Below, piece by piece: positions 1 through 32,000 of a DNA stretch of 32,000 nucleotides (the first letter of the stretch is position 1; each line of letters begins with the position of its first letter). Source of the DNA: Halobacteriaceae archaeon (lineage in GTDB: Archaea > Halobacteriota > Halobacteria > Halobacteriales > Halobacteriaceae); NCBI GenBank assembly GCA_042216675.1, contig JBDGTS010000007.1, positions 14,009 through 46,008 of the forward strand, in the 5' to 3' direction. Both the position numbers and the translations under genes were made by a program. A model generated the notes under the pieces. That model saw only the letters and a program-made list of their open reading frames with translations. It made no database searches and had not been told where the DNA came from.

Positions 1-74
1 GGGCGGTGGACGCCGGGGATTTGAATCAGGGAGCGGCGTCGCCGCGACCGTGGTTCAAATCCCACCCCTGGCTC
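1..74 (+). other. tRNA-like fragment / nested inverted repeats, truncated by the window edge
   Basis: GGTTCAAATCCC (52-63) is a T-loop-like motif. It is preceded by a 5-bp/3-nt-loop hairpin GCGGC-GTC-GCCGC (33-45) that resembles a class II variable arm, and followed by CCCTGGC-T, which resembles an acceptor strand. The T stem is one base short (GTGG/CCAC with an 8-nt loop) and I could not fold a canonical anticodon arm. GGGATTTGAATCA (16-28) is the inverted complement of TGGTTCAAATCCC (51-63) with one G-U pair. GACGCCG (9-15) pairs with CGGCGTC (34-40). Confidence 0.3.
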
Positions 75-221
75 TTCCCCGCTCGTCGTGCGCGGCGTTC
101 GCCGCCGTCACTCGAATTTTCGAAGCGGTGCCGCGCGTAAACACCCCGGGAAAGAGTTAATAACCGGTGTGAGAGTGACTCTCATCCGAACGATTCCCGC
201 TCGTCAGCGGCGGACACCACC

Positions 222-584
222 ATGCACTGCATCAGTTGCGGCCGGGAGCGCGAGTTCGAACGCGTCGCAGTCGGACGCGCGGAGCGACCCGTCTTCGGCG
301 TCGTCTGCGCGGCCTGCGAGAAGCGCCATCTCGGCCCCCTCGTAAACGGCACGGCGTCCACCGACGGCTGTTGTCTCTGTGACGGCGACGGCGAGTACGC
401 CGTTCCCGAGTGGGACGCCATCGGCGTGAGCGAGGACGACGGCGCACTGGAGTTTCTCGAATACACAATCGGCGCCGACACACCTCATCTCTGTGCGGAC
501 CACTTCGACGAACTCGCGAAGGAGACGGCCGCCGTCGAATCCGACGCCATCACGTCCGTGCGCGCCGTCGCCGCGGACGACTAG
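222..584 (+). CDS. small acidic cysteine-rich zinc-ribbon protein (hypothetical)
   Basis: 120-aa ORF with CxxC-N22-CxxC (CISC...CAAC) plus a second CCLC...HLCADH cluster. The C-terminus is acidic, G/C-ending codons predominate, and an AT-rich TTAATAA lies upstream. Confidence 0.7.
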   Translation: MHCISCGREREFERVAVGRAERPVFGVVCAACEKRHLGPLVNGTASTDGCCLCDGDGEYAVPEWDAIGVSEDDGALEFLEYTIGADTPHLCADHFDELAKETAAVESDAITSVRAVAADD

Positions 585-724
585 ATACCTCCGTCCGGTT
601 GCAGTCTCCGATGAACTTTAGTCGGGGTGTCCGGTACTGACTGTCGTGTTAGTTACCGAGGCCGCCCATCAGTCCGTCCCGCCCGGTTCGATTCATGCCT
701 CCGACACACAGGTGACCGTCCCCG

Positions 725-2680
725 ATGTCTGAGCGAGAGGAGGACCTGTTCGTCGACGAACGGGAGCAAGTGTCGCGCCCGATGCTCCGCCTGTTCCGGG
801 TGTACGGCAGTCGCTACCCGATTCCGATGGCCGTGGCGCTGGCGTCGAACCTCGTCTCGCCGCTGACTGGCCTCGTGCCGGCGTTCCTACTCTCCTTTGC
901 CATCGACGCCCTGTTCAACCGGACGAAAGGGTTCACGACGCTCCCGTTCCTTCCGGACGCGTGGCTTCCCACCGGCCTCGAAGGACAGATGCTGTTCATC
1001 TCGGCGCTCTTTGTCGTCGTGTACAGCATCAACGCCGTCCTGACGTGGCTGGGTAGTTGGGGCTGGGCCGTGTTCGCCGAGAACGTTCAGCACGCGGTGC
1101 GGACGGACGTGTACGACAAGATGCAGCGACTGGGCATGGAGTTCTTCTCGGACAAGCAGACGGGCGAACTGATGTCCATCCTCTCCAGCGACGTGAACCG
1201 GCTGGAGGGCTTTCTCAACGGCTGGGTCGGCCGCATCCTCAACATCGGCGTCCAGGTCGGGGGCATCAGCGTCATCCTGCTCCTGACGAACTGGCAACTC
1301 GCGCTCATCGCGTTGCTCCCGACGCCCCTGCTGACGCTGGTGAGCCACCTGTTCGTGAAGAAGGTGCGCCCGATGTACCGCGAGGCGCGGCAGACGTACG
1401 GGGACCTCGCGTCGCGACTGGAGAACAACCTCAGCGGCATCGAGGTGGTGAAGTCGTTCACCACCGAACCGTTCGAGTCCGACCGGGTGAACGACTCCTC
1501 ACAGGAGCACATGGACGCGCGGTGGGGCGCCCGCCGGTGGGGCGTCCGCTTCGGGCCGAGTCTCACGCTCATCAACGGCTACGGCTACGCGCTCGTCTTC
1601 GTCGTCGGCGGCTGGTGGGTGATGTTCGGCGCGCCCGGCCCGCTCTCGGGCGCGCTGACCATCGGTAATCTGGTCCTGTTCCTCCAGTACACCCAGCAGA
1701 TTCAGGGGCCGATGTCGCAGGCCGGCCAACTGCTGAACAACTACGAGCGCGTGAAGGCGTCGGCCGAACGCGTCCTCGTGTTGATGGACCACCCGCTCAG
1801 CATCCCCGAGGACGACGACGCCGTCACCCTCGACGACCCGGACGGCGACGTGGCGTTCGAGGACGTGTCTTTCGGCTACCCCGGCGCGGACGAGCAAGCC
1901 CTCGACGACGTGACCTTCGACGTCGAGGCGGGCGAGATGATCGGTCTCGTCGGCCCCACGGGGTCGGGCAAGTCCACGCTGATGAAACTCCTCATGCGAT
2001 TCTACGACGTTAACGGGAGCTCTGCTCCCGTTCGCCAATCAGAATCGCAAGGCGATTCTGATGACGCCGACGAGGGCGCGGTGCGCGTCGACGGCCACGA
2101 CGTGCGCGACCTGTCGATTCGGAGCCTCCGGGGCTCCATCGGCTACGTCTCACAGGAGCCGTTCCTGTTCCCCGGCACCATCCGCGAGAACATCCGCTAC
2201 GGCATGGAGGCCACCGAGGACGAAATCGAGGCCGTCGCGACGCGCGCCAACGCCGACGAGTTCATCGACGCCCTCGAAGACGGCTACGACACCGAAGTCG
2301 GTCAGCGCGGCGACAAACTCTCGGGCGGGCAACGCCAGCGCATCGCCATCGCCCGCGTCCTGCTGAAGGACCCCGAGATTCTCATCCTCGACGAGGCGAC
2401 GAGCCACGTCGACAACGAGACGGAGGTCCTCATCCAGCGGAGCCTCGAAGAGTTGGTCGCCGAGCGCACCACCTTCGCCATCGCCCATCGCCTCTCGACG
2501 GTGCGCAACGCCGACCGCATCCTCGTCCTCGACGACGGGGAAATCGTCGAGCGCGGCCCCCACGAGGAACTGCTGGAGGAAGCGGGCCTCTACGCGAACC
2601 TCTGGCGCGTGCAGGTCGGCGAGATGGAGGCGCTCCCCGAGGAGTTCCTCGAAGAGGCGGCAGCGCGGGACCGGCGCTGA
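725..2680 (+). CDS. ABC transporter, fused permease/ATP-binding half-transporter (MsbA/MdlB-type exporter)
   Basis: 651 aa. The N-terminal half is a hydrophobic six-helix type I exporter domain. Walker A is GPTGSGKST, the signature is LSGGQRQRIAIAR, Walker B is ILILDEATS and the H-loop is AHRL. Carries an atypical 19-aa insertion after RFYDV (see repeat 2012-2062). Confidence 0.95.
   Translation: MSEREEDLFVDEREQVSRPMLRLFRVYGSRYPIPMAVALASNLVSPLTGLVPAFLLSFAIDALFNRTKGFTTLPFLPDAWLPTGLEGQMLFISALFVVVYSINAVLTWLGSWGWAVFAENVQHAVRTDVYDKMQRLGMEFFSDKQTGELMSILSSDVNRLEGFLNGWVGRILNIGVQVGGISVILLLTNWQLALIALLPTPLLTLVSHLFVKKVRPMYREARQTYGDLASRLENNLSGIEVVKSFTTEPFESDRVNDSSQEHMDARWGARRWGVRFGPSLTLINGYGYALVFVVGGWWVMFGAPGPLSGALTIGNLVLFLQYTQQIQGPMSQAGQLLNNYERVKASAERVLVLMDHPLSIPEDDDAVTLDDPDGDVAFEDVSFGYPGADEQALDDVTFDVEAGEMIGLVGPTGSGKSTLMKLLMRFYDVNGSSAPVRQSESQGDSDDADEGAVRVDGHDVRDLSIRSLRGSIGYVSQEPFLFPGTIRENIRYGMEATEDEIEAVATRANADEFIDALEDGYDTEVGQRGDKLSGGQRQRIAIARVLLKDPEILILDEATSHVDNETEVLIQRSLEELVAERTTFAIAHRLSTVRNADRILVLDDGEIVERGPHEELLEEAGLYANLWRVQVGEMEALPEEFLEEAAARDRR
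2012..2062. repeat. two tandem perfect inverted repeats (hairpins) inside the ABC exporter CDS
   Basis: Hairpin 1 is AACGGGAGC-TCT-GCTCCCGTT (2012-2032; 9-bp stem, 3-nt loop). A 5-nt spacer CGCCA follows. Hairpin 2 is ATCAGAATCGC-AAG-GCGATTCTGAT (2038-2062; 11-bp stem, 3-nt loop). Both were read directly from the sequence. The segment is about 55% GC by hand count, against a much higher value in the surrounding gene. Confidence 0.95.
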
Positions 2681-2962
2681 CTACCACGACCAGCCGGATT
2701 CGAGTTCGCTGACGGGCACCTCGCCGTCGAGGAAGGCCTGTCCCAACTCCCGCAGTCGGTACTCGTTCTCGGGGAGGGGCTGAATCAGGCCCTCCGCCGC
2801 CAGCCGCTCACAGCGCTGGCGGAGATACACGAGCGGGTAGGGCTGGCTCCGGTGGAGCGACCGCAGCGTGGCGCCGCCGCGGGTCCGCACCGCCAGCAGG
2901 ATGCGCGGGTCCGCGACGTGCATCCACGACGGGCGTCGCTTCAGCGTCCACGTCTCCATCAC
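2681..2962 (-). CDS. winged helix-turn-helix DNA-binding protein (haloarchaeal PhiH1-repressor-like family)
   Basis: 93 aa. Shares the pattern W-M-x-x-A-D-x-x-I-L ... RCExLAxxGLxQP ... Y-x-L-x-x-L-G-x-x-[FY]-LDG-[ED]-V with the ORF at 3374-3637, so the two are paralogues. Confidence 0.8.
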   Translation of the reverse strand: MMETWTLKRRPSWMHVADPRILLAVRTRGGATLRSLHRSQPYPLVYLRQRCERLAAEGLIQPLPENEYRLRELGQAFLDGEVPVSELESGWSW

Positions 2963-3047
2963 CCGAGGCGACGGGAGCGGCGCTCATAAGTCGCGCGACC
3001 GGACCGATTCTCGGAACAGTTTTTGGCGGGGGGTTCCAACCCCGGCC

Positions 3048-3350
3048 ATGGCGAAGTGGCTGCAGAGCGGCCTGCGCCGCGACATCTGCATCCTCGCGCA
3101 CGCCCTCGACGAGCCGACGGGCCAGCGACTCAAACGGGACCTCGAAGCCCACTACGAGGACCACGTCAAGCCAACGCAGTTCTACGGCGCCCTCGACGCC
3201 CTCGTGGAGAGCGGGCACCTCACCCGCGAGGCCGACGGCCTCACCGACCGCTACGCCCTCACGGAGGCGGGCGAGGCGGCCCTCCGCGACCAGTTCGCGT
3301 GGGCCGGGGAGCGCGTCCCCCGTCGTGGGGAATCCGCCGAGCGTAAATGA
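3048..3350 (+). CDS. PadR-family winged-helix transcriptional regulator
   Basis: The ATG at 3048 is internal to track ORF 2868-3350; the upstream part of that ORF overlaps the opposite-strand gene and is Arg-rich. The 100-aa product MAKWLQSGLRRDICILAHAL...PTQFYGALDALVESGHLT...YALTEAG fits the PadR pattern. A T-rich TATA-like box lies about 25 nt upstream. Confidence 0.8.
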   Translation: MAKWLQSGLRRDICILAHALDEPTGQRLKRDLEAHYEDHVKPTQFYGALDALVESGHLTREADGLTDRYALTEAGEAALRDQFAWAGERVPRRGESAERK

Positions 3351-3373
3351 GCGCGCCCCGATAGACCACTCGA

Positions 3374-3637
3374 ATGCCGCCGCTCGCGAACTGGATGGTG
3401 CCCGCCGACGTCGAGATTCTGGAGTTCCTCGACGGGGAGAGCGACCCCGCAACCGTCGGGACGATGGCCGACGCGCTCGACTACTCCGAGGCCCATCTCA
3501 CGGAGCGCTGTGAAGAACTGGCCGCACAGGGATTGGTCCAGCCCGTGACCCACGACGGCTACGTGTTGCGCCCCCTCGGTGAGGAGTATCTCGACGGCGA
3601 CGTGGCCCCCGAACTCCTGAACGCGCCCGAGGAGTGA
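3374..3637 (+). CDS. winged helix-turn-helix DNA-binding protein (PhiH1-repressor-like), paralogue of 2681-2962
   Basis: 87 aa with the same conserved pattern (WMVPADVEILEFL...RCEELAAQGLVQP...YVLRPLGEEYLDGDV). Confidence 0.8.
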   Translation: MPPLANWMVPADVEILEFLDGESDPATVGTMADALDYSEAHLTERCEELAAQGLVQPVTHDGYVLRPLGEEYLDGDVAPELLNAPEE

Positions 3638-4729
3638 CTACGCGGCCACCCGGTCGAACGCCGCCGTCACCGTCACGCCCGACTCTCGCTCCGTGAGCCA
3701 CGCGTCCGCGTCGTACCGGTCGAGGAGCGTTTCGACGAGGTGTAACGCGACGCCCTCGTCCGTCTGCGTCCGCTCGTCCACGTCGTCGAACCCCGCCGCC
3801 GAGCCGAGGACCGCGGCCGTCACGGGCGAGACGTGCCCTCTGTCGTCCGCGACGCGGAGCAGGACCCGCGTGTCCGTCCGCTCGACGCGGACCGTCATCC
3901 GCTCGGCGCCGTTCTCGCCTGCCGCCGCCGCGCGGAGGAGCGCGTCGATGAGCGTCCCGAAGAGCGCGTCGGCCTCGACGTGGGCCGACGGTGGGCACTC
4001 GCCGACAGACACCGTCGCGTCGTACTCGCGTCCGTCGCCGACTGTCTCCCTGAGGACCGCGACTGCGTCGACGGGGGAGCAGTCCGCCGCGCCGTGTTCG
4101 GCCTCGATCAGCGCCCGGAGGTTCTCGACGAGCGTCACGAGGCGACGGCTCCGGTAGCGGATTCGCTCGGCGCGGCCCGCGATGGCGTCGTCGGCGCTCG
4201 CCGCGATGTCGTCGGCGTAGCCGTCGACTATCTGGAGGCCGTTGAGCAGGTGATGCCGGAGGACGCCGTTCACGAACGCGAGGTCCGTCTCCGCCGTGTC
4301 GTCCGCTTCGAGTTCGGTCGTCCGGCGCACCTCGGTGACCGACCGCCACTCCGTCACCCCGCCCCCGAGGCCGGCGACGGCGCCCGCCGCCTGCATCACG
4401 AGAAGCGCGGGGGCCGCCGACGTGACCCCACCGGGGGTGTGAAGCGCGTGGACGAGTGCGTATGCCGCCGACAACGCGATGACGCCCGCGCCGGTCCATC
4501 CGGCGACGCGCCACCGGGACCCGCAGTCCGTCGCCGACCGGAGCCAGAATCCACTCGACGCCACCGCCCCGGCCGCGAGCAACAGCACCACGGCCACCAG
4601 TCCGGCGTCGGGCGTCGGCACCCGGACCAGCAAGTAGAGTTGCGCGAGGGCACCCAACGCGAGGGCCGCGGCGATGCCGACGATGCCGACGGCGCCGTCG
4701 TCCCACGTGGTCGGGGTGGAGTGGCTCAT
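3638..4729 (-). CDS. membrane-bound sensor histidine-kinase-like protein, possibly with a degenerate ATP-binding domain
   Basis: 363 aa. About four N-terminal hydrophobic helices, an H-box-like VLRHHLLNGLQ, and a C-terminal alpha/beta domain with weak HATPase-like motifs (LIDALLRAA, VADDRGHV, DEGVALHLVETLL). A TATTAAT box at 4758-4765 sits about 30 nt upstream of the ATG. Confidence 0.75.
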   Translation of the reverse strand: MSHSTPTTWDDGAVGIVGIAAALALGALAQLYLLVRVPTPDAGLVAVVLLLAAGAVASSGFWLRSATDCGSRWRVAGWTGAGVIALSAAYALVHALHTPGGVTSAAPALLVMQAAGAVAGLGGGVTEWRSVTEVRRTTELEADDTAETDLAFVNGVLRHHLLNGLQIVDGYADDIAASADDAIAGRAERIRYRSRRLVTLVENLRALIEAEHGAADCSPVDAVAVLRETVGDGREYDATVSVGECPPSAHVEADALFGTLIDALLRAAAAGENGAERMTVRVERTDTRVLLRVADDRGHVSPVTAAVLGSAAGFDDVDERTQTDEGVALHLVETLLDRYDADAWLTERESGVTVTAAFDRVAA

Positions 4730-4784
4730 CCGTCCCGAGCGATTTCCTATCAGAGGGTATTAATGCTTCGGAGCGCGGGGCGTG

Positions 4785-6878
4785 TCACGGCTCGCGGTAC
4801 GCCGCGAGCGTCGCGTCCCTCTCGCCCCGGAGGTGTGCGCGCACGTCGCTCTCGTCCCACCCCAGCGGCGAGACGACGCTCTCGGCGGCCCGGAGCAGTG
4901 ACCGCTCGTAGGGGGCCACCGCGTAGTCGGTGGCGCCGTCCTCGACCGGGAGGCGGACCCGCTCGGCGGGGGCGCCCGCGTCCGCGACGTGGACGTACCG
5001 AACGGACTCGCCGGGGTGCGTCTCGATGCCTCTGTCGGCCGCGCGTCGGAGCGCACCCACCACCGGCGTCTCGCGGTCGTACTCGTCGGCGCGCTTCGAC
5101 GCGCGTCGCGTGACGACCAGTTCCGTGGCCGGTACGTCACCCGCCCGCAGGCGGCGTCTGTGCTCGGCGAGGCGGTCACACACCGCCGCCGGGTCCGCCG
5201 TGGCGTCGAGGACGTCCAGCAAGTCCCGCTGTGCGTCGGCGACGAACGGCGGCGTCGAGCGCTGCCGGCACTCGATGCCCCGCACCTTCAGCGACCCGTC
5301 CTCGCGGGCGCCGAAGTAGCGCGTGAGTGCCCCTCCCGGCCGCTCGCGGCGCGGCGCGAAACAGACCCAGTCGTACGTCGCCTCGTGTTCGAGGGGGATT
5401 GCCACCCGCTCTGTCACCGCCGCCGTCACGTCCGCGATGGGGTCGGGGTCGGACGCGGGCGTGAGCCACAGGCTGTCGACGATGCCGTGTAGAACGCGCC
5501 AGCCCCGCGCCTCGATTTCGCTCTTGGCGTCGAGCAGTATCTCCCTCGCGAACGCGTTGATGGCCTCGTGGCACTCGATGCGACCGAACTTCGCGTTCCG
5601 GTAGCCCTGATAGCCGAAGCAGGAGACGAGAATCCACTTCAGCGCGTCCGCCTTCGCCGCCGCCTCGGGGTCGTCGCGCGCCTTGTATCCCGCGCGGTCC
5701 TCGACGAGGGGCGCCAGCACGTCGGGGAGAAAGCCCCGGTCGTCGCAGACGCTGTAGCCGAGTTCGGGCACGTCGGCCCTGTCGTGGCAGTCACACCGGA
5801 CCGTCTCGGGGCTGACGTTGTGCTTCCGGATGACGTTCGGGTAGAGGGAGGCGAAGTCCACCTCCACCACGTCCTCGTGGCGCCCCACCTCGGGTGCGAA
5901 CGTGAACCCGCCCCGGTCGGCGGCGTGAAGCGTCGAGAGGTCCTTGAACGCCTCTGGCTCCCACTTGTTCCACGGCACCAGCACGTCCCTGTCGAGGGCC
6001 TCGCGGGACTGAATCGAGGTGAGGACGGTGCCGATGCTCCCCCACGCCGTCTCCTGTAGCGGGCGCCACGAGCGCTCCGCGAGGTCCAGCAGACCCGGGA
6101 GTCCCCCCTCGTCCCACAGAAACGAGTTCGCCCGGTCCACGATGGCCCGGCCGGGCACGTCGTAGCGTGCCGGCGAGTGCCCCGTCCGGCCGTAGCTCTC
6201 GAAGGTGTTCGCGCCCGCCAGCACGTCGTGGCCGGGCAGGCGCCCGAGGTGGCAGTCGACGCCACACGCCGCCGCCCGGTCGTGAATCAGCGGGACGAGT
6301 TCGGCCGTGTCGAGGACCAGCACGTCCGGGTCCGTCCGGTCGAGGCGGTGCGCCAGCGCCCGCAGGACGGCGCCCTCGTCGCCGGCCACCGGGTCGCCCC
6401 CGACGTGGAGGCCACCGAGGTCCCGGTCCGCCAGCGCCGCCTCGTCGACGCCCAGCGAGAGCGTCCGCAGGGATCGCGGCGGGTCCGAGGCGACGGCCGG
6501 CGTCCCCGTCTCGACGCAGTAGCGAAAGCCCGGCGCGAAGTCGACGTTGAAACACCGAATCGTCCCCGGCGCGTACTCGCGTTCGCGGTGGCCCCGGAGT
6601 TCGCGGGCGAGCGTCCGCACCTCGCCCGGCCTGTCGCAGTCGATGCGCAGGACTGGGGTGCGCTCGTCGGCGTGTAGGTCCACGTATCGGCGTGCCGTCG
6701 AGGCGGCTGCGACTTTCGGGTCGTCGCTGAGCGCCGCCCGGAGGTCCGCGCGGACTCGCTCGGGTGCGTCGACGTACAGCGTCGGCCGGTAGTCGGCGTC
6801 GCGTTCGACCCGGACCCCGTCGGCGGTTCGGTGCCACGTCACCACGCCGCCGTCGCGGATTTCAACCGCTATCGGCAT
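4785..6878 (-). CDS. family B DNA polymerase paralogue (PolB2-like) with degenerate 3'-5' exonuclease motifs
   Basis: 697 aa. Motif A is DFASLYPN (5835-5858), motif B is KWILVSCFGYQGY, and motif C is HGIVDS (5472-5489) instead of YGDTDS. A KxY-region LKVRGIECRQRS is present. The Exo I position reads FNVDFA (no DxE) and the Exo II position reads LVLDTAELVPL (no NxxxFD). Confidence 0.9.
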   Translation of the reverse strand: MPIAVEIRDGGVVTWHRTADGVRVERDADYRPTLYVDAPERVRADLRAALSDDPKVAAASTARRYVDLHADERTPVLRIDCDRPGEVRTLARELRGHREREYAPGTIRCFNVDFAPGFRYCVETGTPAVASDPPRSLRTLSLGVDEAALADRDLGGLHVGGDPVAGDEGAVLRALAHRLDRTDPDVLVLDTAELVPLIHDRAAACGVDCHLGRLPGHDVLAGANTFESYGRTGHSPARYDVPGRAIVDRANSFLWDEGGLPGLLDLAERSWRPLQETAWGSIGTVLTSIQSREALDRDVLVPWNKWEPEAFKDLSTLHAADRGGFTFAPEVGRHEDVVEVDFASLYPNVIRKHNVSPETVRCDCHDRADVPELGYSVCDDRGFLPDVLAPLVEDRAGYKARDDPEAAAKADALKWILVSCFGYQGYRNAKFGRIECHEAINAFAREILLDAKSEIEARGWRVLHGIVDSLWLTPASDPDPIADVTAAVTERVAIPLEHEATYDWVCFAPRRERPGGALTRYFGAREDGSLKVRGIECRQRSTPPFVADAQRDLLDVLDATADPAAVCDRLAEHRRRLRAGDVPATELVVTRRASKRADEYDRETPVVGALRRAADRGIETHPGESVRYVHVADAGAPAERVRLPVEDGATDYAVAPYERSLLRAAESVVSPLGWDESDVRAHLRGERDATLAAYREP

Positions 6879-7116
6879 CCATCTCGGCCCGCAGGGCGCG
6901 GAGTTCGCGCTCCTGTGCCAGCGCCACCGACAGCAGGAAGGCGATGCGCGGGTCCGCGGCGTTGAGGTGGCCCGCCGCGTCCGCGTGGGTCTCCGCTCGC
7001 TCGAACAGGGCGTCGAACGCCGGCCTGTGCCGGCGGCGGAGCGCCCGCCGGAACGGCGCGCAGTCCTCCTCGAAGCCCCGCAGGAAATCGCGGTAGGTGG
7101 GGTTGGTGCGCCCCAT
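6862..7116 (-). CDS. small predicted helical protein of unknown function, translationally coupled between the RecA-like and PolB genes
   Basis: Internal ATG of track ORF 6862-7800, giving 84 aa (MGRTNPTYRDFLRGFEEDCAPF...RALRAEMDADSG). Its start overlaps the upstream stop as ATGA (7113-7116). Its 3' end overlaps the PolB start by 17 nt (6862-6878). The upstream part of the track ORF is Arg-rich off-frame noise. Confidence 0.65.
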   Translation of the reverse strand: MGRTNPTYRDFLRGFEEDCAPFRRALRRRHRPAFDALFERAETHADAAGHLNAADPRIAFLLSVALAQERELRALRAEMDADSG

Positions 7117-7772
7117 CAGACCACCGCCTCCCTGACCGCGATGGGGTCGAGCGTCGGTCCGGGTCGGGTTCCACATCGCGCCGCCCAGTACGGAATCGTG
7201 GTCTGCCAGCGCCCGTCGCACCAGTAGCCCCGGTCCGGTGGCTCCGCGTCGGGGAAGTCGAGGCCGAGGTCCGTGGCCCGGACCCGGAGGCTGTCGGCGG
7301 CGCGGTCGGCGACTGTCTCCGCGAGGGCGTCGTCGCCCGGCGCGTCGAGCAAGACGGCCGCGTCGACGGCCTCGCCGAGGGCCGCCAGCGTCGCCACCGT
7401 CGCCTCGAACAGTCGGTCGGCGTCCCGGTCGGGCACGTCGTCGTCGCGATACAGCGACGCGACGTTCGCGGCGACGACGAGGCCGGTCGACGAGTCGGCG
7501 CGGCGCACCGCGCGCGAGGCGAGGTCGGCGTGCTGGTACGCCGTGAACGCTCTCGCCACGCGCACGTCGGCGAGTTCGCGGGGCGTCGCCCGGTCGTACA
7601 GCGCGTGCGTCACGGCGACGTTGCGCGCGTCTATCCACAGCGTCGGTCCGTCCCGGCGCCGGTGTGCGGCGACGGCGACGCGGCGAAGCGCGTCCGGTCG
7701 GCCCGGGGGGCGCGCCAGTCGCGTCGCGCCGGCGTCGAGGCGCGGAACGGTGTCGTCTGCGTGCATACCCAT
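7116..7772 (-). CDS. RecA/RadB-superfamily-like protein lacking Walker A and Walker B consensus (putative pseudo-ATPase)
   Basis: 218 aa. LWIDARN resembles the RadA/RadB V-x-Y-I-D-T-E strand. GLVVAANVASLYRDDD resembles the Walker B strand LVVVDS...LYR but has no Asp. No GxxGxGK[ST] is present (GRPDALRR occupies that position). An alternative start is the ATG at 7766, preceded by GGAGG (7773-7777 on the minus strand). Confidence 0.6.
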   Translation of the reverse strand: MGMHADDTVPRLDAGATRLARPPGRPDALRRVAVAAHRRRDGPTLWIDARNVAVTHALYDRATPRELADVRVARAFTAYQHADLASRAVRRADSSTGLVVAANVASLYRDDDVPDRDADRLFEATVATLAALGEAVDAAVLLDAPGDDALAETVADRAADSLRVRATDLGLDFPDAEPPDRGYWCDGRWQTTIPYWAARCGTRPGPTLDPIAVREAVV

Positions 7773-7836
7773 CCTCCATTACGGCGCACGGCCGGCGCAC
7801 GGGTAAGCGCGAGCCAAACCCGGAGTGAAACTGAAA

Positions 7837-8184
7837 CTAAACGAGCGCCCACGCCAGCGCCACGCCACACGTGGCGGCGACGAACGTCCCCCCAGCGTAG
7901 GTGACGGCCCGGCGCCGGCGGCCGGCCTGCCACAGCGTCACCGCGTCGACGGAGAACGAGGAGTAGGTGGTGAACGAGCCACAGGCGCCGGTGCCGACCA
8001 ACAGCGACGGGTCGCCGCCGACGCCCGAGAACGCCAGCAGTCCGAGCGCGAAACTCCCGACGGCGTTCACCGCGACGGTGCCGTACGGCGTTGCGCCGCG
8101 GTTCAGCCGGCCAGCGACGGCGTGTCGGAGGACGGCCCCGAGTGCGCCCCCGGTTCCGACGAGGAGGGCGGGCGGGAGCGTCAC
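7837..8184 (-). CDS. crcB: fluoride ion channel CrcB/FluC (second of a tandem pair)
   Basis: GTG start at 8184 overlaps the upstream stop as GTGA. The 115-aa hydrophobic product has the CrcB hallmarks GTxxVNxxGSFxLG and GxCGxFTTxSxF (GACGSFTTYSSF). Confidence 0.85.
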   Translation of the reverse strand: MTLPPALLVGTGGALGAVLRHAVAGRLNRGATPYGTVAVNAVGSFALGLLAFSGVGGDPSLLVGTGACGSFTTYSSFSVDAVTLWQAGRRRRAVTYAGGTFVAATCGVALAWALV

Positions 8185-8555
8185 GCCCACGCACCTCCGA
8201 CGCGGCGCGCGACGGCTTGCCCGACGAGGACGCCGGCGAACCCGAGCGCGTACGTCGCGAGAAGGTTCGCGAGTGGCCACGCGCCGGGCGCCCGGAGCGT
8301 CTCCACGGCGAACGTGCTGTACGTCGTGAAGGAGGCGAGCAGGCCCGTGCCGAAGACGAGGCGGTGTCGGCCCGCGAGCAGGTCGGTCATCGCGTCGGCG
8401 AGCAGCCAGCCGAGCGCGAGGCTTCCCACGGCGTTCACGAGCAGGGTGCCGCCGAGGCCCGGCAGGGCGCCGTCCACGAGGTATCGCAGGTTCGCCCCGA
8501 CGAAGCCGCCGGCGGCCACGAGCGCGGCGGTTTCGGCGCGGCCGGCGTCGGTCAT
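8181..8555 (-). CDS. crcB: fluoride ion channel CrcB/FluC (first of a tandem pair)
   Basis: ATG at 8555 (MTDAGRAE...), 124 aa, with LLVNAVGSLALG and GLLASFTTYSTF motifs. A tandem pair is the usual arrangement for heterodimeric Fluc channels. Confidence 0.9.
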   Translation of the reverse strand: MTDAGRAETAALVAAGGFVGANLRYLVDGALPGLGGTLLVNAVGSLALGWLLADAMTDLLAGRHRLVFGTGLLASFTTYSTFAVETLRAPGAWPLANLLATYALGFAGVLVGQAVARRVGGAWA

Positions 8556-8634
8556 CGGTGTCGATTCGGCGGAGGGGCACCTGAAGCCTGCGGGATGGAA
8601 AAGGCTAACCGTCGCGTGGGTAAACTCCGCACAG

Positions 8635-9630
8635 ATGCACCGGATTGCCATCGTCGGCATGGGCGGGTTCGGTCACCACCTCGCCCGACAGGTCGTCGCC
8701 CACGAGGGCACGACGCTGGCCGCCGTCGTCGACCTCGACGAGGGGTCGCTCCGTGAGGCGGCCGAGGAGTACGACCTCGAGGAGGCACAGTTGTTCACGG
8801 ACGCGGAGGCGATGTACGACGCGACGACGCTCGACGCCGTCCTCGTCGCGACGCCGCCCGCATTCCACTTCGAGCAAGTCACCGACGCCCTCGACCGGGG
8901 CCACCACGTCCTCTGTGAGAAGCCGGTCGTGATGGACACCGAGGAGGCCCGTGCGCTCCTCGACCGGGCCGAGTCGACGGACCGCGTCGTGATGACGGGC
9001 TACCAGCGCCACCTCAACCCCGGCTTCGTCCACGCCCGGGAGCGCTGGCGCGACGCCGACCTCGAACCGACGTTCGTCACGGGCGAACTCACGCAGGACT
9101 GGACCGACCACTTCGAGTCGGGCGAGAACTGGCGCACGAACCCCGAAATCGGCGGCTACGGTCACCTGTTCAGCGTCGGCACCCACGTCGTCGAGTCCAT
9201 CCTCTGGCTCACCGGCCTCACGCCCGACACGGTGACCGCCCAGATGGAGTTCCACGACGACGGCCGCATCGACAAGCAGTCGTCGCTCACGGTGCGCTTC
9301 GAGAACGGCGCCACCGCGAGCATCGGTGACACCGCCACGGCGCCCGCCACGCGCGAACACATCCACGTCTGGGACGACGAGGGTGCCGTCTATCTGGCGG
9401 GCGAGGACTGGGGCCGCCGCGAACTCACCGTCTACGACGCCGACAACAACGACGTGACGCCGGCCGTGAACTACGACGAGGCGCCGACGAAAGTCGAGGC
9501 GTTCGTCGACGCCATCGAGTCCGGCACCGAACCGCCCTCCACGGCGGCGGACGCCCTGCGCGTGACGGCGTTGCTGGAGGCGGCCTACGAGTCGGCGAAT
9601 AAAAATCGGGAAGTCGACGTCGACCTCTGA
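8635..9630 (+). CDS. Gfo/Idh/MocA-family NAD(P)-dependent oxidoreductase
   Basis: The ATG at 8635 is internal to track ORF 7825-9630; the upstream part of that ORF is antisense to the crcB genes. The product begins MHRIAIVGMGGFGHH (Rossmann GxGxxG) and contains the CEKP motif. 331 aa. Confidence 0.9.
   Translation: MHRIAIVGMGGFGHHLARQVVAHEGTTLAAVVDLDEGSLREAAEEYDLEEAQLFTDAEAMYDATTLDAVLVATPPAFHFEQVTDALDRGHHVLCEKPVVMDTEEARALLDRAESTDRVVMTGYQRHLNPGFVHARERWRDADLEPTFVTGELTQDWTDHFESGENWRTNPEIGGYGHLFSVGTHVVESILWLTGLTPDTVTAQMEFHDDGRIDKQSSLTVRFENGATASIGDTATAPATREHIHVWDDEGAVYLAGEDWGRRELTVYDADNNDVTPAVNYDEAPTKVEAFVDAIESGTEPPSTAADALRVTALLEAAYESANKNREVDVDL
9598..9606 (-). terminator. oligo-T tract (ATTTTTATT on the minus strand), possible terminator of the beta-helix gene, embedded in the convergent oxidoreductase CDS
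   Basis: AATAAAAAT on the plus strand encodes the unusual AT-rich codons AAT AAA AAT (N-K-N). It lies about 30 nt downstream of the minus-strand stop at 9637. Archaeal terminators are typically oligo-T runs. Confidence 0.3.
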
Positions 9631-9636
9631 GCCGCG

Positions 9637-11898
9637 TTACTTGATGCGGACGTCGTCGAGGACGCCCGTCTTGCGGGCGCCGATGCCGCCCTCGGAGAAC
9701 GCGGTGTCGGTGGTGTTGACCGTCGCGAGCGAGTCGCCCTCGGGACCCAACACCTCGACGTCGATGGTGCCGTCCGTGCCCCAGTCCACGACGATGCTGT
9801 AGAGCGTGTTTGCGGACGTGCTGATGACGGACTCCGCGAGTTGGCTGTAGGAGCCGCCCTCGCGCTTGTACAGTTGGAGGCGGTTCGTGTCGTAGATGCG
9901 CGCGAAGTAGAAGTTGTCAGCGTCCTGCACGCCGAACGCGATTCCGGCGTTCACCTCCGTCTCGGTGCGCGCCACGCGGGCGAAGAACTCGTCGCCGGCG
10001 GACGGGTAGCGCGGGAGGCCGCTCGTCGAGTAGAAGATGGCTGTGCCCTCCGCCGTCTTCTTCAGGCTGTAGTCGCCGTCGGCCACCGGGTCGTCCGTGT
10101 TGACGGTGTACGCGTCCGTCGCGCCCTCGTACTCCGAGAGGTCGCCGTCCTCGAAACTGTCCACGAGGTCGCCGGTGAGGTCCGCGGCGCCGCCGCTCCC
10201 GCCGCTACTGCTCGGGACGAACCCCTTCGCTTGCTGTTGGTCGACGATGTACGTCACGTCGAGGTCGGAACCGGGGTCGGCGGTCCACTCGAAGACGAGG
10301 TCCCACGCGCTCCCGGTCCACTCGAAGCGGGTGTCGAAGCCGAAGGCCGCGCCGGGGTTGCTCGCGGCCCGGGCGCGGACGGCAAGCGACGCGCCGACGG
10401 CGTCGGAGACGTCCGTGACGCGCGCCGCGGGCGAGGACCCGGACGTGAGCGTCACGTTACCGGCGTCGACGCCGCCGCCCACGTTGTCCTTGACGGTGGT
10501 GTCCGGCGCGAACACTTCCATCGCCGCTCGCGTGCCGGACCCGCGCACGTCGTTGCCGACGATGCGACTGGTCGTCGTGTCGGGGCCCGTCTCCCGGATG
10601 CCGAAGGGCATCTTCGGTTCGTCCCTGTCGTCGACGACGCGGAGGTCCGTGATGGAGACGCCCGAGGTGGCCGCGAAGTTCCGCGGGTCCTCGGGGATGC
10701 CGCCGGCGTCTCGCGAGTCGATGCGGACGCCCTCGGCGTTGGAGTTCTTGATGACGCCGCCCTGCACGGAGAAGTTCTGGCAGTCCTGCACGAGGACGCC
10801 GTGCGAGGACATGCCGACGAGGTTGACCGAATTGATGGTGACGTCCTCACACCCGGAGACGCCGAAGACGCCCCGGCCGCCGTCGCGGCCGACGACCTGT
10901 CCACAGGTCACGTCGGCGCACTCGTTGGCGACCCGGAACGTCGCGTAGCCACCGCCCGGATTTACCTCGCGGCCGACGACTTGGCCGATGGTGGCGTCCG
11001 TGGTGTTGTTCAGCAGGACGCCGGACCCCGGCGTCTTGTTGGCGATGACCTGTCCGACCTGCAGGCGGTCCACGCCGTACGTCTCGAAGGCCTGCCAGCC
11101 GGCCTCCTCGATGTACGCGGTGTCCACCTGCACGTCCTTGCACCGCCGTTCGGAGTCGCCAAAGGAGTCGATGCGGACGGCCAGACCGCCGCGAGGCGTC
11201 TGTTCGGCGTCCATCTCGATGTTGACCGCGCCCAGACGGGCCTCCCGCACGCCCTGTAGCCAGACGGCGTAGCGGGGGTTGCCCTTGATGTTGAGGTTCG
11301 GGAACTCGACGTTGTCGGCGTCGTTCGCGTACACCGCGCGGATGAGCGGTTCGTTCGAGTCCTTGATGTGGATGGGGGCCGGCACGTCGAGAATCGTGTT
11401 GCTCGGCACGCGAATCTCCTTGAAGCCGTCCCACGGGCCGTCGCCCCACGAGTGCGGGCCGACTTCGGCGGGCGAGACGATGGCCACTTTCTCCTTGTGG
11501 TCACGGCCGTCGGTGAGGCTCTCGATGGCCGCCGTGGCCGCCAGCATCACGTCGTCGGTGCTGGTGACGTGGCCGTCGCGGCCGTCCGCGTGCCAGCCGC
11601 CATCGTCGTCTTTCCACACCACCACGTCGGCGTCGCGTGCCGACGCGTACACGTGGTCCACGTCGATGGAGTGGAGATTGTCGAGGTCGTGGTCCTGTGC
11701 GTTCACGTCCTGATTCCACTTCCGCGTCCGTCGCCCTGTTTCGTTCCCCGGCGCGTCGCCGTGGGACGCCGCCGCGTTCCCCGTCGCCGCCGCGACGCCG
11801 CCAGCTCCCATCAGTGCGAGTGCCGACCGGCGTGTGAACGTCAAGTCGTCGCCGGCCCCGCTCGCGTCACCGCTGTCACTGTCGCTATCACGAAGCAT
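9637..11898 (-). CDS. Tat-secreted right-handed parallel beta-helix protein with a C-terminal concanavalin/LamG-like domain (candidate extracellular polysaccharide lyase or hydrolase)
   Basis: 753 aa. A twin-arginine signal TFTRRSALALMGAGGVAAATG is present. The middle region has repetitive G/N/V-rich beta-helix-type repeats (GVLLNNTTDATIG, VTINSVNLVG, GGVIKNSNAEGVRI). A Gly/Ser linker precedes a roughly 190-aa beta-sandwich-like C-terminus. Confidence 0.8.
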   Translation of the reverse strand: MLRDSDSDSGDASGAGDDLTFTRRSALALMGAGGVAAATGNAAASHGDAPGNETGRRTRKWNQDVNAQDHDLDNLHSIDVDHVYASARDADVVVWKDDDGGWHADGRDGHVTSTDDVMLAATAAIESLTDGRDHKEKVAIVSPAEVGPHSWGDGPWDGFKEIRVPSNTILDVPAPIHIKDSNEPLIRAVYANDADNVEFPNLNIKGNPRYAVWLQGVREARLGAVNIEMDAEQTPRGGLAVRIDSFGDSERRCKDVQVDTAYIEEAGWQAFETYGVDRLQVGQVIANKTPGSGVLLNNTTDATIGQVVGREVNPGGGYATFRVANECADVTCGQVVGRDGGRGVFGVSGCEDVTINSVNLVGMSSHGVLVQDCQNFSVQGGVIKNSNAEGVRIDSRDAGGIPEDPRNFAATSGVSITDLRVVDDRDEPKMPFGIRETGPDTTTSRIVGNDVRGSGTRAAMEVFAPDTTVKDNVGGGVDAGNVTLTSGSSPAARVTDVSDAVGASLAVRARAASNPGAAFGFDTRFEWTGSAWDLVFEWTADPGSDLDVTYIVDQQQAKGFVPSSSGGSGGAADLTGDLVDSFEDGDLSEYEGATDAYTVNTDDPVADGDYSLKKTAEGTAIFYSTSGLPRYPSAGDEFFARVARTETEVNAGIAFGVQDADNFYFARIYDTNRLQLYKREGGSYSQLAESVISTSANTLYSIVVDWGTDGTIDVEVLGPEGDSLATVNTTDTAFSEGGIGARKTGVLDDVRIK

Positions 11899-11975
11899 GC
11901 CTATCTTTATCTATGATTCGAGTTATTAAAAGTTATTTTAGAAATATATAGTTTTGTTCGAGGCCACGCGGCCGC
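11899..11975 (-). promoter_or_regulatory. strongly AT-rich promoter region of the beta-helix gene
   Basis: About a quarter G+C by hand count. On the minus strand, TTTTAATAA and CTATATATTT TATA-like boxes lie about 25-50 nt upstream of the ATG at 11898. AGTTATT occurs twice as a direct repeat (11921-11927 and 11931-11937). Confidence 0.5.
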
Positions 11976-12050
11976 TCAGCGGATGCGCACGTCGTCGAGC
12001 ATCCCGGTCCGGCGCGTGCCGAACCCGCCGAAGCGGTGGGTCGTGTGGCA
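11976..12050 (-). pseudogene. remnant of the 3' end of a paralogue of the beta-helix/LamG gene
   Basis: The minus-strand translation ...HTTHRFGGFGTRRTGMLDDVRIR* aligns with the C-terminus of 9637-11898 (...NTTDTAFSEGGIGARKTGVLDDVRIK*). The DNA identity is visible directly (GATGCG-ACGTCGTCGAG). The frame is closed by an in-frame stop about 52 codons upstream and has no start codon. Confidence 0.45.
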
Positions 12051-12134
12051 GCGCCGGGCCCGGTCGCTCCGCCGCGAGGCCCATCGGCGTGGCAGAATTG
12101 CTGCGGGCGCGGAGAACGGCCGGGAAACGCCGGC

Positions 12135-13067
12135 TTATAGCGCGTCGAGGTCCTGCAGAATCTCGCGGAGTTCGTCCTTCTCCTCGGGCGGGAGGGTCTG
12201 TCCCGGCGGGCGGACGGTGTCGTGTTCGAAGACGCCCTGCATCTTCAGGGCGGCCTTCGTTCGGTTGCGATTGCGGCCGATGGGCTCCTTGAACAGGAAG
12301 TTCGTCAGGTCGGCCATCTCCGCGCGGAGTTCGCGACCGCGTTCGAGGTCGCCCTCTCGGACGGCGCGGAGTTTCTCGACGTGCATCTCGGGGATGAGGT
12401 TGGCGTAGGCGATGAGGCCCGTCTCGGCACCGAAGACGTAGGAGTGGTACAGGAACAGGTCCTCGCCGGTCATCAGCGTGAACTGGTCGCGGTACGGCTT
12501 GGTGGCGCGCACCGTCTCCTCGTAGCGCACCGGGTCGAAGGTGGCGTTCTTGAGGGCGACGACGAAGTCCTCCTGCACGAGTTCGGCGTAGGCGCTGACC
12601 GGGAGCGAGAAGTCGCCGAAGTTGCCGAACTGGAACGCGATGAGGGGGATGTCGACGGCCTCACCGATGCCCCGGTAGTGGTCGAGCAGAATCTGCGGGT
12701 CGCCGTGGCTGTACAGGTCGATGGGGACCGGCATCAGGGCGTCGGCGCCGGCCGCCTCCGCTCGCTTCGCCTCCTCGATGGCCTGCGGGGTACTCTCCCC
12801 GGCGATGCCCGAGAAGACCATCGCGTCCTCGGAGGCCTCGTCGTGAATCTCGATGACTCGCTCCTTGTCCTCGGGGGGCGACATCTGGCACTCGCCGGAG
12901 TGGGCGTTAGCGATGGTGGCGACGATGCCGTCCGTCTCGCTGAGCGACTGGACGTGGTCGTGCAGGTCGTCCTCCGCGACTTCGAGGTCCGGTGTCAGCG
13001 GCGTCACCGTGGCGGGGATGATGCCGCCCTTGATGGCGTCTTTGACCGCCTCGTATTCGGGCTTCAT
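12135..13067 (-). CDS. DapA/DHDPS-NAL superfamily class I aldolase or dehydratase (for example KD(P)G aldolase or keto-deoxy sugar-acid dehydratase)
   Basis: The ATG at 13067 is internal to track ORF 12135-13229. 310 aa. SGE resembles the GTTGE motif and VVALKNAT resembles the Schiff-base lysine motif. The overall pattern is a TIM barrel. Confidence 0.8.
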   Translation of the reverse strand: MKPEYEAVKDAIKGGIIPATVTPLTPDLEVAEDDLHDHVQSLSETDGIVATIANAHSGECQMSPPEDKERVIEIHDEASEDAMVFSGIAGESTPQAIEEAKRAEAAGADALMPVPIDLYSHGDPQILLDHYRGIGEAVDIPLIAFQFGNFGDFSLPVSAYAELVQEDFVVALKNATFDPVRYEETVRATKPYRDQFTLMTGEDLFLYHSYVFGAETGLIAYANLIPEMHVEKLRAVREGDLERGRELRAEMADLTNFLFKEPIGRNRNRTKAALKMQGVFEHDTVRPPGQTLPPEEKDELREILQDLDAL

Positions 13068-13191
13068 GTACACAGAAAGGCGGTGCGGCGGACCATATAC
13101 CAGTTTCGCCTTTGTCGGTGGCCGCGCGCAACGGCGCCGTCCGGCGGACGAAACCCTATCCTTTTTGACGCCATCCGCCGGAGTCGGTTCC

Positions 13192-14679
13192 ATGACAGAC
13201 CGAATCAGGGTCGACCCCGAAGCGGACATCGACGAAATTAGCCCCCACGTCTTCGGGCACTTCGCGGAGCATCTCGGCCGCTGTATCTACGGCGGCATCT
13301 GGGACGGCGACGAGGACGCCGCCATCGAGGAGGGCATCCGCGACGACACGCTCTCGCTCCTGCAGGGCCTCGACATGCCGAACCTCCGCTGGCCCGGCGG
13401 CTGTTTCGCCGACGACTACCACTGGGAGGACGGCGTCGGCCCGCGCGAGGAGCGACCCCGACGCCGCAACGTCCACTGGGTGCAGGGCCGCGACGAGGAG
13501 TGGGAGGAGTCCAACCAGTTCGGCACCGACGAGTTCCTCCGACTCTGTGAACTGCTCGACACCACCCCGTACCTCGCCGCCAACGTCGGCTCCGGCGACC
13601 CCGGCGAGGCGATGGACTGGGTGGAGTACTGCAACTACGACGGCGACACGGAACTGGTCGACCGCCGCGCCGAGAACGGCCACGAGGAGCCCTACGACGT
13701 GCCCTACTGGGGCGTCGGCAACGAGAACTGGGGCTGTGGCGGCGACTACGAACCCGCGGACTACGCCCGCGAGTTCCGCCGCTACGCCACTTACCTCAAC
13801 GCCTTCGGCGGCAACATGAACCCCGGCGAGAAACTGGACCTCATCGCCTGTGGCCACATCGCCGGCGACTGGAATCAGGAGTTCATGAAGAACATGGCCG
13901 AGGCGGGCGGCCAGAACGCGATGGACCACCTCTCGGTCCACCGGTACTACAACGCCGGGGACGCGACGGACTTCGACGAGGACGACTACTACACACTGCT
14001 CGCTCGGTCACTGGCCCTCGCCGACGACATCGACCAGACGGCGGACACCATCAACACGTACGCGCCCGCCGCCGACATCGGCGTCGTCGTCGACGAGTGG
14101 GGCGTCTGGCACCCCGAGGCGAAAAACGACAACGGCCTCGAACAGTCCCAGACGGTCCGCGACGCCGTCTCCGCCGCGGGCGTCCTCGACATCTTCGCCA
14201 ACCGCGCCGACGTGGTGTCGATGGCGAACATCGCCCAGACGGTCAACGTCCTCCAGTGTCTCGTCTACACGGACGAGGACGACGCGTGGCCCACCCAGAC
14301 GTATCAGGTGTTCGACCTCTACGAACCGCACATGGGCGCGACGGCCGTCCGCTCCTACGTCGAGACGGACGAGCGTGAGGTCGAGAACGAACGCGACGTG
14401 CCCCTCGTCTCGGCGTCTGCCTCCCGCACCGACGACGGCGTGTTCGTGACGCTCTCGAACCGTGACCTCGACGACCGCGAGGTGACCATCGACATCGGTC
14501 TCGACGACCCCACGGTGGCCGAGGCCGAGGTGCTGTTCGACGACGCCGACGCCGACGCGGAGGTCACGAAGGACAACGCCGACGAGTTCGCGGCCGACAG
14601 CCTCGACGTGGACGTCGACGCTGGGGAAGTCGCCTTCGACGCGCCCGGCAGTTCCGTCGTCGCGATTCGCGTGGAGTAG
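13192..14679 (+). CDS. abfA: alpha-L-arabinofuranosidase, glycoside hydrolase family 51
   Basis: The ATG at 13192 is internal to track ORF 12853-14679. 495 aa. Contains LRWPGGCFADDYHW, VGNENWGCGG (acid/base Glu) and VDEWGVW (nucleophile Glu). No signal peptide. Confidence 0.9.
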   Translation: MTDRIRVDPEADIDEISPHVFGHFAEHLGRCIYGGIWDGDEDAAIEEGIRDDTLSLLQGLDMPNLRWPGGCFADDYHWEDGVGPREERPRRRNVHWVQGRDEEWEESNQFGTDEFLRLCELLDTTPYLAANVGSGDPGEAMDWVEYCNYDGDTELVDRRAENGHEEPYDVPYWGVGNENWGCGGDYEPADYAREFRRYATYLNAFGGNMNPGEKLDLIACGHIAGDWNQEFMKNMAEAGGQNAMDHLSVHRYYNAGDATDFDEDDYYTLLARSLALADDIDQTADTINTYAPAADIGVVVDEWGVWHPEAKNDNGLEQSQTVRDAVSAAGVLDIFANRADVVSMANIAQTVNVLQCLVYTDEDDAWPTQTYQVFDLYEPHMGATAVRSYVETDEREVENERDVPLVSASASRTDDGVFVTLSNRDLDDREVTIDIGLDDPTVAEAEVLFDDADADAEVTKDNADEFAADSLDVDVDAGEVAFDAPGSSVVAIRVE

Positions 14680-14724
14680 GCGGAACCGATAAACCCTTCA
14701 CCCGTCCCGGGGAATCGCCGCCAC

Positions 14725-15714
14725 ATGAAATTCGGCATCTTCCCCACCGAAGGGGGACGCAACTTCGACGACGCCGTCGAGGAGTGCAAACTCGCGGAGG
14801 ACGTCGGTTTCGACTCCGCGTGGGTCAACGACCATCAGGCGACGGAGGGTGAGAACTACTGGCCCGCGCCGCTGGCGCGGCAGGCCGGCATCGCGACGAC
14901 GACCGACGAACTCGAACTGGTGACGGCGGTCATGATTCTGCCGCTGTACCACCCGCTCCACGTCGCCCAGCGCGCGGCGCAGTTGGACCTGATGTCCGAC
15001 GGCCGCCTCACGCTCGGCGTCGGGCTGGGCTACGTGCCAAAGGAGTTCGAGGCGTTCGGCGTCCCGATGGACGAGCGTGCGGGCCGACAGATCGAGGGCG
15101 TGAAGTTCCTCGATAAGTTCTTCCGCGCCGACGGTCCCATCGACTTCGAGTGCCCGTTCTTCGAGGTCGAGGACTGGCAGCCCCTCCCCGAACCCGTGCA
15201 GGAGCCGCGCCCGCCGCTCTGGATCGGCGGCTGGGGCGACAAACAGCTCCGCCGCTCCGTGCAGTTCAGCGACGCGTGGGTGCCGGGCGTCGTCGTCGAC
15301 AACGAGGGCGTCGAGAAGCGCACGCACAAGCTGAAGGGCATGGTCGAGGACATGGACAAGGACTGGGACTCGATGGCCCACCCGCTGATGCGCGAGGGCG
15401 TCATCGCCGAGACCCACGAGGAGGCCGTCGAACTCGGGAAGGAGTACCTGTATCAGTCCTACCTCGACGAGTACGGCGGGGAGTTCGAGCACCCCTACAT
15501 CGAGCAGGAGGACCTCGAAACCTTCGAGAAACTCGCCGAGGACCACTTCCTCGTTGGCACGCCCAACGAGGTCATCGAGCAGATCGAGGACATGAAGAGC
15601 CGGTTCGCGCTGGACCACCTCGCCGTGCGCTTCCACCACTCCGGCATGCCCGGCGACAAGGTGCGCGAACAGATTGAACTGTTCGGCGACGAAGTGCTGC
15701 CGGCCTTCGAGTGA
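14725..15714 (+). CDS. LLM-class (luciferase-like) flavin- or F420-dependent oxidoreductase
   Basis: 329 aa. Begins MKFGIF...GFDSAWVNDH and contains LGVGLGY and PPLWIGG, a typical luciferase-like monooxygenase fold pattern. Confidence 0.85.
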   Translation: MKFGIFPTEGGRNFDDAVEECKLAEDVGFDSAWVNDHQATEGENYWPAPLARQAGIATTTDELELVTAVMILPLYHPLHVAQRAAQLDLMSDGRLTLGVGLGYVPKEFEAFGVPMDERAGRQIEGVKFLDKFFRADGPIDFECPFFEVEDWQPLPEPVQEPRPPLWIGGWGDKQLRRSVQFSDAWVPGVVVDNEGVEKRTHKLKGMVEDMDKDWDSMAHPLMREGVIAETHEEAVELGKEYLYQSYLDEYGGEFEHPYIEQEDLETFEKLAEDHFLVGTPNEVIEQIEDMKSRFALDHLAVRFHHSGMPGDKVREQIELFGDEVLPAFE

Positions 15715-15735
15715 CGGCCGACTTCCCGCGCCCGT

Positions 15736-18633
15736 TCAGGGCGCCGGCCCGTACAGTTCGACCTCCAGCAGTTCGAGGTAGGTGCGCCCGCTCTCGCGGT
15801 CCGACTGGTGTGTCTCGCCCGTTATCTCGACGATTTCCTCGAAGGCGTCCTCGGCGAGCGTCGCGCCTTCGAGAGCGACGGTCACGTACTGCCCGTCCGT
15901 CGGGTCGAAGGTGACGTGGTCGTAGGCGAGCGTCTGCCCGACCGTCCCCCGCCAGACTTCCTCGTCGTCGACGGCGACCCGGATGGGATACTCCGTCGTG
16001 CGGTGACCGGCGACCTTCAGTCGGAGTTCGCCGACGGTTCGCTCGCCCCCGAGGTCGAAGCGTATCCACGCTCGCTCGGGGTCGTCCGCGCTCCGCCAAC
16101 CGCTGTTCTCGTCGTCGTCGACCGTGTTCGCCGCGCCCTCGGCGTTCGACCCGGCCGTGACTGCCTCGGGAGTCCACGGCAGTCGCGTCTCGTCGTACGC
16201 GATGCCGTCCGGCGTCGGGCCGCGGTCGAGGTTCGACGGGAGTCCGTCGCCGGGTTCGTGGGGCGTCAGACCGCCCGCCAGTTCGATGGGCTCCGTCTCC
16301 AGTTCGACCGTCGCGGGGTCGAGACCGTCGCTCCGCGCCGTCACTGTCACGGTCCCGGGGACGAGCGTGGAGCGCACGAGAGCGCGGTTGACGCCGAGTT
16401 CGACCGGCAGGTCCGCGTCGAGGACGTGGTTTTCTGGCCCCTCGGCGATGCCGCCGCGCCACTCGGCCGGCCCCTCGACCTCGAATTCCACGTCGTCGAA
16501 CGCGAGGGGGTGACGACGGCCCTCGTCGTCGACGACTTCGACTTCGAGGAGTGCCACGTCGTGGCCGTCCGCGCGCCAGCCGTCGGGGCTGGTCTCCGCG
16601 GTCAGTTCGAGCGCCGTCGGCTCACCGACCGTCTCCTCGACGGCCTCACACACCTGCTCGCCAGCCGCGTCGTAGCCGACGGCCCGAAGTTCGCCGGGTT
16701 CGAACGCAACGTCCGCGAACGTGAAGACGAACCGCTCGGAGCGCTCGCCCTCGCCGAGCGACTCGCCGTTGCGGAACAACTCGACGGATTCGGCGCTTGA
16801 GACGACCGTCACGTCCCGAACCGTGTCCGAATCGTAGTTCCAGTGCCCGAGGATGACCGCGTGGTGCGTCTCGGGTTCGACCCAGCCGTCCCAGATGGCC
16901 TCGTGCGCGTGGAACGCCTCCTTGGGGATGCGCATCGGGTCCGTCTCGCCGCTCCGGCGGTAGTTGTCCTCGCCGCGGTAGTGGGTGTTCGTGTCGCTGA
17001 AGATGATGTTCTGGCCGCCCGAACTCACGCGCTGCCCGGTGCCGGGGCGCTCGCGCCAGTACTCCCACCAGCGCACCACGTCCTCGACGGTGAACGTGTC
17101 CTGATTCAGGTTGTAGCGCTCGCCTTCGCCCTCCCCTTCGCCGTCCTCGTGGTACGGCGGAGAGTCCTCGTCCCAGTAGCGACGCGAGGCCTCGCTCCGG
17201 TTGTACTCGGTGGCGAACAGCGGTTTGTCCGCGCTCTTGTTCACGTAGAGCATCTCGCCGCCCCACTCCGCAACGTCGCTGTCGAGCATCTCGCGACAGC
17301 CCATCGCCCGCCCGCCGTGCGGGTCGAAGCGGTCGCGGAGACGGACGAGTTCGGCCATGTGCTCCTCGCTGATGGCCTCGTTGCCGCCCTCGTAGAAGAC
17401 GACGCTGGGATTGTTTCGGTTGTAGATGATGGCGTCGCGCATCAGTTCGACGCGCTGGTCCCAGTGACGCCCCTCGCTGTCGCTCTCGGCGTCGCCGGCG
17501 GGCAGGAGTTGGATGAGGCCCATCCGGTCACAGGACTCGACGTCCTGTTTCCACGGCGTGACGTGCATCCAGCGCACGACGTTCGCGTTCCCCTCGACCA
17601 TCATGCCGTTCGAGAAGTCGCTGAGCCACGCGGGGACGCTCCGTCCGATGGCGGGCCACTCGTTGGTCGTCCGCTGGGCGTAGCCCTTGAGTTGGATGGT
17701 TCGGTCGTTGAGTTCGACGCGGCCGTTCTCGAAGTTCGTCTTCCGGAAGCCGGTGGTCGTCGTCACCGTGTCCACCACCTCACCGTCGACTGTGAGGCGC
17801 GTCTCTACGTCGTAGAGGTAGCCGTAGCCCCAACTCCAGAACTCGAGGTCGGAGACGTCGGCGTTGGCGTCGAGGGTGACGGTGGCGCCCGGCGGGACGG
17901 TGCGCTCGCCGCCGTCGAACTCGGCCACCGTCTCGCCGTCCGGGTCGCGCATCTCCACCTCGTAGCCCACCGTTCGCTCGGTGTCGTGTTCGTTGCGGAC
18001 CTCCGACTCGGCGGTGACCGTCGCCGTGTTCGCGTCGACGTCGATGTCGTCCGCGTACACGTAGACGCCCGTCGTCCCGAGCCACGAGTAGAGGGGAAGC
18101 GTCTGGTAGAGTTTGTCGGTGAGGTGGAGTTTGACGTTCTTCGTCACGCCGCCGTAGTTGGCGTTGAAGTTGCGGTCGGCCCACCGGAACGTCTCGCCAG
18201 TCGCCGCCTCCTCGTAGTCCCAGTCGTTGTCGACGCGCACTGCGAGGACGTTCTCGCCGTCGGGGTCGACCTGTGCGGTGAGGTCGAAGCCGAAGGCCAT
18301 CACGCCGTTCTCGTGGCGGCCGAGGAACTCGCCGTTCAGGTACACCTCCGCGGCCTGTCGGACGCCCTCGAACTCCACGAATGCCTTCTTCTCCGCGGTG
18401 CCCTCGGGGAGCGTGAACGTCTTTCGGTACCACGCGACGCCCGTCGAGAGGCCGTAGATGTCCTCGCGGAACGCCTCGTCCTCGTTCCACGCGTGCGGGA
18501 CGCTCACCTGCTCCCAGCCGCCGTCGTCGAACGACGGGTCCGCCGCGCCGTCGGGGTCGCCGACGCGGACCCGCCAGTCGGGGTTCATGCTGTACGTCTC
18601 ACGGGACCAATCAGGATCGGATTCGGGCGTCAT
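15736..18633 (-). CDS. glycoside hydrolase family 2 protein with a C-terminal F5/8 type C (discoidin)-like domain
   Basis: The ATG at 18633 (MTPESDPDW...) is internal to the 1460-aa track ORF, whose first 495 codons are antisense to the GH4 gene. Contains a GH2 sugar-binding region (WRVRVGDP...WEQVSVPHAWN...WYRKTF) and NRNNPSVVFYEGGNE (acid/base). No signal peptide. 965 aa. Confidence 0.9.
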   Translation of the reverse strand: MTPESDPDWSRETYSMNPDWRVRVGDPDGAADPSFDDGGWEQVSVPHAWNEDEAFREDIYGLSTGVAWYRKTFTLPEGTAEKKAFVEFEGVRQAAEVYLNGEFLGRHENGVMAFGFDLTAQVDPDGENVLAVRVDNDWDYEEAATGETFRWADRNFNANYGGVTKNVKLHLTDKLYQTLPLYSWLGTTGVYVYADDIDVDANTATVTAESEVRNEHDTERTVGYEVEMRDPDGETVAEFDGGERTVPPGATVTLDANADVSDLEFWSWGYGYLYDVETRLTVDGEVVDTVTTTTGFRKTNFENGRVELNDRTIQLKGYAQRTTNEWPAIGRSVPAWLSDFSNGMMVEGNANVVRWMHVTPWKQDVESCDRMGLIQLLPAGDAESDSEGRHWDQRVELMRDAIIYNRNNPSVVFYEGGNEAISEEHMAELVRLRDRFDPHGGRAMGCREMLDSDVAEWGGEMLYVNKSADKPLFATEYNRSEASRRYWDEDSPPYHEDGEGEGEGERYNLNQDTFTVEDVVRWWEYWRERPGTGQRVSSGGQNIIFSDTNTHYRGEDNYRRSGETDPMRIPKEAFHAHEAIWDGWVEPETHHAVILGHWNYDSDTVRDVTVVSSAESVELFRNGESLGEGERSERFVFTFADVAFEPGELRAVGYDAAGEQVCEAVEETVGEPTALELTAETSPDGWRADGHDVALLEVEVVDDEGRRHPLAFDDVEFEVEGPAEWRGGIAEGPENHVLDADLPVELGVNRALVRSTLVPGTVTVTARSDGLDPATVELETEPIELAGGLTPHEPGDGLPSNLDRGPTPDGIAYDETRLPWTPEAVTAGSNAEGAANTVDDDENSGWRSADDPERAWIRFDLGGERTVGELRLKVAGHRTTEYPIRVAVDDEEVWRGTVGQTLAYDHVTFDPTDGQYVTVALEGATLAEDAFEEIVEITGETHQSDRESGRTYLELLEVELYGPAP

Positions 18634-18774
18634 GGGGAATCTCTCGAACTGGTGGGATGCCGACGAGTGGCCACTTATACGTACGGGTCGGCGAAGGGCC
18701 GCGGCGACCCGGTAAACCCGACGCCTCTGCTCCAAGAGACACCTTTTTGGTGTGGTCCCGCATTCCACAGGCGT

Positions 18775-20217
18775 ATGCATCAACTGCAGACGGAATCCGA
18801 GGCCGACGCGGCCGAGGTGTCCGACGTGAAAATCGGCTACGTCGGCGGCGGCAGTCAGGGCTGGGCGCACACACTCATCAACGACCTCGCGCAGTGCGAG
18901 GACATCTCCGGCGAAGTCGCACTGTACGACGTGCACTACGAACCCGCCGAGAAGAACGCGCAACTCGGCAATCAGGTCATGGACCGGGACGACGCGCCCG
19001 GCGACTGGGACTTCGCGGCCTACCGCGAGATGGACGACGCTCTCGCGGACGCCGACTTCGTCATCTGCTCGATTCAGGACCCGCCCGAGGAGACGTTCAA
19101 ACACGACCTCGACATCCCCAAGGAGTACGGCGTCTTCCAGACGGTCGGCGACACCGTCGGCCCGGGCGGGGCCGTCCGCTCCCTGCGCGCCATCCCCCAG
19201 TACCGCGAAATCGCGGCCACCATCCGGGAGCAGTGTCCCGACGCGTGGGTCATCAACTACACGAACCCGATGACCGTCTGCACGCGGGCGCTGTACGAGG
19301 AGTACCCCGACATCAACGCCATCGGTCTCTGTCACGAGGTGTTCGGCGCCCAGCGCAAGTTCGCCGAACTCGCCGAGGAGTACGTCGACGAGGCCGAGGA
19401 CGTCGACATCGACGAAATCGACGTGAACGTGAAGGGCGTCAACCACTTCACGTGGATCGACGAGGCGTACTGGAACGGCCACGACGTGTTCCAGTACCTC
19501 GACGACAAACTCGAGGAAATCGGCCCGCTCCCCCGCTTCGAACAGGGCGAGTTCGACGACGAGTCCTACTGGACGAACAAGGGCGACGTCTGCTACGACC
19601 TGTACGACCGGTTCGGGATGCTCGGCGCGGCGGGCGACCGGCACCTCGTGGAGTTCGTGCCGTGGTACCTCGACATCGACGAGGAGTCCGAAATCCAGCG
19701 TTGGGGCACCCGCTGTACGCCCTCCAGCGCTCGCGTCGCCGGTGAGCAGGACGTCTCGGAGGCGTCCCGCACCGAGCAGTATCTCTCCGGCGAGGAGGAG
19801 TTCGAGTTCCGAGAGTCCGGCGAGGAAGCGGTGCCCATCATGCGCGCACTGCTGGGCCTCCAGCCGCTGAAGACGCACCTCAACCACCCCAACGTGGGGC
19901 AGATTCCGGACCTGCCTGAGGGCGCCGTCGTGGAGACGAACGCGCTCATCACGGGCGACAGCGTTCGGCCCATCACCGCCGGCGAACTCACGCGCCCGAT
20001 TCGGAACCTCGTCCTCACGGCCGTCCACAATCAGGAGACGCTCATCGAGGCCGGCTTCGAGGGCGACCTCGACCTCGCCTATCAGGCGTTCCTCAACGAA
20101 CCGCTCGTCAACGTCCAACCCGACGAGGCCGAGCAGATGTTCCGCGACCTCGTCGAGGTCGAACGCGACTACCTGCAGGACTACAACCTCGACACCGCCG
20201 ACGTGATGCAGGACTAG
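18775..20217 (+). CDS. glycoside hydrolase family 4 (NAD+/Mn2+-dependent; alpha-galacturonidase, alpha-glucuronidase or alpha-galactosidase type)
   Basis: The ATG at 18775 is internal to track ORF 16843-20217. Contains KIGYVGGGSQGW (Rossmann), NYTNPM and GLCHEV (GH4 Cys-His). 480 aa. A TATA-like CCTTTTTGG lies about 28 nt upstream. Confidence 0.9.
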   Translation: MHQLQTESEADAAEVSDVKIGYVGGGSQGWAHTLINDLAQCEDISGEVALYDVHYEPAEKNAQLGNQVMDRDDAPGDWDFAAYREMDDALADADFVICSIQDPPEETFKHDLDIPKEYGVFQTVGDTVGPGGAVRSLRAIPQYREIAATIREQCPDAWVINYTNPMTVCTRALYEEYPDINAIGLCHEVFGAQRKFAELAEEYVDEAEDVDIDEIDVNVKGVNHFTWIDEAYWNGHDVFQYLDDKLEEIGPLPRFEQGEFDDESYWTNKGDVCYDLYDRFGMLGAAGDRHLVEFVPWYLDIDEESEIQRWGTRCTPSSARVAGEQDVSEASRTEQYLSGEEEFEFRESGEEAVPIMRALLGLQPLKTHLNHPNVGQIPDLPEGAVVETNALITGDSVRPITAGELTRPIRNLVLTAVHNQETLIEAGFEGDLDLAYQAFLNEPLVNVQPDEAEQMFRDLVEVERDYLQDYNLDTADVMQD

Positions 20218-23200
20218 TCGGTCCTGAGTTCGACTTCCTTCTCGACGCGCAGTTCGACCGGGCCGCGCAGGCCCGACGCGGTCTGCCCCTCGTACACGTA
20301 GCGGGTCGGTGTCTCCGTCGCGAAGTGGTTGGCGACGGTGTTCGCGACGCGCACGGTCACCTCGTTCTCGCCGGGGTCGACGGCGTCAGTCACGTCGACT
20401 TCGAACGGCCGCGAGAACACGGTGTCCACCGTCTCGCCGTCGACGGCGACTTCGGCGGTCACCGCCACGTCGCCGAGGTCCAGAACCACCCTGTCGCCGT
20501 CGTCGGTGTCGGGCACCTCGACCGTCCGGCGGTACTCCGCGATGCCCGAGAAGGAGTCGAGGCCGAGTTCCCGCCAGTCGCCCGCGTCGACGCGGCCCTC
20601 CTCGACGGTCAGCGGAACGGGCGTCTCCCACGCCGCCCCGCGGTTGTAGCCGTCGAGCAGTTCCGTACGGACGACGACTGTCGTGGCCGTCGTCGCGGGC
20701 GCGTCGAGTTCGACGCGGCCCGAGGGCGTCGCGTGTTCCACGCCGTCGACCCACGCCCTCGTCGGCCCTCGGGTGGGCAGGAGGAACGACGTCGTGCCCG
20801 GCGGGAGCGCGAACGCGAACCACGCCACGTCGTCGCGCCACGGGCGCGGTTCGAACCGGAGCGCCCCCGTCTCGAAGAACCACCGGACGCGGGGGACGTG
20901 GTCCATGTTCATCACGTGCGCCGTCGGCGGCGCGGGTTCGAGGGCGACGTGTGTCTCGGTGTCCGGTTCGACGACGATGTGTATCGGGACGGTGCCCTCG
21001 GGAACGTCCAGTTCGACCGACCCCGCCTCGTCGGGGACGGCGACGGGTTCGCCATCGACGCGCAAACTTTGGATGCCGGCGCCGTGGTGACAGGTCACTG
21101 TCTGGGCGTCCTCGCTCACCGCCGCCGACCAGAAGTGCGTGACACCATCGCCGGCGGGCGAAACGAGGAAGTCGTCGGAGACGACGCCGTTGTGGCCGTG
21201 GTCGTCGGGGTGGGTCCCCGGCTTGCCCACGTCGAGGGAGAACTCGTAGAGTGCCCATCCTTCGTCGTCCTCGTCCGGCGTCCGCACGTCGGCGTCCGCG
21301 GGCACGTCCGCCCGGCGCCAGAAGTGCGCGCCGTAGTCCACGAGCGCGTTGTCCCACCCCTCGATGGGGCCGGTGTACCACTCCTCTTCGACGCCGTCCT
21401 CATCGGAGTCCTCCAGTCGATAGGCGAAGGCCCGCACCTCCGGACCGATCTGTGGTTCGGTGTCCGGATACCGGAAGTCCGCGTACGTGTTGTCCAGGGT
21501 CGGCTCCAGCGAGAACGCCCAGTCCTCGCTCACGTCCACGGGGTCCGGTACGTCGACGCTCGCCGTGGCCGTGACCTCGGTGCCGTCCGCGACGGCCGTC
21601 GCCTCGTACTCGCCGGACTCGGCGGCGAGGCCGCGAACGGTCGTGCCCTGCTCGTCCGTCTCCACGGCCGTCACGCCGCCGAGGTCCGTGTCGGTGACGC
21701 CGACTCCCGGATCCGCGTGGCCGTCGAAGACGACCACTGCGAACTCGTGGGGCGCGAAGTCGAAGGTCAGGTCGGTGTGTGTGCCCTCGGCGTCGAACTC
21801 GTGAATCGGTTCGGCGGTGCCCGATTCGAGGTCCCAGCGCTCCGGGCGGCCGTCCGCGCGGAACGACGCCTCGACGGTGCGGGCCTCGTCGCGCGTGTTT
21901 AGGACGAGGTACACGTCCTGCCGACCGACGCGGCGGTGCGCGTGGAACACGTCGTCGGGCGCTTTCACGTCGCGGTTCACGAAGTCGTCGAGAACCTCGT
22001 CGAGGTCCGCCACGTCGTCCGCGACGACGCCGGCACCGCCGCTCTCGTGGTCGACGACGGGGTCGCCGTCGGCGGGCGGGCGCGCGTCGCCGAAGATGGC
22101 GTCCAGCGAGTTTTCGAGCGCCGGGTCGCCGGCGCCGCCCTCGACAGTCTCGTCTGGCAAGCGGCCCACCGAGACGACGACGCCGCCCTCGGCGACGAGT
22201 TCCGCGGCCGCCTCGACGACCTCGCGTCGGATCGTCGTCGCCGGGCCGAGGACGAACACGGGCGTCTCGCCGCCGCCGACGGCGAGGTCACCGTCCACGA
22301 CCCCGCCGTCCACGATGGTCTCGTGGTCCACGAGGAGGAGGTCGCTCACCGACTCGTAGAACGCCTCGGCCACCTCGCGGGTGCGGGCGTCGATGGCTTC
22401 GCCCTCGTCGGACATCTCGACGGGGTAGCGCGCGCCCGGCCCCTCTTTCTTCTCGTGGGCCGCGGCGCGGCGCTCCGCCTGCATCGTCGTGATGGGGTAG
22501 TGCATCGCCGCGTCGACGACCCGGTCGCCCTGACTGAACAGGTACATCAGGCGCGTGACGGCGTCGTTGAACGCGTCGGCGTGTTCCCAGTAGGGCTGAC
22601 GGAAGTGCGTGTCCGGCGGCGCGTGCTCGTACCAGCCACCGAGGGTCGTGTAGTAGAGGCCGTGCTTGTTGAAGCGATTGAGGCCGTAGCAGACGTTCTC
22701 GGCGATGCCGGCGTACTGCAGGCGCGGCGGGAAGCCCCACCCGGTCGTGTGGAACAGTTCGCCCCACACCCGGTCGCGGCCGTAGTTCTCGGCGATGGAG
22801 GACGCCACCTTCGCGTCGAAGAACGTCCGGGTGCCGATGCCCTCGAAGCGCCCGCCGTCGTCGTAGCCGGGCTCCTGAAACCACCGCATCGTCCGCATGT
22901 AGTCGCCGTACTCGGAGTGGTGTTCGGTGAGGTCCTCGCGACCCCAGTTGTCGTGTGCGAACTTCAGGCCGCGGCGTTCGTGCCACTCGTAGAGCGGTTC
23001 GAACCAGTTCTCCTCCAGCATCGTCGTCACGACGTCGTGGTAGCGGCTCCGGATGGCCCCGGTGTCGGCGCCACAATCCTCGAAGAGTGCGACGAGGTCC
23101 TCCGTCGGGTCCTCGCCCCAGTCGGCCTCGTAGCGCGCGAGGAGTCTGTCGTCGCAGGGAATCGTCCCCTGTAGCATGAACAGTTCGTCCTGGAACGTGC

Positions 23201-23990
23201 CGACGATGCTCTCGCCGAGATACTCGCCCAGTCGCTCGACGTAGGCCTCGTAGTGGTGTTCGATGACGCGGTCCACGGCGTCCCGCGTCGTCCGGCAGAG
23301 GCCCTCTGGCCGGTAACCGATACTCGCCACGTGCCAGTTGCCCTCGGGTGCGGTCCACTCGACGGCGCCGCCCTCGTGGTCGAGTTCGATGGCGCCCTCG
23401 GTGTCGAGGGTGCCGTCGTCGGCGCGGGGGTAGGCCGCCACAGAGAGCGGCGTGAAGTCCTCTCGGGGGTCGAGTTCGGCCGTCTCGCCGCCGGATACGT
23501 CGACGGCTTCCCGGTCGAGGACGTGGCCCTGCAGTTCCGGTCGCTCGTCGATTTCCTCCTCGACGGTGTCCTGCCAGTAGCGCTTCCACGACGGCGGACT
23601 GTGGTGGTACGTCTCGTCGTGAATCCACAGGTCCATCTCGAGGCGGTCACACTCCGACGCCGCGTGGTCCATCATCTCCCACCACTCCTCGGAGAAGTAG
23701 GACTGGCGGGGTCCCTCCGGCGGCCCTTCGGGGTACTTCATCTCGAAGCAGACGGCCTCGACGCCCTGCTCCGAGAGGGTTTCGAGTTGGTCGGTGATAC
23801 GCCCCCTCTCGAGGTCGTCGCCGTCCCACCACCAGAACGGGACGTTACCGAAGTCGGCGTGGGAGGGGTCGCTGAACCCCTCGATTAGCGCCTCGCGCTC
23901 GGTGCCCGCGCCCTCACGGTGGTCCGGTGCGGGCCTGTGGCTGATGGTGTCCTTCTGAATGTCGGGGTCCATCGGGTCCGGTCGTGGCAT
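20214..23990 (-). CDS. large cytoplasmic multidomain glycoside hydrolase, GH106-like (alpha-L-rhamnosidase type); family assignment tentative
   Basis: 1258 aa. The N-terminal NVPFWWWDGD motif and TIM-barrel-like region resemble the PF17132/GH106-type proteins I recall. The C-terminus is beta-sandwich (galactose-binding-like). Its start lies 2 nt after the stop of the upstream PL22 gene. No signal peptide. Confidence 0.7.
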   Translation of the reverse strand: MPRPDPMDPDIQKDTISHRPAPDHREGAGTEREALIEGFSDPSHADFGNVPFWWWDGDDLERGRITDQLETLSEQGVEAVCFEMKYPEGPPEGPRQSYFSEEWWEMMDHAASECDRLEMDLWIHDETYHHSPPSWKRYWQDTVEEEIDERPELQGHVLDREAVDVSGGETAELDPREDFTPLSVAAYPRADDGTLDTEGAIELDHEGGAVEWTAPEGNWHVASIGYRPEGLCRTTRDAVDRVIEHHYEAYVERLGEYLGESIVGTFQDELFMLQGTIPCDDRLLARYEADWGEDPTEDLVALFEDCGADTGAIRSRYHDVVTTMLEENWFEPLYEWHERRGLKFAHDNWGREDLTEHHSEYGDYMRTMRWFQEPGYDDGGRFEGIGTRTFFDAKVASSIAENYGRDRVWGELFHTTGWGFPPRLQYAGIAENVCYGLNRFNKHGLYYTTLGGWYEHAPPDTHFRQPYWEHADAFNDAVTRLMYLFSQGDRVVDAAMHYPITTMQAERRAAAHEKKEGPGARYPVEMSDEGEAIDARTREVAEAFYESVSDLLLVDHETIVDGGVVDGDLAVGGGETPVFVLGPATTIRREVVEAAAELVAEGGVVVSVGRLPDETVEGGAGDPALENSLDAIFGDARPPADGDPVVDHESGGAGVVADDVADLDEVLDDFVNRDVKAPDDVFHAHRRVGRQDVYLVLNTRDEARTVEASFRADGRPERWDLESGTAEPIHEFDAEGTHTDLTFDFAPHEFAVVVFDGHADPGVGVTDTDLGGVTAVETDEQGTTVRGLAAESGEYEATAVADGTEVTATASVDVPDPVDVSEDWAFSLEPTLDNTYADFRYPDTEPQIGPEVRAFAYRLEDSDEDGVEEEWYTGPIEGWDNALVDYGAHFWRRADVPADADVRTPDEDDEGWALYEFSLDVGKPGTHPDDHGHNGVVSDDFLVSPAGDGVTHFWSAAVSEDAQTVTCHHGAGIQSLRVDGEPVAVPDEAGSVELDVPEGTVPIHIVVEPDTETHVALEPAPPTAHVMNMDHVPRVRWFFETGALRFEPRPWRDDVAWFAFALPPGTTSFLLPTRGPTRAWVDGVEHATPSGRVELDAPATTATTVVVRTELLDGYNRGAAWETPVPLTVEEGRVDAGDWRELGLDSFSGIAEYRRTVEVPDTDDGDRVVLDLGDVAVTAEVAVDGETVDTVFSRPFEVDVTDAVDPGENEVTVRVANTVANHFATETPTRYVYEGQTASGLRGPVELRVEKEVELRTD

Positions 23991-23992
23991 CG

Positions 23993-25198
23993 TTACTGTC
24001 TAGTCCCTGTCGTGGGGTCCTCATAAACGGGCAGGTCCTCGAAGTCGGGAATCTCCACGAGGAACGCGTCGTCGGTGCCCGTCGGGTCCCCGTCGAACGC
24101 GATGGTGGACCCGTCGGGACTCATCCGTGCGTGGGGGTGGGGGCTGTCGGGGTCCCACGCGTGCGTGGCTAGTTTTCGAGGCCCATCGTACTCGTCCGTT
24201 GACTCGTCGTACTCGTACAGAAGGAGGAAGGGCACCTTCGCGTCGTCGCCGTCACAGACGAATCGCTCGCGAGTGTTCGAGTGACAGTGGGTGCGCCGGA
24301 CCGGAATCTCCGTCTCTCGCCGGTCGGTGTCGTCCCACTTGATGGTGCCGTGGAAGCAGTTCTCGTTGTTGTTCTCGCCCTGCCAGCCGTGGTAGCCGAC
24401 GTGTTCGCCGTCGCGAAGCCAGTACTCGTGGCCGACGGCCTCGTCCTCGTCGACTTCGCGGAGCGGTTCGTTGCGGTCCGTCTCGGTGTTGACGATGTGG
24501 ATGCGGTTGTCCACCTTCCCCCACGGCCCCTCGTGACAGTACGTGAACAGTTCGGGGCGCGTCGGGGAGGCGTTGACGTGAGAGATCCAGTACTCCTCCT
24601 CGTGGAGCAGTTCCGTCTCGTCCGCGCCCTCGATGTTGGCGGCGAAGATGGCGCAGTGGGGGTACTCCGCGCGGTTCGCCTCGTGGCCCTCGACGCCCGT
24701 TCGCTCGGAGACGGAGACGAGGAGACGTTCGCCGTCCGCGAGGAGGTCGTCGACGCCGAAACTGTAGTCGTCGTAGCCGTCGGGCTTCTGCACGACGGCG
24801 CGGAGGTCGAGCGTCGTCACGTCGAGACCGAGGACGTACTCCGCGTCGTACCGGTCGCCGGTGGTGCTGTACGCGAAGTACACTTCGTTCGTCTCGGGGT
24901 TGACGCGGGTACAGCCACCGACGCCGTTCGGGAGGTCGGTGAGGCGGGTCAACTGCCCGGTTTCGAGGTCCGCGGAGTAGAGGTCACGCCCGCCCTCTCG
25001 CTTGCACCGCAGGATGAGGCGCCGGCCGTCGTCGTACCAGCCGTCGGTGGTGAAGTAGAGGTGTCTGTCGTCGCTGTCGGGGTCGGTCGTGAGGCGGTGG
25101 ACCGTCGCGCCCGTGTTCGGGTCGGTGTACGTGTTCAGTTCCGAGGGGAGCACTGTGCCGGCGCGGGGTCCCTGCTCGACGTCGAGTTCGTGAACCAT
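23993..25198 (-). CDS. ogl: oligogalacturonate lyase, polysaccharide lyase family 22 (Ogl-like)
   Basis: 401 aa. Contains TGATVHRLT...RHLYFT, YCHEGPW...VDNRI, VGHEYW and THCHSN (metal-binding His residues), matching the Yersinia/Dickeya Ogl pattern CHEGP...HEFW...H-x-H. No signal peptide. Confidence 0.85.
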   Translation of the reverse strand: MVHELDVEQGPRAGTVLPSELNTYTDPNTGATVHRLTTDPDSDDRHLYFTTDGWYDDGRRLILRCKREGGRDLYSADLETGQLTRLTDLPNGVGGCTRVNPETNEVYFAYSTTGDRYDAEYVLGLDVTTLDLRAVVQKPDGYDDYSFGVDDLLADGERLLVSVSERTGVEGHEANRAEYPHCAIFAANIEGADETELLHEEEYWISHVNASPTRPELFTYCHEGPWGKVDNRIHIVNTETDRNEPLREVDEDEAVGHEYWLRDGEHVGYHGWQGENNNENCFHGTIKWDDTDRRETEIPVRRTHCHSNTRERFVCDGDDAKVPFLLLYEYDESTDEYDGPRKLATHAWDPDSPHPHARMSPDGSTIAFDGDPTGTDDAFLVEIPDFEDLPVYEDPTTGTRQ

Positions 25199-25261
25199 GG
25201 GCCGACTTCACCTGCCTGACGGCAATAAACGCTCACGTAGGGGAAATCCGCGGGGGCTTCG

Positions 25262-26488
25262 TCACGACAGCGTGTAGTCGCCGAGTTCCGGCAGGTCATC
25301 GAAGTCCGGCACGTCCACGAGGTACACGTCGCTCCCATCGCCGTTCATCGTGCTGTCGAAGACGACTGTCTCGTCGTTCGGGCCGACGCGGGCGTGGGGA
25401 TGTGCGTCGTCGTCGCCGCTCCAGTCGTGGGTCGCGAGTTTGCGCGGTCCGCGCATCTCTCCATCCCGCTCGGCCCAGACGAGCAGCGACTCGATGCCGC
25501 GGTAGGTGCCGTCGCAGACGACGAGTCCGGTGTCGTTGGCGTGGAAGTGCGTGTACGCGTCCGGCGCGTCGAACTCGTCCGGGTCGCCGCCCTCGTGGTC
25601 GACCACGCCGAAGAACGCCGCCGCGTCGTCCCTGTCGCCGCGCCACCCGTGGTAGCCGACGCGCTCACCGTCCGCCAGCCAGAACTCGTGGCCCACGGCC
25701 TCGTCGGCGTCCGTCTCGCGAACTTTCCACTGCTCGCCGGTGTCGAGGTTCAGCGCCCAGATGCGTTCGTCCACCTCGTCCCACGGCCCCTCGTGGCAGT
25801 ACGTGAGGCGGTCCGCGCGCGTCGGGGAGGTGTTGACGTGCCCGAGCCACGTCTGCTCCTCGTGGAGCACTTCGGCCTCGCCCCCCTCGGCGGGGACGGC
25901 GAGGACGAGCGAGTGCGGGTCCGCGTCGTGCATCCGCGCCATCCACGACCCACGGTCCTCGTCGGCGTCCTCGTCGTCGCCGTCGCTCGCGCGGTTCCCA
26001 CTGAACGACGGACGCTCGACCGCTCGCTCGACGAGTTGGAAACAGACCGTCTCGCCGTCGGCGGTCACGCCGGGCTTGCCGCTGTCGTAGTCGGCGTACT
26101 CGCCGCCGCGTTCGTACACGGTCCACGCGTCGAGGCCGTCGAGAGCGAGGCCGACGAGGCGGTCTCCACACCAGAAGTACGCCTCGTCCGCGGCCGGACT
26201 CGTCGTCACGCCGTGGACCTCGTCGGACAGGTCGGTGAGTTGCGTGACGAGGTGGCTGTCGAGGTGGACCGAGAACAGTTCGTGGTCGCCGTGGCGGACG
26301 CCCCGGAACAGCAGGCGTCGGCCGTCGTCGTAGCGGCCGTCCTCGGTGAAGTAGAGGTGGCGGTTGTCCGAGCCGGGGTAGTCGGTGAGCCGATGCACTG
26401 TCGCGCCCGTCTCCGGGTCCTCGTACGCCGTCGCCTCGGCGGGCCAGTGTCGGCCGGCCTTCGGTCCCTGTTGGAGTGGTTCGACCAT
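25262..26488 (-). CDS. ogl: oligogalacturonate lyase, polysaccharide lyase family 22 (second paralogue)
   Basis: The ATG at 26488 (MVEPLQQ...) is internal to track ORF 25262-26632. 408 aa with the same motifs (TGATVHRLT, YCHEGPW, VGHEFW, THFHAN). Carries an extra acidic loop (SDGDDEDADEDRG). A TTAAAT TATA box on the minus strand lies about 27 nt upstream. Confidence 0.85.
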   Translation of the reverse strand: MVEPLQQGPKAGRHWPAEATAYEDPETGATVHRLTDYPGSDNRHLYFTEDGRYDDGRRLLFRGVRHGDHELFSVHLDSHLVTQLTDLSDEVHGVTTSPAADEAYFWCGDRLVGLALDGLDAWTVYERGGEYADYDSGKPGVTADGETVCFQLVERAVERPSFSGNRASDGDDEDADEDRGSWMARMHDADPHSLVLAVPAEGGEAEVLHEEQTWLGHVNTSPTRADRLTYCHEGPWDEVDERIWALNLDTGEQWKVRETDADEAVGHEFWLADGERVGYHGWRGDRDDAAAFFGVVDHEGGDPDEFDAPDAYTHFHANDTGLVVCDGTYRGIESLLVWAERDGEMRGPRKLATHDWSGDDDAHPHARVGPNDETVVFDSTMNGDGSDVYLVDVPDFDDLPELGDYTLS

Positions 26489-26630
26489 CGTCCCCACTCT
26501 GGACCCCCCTGATTTAAGTCTCCTGCCCGTCGTCGAAAATATCGAGCGGTGTGTGTTCCGATATTCGACACATAGGAAACGCGGATGATGGAAAATTATA
26601 TATGTGGCTGTGTCAATTGTCGTCACACAC
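26489..26630. promoter_or_regulatory. divergent promoter between PL22 and the solute-binding protein gene, with inverted repeats between two TATA boxes
   Basis: The TATA box for the minus-strand gene is GATTTAAGT (26511-26519). The TATA box for the plus-strand gene is AAAATTATATAT (26592-26603), about 30 nt before the ATG at 26631. Between them lie TCGAAAATATCGA (26533-26545) and its near-inverted copy CCGATATTCGA (26558-26568). GTGTGTGT and ACACACA also occur in this region. Confidence 0.5.
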
Positions 26631-28790
26631 ATGGCGAATGATGGCAGCAGTGATCAAGACACGTTAGAGATCGACCTGAGCGTGCCCTCCGATCGGCGGA
26701 AGTTCCTCAGTGCGATGGGAGTCGCCGGGGCAGCAGGCCTCGCCGGCTGTAGTGGTGGCGGCGGCGGCGGCGACGGTGACGGCACCGCTACCGAGACGCC
26801 GACGCCGACCAGCGGCCAAGACACCACCAGCGGCGACGGCACCACCGGCGGCGACCAGACGACAACCCAGCAGGGCGCCCCGATGACGGAGCGCACGCTC
26901 TCGACGTTCGTCGGCTCCACCACCGCGGACAGCCCCGAACCGAAGGCACTGACCGAGTGGGGCTGGGCGCCGTCGAACTACCGGTCCCAGTTCCCGCGGA
27001 TGATGTACCCCTTCCTGTTCGGTCGGAAGGTGTCGTCCATCGAGGCGACTGGCGAGCGCATCCCGATGCTCATCCAGGAGTGGGAGGGCAACGCCAACGA
27101 GATTCACTACAAGATCCACGAGGACGCCAAGTGGTCCGACGGCTCGGACATCACCGCGGAGGACATGCTCGGCACCGGCATGGTCGGGCACAAGATCGGC
27201 TACGACAAGCCGGCCTCGGAACGTGACGAGTACAACACGCTCGGGCAGGCCATCACCGGCTTCCGCGCCGAGGGCAAGGACTACTACATCGAGAGCGAAG
27301 TCGGTGCCTTCGACAACTTCTGGCTGGACTTCAACGTGTGGGACATCATCGCCCACGCCGGCTCTGCCGAGTTCACCACGCAGGGCGAATTCGGCCAGTG
27401 GCTCGCCGACCAAGTCAAGGACAAGTACGACGACCTGTGGGGCAACAAGAAAGCGGGCAGCTACATGTCCAAGCTCGCGAACCAGCCGATCTCGAAGAAC
27501 GAATACTGGCCCGATGACCCGACGAAACTGCCGTACTCGGGCGCCTTCAAGCTCGACCAGGTCCTCGAGGCCAAGGCCATTCTCACGAAGAACGAGAACT
27601 GGCTGCACTCCGACTCCATCAACTGGCCCGACGTGAAGCTCATCGTCCAGAACAACACGCAGGCGCAGAACGCCCTGCTGCAGAACAACGAAGTCGAGAT
27701 GGTCCCGATGCACGGTGCGTCGGAGTCCATCATCGACTCGTTCCCGGACAACATGCAGCAATTCCCCTACGCTGCGGGTGACTCCACGAACATCCTGGCG
27801 CAGGGCCAGCACCCCCACTTCGGGAAGCCGCCGGTGCGGAAGGCGCTCCTGCAGGCGGTCGACACGCAGCAGCTCCTGAACATCGCGAACTCCTACACGA
27901 CGGCGAAGATCTCCGAGCCGCCGGGACTTCACGCCCAGCAGGAGGAGCGCTTCGTCAGCCAGGAGTTCCAGGACCAGTTCACGGAGTACCCCTACGACCC
28001 CAAGGCCGCCGCAGAGTGGATGCGCAGTGCGGGCTACACGAAGGACGGCACCAACTGGATGACGCCGGAGGGCGAACGGCTCACGGCGGAGCTCATCACT
28101 GCCGACGACAACATCCAGCTCGAGGCCACCCTCGTGTCCCAGCTGAACTCCTTCGGCATCGACACGAGCCTCACCAAGGTCACCAGCACGCAGTTCGGCA
28201 GCCGTCTCGACAACGGCAACTTCGAACTCGCCATCGAGAACTGGTTCACGGGGTACCCCGTCTGGAGTGCCGCGATTCTGGGTATCTTCTACCGTGCGTT
28301 CCAGCAGTCGGTGCGCCGGAAGAAGTGGGGCATGTTCCCCGAGGACAAGACGATGGCCTTCGTGGACCGCCACGACGAGGTCGTCAACAAGGAGTACTCG
28401 TGGACGAACAACGTCGAGGGCATCTGGCCGAACCCGTCCCTCGTCAACCCCGAGAAGCAGGACAAGTGGGTTCCCCACATCAAGGCGCCGCCGGTCGGAA
28501 AGCCGAACTCCGACAAGGAGGTCGTCTACCCCGTCGTCTACTGGGGCATCCTCTGGCAGCAGAACATCAGCCGGGAGAAGCGCAAGGAGATCATCAAGGG
28601 CGTGACGTGGGTGTACAACCAGACGCTGATGCCGTACATCCCGATCCTGGAGTCGAACCAGCTCGCGTTCCAGGACGTCGAGGACTGGAACGTCCCCAAG
28701 AAGGGCAACAAGTACTGGGACCAGTGGAACCCCCAGCACAAGCTCATCGAGCAGCCGCAGAACACCTACCAGGCTGTCCCCAAGAAGTAA
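26631..28790 (+). CDS. ABC transporter substrate-binding protein (family 5, OppA/DppA-like oligosaccharide or peptide binding), Tat-exported lipoprotein
   Basis: The ATG at 26631 fits a leaderless start relative to the TATA box; the track start GTG at 26604 is less likely. Carries a twin-arginine signal plus lipobox (SDRRKFLSAMGVAGAAGLAGC), then a Gly/Thr/Asp linker, then a large SBP_bac_5-like body. 719 aa. Confidence 0.9.
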   Translation: MANDGSSDQDTLEIDLSVPSDRRKFLSAMGVAGAAGLAGCSGGGGGGDGDGTATETPTPTSGQDTTSGDGTTGGDQTTTQQGAPMTERTLSTFVGSTTADSPEPKALTEWGWAPSNYRSQFPRMMYPFLFGRKVSSIEATGERIPMLIQEWEGNANEIHYKIHEDAKWSDGSDITAEDMLGTGMVGHKIGYDKPASERDEYNTLGQAITGFRAEGKDYYIESEVGAFDNFWLDFNVWDIIAHAGSAEFTTQGEFGQWLADQVKDKYDDLWGNKKAGSYMSKLANQPISKNEYWPDDPTKLPYSGAFKLDQVLEAKAILTKNENWLHSDSINWPDVKLIVQNNTQAQNALLQNNEVEMVPMHGASESIIDSFPDNMQQFPYAAGDSTNILAQGQHPHFGKPPVRKALLQAVDTQQLLNIANSYTTAKISEPPGLHAQQEERFVSQEFQDQFTEYPYDPKAAAEWMRSAGYTKDGTNWMTPEGERLTAELITADDNIQLEATLVSQLNSFGIDTSLTKVTSTQFGSRLDNGNFELAIENWFTGYPVWSAAILGIFYRAFQQSVRRKKWGMFPEDKTMAFVDRHDEVVNKEYSWTNNVEGIWPNPSLVNPEKQDKWVPHIKAPPVGKPNSDKEVVYPVVYWGILWQQNISREKRKEIIKGVTWVYNQTLMPYIPILESNQLAFQDVEDWNVPKKGNKYWDQWNPQHKLIEQPQNTYQAVPKK

Positions 28791-28812
28791 CGCACTCCTG
28801 ATCGACGGTCGG

Positions 28813-28824
28813 TTTTTCTTTTTT
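28813..28824 (+). terminator. oligo-T transcription terminator after the solute-binding protein gene
   Basis: TTTTTCTTTTTT lies 23 nt downstream of the stop codon. The next gene is on the opposite strand. Confidence 0.5.
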
Positions 28825-28912
28825 CGCGACGCGTAGCGACGCGTCTACTCATCGTCGGCGTGAACGGAGTCGGGCGACGCGGAGAGCGGTCAGTGTGGCG
28901 TCCGAGCGGCCG

Positions 28913-29941
28913 CTACTCCGGCGGCGACTCGATGGGGAGACAGACGTTGAAGACGGCCTCCGGGTCGGCCGTGTGGCTGGGGAGTTCGGCGAGACTCTCC
29001 GCCTCGGCCCGGGCCTGCGCGCCCGGTTCCAGCACCGCGAGGTAGAGGTGGGTCGGAATCCCGTCTTCGACGAGGACCTGCGCTCGCTCGACGTTCGGAT
29101 AGCGCGTCTCCGTGCCGTCGTCCCACTCGATGACGAGGTCGCGGTCCCCCTCGACGCGGTGGGGGTACGCGTGGGGCGGGTCGCTCACCGTCCAGTCGAG
29201 GCCGTCGGGCGACGTGGCGTGAATGCCAGCGTAGCTCTCGGCGTAGCCCTCGTGGTCGTCGACGTGAATGTGCATGTCCTTCGCCACCATGTGGAACTCG
29301 CCGTCGGGCGCCCGCCAGACGTAGTGGTCCTCGACGGGGCGGAACACGTTCTCGGCCAGCATCTCGTACTCGCCGGCGTAGTGGTCGGCCTCCCAGACGC
29401 TCACTTCGTAACTCCCGTCGCGGGTGTAGAGCAGGACGCTCCCGTCGTCGCGAACGACCGGAACGGGGTTCGTGCCCCCCGAAATCTGGCCGTGCATCTC
29501 CCACGGGCCGGCCACTGAGTCGGCGGTGGCGAGGCCGACGGCACAGTCCGTTCGGGGCTGTGGCTCCGGGCGGTTCGGCGTCGGCCGCGCCCCCTCGAAG
29601 TTACACCCGTAGTAGTAGAGCAGATAGGTCCCGTCCGGCGCGCGGACGATAGAGGGATTATGCGACATCCGGTCCCACGCTCCCTCCGACCCCGGCGGAA
29701 CCACGATGTCTCGGAACTCGAAGGGCCCCTTCGGCGTCGGTGCCGTTCCGCGGATGACGTGGGAGTTCGTCGTCCAACAGCCAAAGGAGACGTCGGCCGA
29801 CCACCCCGAGGCGAAGGCGTGATAGTCGCCGTCCTCGCCCTCGACGACGGAGGTGCCCCAGATGACCCAGTCGTCTTTCCGGAAGCCGCCCTCTTTTGGC
29901 GCTGGTCCCAGTCCGTCGGCGAAACTGCGGTGTTCGTGCAT
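28913..29941 (-). CDS. glycoside-hydrolase-like beta-propeller protein (GH43-like; family assignment uncertain)
   Basis: The ATG at 29941 (MHEHRSFADG...) is internal to track ORF 28913-30106. 342 aa. Repeated beta-strand blades contain WGTSVV, SHNPSIVRAPDGTYLLYY, GPWEMHG and HMVAKD. No signal peptide. A TATA-like GTTATGC on the minus strand lies about 27 nt upstream. Confidence 0.6.
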   Translation of the reverse strand: MHEHRSFADGLGPAPKEGGFRKDDWVIWGTSVVEGEDGDYHAFASGWSADVSFGCWTTNSHVIRGTAPTPKGPFEFRDIVVPPGSEGAWDRMSHNPSIVRAPDGTYLLYYYGCNFEGARPTPNRPEPQPRTDCAVGLATADSVAGPWEMHGQISGGTNPVPVVRDDGSVLLYTRDGSYEVSVWEADHYAGEYEMLAENVFRPVEDHYVWRAPDGEFHMVAKDMHIHVDDHEGYAESYAGIHATSPDGLDWTVSDPPHAYPHRVEGDRDLVIEWDDGTETRYPNVERAQVLVEDGIPTHLYLAVLEPGAQARAEAESLAELPSHTADPEAVFNVCLPIESPPE

Positions 29942-30108
29942 CAGTAGATTTTGTGTGACAACGTCGCATAACCCTGCTGGAGGGTGGGCCGGCTTGCCGC
30001 CGCTTTCGGTCCGCGACGCGGGATTCGCCCGACGGGCCGTCGCGGTCCGCGGATGGGTCACGTTCACACTCCGAAAGACCCTTGCCCCGGCCCCGAGTCC
30101 TCGCACTC

Positions 30109-32000
30109 GTGACGATTGGCACCTGCTACTTCCCCGAGCACTGGCCCCGCGAGCGCTGGGAAACCGACGTGAAGGAGATGGCCGACGCGGGCATCGAGTA
30201 CGTCCGCATGGCCGAGTTCTCGTGGGCGGAGATCGAACCGTCCCGCGGCGAGTTCGACTTCGAGTGGCTAGAGGACGCCGTCGAACTCATCGGCGACCAC
30301 GGCATGCAGGCCGTCCTCTGCACGCCGACGGCGACGCCGCCGAAGTGGCTCGTCGACGAACACCCGGACATCAGGCAGGAGGACCCCGACGGCACCGTGA
30401 TGGACTGGGGAAGCCGACGCCACTACTGCTTCAACTCGCCGACGTTCCGCGCGGAGACCGAACGCATCGTAACCGTCATGGCCGAGCGCTTCACCGACAA
30501 TCCCCACGTCGCCGGCTGGCAGACGGACAACGAGTACGGCTGTCACGGCACGGCTCACTGCTACTGCGACGACTGCGCGGCCGCCTTCAGGGAGTGGCTT
30601 CGGGAGCGCTACGGCGACGCCGAGACGCTGAACGAGCGCTGGGGAACCAGCTTCTGGTCCCAGCGCTACGACAGCATCGACCAACTCGACGTGCCGCGCC
30701 CGACGCCGTACAACCACCATCCCTCGCATCTGCTCGACTACAACCGCTTCAGCAGCGACAGCGTCGTCGACTACAACCGCCTGCAGGCGGACCTGCTCCG
30801 CGACGTGAACGACGACTGGTTCGTCACGCACAACTTCATGTCGGAGTTCGGCGGCGTCGACGTGAACGAGATGCGGGACGACCTCGACTTCTCGGCGTGG
30901 GACTCGTACCCCACCGGCCACGTGCAGGAGGCCGACCGCGACCTGCGCGACGCGGAGTTCCGCGTCGGCAACCCCGACCAACTCGGCCTGAACCACGACC
31001 TGTACCGCGCGCCGGACGCCCCCCACTGGATCATGGAGCAACAGCCCGGCGACGTGAACTGGCCGCCCCACAGCCCCCAACCCGGCGAGGGCGCGATGCG
31101 CCTCTGGGCGCACTGGGCCGTCGCGCACGGCGCCGACGAGGTCCTCTACTTCCGCTGGCGGCGCTGCCGCGAGGGGCAAGAGCAGTACCACGCCGGCCTC
31201 CGGAAGCAGGACGGCACTCCGGACCGGGGCTACCACGACGCCGCGGAGACGAGCGCCGACCTCGATGCCCTCGCCCTCGACCCCGTGGAGGCCGACGTGG
31301 CAATCCTCCACGACTTCGAGAACATGTGGGCGCTCGGCCCGGACCGTCACTCCCCCGATTTCTCCTACTGGGCGCACCTCAAGGCGTACTACCGCGCGCT
31401 CCGCGCCCGGGGCGCGACGGTGACCATCACCCACCCCTCGGCGGACTTGGACCGGTACGACGCCGTCGTCGGCAACAATCTCTATCTCGCCGACGACGAA
31501 CTCGCGGCCCACCTCGACGACTACGTGTCGGGTGGCGGCGACCTGCTGTTGACGATGCGCGCCGGCGTGAAGGACCGCGCGAACAAGCTCCACGAGGACC
31601 TGACGCCCGGCCCCCTCGCGAATCTCGTCGGCGCGCGCGTGGACCAACACGAGAGCGTCCCCGCGCAGATGGAGACCCGCGCCACCTACGACGGTGAGAC
31701 GCACGCCTACCGGACGTGGGCGGAGTGGCTCGACCCCGACGCCGCGGCTGTCGTCGGCCGCCACGAGACGGGCGTCGCCGCGGGCGAACCAGCAATCACC
31801 CGCAACGAGGTGGACGACGGTTCAGTCACGTACGTCGGCCTGTGGCCCGAGGCGGACCTCGCGGACCGCCTCGTCACGGACCTCCTGCACCGCGCGGACG
31901 TGCCGACGACGGACCGACTGCCCGAGGGCGTCCGCTTCGCGGAACGCGACGGTCTGACGTGGGTCGGCAACTTCACCGAGGGCGCGGTCAGCGTGGACGC
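30109..32000 (+). CDS. bgaH: beta-galactosidase, glycoside hydrolase family 42 (BgaH-like), 3'-truncated by the window end
   Basis: Not in the ORF track because it has no stop inside the window. I translated it by hand from the GTG at 30109: (M)TIGTCYFPEHWPRERWETDVKEMADAGIEYVRMAEFSW...TPTATPPKWL...AGWQTDNEYGCHGTAHCYCDDC (acid/base Glu plus the GH42 Cys zinc cluster)...WIMEQQPGDVNWPP (nucleophile Glu). It stays open to position 32000. Confidence 0.9.
   Translation, partial: MTIGTCYFPEHWPRERWETDVKEMADAGIEYVRMAEFSWAEIEPSRGEFDFEWLEDAVELIGDHGMQAVLCTPTATPPKWLVDEHPDIRQEDPDGTVMDWGSRRHYCFNSPTFRAETERIVTVMAERFTDNPHVAGWQTDNEYGCHGTAHCYCDDCAAAFREWLRERYGDAETLNERWGTSFWSQRYDSIDQLDVPRPTPYNHHPSHLLDYNRFSSDSVVDYNRLQADLLRDVNDDWFVTHNFMSEFGGVDVNEMRDDLDFSAWDSYPTGHVQEADRDLRDAEFRVGNPDQLGLNHDLYRAPDAPHWIMEQQPGDVNWPPHSPQPGEGAMRLWAHWAVAHGADEVLYFRWRRCREGQEQYHAGLRKQDGTPDRGYHDAAETSADLDALALDPVEADVAILHDFENMWALGPDRHSPDFSYWAHLKAYYRALRARGATVTITHPSADLDRYDAVVGNNLYLADDELAAHLDDYVSGGGDLLLTMRAGVKDRANKLHEDLTPGPLANLVGARVDQHESVPAQMETRATYDGETHAYRTWAEWLDPDAAAVVGRHETGVAAGEPAITRNEVDDGSVTYVGLWPEADLADRLVTDLLHRADVPTTDRLPEGVRFAERDGLTWVGNFTEGAVSVD

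Follow-up and report, generated by a model that had tools for sequence, protein, structure and literature searches.

We found that positions 2006-2068 of the window, the whole 32,000-nt stretch of Halobacteriaceae DNA analyzed here, probably represent a single copy from a family of non-autonomous two-hairpin DNA repeats that is dispersed in Halobacteria. In the window, the repeat forms a 57-nt insertion within the gene for an ABC exporter, and units of the same architecture recur in unrelated genes, in intergenic arrays and on megaplasmids of other haloarchaea.

A two-hairpin insertion in an ABC exporter gene

The product of the host open reading frame is identical to a protein annotated as 'ABC transporter ATP-binding protein, MAG Halobacteriaceae archaeon' (P0001). 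The original prediction, made from the DNA letters, had described two back-to-back hairpins in a low-GC, in-frame stretch of 19 extra codons within this gene. Our data agree with the coordinates given for both hairpins, whose stems are perfect, and with the reading frame and the codon usage (A or T in the third position of 10 of the 19 codons); the peptide encoded by the insertion is NGSSAPVRQSESQGDSDDA. Its GC content is indeed lower than that of the neighboring 1-kb blocks (65-68%), with a computed value of 57.9% replacing the predicted hand count of about 55%, and its GC3 is 0.42 compared with 0.93 in the flanking 300 nt. The insertion can be placed equally well at 2006-2062 because of the repeat that flanks it. 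On the bottom strand, the right hexamer reads GGCGTC, which sets a CGTC tag against hairpin 2.

Table 1. Coordinates of the host gene, the insertion and its parts in the window; the caret separates the two halves of the putative target.
Feature	Positions	Strand	Description	Basis or remark
Host gene	725..2680	+	ABC subfamily-B exporter, TMD and ATPase, 651 aa	ORF; PF00664 and PF00005
Left hexamer	2006..2011	+	GACGTT (Asp-Val)	Flank table; alignment of copies
Hairpin 1	2012..2032	+	AACGGGAGC tct GCTCCCGTT; perfect 9-bp stem, 3-nt loop	
Linker	2033..2037	+	CGCCA, 5 nt	
Hairpin 2	2038..2062	+	ATCAGAATCGC aag GCGATTCTGAT; perfect 11-bp stem, 3-nt loop	
Right hexamer	2063..2068	+	GACGCC	Direct repeat with 2006-2011
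Downstream target half	2069..2074	+	GACGAG (Asp-Glu)	Half of the putative preferred target GACGTS^GACGAG
Whole insertion	2012..2068	+	57 nt, 19 codons	Sole gap against orthologue L009

The 32 kb contain only four perfect hairpins with stems of 9 bp or more and loops of 3-8 nt, among them hairpins 1 and 2. Simulated windows (300, first-order Markov) contained a mean of 1.6 hairpins with stems of at least 9 bp and 0.15 with stems of at least 11 bp, and none of the 300 contained an adjacent pair. The segment 2006-2068 folds at -21.6 kcal/mol as DNA (z = -7.1) and at -31.8 kcal/mol as RNA (z = -6.3), and in each case 0 of 200 shuffles were equally stable. We detected no second copy in the 32-kb window using mismatch-tolerant hairpin searches, a scan for perfect hairpin pairs, and an unfiltered covariance model. 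A 15-bit covariance match at 11517-11571 was rejected, having no hairpin pair.

Aligned over 1899 nt, the exporter gene and its closest orthologue (L009) share 89.9% identity, with a single gap of exactly 57 nt. This alignment shows that the unit joined the gene after its split from the closest known orthologue. The segment is absent from ~110 of 120 homologues, and homologues measure 632 aa without the insertion versus 651 aa with it; as anticipated in the original prediction, empty orthologues read RFYD(V/T)-(D/N)EGA across the site, the empty site being YDVDEG. We identified the same unit at the identical codon in at least seven scattered ABC homologues (bearers at this codon include P0051, P0053, P0056, P0057, P0058 and P0093). 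Every bearer has an insert-free closest relative, with the nearest other bearer at rank 5-41 of 118. Decayed or extended versions are found in the ABC homologues P0010 and P0017, and the decayed copies in P0010, L004 and L007 indicate that the stems are not maintained everywhere.

In an AlphaFold model, residues 430-448 lie in a coil between well-predicted elements, with pLDDT <50 for residues 432-448 and values near 90 in the flanks, consistent with the surface loop that the original prediction had suggested looking for. The predicted position of the insert peptide is on the surface, as a disordered loop that links the Walker-A helix to the following beta-strand of the ATPase domain, and its effect on this exporter is probably small. 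The unit is most likely a tolerated passenger, not a functional part of the transporter.

Architecture, covariation and putative target of the repeat family

The unit consensus comprises GACGTT, hairpin 1, a (C/A)GCCA linker, hairpin 2 and GACGTN, with a period of ~57 nt (19 codons) and a size of 51-57 nt across copies; 2006-2068 matches all of these elements. Across the family, hairpin 1 has a stem of 9-10 bp with a loop-proximal AGC/GCT, and hairpin 2 follows the pattern AYCRGAATCRC-NNN-GYGATTCYGRT with a stem of 10-11 bp. The linker is (C/A)GCCA in coding copies and TGCTA or TACTA in intergenic arrays. A covariance model built from 18 copies scores 2006-2068 at 83.7 bits (E = 2e-26), a value that is partly high by construction because the window is among the 18 training sequences; the other copies score 69-91 bits.

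Pairing within the stems is nearly complete in the 18 copies, with 98.6% of 360 cells paired compared with 88.1% in shuffles and only 29-40% in slid controls. Double-sided changes are found in 8 of 20 stem pairs (45 cells), a level reached by 0 of 500 shuffles. These compensatory changes fall in 5 of the 9 pairs of hairpin 1 and in 3 of the 11 pairs of hairpin 2, in which 99.5% of cells are paired. The loops vary freely between copies and are always 3 nt long. These alignments show that the structure of the unit, rather than its sequence, has been kept. We also compared G-T with A-C mismatches for a strand asymmetry that would point to an RNA- or a DNA-level constraint, and the mismatches were too few to reveal a clear bias.

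The units differ in composition from the genes that carry them, with a GC3 of 0.37-0.53 compared with 0.88-0.99 in the flanks. Identity between units is 0.84 (0.90 with the loops removed), versus 0.72 between flanks and 0.60 at flank third positions. In the copies found in ThpR, the stems are far better conserved than the synonymous sites of the host gene, which could reflect in-situ selection on structure instead of recent insertion.

The borders of the unit are strongly conserved. Among 18 coding copies, the left flank is GACGTT in 16 and ends in T in all 18, and the right flank is GACGT[CTG] followed by GACGAG, whose six positions are G in 17, A in 16, C in 16, G in 15, A in 13 and G in 13 copies. 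From these flanks we infer a preferred target of GACGTS^GACGAG (Asp-Val^Asp-Glu), to which the site in the window conforms. The left hexamer either belongs to the element or is one half of a target duplication, and the 6-nt direct repeat could accordingly be a TSD or part of the element. A MITE would have transposon-related terminal inverted repeats flanked by a TSD; the GACGT of the flanking hexamers is the sole terminal symmetry of the unit. A direct repeat of 6-12 nt always flanks the unit, as in L003 (GACGTTGACGGG and GACGTCGACGGG) and L006 (GACGTTAACGGG on both sides). The unit is read in a single frame, yielding a Ser/Asp/Glu-rich peptide.

Distribution, proposed mobilization and alternative explanations

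A search for further copies found the same unit in other genes and other genomes. Outside the ABC family, in-frame copies lie in ThpR, PurK, an aldehyde:ferredoxin oxidoreductase, a carboxyltransferase and a GNAT gene, and a second ABC paralogue likewise carries the unit in frame; in all, the unit spans at least six unrelated protein families plus intergenic arrays. Five ThpR orthologues of 203-204 aa contain the unit, versus more than 100 of 185 aa, and the empty ThpR site reads KFLG[DE]VDEDRL. The intergenic arrays are tandem, with the same period and a strict hpA-5-hpB-6 phasing. Megaplasmids of haloarchaea also carry the unit, including pHV4 of Haloferax volcanii, where one copy sits in reverse orientation within a TnpB C-terminal remnant; the copy appears to have inserted into the remnant and not to form one of its ends. 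Counting one genome per species, copies of this hairpin-2 sequence type number 1-3 per genome, with 2-3 in several genomes. Natrinema salifodinae carries the unit in two genes, and both copies are of one hairpin-1 subtype. Together with the 57-nt indel against L009, the copies elsewhere support the predicted identity of the segment as a small, recently acquired palindromic mobile element inserted in frame.

Searches of sequence collections were largely negative. At gathering thresholds, no Rfam family matched either the unit or the arrays between genes; BLASTN against GenBank phages returned no match to the unit; and the array-type unit had no match among PLSDB plasmids. In IMG/VR viruses, the hairpin-2 pattern gave 0 matches and a second pattern gave one (L067), which has no hairpin unit. 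A concatenated 88-aa peptide query against a 5.8-billion-sequence database returned only two hits at E <=10, since a motif this short is unsuited to a database of that size.

How the unit moves is a step that we infer. Copying to new sites would rely on a process that recognizes the DNA hairpin structure together with the short single-stranded tags and the linker, on the model of HUH Y1 transposases that act in trans on single-stranded DNA, as for REP/REPIN and IS200/IS605-type elements. With its flanking GACGTY repeat and its hairpins, the unit should also be easy to lose precisely. Pfam scans found no transposase or candidate enzyme among the genes of the 32-kb window, and only ordinary metabolic genes, with no transposase, among 20 genes flanking 13 intergenic arrays. 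By analogy with REPIN/RAYT systems, the machinery could be a domesticated, single-copy archaeal HUH enzyme, or else a novel hairpin-processing pathway, and cleavage and resynthesis at the hairpin tips may have produced the combination of hypervariable loops and near-perfect stems. A bolder proposal, to which we give a little less than even chances, is that the family is an undescribed class of miniature mobile DNA in Halobacteria: the smallest known in-frame-inserting repeat, a 57-nt two-hairpin module that targets a 12-nt Asp-Val^Asp-Glu coding motif, repeatedly hits one codon of ABC ATPases, ThpR and other enzymes across genera, builds arrays behind genes, and spreads with no neighboring transposase.

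We considered whether the unit could spread and be lost with no dedicated transposase, through replication template switching or short-homology recombination between GACGTYGACG-type repeats, with the hairpins stalling the fork. No transposase lies near any copy examined, direct repeats bracket every unit (L003, L006), and the D-type unit opens with 15 nt (GACGTTGACGGGAGC) similar to the ABC target itself (GACGTCGACGAGGGC), all in keeping with such a process; for bacterial CGTC-tagged REPs, too, no dedicated transposase was found (PMC3733652). However, the hairpin-1 subtypes starting with CGAAAG, CGTGGG and CACGAG have only the hexamer in common with the targets, and 6 nt is a very short homology. 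The constant linkers and tags, combined with freely covarying stems, look like the work of a protein recognizing a shape, and the phasing of the arrays is no obvious outcome of random template switching. We consider spread of this kind unlikely.

Haloarchaea recombine between species, and most ABC copies are of hairpin-1 subtype RACGGGAGC, as might be expected if the segment were an interspecies gene-conversion patch of the ABC gene, brought in by homologous recombination instead of transposition. We judge this improbable, as no foreign tract is seen: mismatches to L009 number 3-5 per 30 nt on either side of the insert, the same as the gene-wide level, and the 150-nt flanks are 0.63-0.71 identical to those of other bearers whereas the unit itself is 0.82-0.88 identical. 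The same subtype, moreover, is found in the aldehyde:ferredoxin oxidoreductase gene of Halobellus salinus, outside the ABC family. It is highly improbable that the segment is an old, vertically inherited 19-aa loop of ABC exporters that was lost precisely many times, its palindromy kept by a function of the hairpins in the DNA or mRNA of this gene (for example pausing, processing or protein binding). Homologues that share the insert codon, some of them only 52-57% identical, and stem conservation above the synonymous-site level speak for an old loop, and direct repeats and hairpins favor precise deletion. The presence of the unit in unrelated protein families and arrays nevertheless contradicts this as the sole explanation, since these copies are not transferred fragments of ABC genes; singleton bearers with insert-free sisters would require dozens of independent precise losses, some stems have decayed (P0010, L004, L007), and the GC3 of the insert has undergone no amelioration. 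The original prediction had regarded occurrence in distant orthologues with no other genomic copies as the mark of such a loop; some distant orthologues do carry the segment, patchily, but other copies exist. Its suggestion of a structured signal in the coding sequence may describe an added property and cannot explain where the segment came from. Lastly, the source is a metagenome-assembled genome and the insertion contains HpaI and SacI sites, which had raised the worry of an artefact of assembly, chimerism or cloning. The element recurs in dozens of independent assemblies, and those from NCBI, JGI and ENA contain near-identical units both at this site and elsewhere. Complete genomes of cultured isolates are among them (Natronorubrum sp. 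FCH18a, NZ_CP195595.1; Halobaculum rarum, NZ_CP157275.1; Haloferax volcanii DS2 pHV4; and Natrinema spp., one being CP082249.1), so the unit is no artefact and the chance of one at this contig is negligible.

Significance and relation to known palindromic repeats

To our knowledge, palindromic repeats of the REP, REPIN and RPE types are regarded as bacterial, and we found no description of an archaeal counterpart like this one in searches of full-text literature with few subscription-journal papers. A dispersed repeat family that is translated in frame in archaea would extend REP/RPE biology to a second domain. Haloferax volcanii, which is genetically tractable, has the unit and would offer a natural system for mobilization without an adjacent transposase. 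Some acidic, lineage-specific "halophilic insertion loops" may be footprints of selfish DNA, not salt adaptations. In addition, strict site preference leads to recurrent, independent, identical-looking insertions in orthologues, which are a trap when indels serve as shared derived characters in phylogeny.

Haloquadratum harbors PATEs and SMRs, two kinds of transposase-free small mobile repeats (Dyall-Smith et al. 2011, PLoS One 6:e20968, PMC3119063). PATEs carry palindromes close to their ends, have no inverted terminal repeats and insert beside a 4-6-nt target oligonucleotide; terminal-only PATEs of 52 bp exist and may be mobile, and the mobilization of SMRs is called 'enigmatic'. Our unit is likewise a small haloarchaeal repeat without a transposase. 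However, PATE palindromes are imperfect, similar at the two ends, set inward from them and related to IS605-type transposon ends, whereas the stems here are perfect, unrelated and abutting; PATE targets are TTATA or TTAG, in contrast to GACGTS^GACGAG; SMRs measure 80-110 bp and have prominent terminal inverted repeats, unlike the 57-nt unit; and in-frame coding copies are not mentioned for either kind in the passages covered. In the published PATE end tables, none of five hairpin sub-strings occurs in a comparable hairpin context and the hairpin-2 arms have no match; a few short hexamer matches of hairpin-1 type fall within longer, imperfect palindromes. A PATE would be expected to lie 3' of a specific 4-6-nt target that is not duplicated, with palindromes at unequal distances from its ends; here a specific target-like hexamer is present on both sides, and the hairpins abut both. 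The unit does not have the architecture of IS608-type ends: it leaves no room for guide sequences between tag and hairpin, and the hairpins are dissimilar. The unrelated stems and the lack of similarity to the published Haloquadratum ends give no support to membership among the PATEs. The original prediction's derivation from an IS200/IS605-type PATE is likewise unsupported: the hairpins are unlike each other and abut the unit ends, with no tnpA/tnpB nearby.

A second comparison is with the CGTC-tagged REP superfamily. It was reported in five bacterial phyla and includes Rickettsia RPE-4/-6 and Neisseria dRS3, with archaea appearing solely in the reference list of the paper (Di Nocera, De Gregorio & Rocco 2013, BMC Genomics 14:522, PMC3733652). 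Its members have a stem of 8-9 bp, a loop of 4-5 nt and a 3-nt tail that fits CCA, occur mostly as HH dimers, and have no dedicated transposase that was found (PMC3733652). The haloarchaeal unit resembles them, by description, in its short (near-)perfect hairpins with a CGTC-type tag directly against the stem, in stems of ~9 bp that begin with A-T pairs, and in the short CCA-containing tail after hairpin 1 (CGCCA). The two also share a dimeric form with outward tags ('HH'), clusters or arrays, copies in coding regions and the lack of an adjoining transposase. The haloarchaeal tags are CGTT on the top strand before hairpin 1 (GACGTT followed by AACGGGAGC) and CGTC on the bottom strand before hairpin 2 (GGCGTC followed by ATCAGAATCGC), and CGTT is a variant absent from the list in Di Nocera 2013 (PMC3733652). 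Further differences are the 3-nt loops of all haloarchaeal copies, the 11-bp stem of hairpin 2 with the own-strand tail TGG, dimer partners with unrelated stems just 5 nt apart, and a strong, extended target with a constant frame and an apparently low copy number; classical REPs are far more abundant than the apparent 1-3 copies per genome.

RPEs are palindromic repeats that lie in frame in many unrelated housekeeping genes, where they are translated and fold-compatible (PMC10969869). The original analogy with these elements holds, by description, for the behavior of our unit, which is in frame and translated in many unrelated genes, but not for its size or anatomy: RPEs are ~100-150 bp long in an obligate intracellular bacterium, whereas the unit is 51-57 nt with two separate hairpins in free-living, high-GC archaea. 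REPIN/RAYT systems (Bertels & Rainey 2011; Nunvar 2010) offer a similar picture of an inverted, non-autonomous doublet of short hairpins with outward tags that persists in lineages, with subtypes following those of the host. REPINs, however, have GTAG tags, not GACGTY; their two REPs are copies of each other that can form one long hairpin, whereas haloarchaeal hairpins 1 and 2 are not mutually complementary; and they are extragenic, number tens to hundreds per genome and are tied to a single-copy RAYT gene flanked by REPs. The unit behaves as REP, REPIN and RPE elements do, with GACGTS^GACGAG as its putative preferred target, and by analogy it is an archaeal counterpart of bacterial REP and Rickettsia palindromic elements.

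Hairpin pair in an ABC exporter gene

The two adjacent perfect hairpins of the window, joined by a 5-nt CGCCA linker, lie in frame in the gene for a 651-residue ABC subfamily-B exporter, whose product is identical to a protein of the NCBI 'Halobacteriaceae archaeon' MAG. Their coordinates, stems and frame all agree with the original prediction, as does the low GC of the segment: the 57-nt insert has 57.9% GC and a GC3 of 0.42, versus 0.93 in the 300 nt flanking it. Four perfect hairpins with stems of at least 9 bp occur in the whole 32 kb, two of which are this pair; simulated windows of matched dinucleotide content held a mean of 1.6 such hairpins, and an adjacent pair in 0 of 300. The 63-mer spanning the repeat unit is much more stable when folded than its shuffles (z = -7.1 as DNA, z = -6.3 as RNA). 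The exporter gene holds a third hairpin, also perfect, over the conserved motif VVKSFTT; it is palindromic because the Val-Val-Lys and Phe-Thr-Thr codons are reverse complements. In the closest orthologue it carries a single mismatch and in distant orthologues it is missing, and by this sequence comparison it is therefore probably coincidental.

About 110 of the 120 best homologues lack the extra segment, reading R[FLM]YD(V/T/P)-x-(E/D/S)G-x-(V/I); these include the four closest (81-94% identity, 632 aa). At L009, the closest orthologous locus, the gene shares 89.9% nucleotide identity with the window gene over 1899 nt, and the sole indel is a 57-nt gap exactly at the insert, leaving an empty site that reads GACACCAACGAG. 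A family-B DNA polymerase gene lies downstream in both loci (2.1 kb from the ABC gene), so the filled and the empty site lie in syntenic surroundings. Beyond it, the window holds an unusual-looking gene cluster for a haloarchaeon, of the kind used for plant polysaccharides (pectin/rhamnogalacturonan-type), with two oligogalacturonate-lyase-like genes, genes for a GH106 rhamnosidase-like protein, GH2, GH42 beta-galactosidase and alpha-L-arabinofuranosidase, a beta-helix protein and an SBP_bac_5 solute-binding protein.

A nearly identical 19-aa peptide (for example GSKAPVRQSESQSDSDDV) stands at the same codon in six proteins that share only 52-57% identity with the query: P0051 (Halalkalicoccus subterraneus), P0053, P0056, P0057 (Natrinema salifodinae), P0058 and P0093. 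Their DNA contains the same two hairpins. In a neighbor-joining tree these bearers are singletons. Each is closest, within the set, to an insert-free sequence, and its nearest fellow bearer ranks between 5th and 41st of 118. Two further homologues carry variants: the 40-aa insert of P0017 appears to comprise one recognizable unit followed by ~66 nt, possibly a second decayed unit, and the 19-aa insert of P0010 is a decayed version with eroded palindromes. The two together suggest that units insert, re-insert in tandem and decay as a life cycle.

AlphaFold2, run on the exporter with a 120-sequence alignment (mean pLDDT 83.4), places residues 430-448 in coil (pLDDT <50 for 432-448), between a helix after Walker A (416-423) and a strand (452-455) that both score near 90. 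The insert is thus predicted to form a disordered surface loop in an ATPase-domain turn, which need not disturb function, and its consequence for the exporter itself is probably minor.

Coordinates of hairpins, units and neighboring features
Feature	Locus	Position	Strand	Sequence or context
ABC exporter ORF	window	725-2680		
Hairpin 1	window	2012-2032		AACGGGAGC-tct-GCTCCCGTT, perfect stem
Hairpin 2	window	2038-2062		ATCAGAATCGC-aag-GCGATTCTGAT, perfect stem
Third hairpin	window	1444-1465		GGTGGTGAA-gtcg-TTCACCACC
Family-B DNA polymerase gene	window	4785-6878	-	
Family-B DNA polymerase gene	L009	5911-7899	-	
Polysaccharide utilization cluster	window	9637-32000		
Variant ABC insert	L007	4279-4431		
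Variant ABC insert (P0010)	L008	3295-3399		
GNAT-gene unit	L019	1768-1824	-	GCAGAG caaac CTCTGC gggca ACCAGAACGC ttc GCGTTCTGGT
pHV4 unit	L064	2499-2561 (= 446673-446735)	antisense	TnpB remnant
Variant-hairpin-2 unit, pHME322	L065	2502-2563		ATCAGAACGC gaa GCGTTCTGAG
Variant-hairpin-2 unit, pHTUR02	L066	2502-2563		ATCAGAACGC gaa GCGTTCTGAG
Composite element	L011	7300-7560	+	
Composite element	L012	960-1200	+	
Composite element	L017	4460-4760	+	
Composite element	L033	3870-4070	+	
Composite element	L035	4830-5080	+	
Composite element	L037	4470-4700	+	
Composite element	L059	7300-7520	+	
Composite elements	L015, L019, L039, L042, L055, L062		-	

Copies in other genes, plasmids and genomes

Further copies of the segment exist in other genes, genomes and megaplasmids of Halobacteria. 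Scanning one genome per prokaryotic species for the exact hairpin-2 pattern AYCRGAATCRC-NNN-GYGATTCYGRT returned 28 loci, 21 in Halobacteria and seven in bacteria; the bacterial matches are lone hairpins at about chance level. A metagenome scan added nine haloarchaeal copies, and BLASTN found copies on seven haloarchaeal megaplasmids, among them Haloferax volcanii DS2 pHV4. The haloarchaeal matches occur in two contexts, as in-frame coding copies and as intergenic tandem arrays.

Coding copies show the full architecture (GACGTT, hairpin 1, (C/A)GCCA, hairpin 2, GACGTN) in unrelated genes, encoding the RNA 2',3'-cyclic phosphodiesterase ThpR, PurK (two Halorubrum species), an aldehyde:ferredoxin oxidoreductase (Halobellus salinus), a carboxyltransferase, a second ABC paralogue (RFHDV) and a GNAT acetyltransferase. 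The GNAT copy, from Halolamina salifodinae, is in frame and shorter-stemmed, with an intergenic hairpin array ~350 nt away. Five ThpR orthologues of 203-204 aa read KFLGDV[RKSGALSSQSESQSDSDDV]DEDRL, and more than 100 insert-free ones of 185 aa read KFLG[DE]VDEDRL; P0123, the bearer from which this orthologue test started, has an insert-free nearest relative. Several genomes hold two or three copies each, and N. salifodinae carries the unit in both its ABC and ThpR genes with the same hairpin-1 subtype (CGAAGGAGC and CGAAAGAGC).

On pHV4, the unit lies inside the C-terminal remnant of an IS1341-type TnpB gene (...CPACGHEEGRDLNAAKNILSRGRKRLGAGRSE[19 aa]SAPVQTALPT), in a region unannotated in the plasmid record; its presence in the model organism H. 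volcanii is a possible experimental handle. Units with a variant hairpin 2 on Hfx. mediterranei pHME322 and Haloterrigena turkmenica pHTUR02 look, by eye in six-frame translation, to lie within or adjoin IS6-type transposase pseudogene fragments, and have hairpin-1 subtype CACGAGAGC in common with Halorubrum PurK.

The intergenic arrays comprise 2-5 hairpins in tandem, phased as hpA, 5 nt (TGCTA or TACTA), hpB, 6 nt (GATGYN or GACGTT). They sit just 3' of the stop codons of ordinary genes (SDR, ETF-alpha, GlnA, TrmB and GT4 directly 5'), inside a larger conserved element of ~200 nt with the layout AACCTCTTTT; inverted repeat ACGGGGG...CCCCCGTAAAACCCGTTCATGTC; 1-5 family hairpins; GATGCCAAAA; hairpin CCGCTCGCTCGGCC-ttc-GGCCTCGCTCGCGG; TACAAC. 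This composite element occurs at orthologous intergenic sites of Halobaculum and Halolamina with differing hairpin number, and had no Rfam match.

Stem covariation, proposed target site and reading frame

Across 18 distinct coding-type 63-mers (360 stem cells), standard pairs make up 98.6% of stem cells, versus 88.1% in column shuffles and 29-40% with slid partners. Double-sided changes affect 8 of 20 pairs (45 cells), and none of 500 shuffles reached the observed covariation; hairpin 2 was partly pre-selected by the search pattern and hairpin 1 was not. Hairpin 1 occurs in whole-stem variants, each perfectly complementary (AACGGGAGC, GACGGGAGC, CGAAAGAGC, CGTGGGAGC, CACGAGAGC, CTCGAGAGC, GACAAGAGC). 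Hairpin 2 has three compensated positions; one such change is non-synonymous on both sides (L003) and another goes against GC pressure (L006). Every loop is 3 nt long, and loop sequence varies freely. In the ThpR copies L010, L068, L069 and L070, stems differ by 0-1 bases; all four share an aaa loop in hairpin 2, yet their hairpin-1 loops are gga, gga, ttt and aac. Such hypervariability beside near-invariant stems may come from hairpin tips being cut and repaired; the strong stem conservation in these copies may reflect either recent independent insertion or selection/correction on stems.

Of the 18 copies, 16 have GACGTT on the left, and all 18 keep its final T although GTT is a rare codon here; on the right stands GACGT[C/T/G] and then GACGAG. 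Empty sites read GAC GTC GAC GAG (Asp-Val-Asp-Glu). From these flanks and empty sites, we infer a preferred target of GACGTS|GACGAG, and such an extended preference would explain why the unit recurs at YDVDEG, a conserved motif of ABC ATPases. The 12-mer occurs ~29 times per Mb in the haloarchaeal DNA sampled, a figure inflated by filled sites. Four of the unit's six frames are open, and nearly all coding copies use a single one yielding a Ser/Asp/Glu-rich peptide; the one antisense copy seen is that on pHV4. This predominance would be expected because these genomes mostly read GAC GTC as Asp-Val, a stop closes the third sense frame, and an acidic disordered peptide may be best tolerated in halophile proteins.

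Proposed mobilization and relation to known repeats

The unit is a dispersed, structure-constrained repeat gained, and probably also lost, at particular sites across various genes and genera. The exact 57-nt indel and the copies in unrelated genes uphold the main reading of the original prediction, a small palindromic element inserted in frame, and we consider a mobile repeat its likely identity. Mobility would involve recognition of hairpin shape, conserved tags and linker on single-stranded DNA, as HUH Y1 enzymes handle REP/REPIN and IS200/IS605-type ends, with insertion next to a specific oligonucleotide and possible precise excision. A Y1-type mechanism, proposed by analogy, is at best tentative, since no candidate enzyme was found near any copy examined and the architecture is unlike IS608-type ends. 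The chief competing mechanism needs no enzyme: template switching, or short-homology recombination via the flanking GACGTYGACG repeats.

Three lesser explanations are contradicted, and are named here in falling order of confidence. Cross-species conversion of ABC-gene patches is opposed by the flanks of the bearers: between ABC copies, mean identity is 0.84 in the 51-nt core (0.90 without loops) and 0.72 in the 300 nt flanking it (third positions 0.60), and the window copy matches the others at 0.82-0.88 in the unit and 0.63-0.71 in the flanks. No imported tract surrounds the window insert: on either side the sequence differs from L009 at 3-5 positions per 30 nt, as it does gene-wide, which makes short-patch conversion from another ABC gene unlikely. 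An ancient functional loop with repeated loss is opposed by the eroded hairpins of the decayed copies P0010/L008, L004 and L007, which argue against a universal in-situ function. An assembly artefact ranks last.

Among known systems, the mobile repeat most closely resembles the bacterial 'CGTC-tagged REP' superfamily, which includes Rickettsia RPE-4/-6 (PMC3733652). Both have a tag against the stem, a ~9-bp stem starting with A-T pairs, a CCA-containing tail, tags-outward dimers, intragenic copies and no adjacent transposase. In contrast to the bacterial repeats, the unit is found in Archaea and has 3-nt loops, an 11-bp second stem, dissimilar partners 5 nt apart, strict target and frame, and low copy number. 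It equals RPEs in behavior (in-frame, multi-gene, fold-compatible) and is under half as long. By the defining tests it is not a REPIN, since it has no GTAG and its arms are not mutually complementary. The suggested membership of the IS200/IS605-derived PATEs is not supported: Haloquadratum PATEs are IS605-related, with palindromes similar at both ends and set back from them, and target TTATA or TTAG, and the unit fails these tests. We found no description of such a family in archaea in the searchable full-text literature, whose coverage is incomplete. The finding matters more for the element family, with its site specificity and mobilization, than for the ABC exporter, and the family seems to be an archaeal variant, so far undescribed, of REP/RPE-type palindromic mobile DNA.

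Follow-up and report, generated by a model that had tools for sequence, protein, structure and literature searches.

A putative iRadA-PPB2-PolB2 translesion operon with a predicted damage-responsive promoter in a member of the Halobacteriaceae

Arrangement and conservation of the three genes

Three overlapping genes lie on the minus strand of the window, that is, the whole 32-kb stretch of DNA that was analysed. In order of transcription they are iRadA (7116..7772, stop codon included), encoding 218 aa, or 216 aa if read from the second ATG at 7766; PPB2 (6862..7116), encoding 84 aa; and PolB2 (4785..6878), encoding 697 aa. Third-position GC content was 0.90-0.91 in the three ORFs, as expected for coding sequence in a genome of 70% GC, and the same trio, with products of 216, 84 and at least 419 aa, was called in other independent assemblies of the same organism. 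The iRadA/PPB2 junction reads GTC TGATG GGG, in which the stop codon TGA (7118-7116) and the start codon ATG (7116-7114) share a single nucleotide, rather than the four of the ATGA overlap at 7113-7116 given in the original prediction; the 17-nt overlap between PPB2 and PolB2 (6862-6878), also part of that prediction, is present. With ORFs at these coordinates and both junctions overlapping, the earlier description of three real and tightly coupled minus-strand genes stands. The same -1 (TGATG) junction between iRadA and PPB2 was found in 36 of 69 related loci.

Co-occurrence of the trio in other genomes had been suggested as a check on the original prediction, and we found iRadA, PPB2 and PolB2 adjacent and in unchanged order in about 70 of the 80 loci compared from haloarchaeal genomes. 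The flanking genes varied from genome to genome, whereas the trio was constant; these are tightly coupled genes that are conserved as a unit. In the window, the neighbours of the cassette are crcB, an oxidoreductase gene and a histidine-kinase-like gene. According to the literature, genes for Orc1/Cdc6, SRAP and DUF72 proteins are enriched next to such operons, but none of these adjoins the cassette in the window; an orc1/cdc6 gene adjoins the operon in 29 of the 80 loci.

Predicted properties of the three products

The 218-aa protein has 362 homologues, all of them haloarchaeal. The family profile matched RadA/Rad51 ATPase cores in the PDB (E=4.9e-8), and the AF2 model (pLDDT 87.7; core starting at about residue 12) matched RadA, RAD51 or DMC1 in every one of the top 50 Foldseek hits (E about 3e-9 to 1e-7, TM about 0.6), with DMC1, RadA and RAD51 the best at E of about 3e-9. 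These matches are to isolated RadA C-terminal ATPase domains, and the N-terminal helical (oligomerisation/DNA-binding) domain is missing from the protein. Alignment with RadA places LWIDARN (residues 45-51) on the strand that follows the P-loop helix, and GLVVAANVASLYRDDD (residues 97-112) on the Walker B strand, where Ala in the window protein and Pro in the consensus of the family stand in place of the Asp. At the position of Walker A (GxxxxGK[ST]) the window protein reads PPGRPDA, its P-loop remnant RPD being divergent from the RST of the family, and there is no lysine in its entire length. A RecA/RadB-like fold lacking both the P-loop Lys and the Walker B Asp, as originally predicted, is thus supported by the PDB profile match and by both lost residues, and the profile and Foldseek comparisons that had been proposed for checking the fold place the protein inside the RadA/Rad51 group and not outside the RecA fold. 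The C-terminus (...PIAVREAVV) lacks the tail found in many homologues, and a C-terminal clamp-binding motif is absent from it; in the published account this motif is optional and sits in either iRadA or PolB2. The published tables list sequences with WQTTIPYW as iRadA. Judged from its sequence and its model, the 218-aa protein is assigned to iRadA of the arCOG07763 type, a RadA/Rad51 paralogue that has been inactivated and has a predicted dead ATPase site.

The 84-aa protein is similarly identified, by motif and predicted fold, as PPB2 (Partner of PolB2; arCOG07300/DUF8156), of which 281 homologues carrying PF26485 were found. Its N-terminal arm, MGRTNPTYR, contains five residues (G2, R3, P6, T7 and R9) that are invariant among 44 homologues, and PPB2 begins with MGR[TS] in 69 of 75 loci; in the literature, PPB2 is characterised by MGRT, with Arg at positions 3 and 9, and the string MGRTNPTYRD carries the PPB2 label in published tables. 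In the AF2 model (pLDDT 89.8), helices span residues 8-25, 28-51 and 56-83 and the N-terminal arm is free, so that the modelling and searches suggested earlier for this protein yielded a three-helix PPB2 with an invariant MGRT arm.

The 697-aa protein scored 853 bits against NCBIfam NF004418 (cutoff 692), and Pfam PF00136 (E=4.9e-20) covered its polymerase domain only, comprising palm, fingers and thumb. PolB structures in the PDB were matched with E values down to 3e-38 over residues 266-692; at the sequence level, no Pfam match to an exonuclease domain was obtained and no PDB polymerase aligned before about residue 260, in agreement with the predicted absence of Exo I and Exo II. Over the first 406 aa, N-terminal region included, the protein shares 50% identity (E=9e-112) with the PolB2 of Halanaeroarchaeum, which is type 1a in the published dataset. 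The original prediction that motifs A and B are kept holds for motif A, which is intact (DFASLYP, residues 341-347), and for the Lys of motif B, which has otherwise changed to KWILVSCFGYQGY. In alignment with the Thermococcus PolB, motif C reads I466-V467-D468 (5475..5483, minus strand), a DTD without its first catalytic Asp, which is a hallmark of PolB2; all 63 haloarchaeal PolB2 sequences compared have HGIVDS here, and the published tables give HGIVDSIWV/IVD for Halobacteria. We assign the window polymerase on these motifs to the PolB2 (Dpo2-like) group, apparently without exonuclease motifs. The loss of the first motif C Asp had gone unmentioned in the original prediction.

Two further segments of PolB2 may mediate contacts with partner proteins. 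Column conservation marks a loop block, LAG.NT[YF]ESYG..GHSPARY.VPGR..VD[R] (residues 220-249; 6132..6221, minus strand). In published models, the loop region of PolB2, which resembles the Rad51 oligomerisation motif, binds iRadA, and a D(K/R) motif, DK at 253-254 in Saccharolobus islandicus, touches the PPB2 arm. In the window protein, D248-R249 closes the block; the Asp is present in 57 of the 63 PolB2 sequences and is followed by R, T or E. Comparison of homologues also revealed a candidate PCNA-binding, PIP-like segment at the C-terminus, D-A-T-L-A-A-Y-R (4794..4817, minus strand). Nearly all of the 63 sequences end in ..L[ST]AF.., the window protein having Tyr where most have Phe, and TTSLSAFG and ATSLSAFE are scored as PCNA-binding motifs in the published tables.

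The promoter region

Upstream of iRadA, we located a tandem element, AGTTTCAGTTTCA (7826..7838, minus strand), which consists of two ANTTTC copies, is one base off TTTCACTTTCA and is predicted to be a damage-responsive operator. It includes the 11-bp sequence TTTCAGTTTCA at 7826-7836, with one mismatch to the UV-B motif, lying 54-64 nt ahead of the iRadA start codon (ATG, 7772). In Halobacterium sp. NRC-1, Boubriak et al. (2008) described this motif, TTTCACTTTCA, as 11 bp with an internal TTTCA repeat, preceding the TATA box and lying about 50 nt ahead of the start codon in its targets radA1, top6B, vng17 and vng280. The window promoter resembles theirs in the tandem TTTCA, the position of the TATA box and the distance, but differs by the one mismatch, and their targets do not include a PolB2 operon. 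Between the element and iRadA lies a promoter block with a TATA-like end, TGGCTCGCGCTTAC (7803..7816, minus strand), to which we ascribe a putative promoter role. With some 30 nt separating this block from the ATG at 7772, a near-leaderless transcript would be expected. In promoters of this kind (Type-1), the spacing between the tandem element and the consensus TGGCTCGC.CTTTAC is constant; both the location of the element and the TATA-like block downstream of it are conserved in related loci.

The tandem element is the sole match in the window, where 0.05 would be expected by chance, and was found upstream of iRadA in 29 of the 80 loci. Strict matches numbered 18 in 0.87 Mb, all on the operon strand; 12 directly preceded iRadA, three directly preceded an adjacent orc1/cdc6 gene, and the other three were 1.4-3 kb from the iRadA start (in locus L001, downstream of PolB2, and in loci L047 and L068). 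The promoter element supports damage induction as the predicted behaviour of the window operon. In Sulfolobus, the Orc1-2 element is ANTTTC and the induction of dpo2 depends on Orc1-2. Possibly the TTTCA/ANTTTC element is the haloarchaeal counterpart of the Orc1-2 element, in which case the PolB2 operons of both phyla would belong to an ancient damage regulon under Orc1/Cdc6 control; we regard this only as a tentative suggestion. At loci with an adjoining orc1/cdc6 gene, a second tandem element, CGGAA-N3-6-CGGAA, recurs at fixed positions in the promoters of the orc gene and of the operon alike. If the suggestion is correct, haloarchaea would have two wirings, in which the general UV element, common also to radA1, directly drives operons that have no orc gene beside them, such as that of the window, and operons adjacent to orc1/cdc6 use the second tandem element, suggesting a dedicated, autoregulated Orc paralogue.

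Proposed function, alternatives and related systems

The cassette very probably represents a chromosomal haloarchaeal iRadA-PPB2-PolB2 operon of type 1a that encodes a translesion complex and belongs to the UV/DNA-damage regulon. This system is already published and the window copy is typical of it rather than new: Makarova et al. (2014; Makarova, Krupovic and Koonin) were the first to note the operon association, Timinskas et al. (2025; Timinskas, Timinskas and Venclovas) modelled the PolB2-iRadA-(PPB2)3 "mutasome", and the published tables mention Halobacteria hundreds of times, including rows of type 1a operons with the same motifs. Features in common with the published type 1a operon are the gene order, the tight coupling, the PPB2 MGRT arm with Arg3 and Arg9, a PolB2 with IVD, no exonuclease site and a C-terminal L..[FY] motif of the PCNA type, and an iRadA reduced to a RadA core without N-terminal domain or Walker motifs. 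The window operon differs in having no adjoining orc1/cdc6, SRAP or DUF72 gene, in an iRadA without the C-terminal tail/clamp motif, and in the TTTCA tandem of its promoter, a feature that lies outside the analysis of those papers.

By analogy with the published AlphaFold models, the three products would assemble as a PolB2-iRadA-(PPB2)3 complex, in which the PolB2 loop would bind iRadA by mimicking the Rad51 oligomerisation motif, the arm of one PPB2 would insert beside the active site and the DNA, and the C-terminal LAAY motif of PolB2 would tether the complex to PCNA. Such a complex may serve in translesion synthesis as an extender that lacks proofreading and continues from primer ends that are mismatched or paired with a lesion, conferring damage tolerance at the price of mutations. 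Transcription would start from the near-leaderless promoter, and the upstream TTTCA tandem would place the operon in the haloarchaeal UV/DNA-damage regulon. The original prediction had proposed a damage-tolerance or mutagenesis module with a pseudo-ATPase and a small adaptor, which matches the published view, all three proteins fitting the respective families. The accompanying remark that no experimentally characterised system with these components was known remains valid for the three-protein complex but not for its polymerase, since PolB2 (Dpo2) of Sulfolobus has been characterised both genetically and biochemically.

A different reading, that the products form a catalytically inert regulatory complex for replication-fork handling, origin regulation or alternative replication initiation, was the original proposal of 2014. 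It agrees with the loss of the first motif C Asp, the altered motif B and the missing exonuclease motifs, and the Orc gene link noted by Makarova et al. is seen here in the 29 of 80 loci with an adjoining orc1/cdc6. However, the Dpo2 of S. islandicus, which has a similar substitution (IID), is nevertheless a robust polymerase and a source of targeted mutagenesis, and the window protein keeps the Asp of motif A, the Lys of motif B and the second Asp of motif C, all three invariant across the 63 PolB2 homologues, which argues for retained catalysis as the predicted state; we therefore consider an inert complex unlikely. Still less probable, to a degree that makes it a very unlikely origin, is a replication module derived from a mobile element or plasmid (a casposon, provirus or integrated plasmid) that brought its own family B polymerase. 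PolB2 homologues do occur on 111 haloarchaeal plasmids or megaplasmids, and on pNRC200 the neighbours of the gene include IS elements, toxin-antitoxin genes and an orc gene. In the window, however, base composition is unchanged across the cassette, no flanking inverted or direct repeats or RNA genes were found, and no integrase, Cas1 or capsid genes are nearby; among genomes, it is the neighbours that differ and not the trio, and a polymerase that is exonuclease-dead and mutated in motif C is unlike protein-primed or casposon polymerases. True homology with the bacterial ImuA-ImuB-DnaE2 cassette, suggested by the presence in both of three genes, among them those for an error-prone polymerase and for a RecA-fold protein devoid of ATPase motifs, is hardly credible, as the RecA fold is all that is common to both: the polymerase is of family B and not a C-family DnaE2, the 84-aa product is a three-helix DUF8156 protein and not a Y-family-like ImuB, and iRadA is nearest, by profile and structure, to archaeal/eukaryotic RadA, Rad51 and DMC1 rather than to RecA/ImuA. 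Family assignments rule out such homology for two of the three components.

The comparison with ImuA-ImuB-DnaE2 made in the original prediction is sound as functional analogy, with the reservation that a family B polymerase takes the place of one of family C and that PPB2 is unrelated to ImuB. The literature likens the PolB2 mutasome to Pol V and Pol zeta. Like Escherichia coli Pol V (UmuD'2C-RecA) and ImuA-ImuB-DnaE2, the iRadA-PPB2-PolB2 complex is predicted to be multi-subunit, damage-inducible and error-prone, and the literature draws a parallel in the RecA-family protein and in a small subunit with an arm reaching the active site. The polymerases, of family B as against Y and C, and the unrelated small subunits set it apart, and Pol V uses an active RecA, whereas iRadA is inactive. 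The relation to both systems is thus one of analogy and not of homology.

The translesion operon proposed here has its closest experimentally studied relative in Sulfolobus, where Dpo2 is damage-inducible, is responsible for targeted mutagenesis and extends from mismatches and lesions without exonuclease activity. The S. islandicus (Sulfolobus/Saccharolobus) system has the same three protein families, a substituted first motif C Asp (IID in Dpo2) and an inactive exonuclease; its damage-inducible promoter carries an ANTTTC element bound by Orc1-2, and translesion extension was shown there experimentally. In Sulfolobales the genes are arranged as PPB2-PolB2-iRadA (type 3a) instead of iRadA-PPB2-PolB2, and the iRadA there is less degenerate, whereas in the haloarchaeal lineage of the window iRadA the similarity to RadA is detected only with profile methods. 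As one more orthologue of a catalogued family, the window operon matters little by itself, but the logic of the PolB2 mutasome could be recovered by a reader given nothing beyond the DNA sequence. Experiments on the family come from Sulfolobales. Haloarchaea lend themselves to genetic work, and the element in the promoter offers a handle on induction and on the regulator. In Haloferax volcanii, polB2 can be deleted, according to unpublished data cited in a review.

Coupling and conservation of the three genes

The three minus-strand ORFs of the cassette encode proteins of 218 aa (iRadA, an inactivated RadA paralogue; 7116-7772), 84 aa (PPB2, Partner of PolB2; 6862-7116) and 697 aa (PolB2, a family B polymerase; 4785-6878). 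Their originally predicted coordinates were borne out by the ORF calls, by third-position GC values of 0.90-0.91 and by independent assemblies, in which the three genes are called alike; the window has ~70% GC throughout, and the database sequences most similar to it come from haloarchaea. The predicted 17-nt overlap at the PPB2/PolB2 junction was also found in the sequence, and the observation is confirmed apart from one minor correction: the first junction, described as ATGA, is TGATG with a 1-nt overlap at 7116.

When iRadA patterns were run against genomes sampled at one per species, 80 haloarchaeal loci were obtained; in approximately 70 of them iRadA, PPB2 and PolB2 adjoin on the same strand in the same order as in the window. 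An insertion of ~4-5 kb separates iRadA from PPB2 in four loci, a few are interrupted by contig ends, and three are extra copies lacking PolB2. For example, L008 (5986-6912; genome JBHSYX010000001.1) is a two-gene iRadA-PPB2 copy whose iRadA, at 52% identity, is closer to that of the window than any other from a named cultured organism, and L071, in the same genome (5940-6671), is a frameshifted solitary iRadA preceded by a triple TTTCA element; additional two-gene copies in some haloarchaea were reported by Makarova, Krupovic and Koonin (2014). At the iRadA/PPB2 junction the spacing is -1 nt in 36/69 related loci and nearly always within 6 nt, and the PPB2/PolB2 junction lies mostly between -20 and +6 nt. 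Tight coupling of the cassette genes is conserved across the related loci, as seen directly in these junctions.

Protein families and the known PolB2 system

A hypothetical protein from a Halobacteriaceae MAG matches the window iRadA at 100% identity. Searched as single sequences against Pfam and NCBIfam, the 218-aa and 84-aa proteins returned no useful match, the one hit being RadB at E=0.08, a near-null signal for the 218-aa protein. We found 362 iRadA homologues, all haloarchaeal, with the invariant blocks ARAFTAYQH, SLYRDDDVP and WQTTIPYW. A 55-member profile matched RadA/Rad51 ATPase cores in the PDB at E=4.9e-8, and an AlphaFold model built from the same alignment (pLDDT 87.7, pTM 0.83) had DMC1, RadA or RAD51 as all of its best 50 Foldseek PDB matches (E from ~3e-9, TM ~0.6). 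The P-loop position reads PPGRPDA, the protein contains no lysine, the Walker B Asp of RadA aligns with Pro in the family consensus and with Ala in the window protein, and the N-terminal helical domain is missing. The 218-aa protein is thus a RadA-fold pseudo-ATPase, as had been guessed from its RecA/RadB-like strands, and the suggested structural comparison returned the RadA/Rad51 fold. The block WQTTIPYW (7185-7208, minus strand; residues 189-196), invariant in 55/55 aligned homologues, is modelled in the monomer with poor confidence (pLDDT 54-58); it resembles a PIP box, yet is one residue out of register, and is probably an interface element. When the iRadA alignment was used in an exhaustive profile search, 940 representatives were obtained, of which cluster look-up named one (P0384), from a MAG annotated as Candidatus Nanohaloarchaea; the range of the family may thus include these small-genome symbionts, an alternative being that the contig is mis-binned.

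For PPB2, 281 homologues were found, with the precomputed Pfam family PF26485 (DUF8156), although a local Pfam scan of the 84-aa protein did not return this family. The N-terminus, MGRTNPTYRD, is near-invariant, with G2, R3, P6, T7 and R9 identical in 44/44 aligned sequences. Foldseek of PPB2 against the PDB gave no significant match; the published fold is sigma-factor-like.

In PolB2 (853 bits against NCBIfam NF004418), Pfam recognised the polymerase domain alone and alignments to family B polymerases of the PDB start no earlier than approximately residue 260, supporting the claimed loss of the exonuclease. Motif A, DFASLYP (D341), is intact, as had been stated; motif B is KWILVSCFGYQGY, and motif C is HGIVDS, the canonical DTD having become IVD. 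These motif features are invariant among 63 haloarchaeal homologues, whose alignment also contains a conserved loop block (residues 220-249) ending in D248-R249. At the extreme C-terminus haloarchaeal PolB2 has a conserved ..L[ST]AF.., represented by LAAY in the window protein. PolB2 homologues of ~50% identity are carried by 111 plasmids or megaplasmids of haloarchaea from many genera, in records all typed as non-mobilizable.

All three proteins are recognisable as members of families already described together. Makarova et al. (2014) described putative operons that join "inactivated" PolB2 to arCOG07300 and inactivated RadA-family genes, the haloarchaeal RadA derivative being so degenerate that HHpred was needed for its detection. 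Timinskas, Timinskas and Venclovas (2025) introduced the names PPB2 and iRadA for the partners, classified the operon types and modelled a PolB2-iRadA-(PPB2)3 heteropentamer, in which the PPB2 MGRT arm (Arg3, Arg9) is inserted between PolB2 and iRadA near DNA, the PolB2 loop before the D(K/R) motif binds iRadA as Rad51 subunits bind one another, and a clamp-binding motif lies on iRadA or on PolB2. Halobacteria appear several hundred times in their supplementary tables, and those rows that were retrieved belong to type "1a (iRadA-PPB2-PolB2)", with motif C HGIVDS.WV/IVD, a PPB2 start MGRTNPTYRD, iRadA with WQTTIPYW and PolB2 PCNA motifs such as TTSLSAFG. The window cassette shares with these rows the IVD of motif C, MGRTNPTYRD, WQTTIPYW and the gene order, and its PolB2 shares 50% identity (E=9e-112) with a published type-1a entry across the N-terminal 400 residues. 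In Sulfolobus islandicus, the orthologue Dpo2 is damage-inducible, exonuclease-free and the sole source of targeted mutagenesis, and efficiently extends mismatched and lesion-paired termini; the sole haloarchaeal note is that polB2 of Haloferax volcanii can be deleted. Given the type-1a matches and the Dpo2 orthologue, the window cassette is an ordinary member of an already known system, of little interest in itself apart from its promoter. Its reading as a damage-tolerance or mutagenesis module is supported by the published complex models and the Dpo2 experiments, the system itself not being new. By analogy with these models and experiments, the three products would assemble into a PolB2-iRadA-(PPB2)3 complex, which the PolB2 C-terminus would tether to PCNA and which would act after DNA damage as a proofreading-free translesion extender.

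The Dpo2 data, together with the strict conservation of those catalytic residues that remain, weaken the older view, in which such a complex is inactive and purely regulatory. An origin of the cassette in a mobile element, which might be suggested by the frequency of homologues on haloarchaeal megaplasmids, is not supported, since there is no compositional break across the cassette, a repeat search found no boundaries around it and no element genes lie near it. The proposed parallel with bacterial ImuA-ImuB-DnaE2 holds as a functional likeness but fails as homology for two of the three components.

Promoter elements and orc1/cdc6 genes

The operon is preceded by a TTTCA tandem, TTTCAGTTTCA (7826-7836, minus strand), directly past the crcB stop codon and 54-64 nt upstream of the start codon at 7772; this is its single match in the 32-kb window (0.05 expected by chance). 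It is one base off TTTCACTTTCA, an 11-bp motif that precedes the TATA box in four UV-B-induced genes of Halobacterium NRC-1, radA1, top6B, vng17 and vng280. It can also be read as a doubled ANTTTC, the Sulfolobus element to which Orc1-2 binds, and Orc1-2 is needed for the induction of Dpo2; the extended Sulfolobus consensus, AATAGTTTCRGWDTACTCWS, is similar to TTTAGTTTCAGTTTCACTCC in the window. In addition, a conserved block, TGGCTCGC.CTTTAC, lies at a fixed distance past the tandem, its window copy being TGGCTCGCGCTTAC (7803-7816). This promoter evidence supports damage-responsive control of the window operon.

The TTTCA tandem was present upstream of iRadA in 29/80 loci, none with an adjacent orc1/cdc6 gene, whereas 31/80 had a CGGAA-N3-6-CGGAA tandem, and in 20 of these an orc1/cdc6 gene of the same strand directly precedes the operon (Fisher p=2e-8, which overstates independence because the loci are related). 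The adjacent orc genes had the CGGAA element in 16/29 cases and the TTTCA element in 3/29, at a constant distance from the Walker A codons. Strict TTTCA[CG]TTTCA matched 18 times in 0.87 Mb of loci, always on the operon strand: 12 directly upstream of iRadA, three directly upstream of an adjacent orc1/cdc6, and three 1.4-3 kb from the iRadA start, in L001 (downstream of PolB2), L047 and L068. By simple phmmer, the orc1/cdc6 paralogue beside other operons resembles S. solfataricus Orc1-1 and A. pernix ORC1 more closely than ORC2. The distribution of promoter types suggests that haloarchaeal PolB2 operons have two regulatory wirings, and the protein predicted to bind the TTTCA and CGGAA tandems is an Orc1/Cdc6 paralogue. 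A link of the PolB2 operon to TTTCA or CGGAA elements was not found in the literature searched; the promoter lead is an addition of this analysis, from which we infer the connection to damage control.

The pNRC200 locus and neighbouring genes

On pNRC200 of Halobacterium NRC-1 (L083, 282084-298228), polB2 lies in a region at locus positions 4540-9169 with no intact iRadA or PPB2 alongside. A PPB2 remnant (..FDRLFEYARAHTDASGLLNHQNP..; approximately 4540-4790) is followed by a TTTTACTTTCACTCCGG promoter, an IS200/IS605 transposase gene and, 240 nt beyond, polB2; orc4 lies downstream in the opposite orientation. To judge by where it lies and by its near-match motif, the transposase is probably 'npa', which Boubriak (2008) described as UV-B-induced. 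Among the UV-induced small ORFs near polB2, an annotated 79-aa ORF was rejected as PPB2, having a DEDD-exonuclease-like N-terminus; the PPB2 remnant is directly upstream of it.

In the window, the neighbouring histidine-kinase-like, crcB and MarR/PadR genes are not conserved beside the operon in other loci and are therefore considered to lie outside it. The two tandem crcB (fluoride channel) genes (7837-8560, minus strand; 4-nt overlap) end directly upstream of the operon promoter. In Rfam no RNA family matched the window, and no fluoride riboswitch was detected before crcB; a sigma-70 promoter/terminator scan, uninformative for archaea, gave one weak hairpin inside crcB. Farther along is a large haloarchaeal polysaccharide-degradation cluster (9637-26632), with genes for a beta-helix protein, an alpha-L-arabinofuranosidase, a 1460-aa GH2-family protein, a 1258-aa GH106-like rhamnosidase and two oligogalacturonate-lyase-like proteins, followed by a solute-binding protein gene (26604-28790); this gene set suggests the use of pectin or rhamnogalacturonan.
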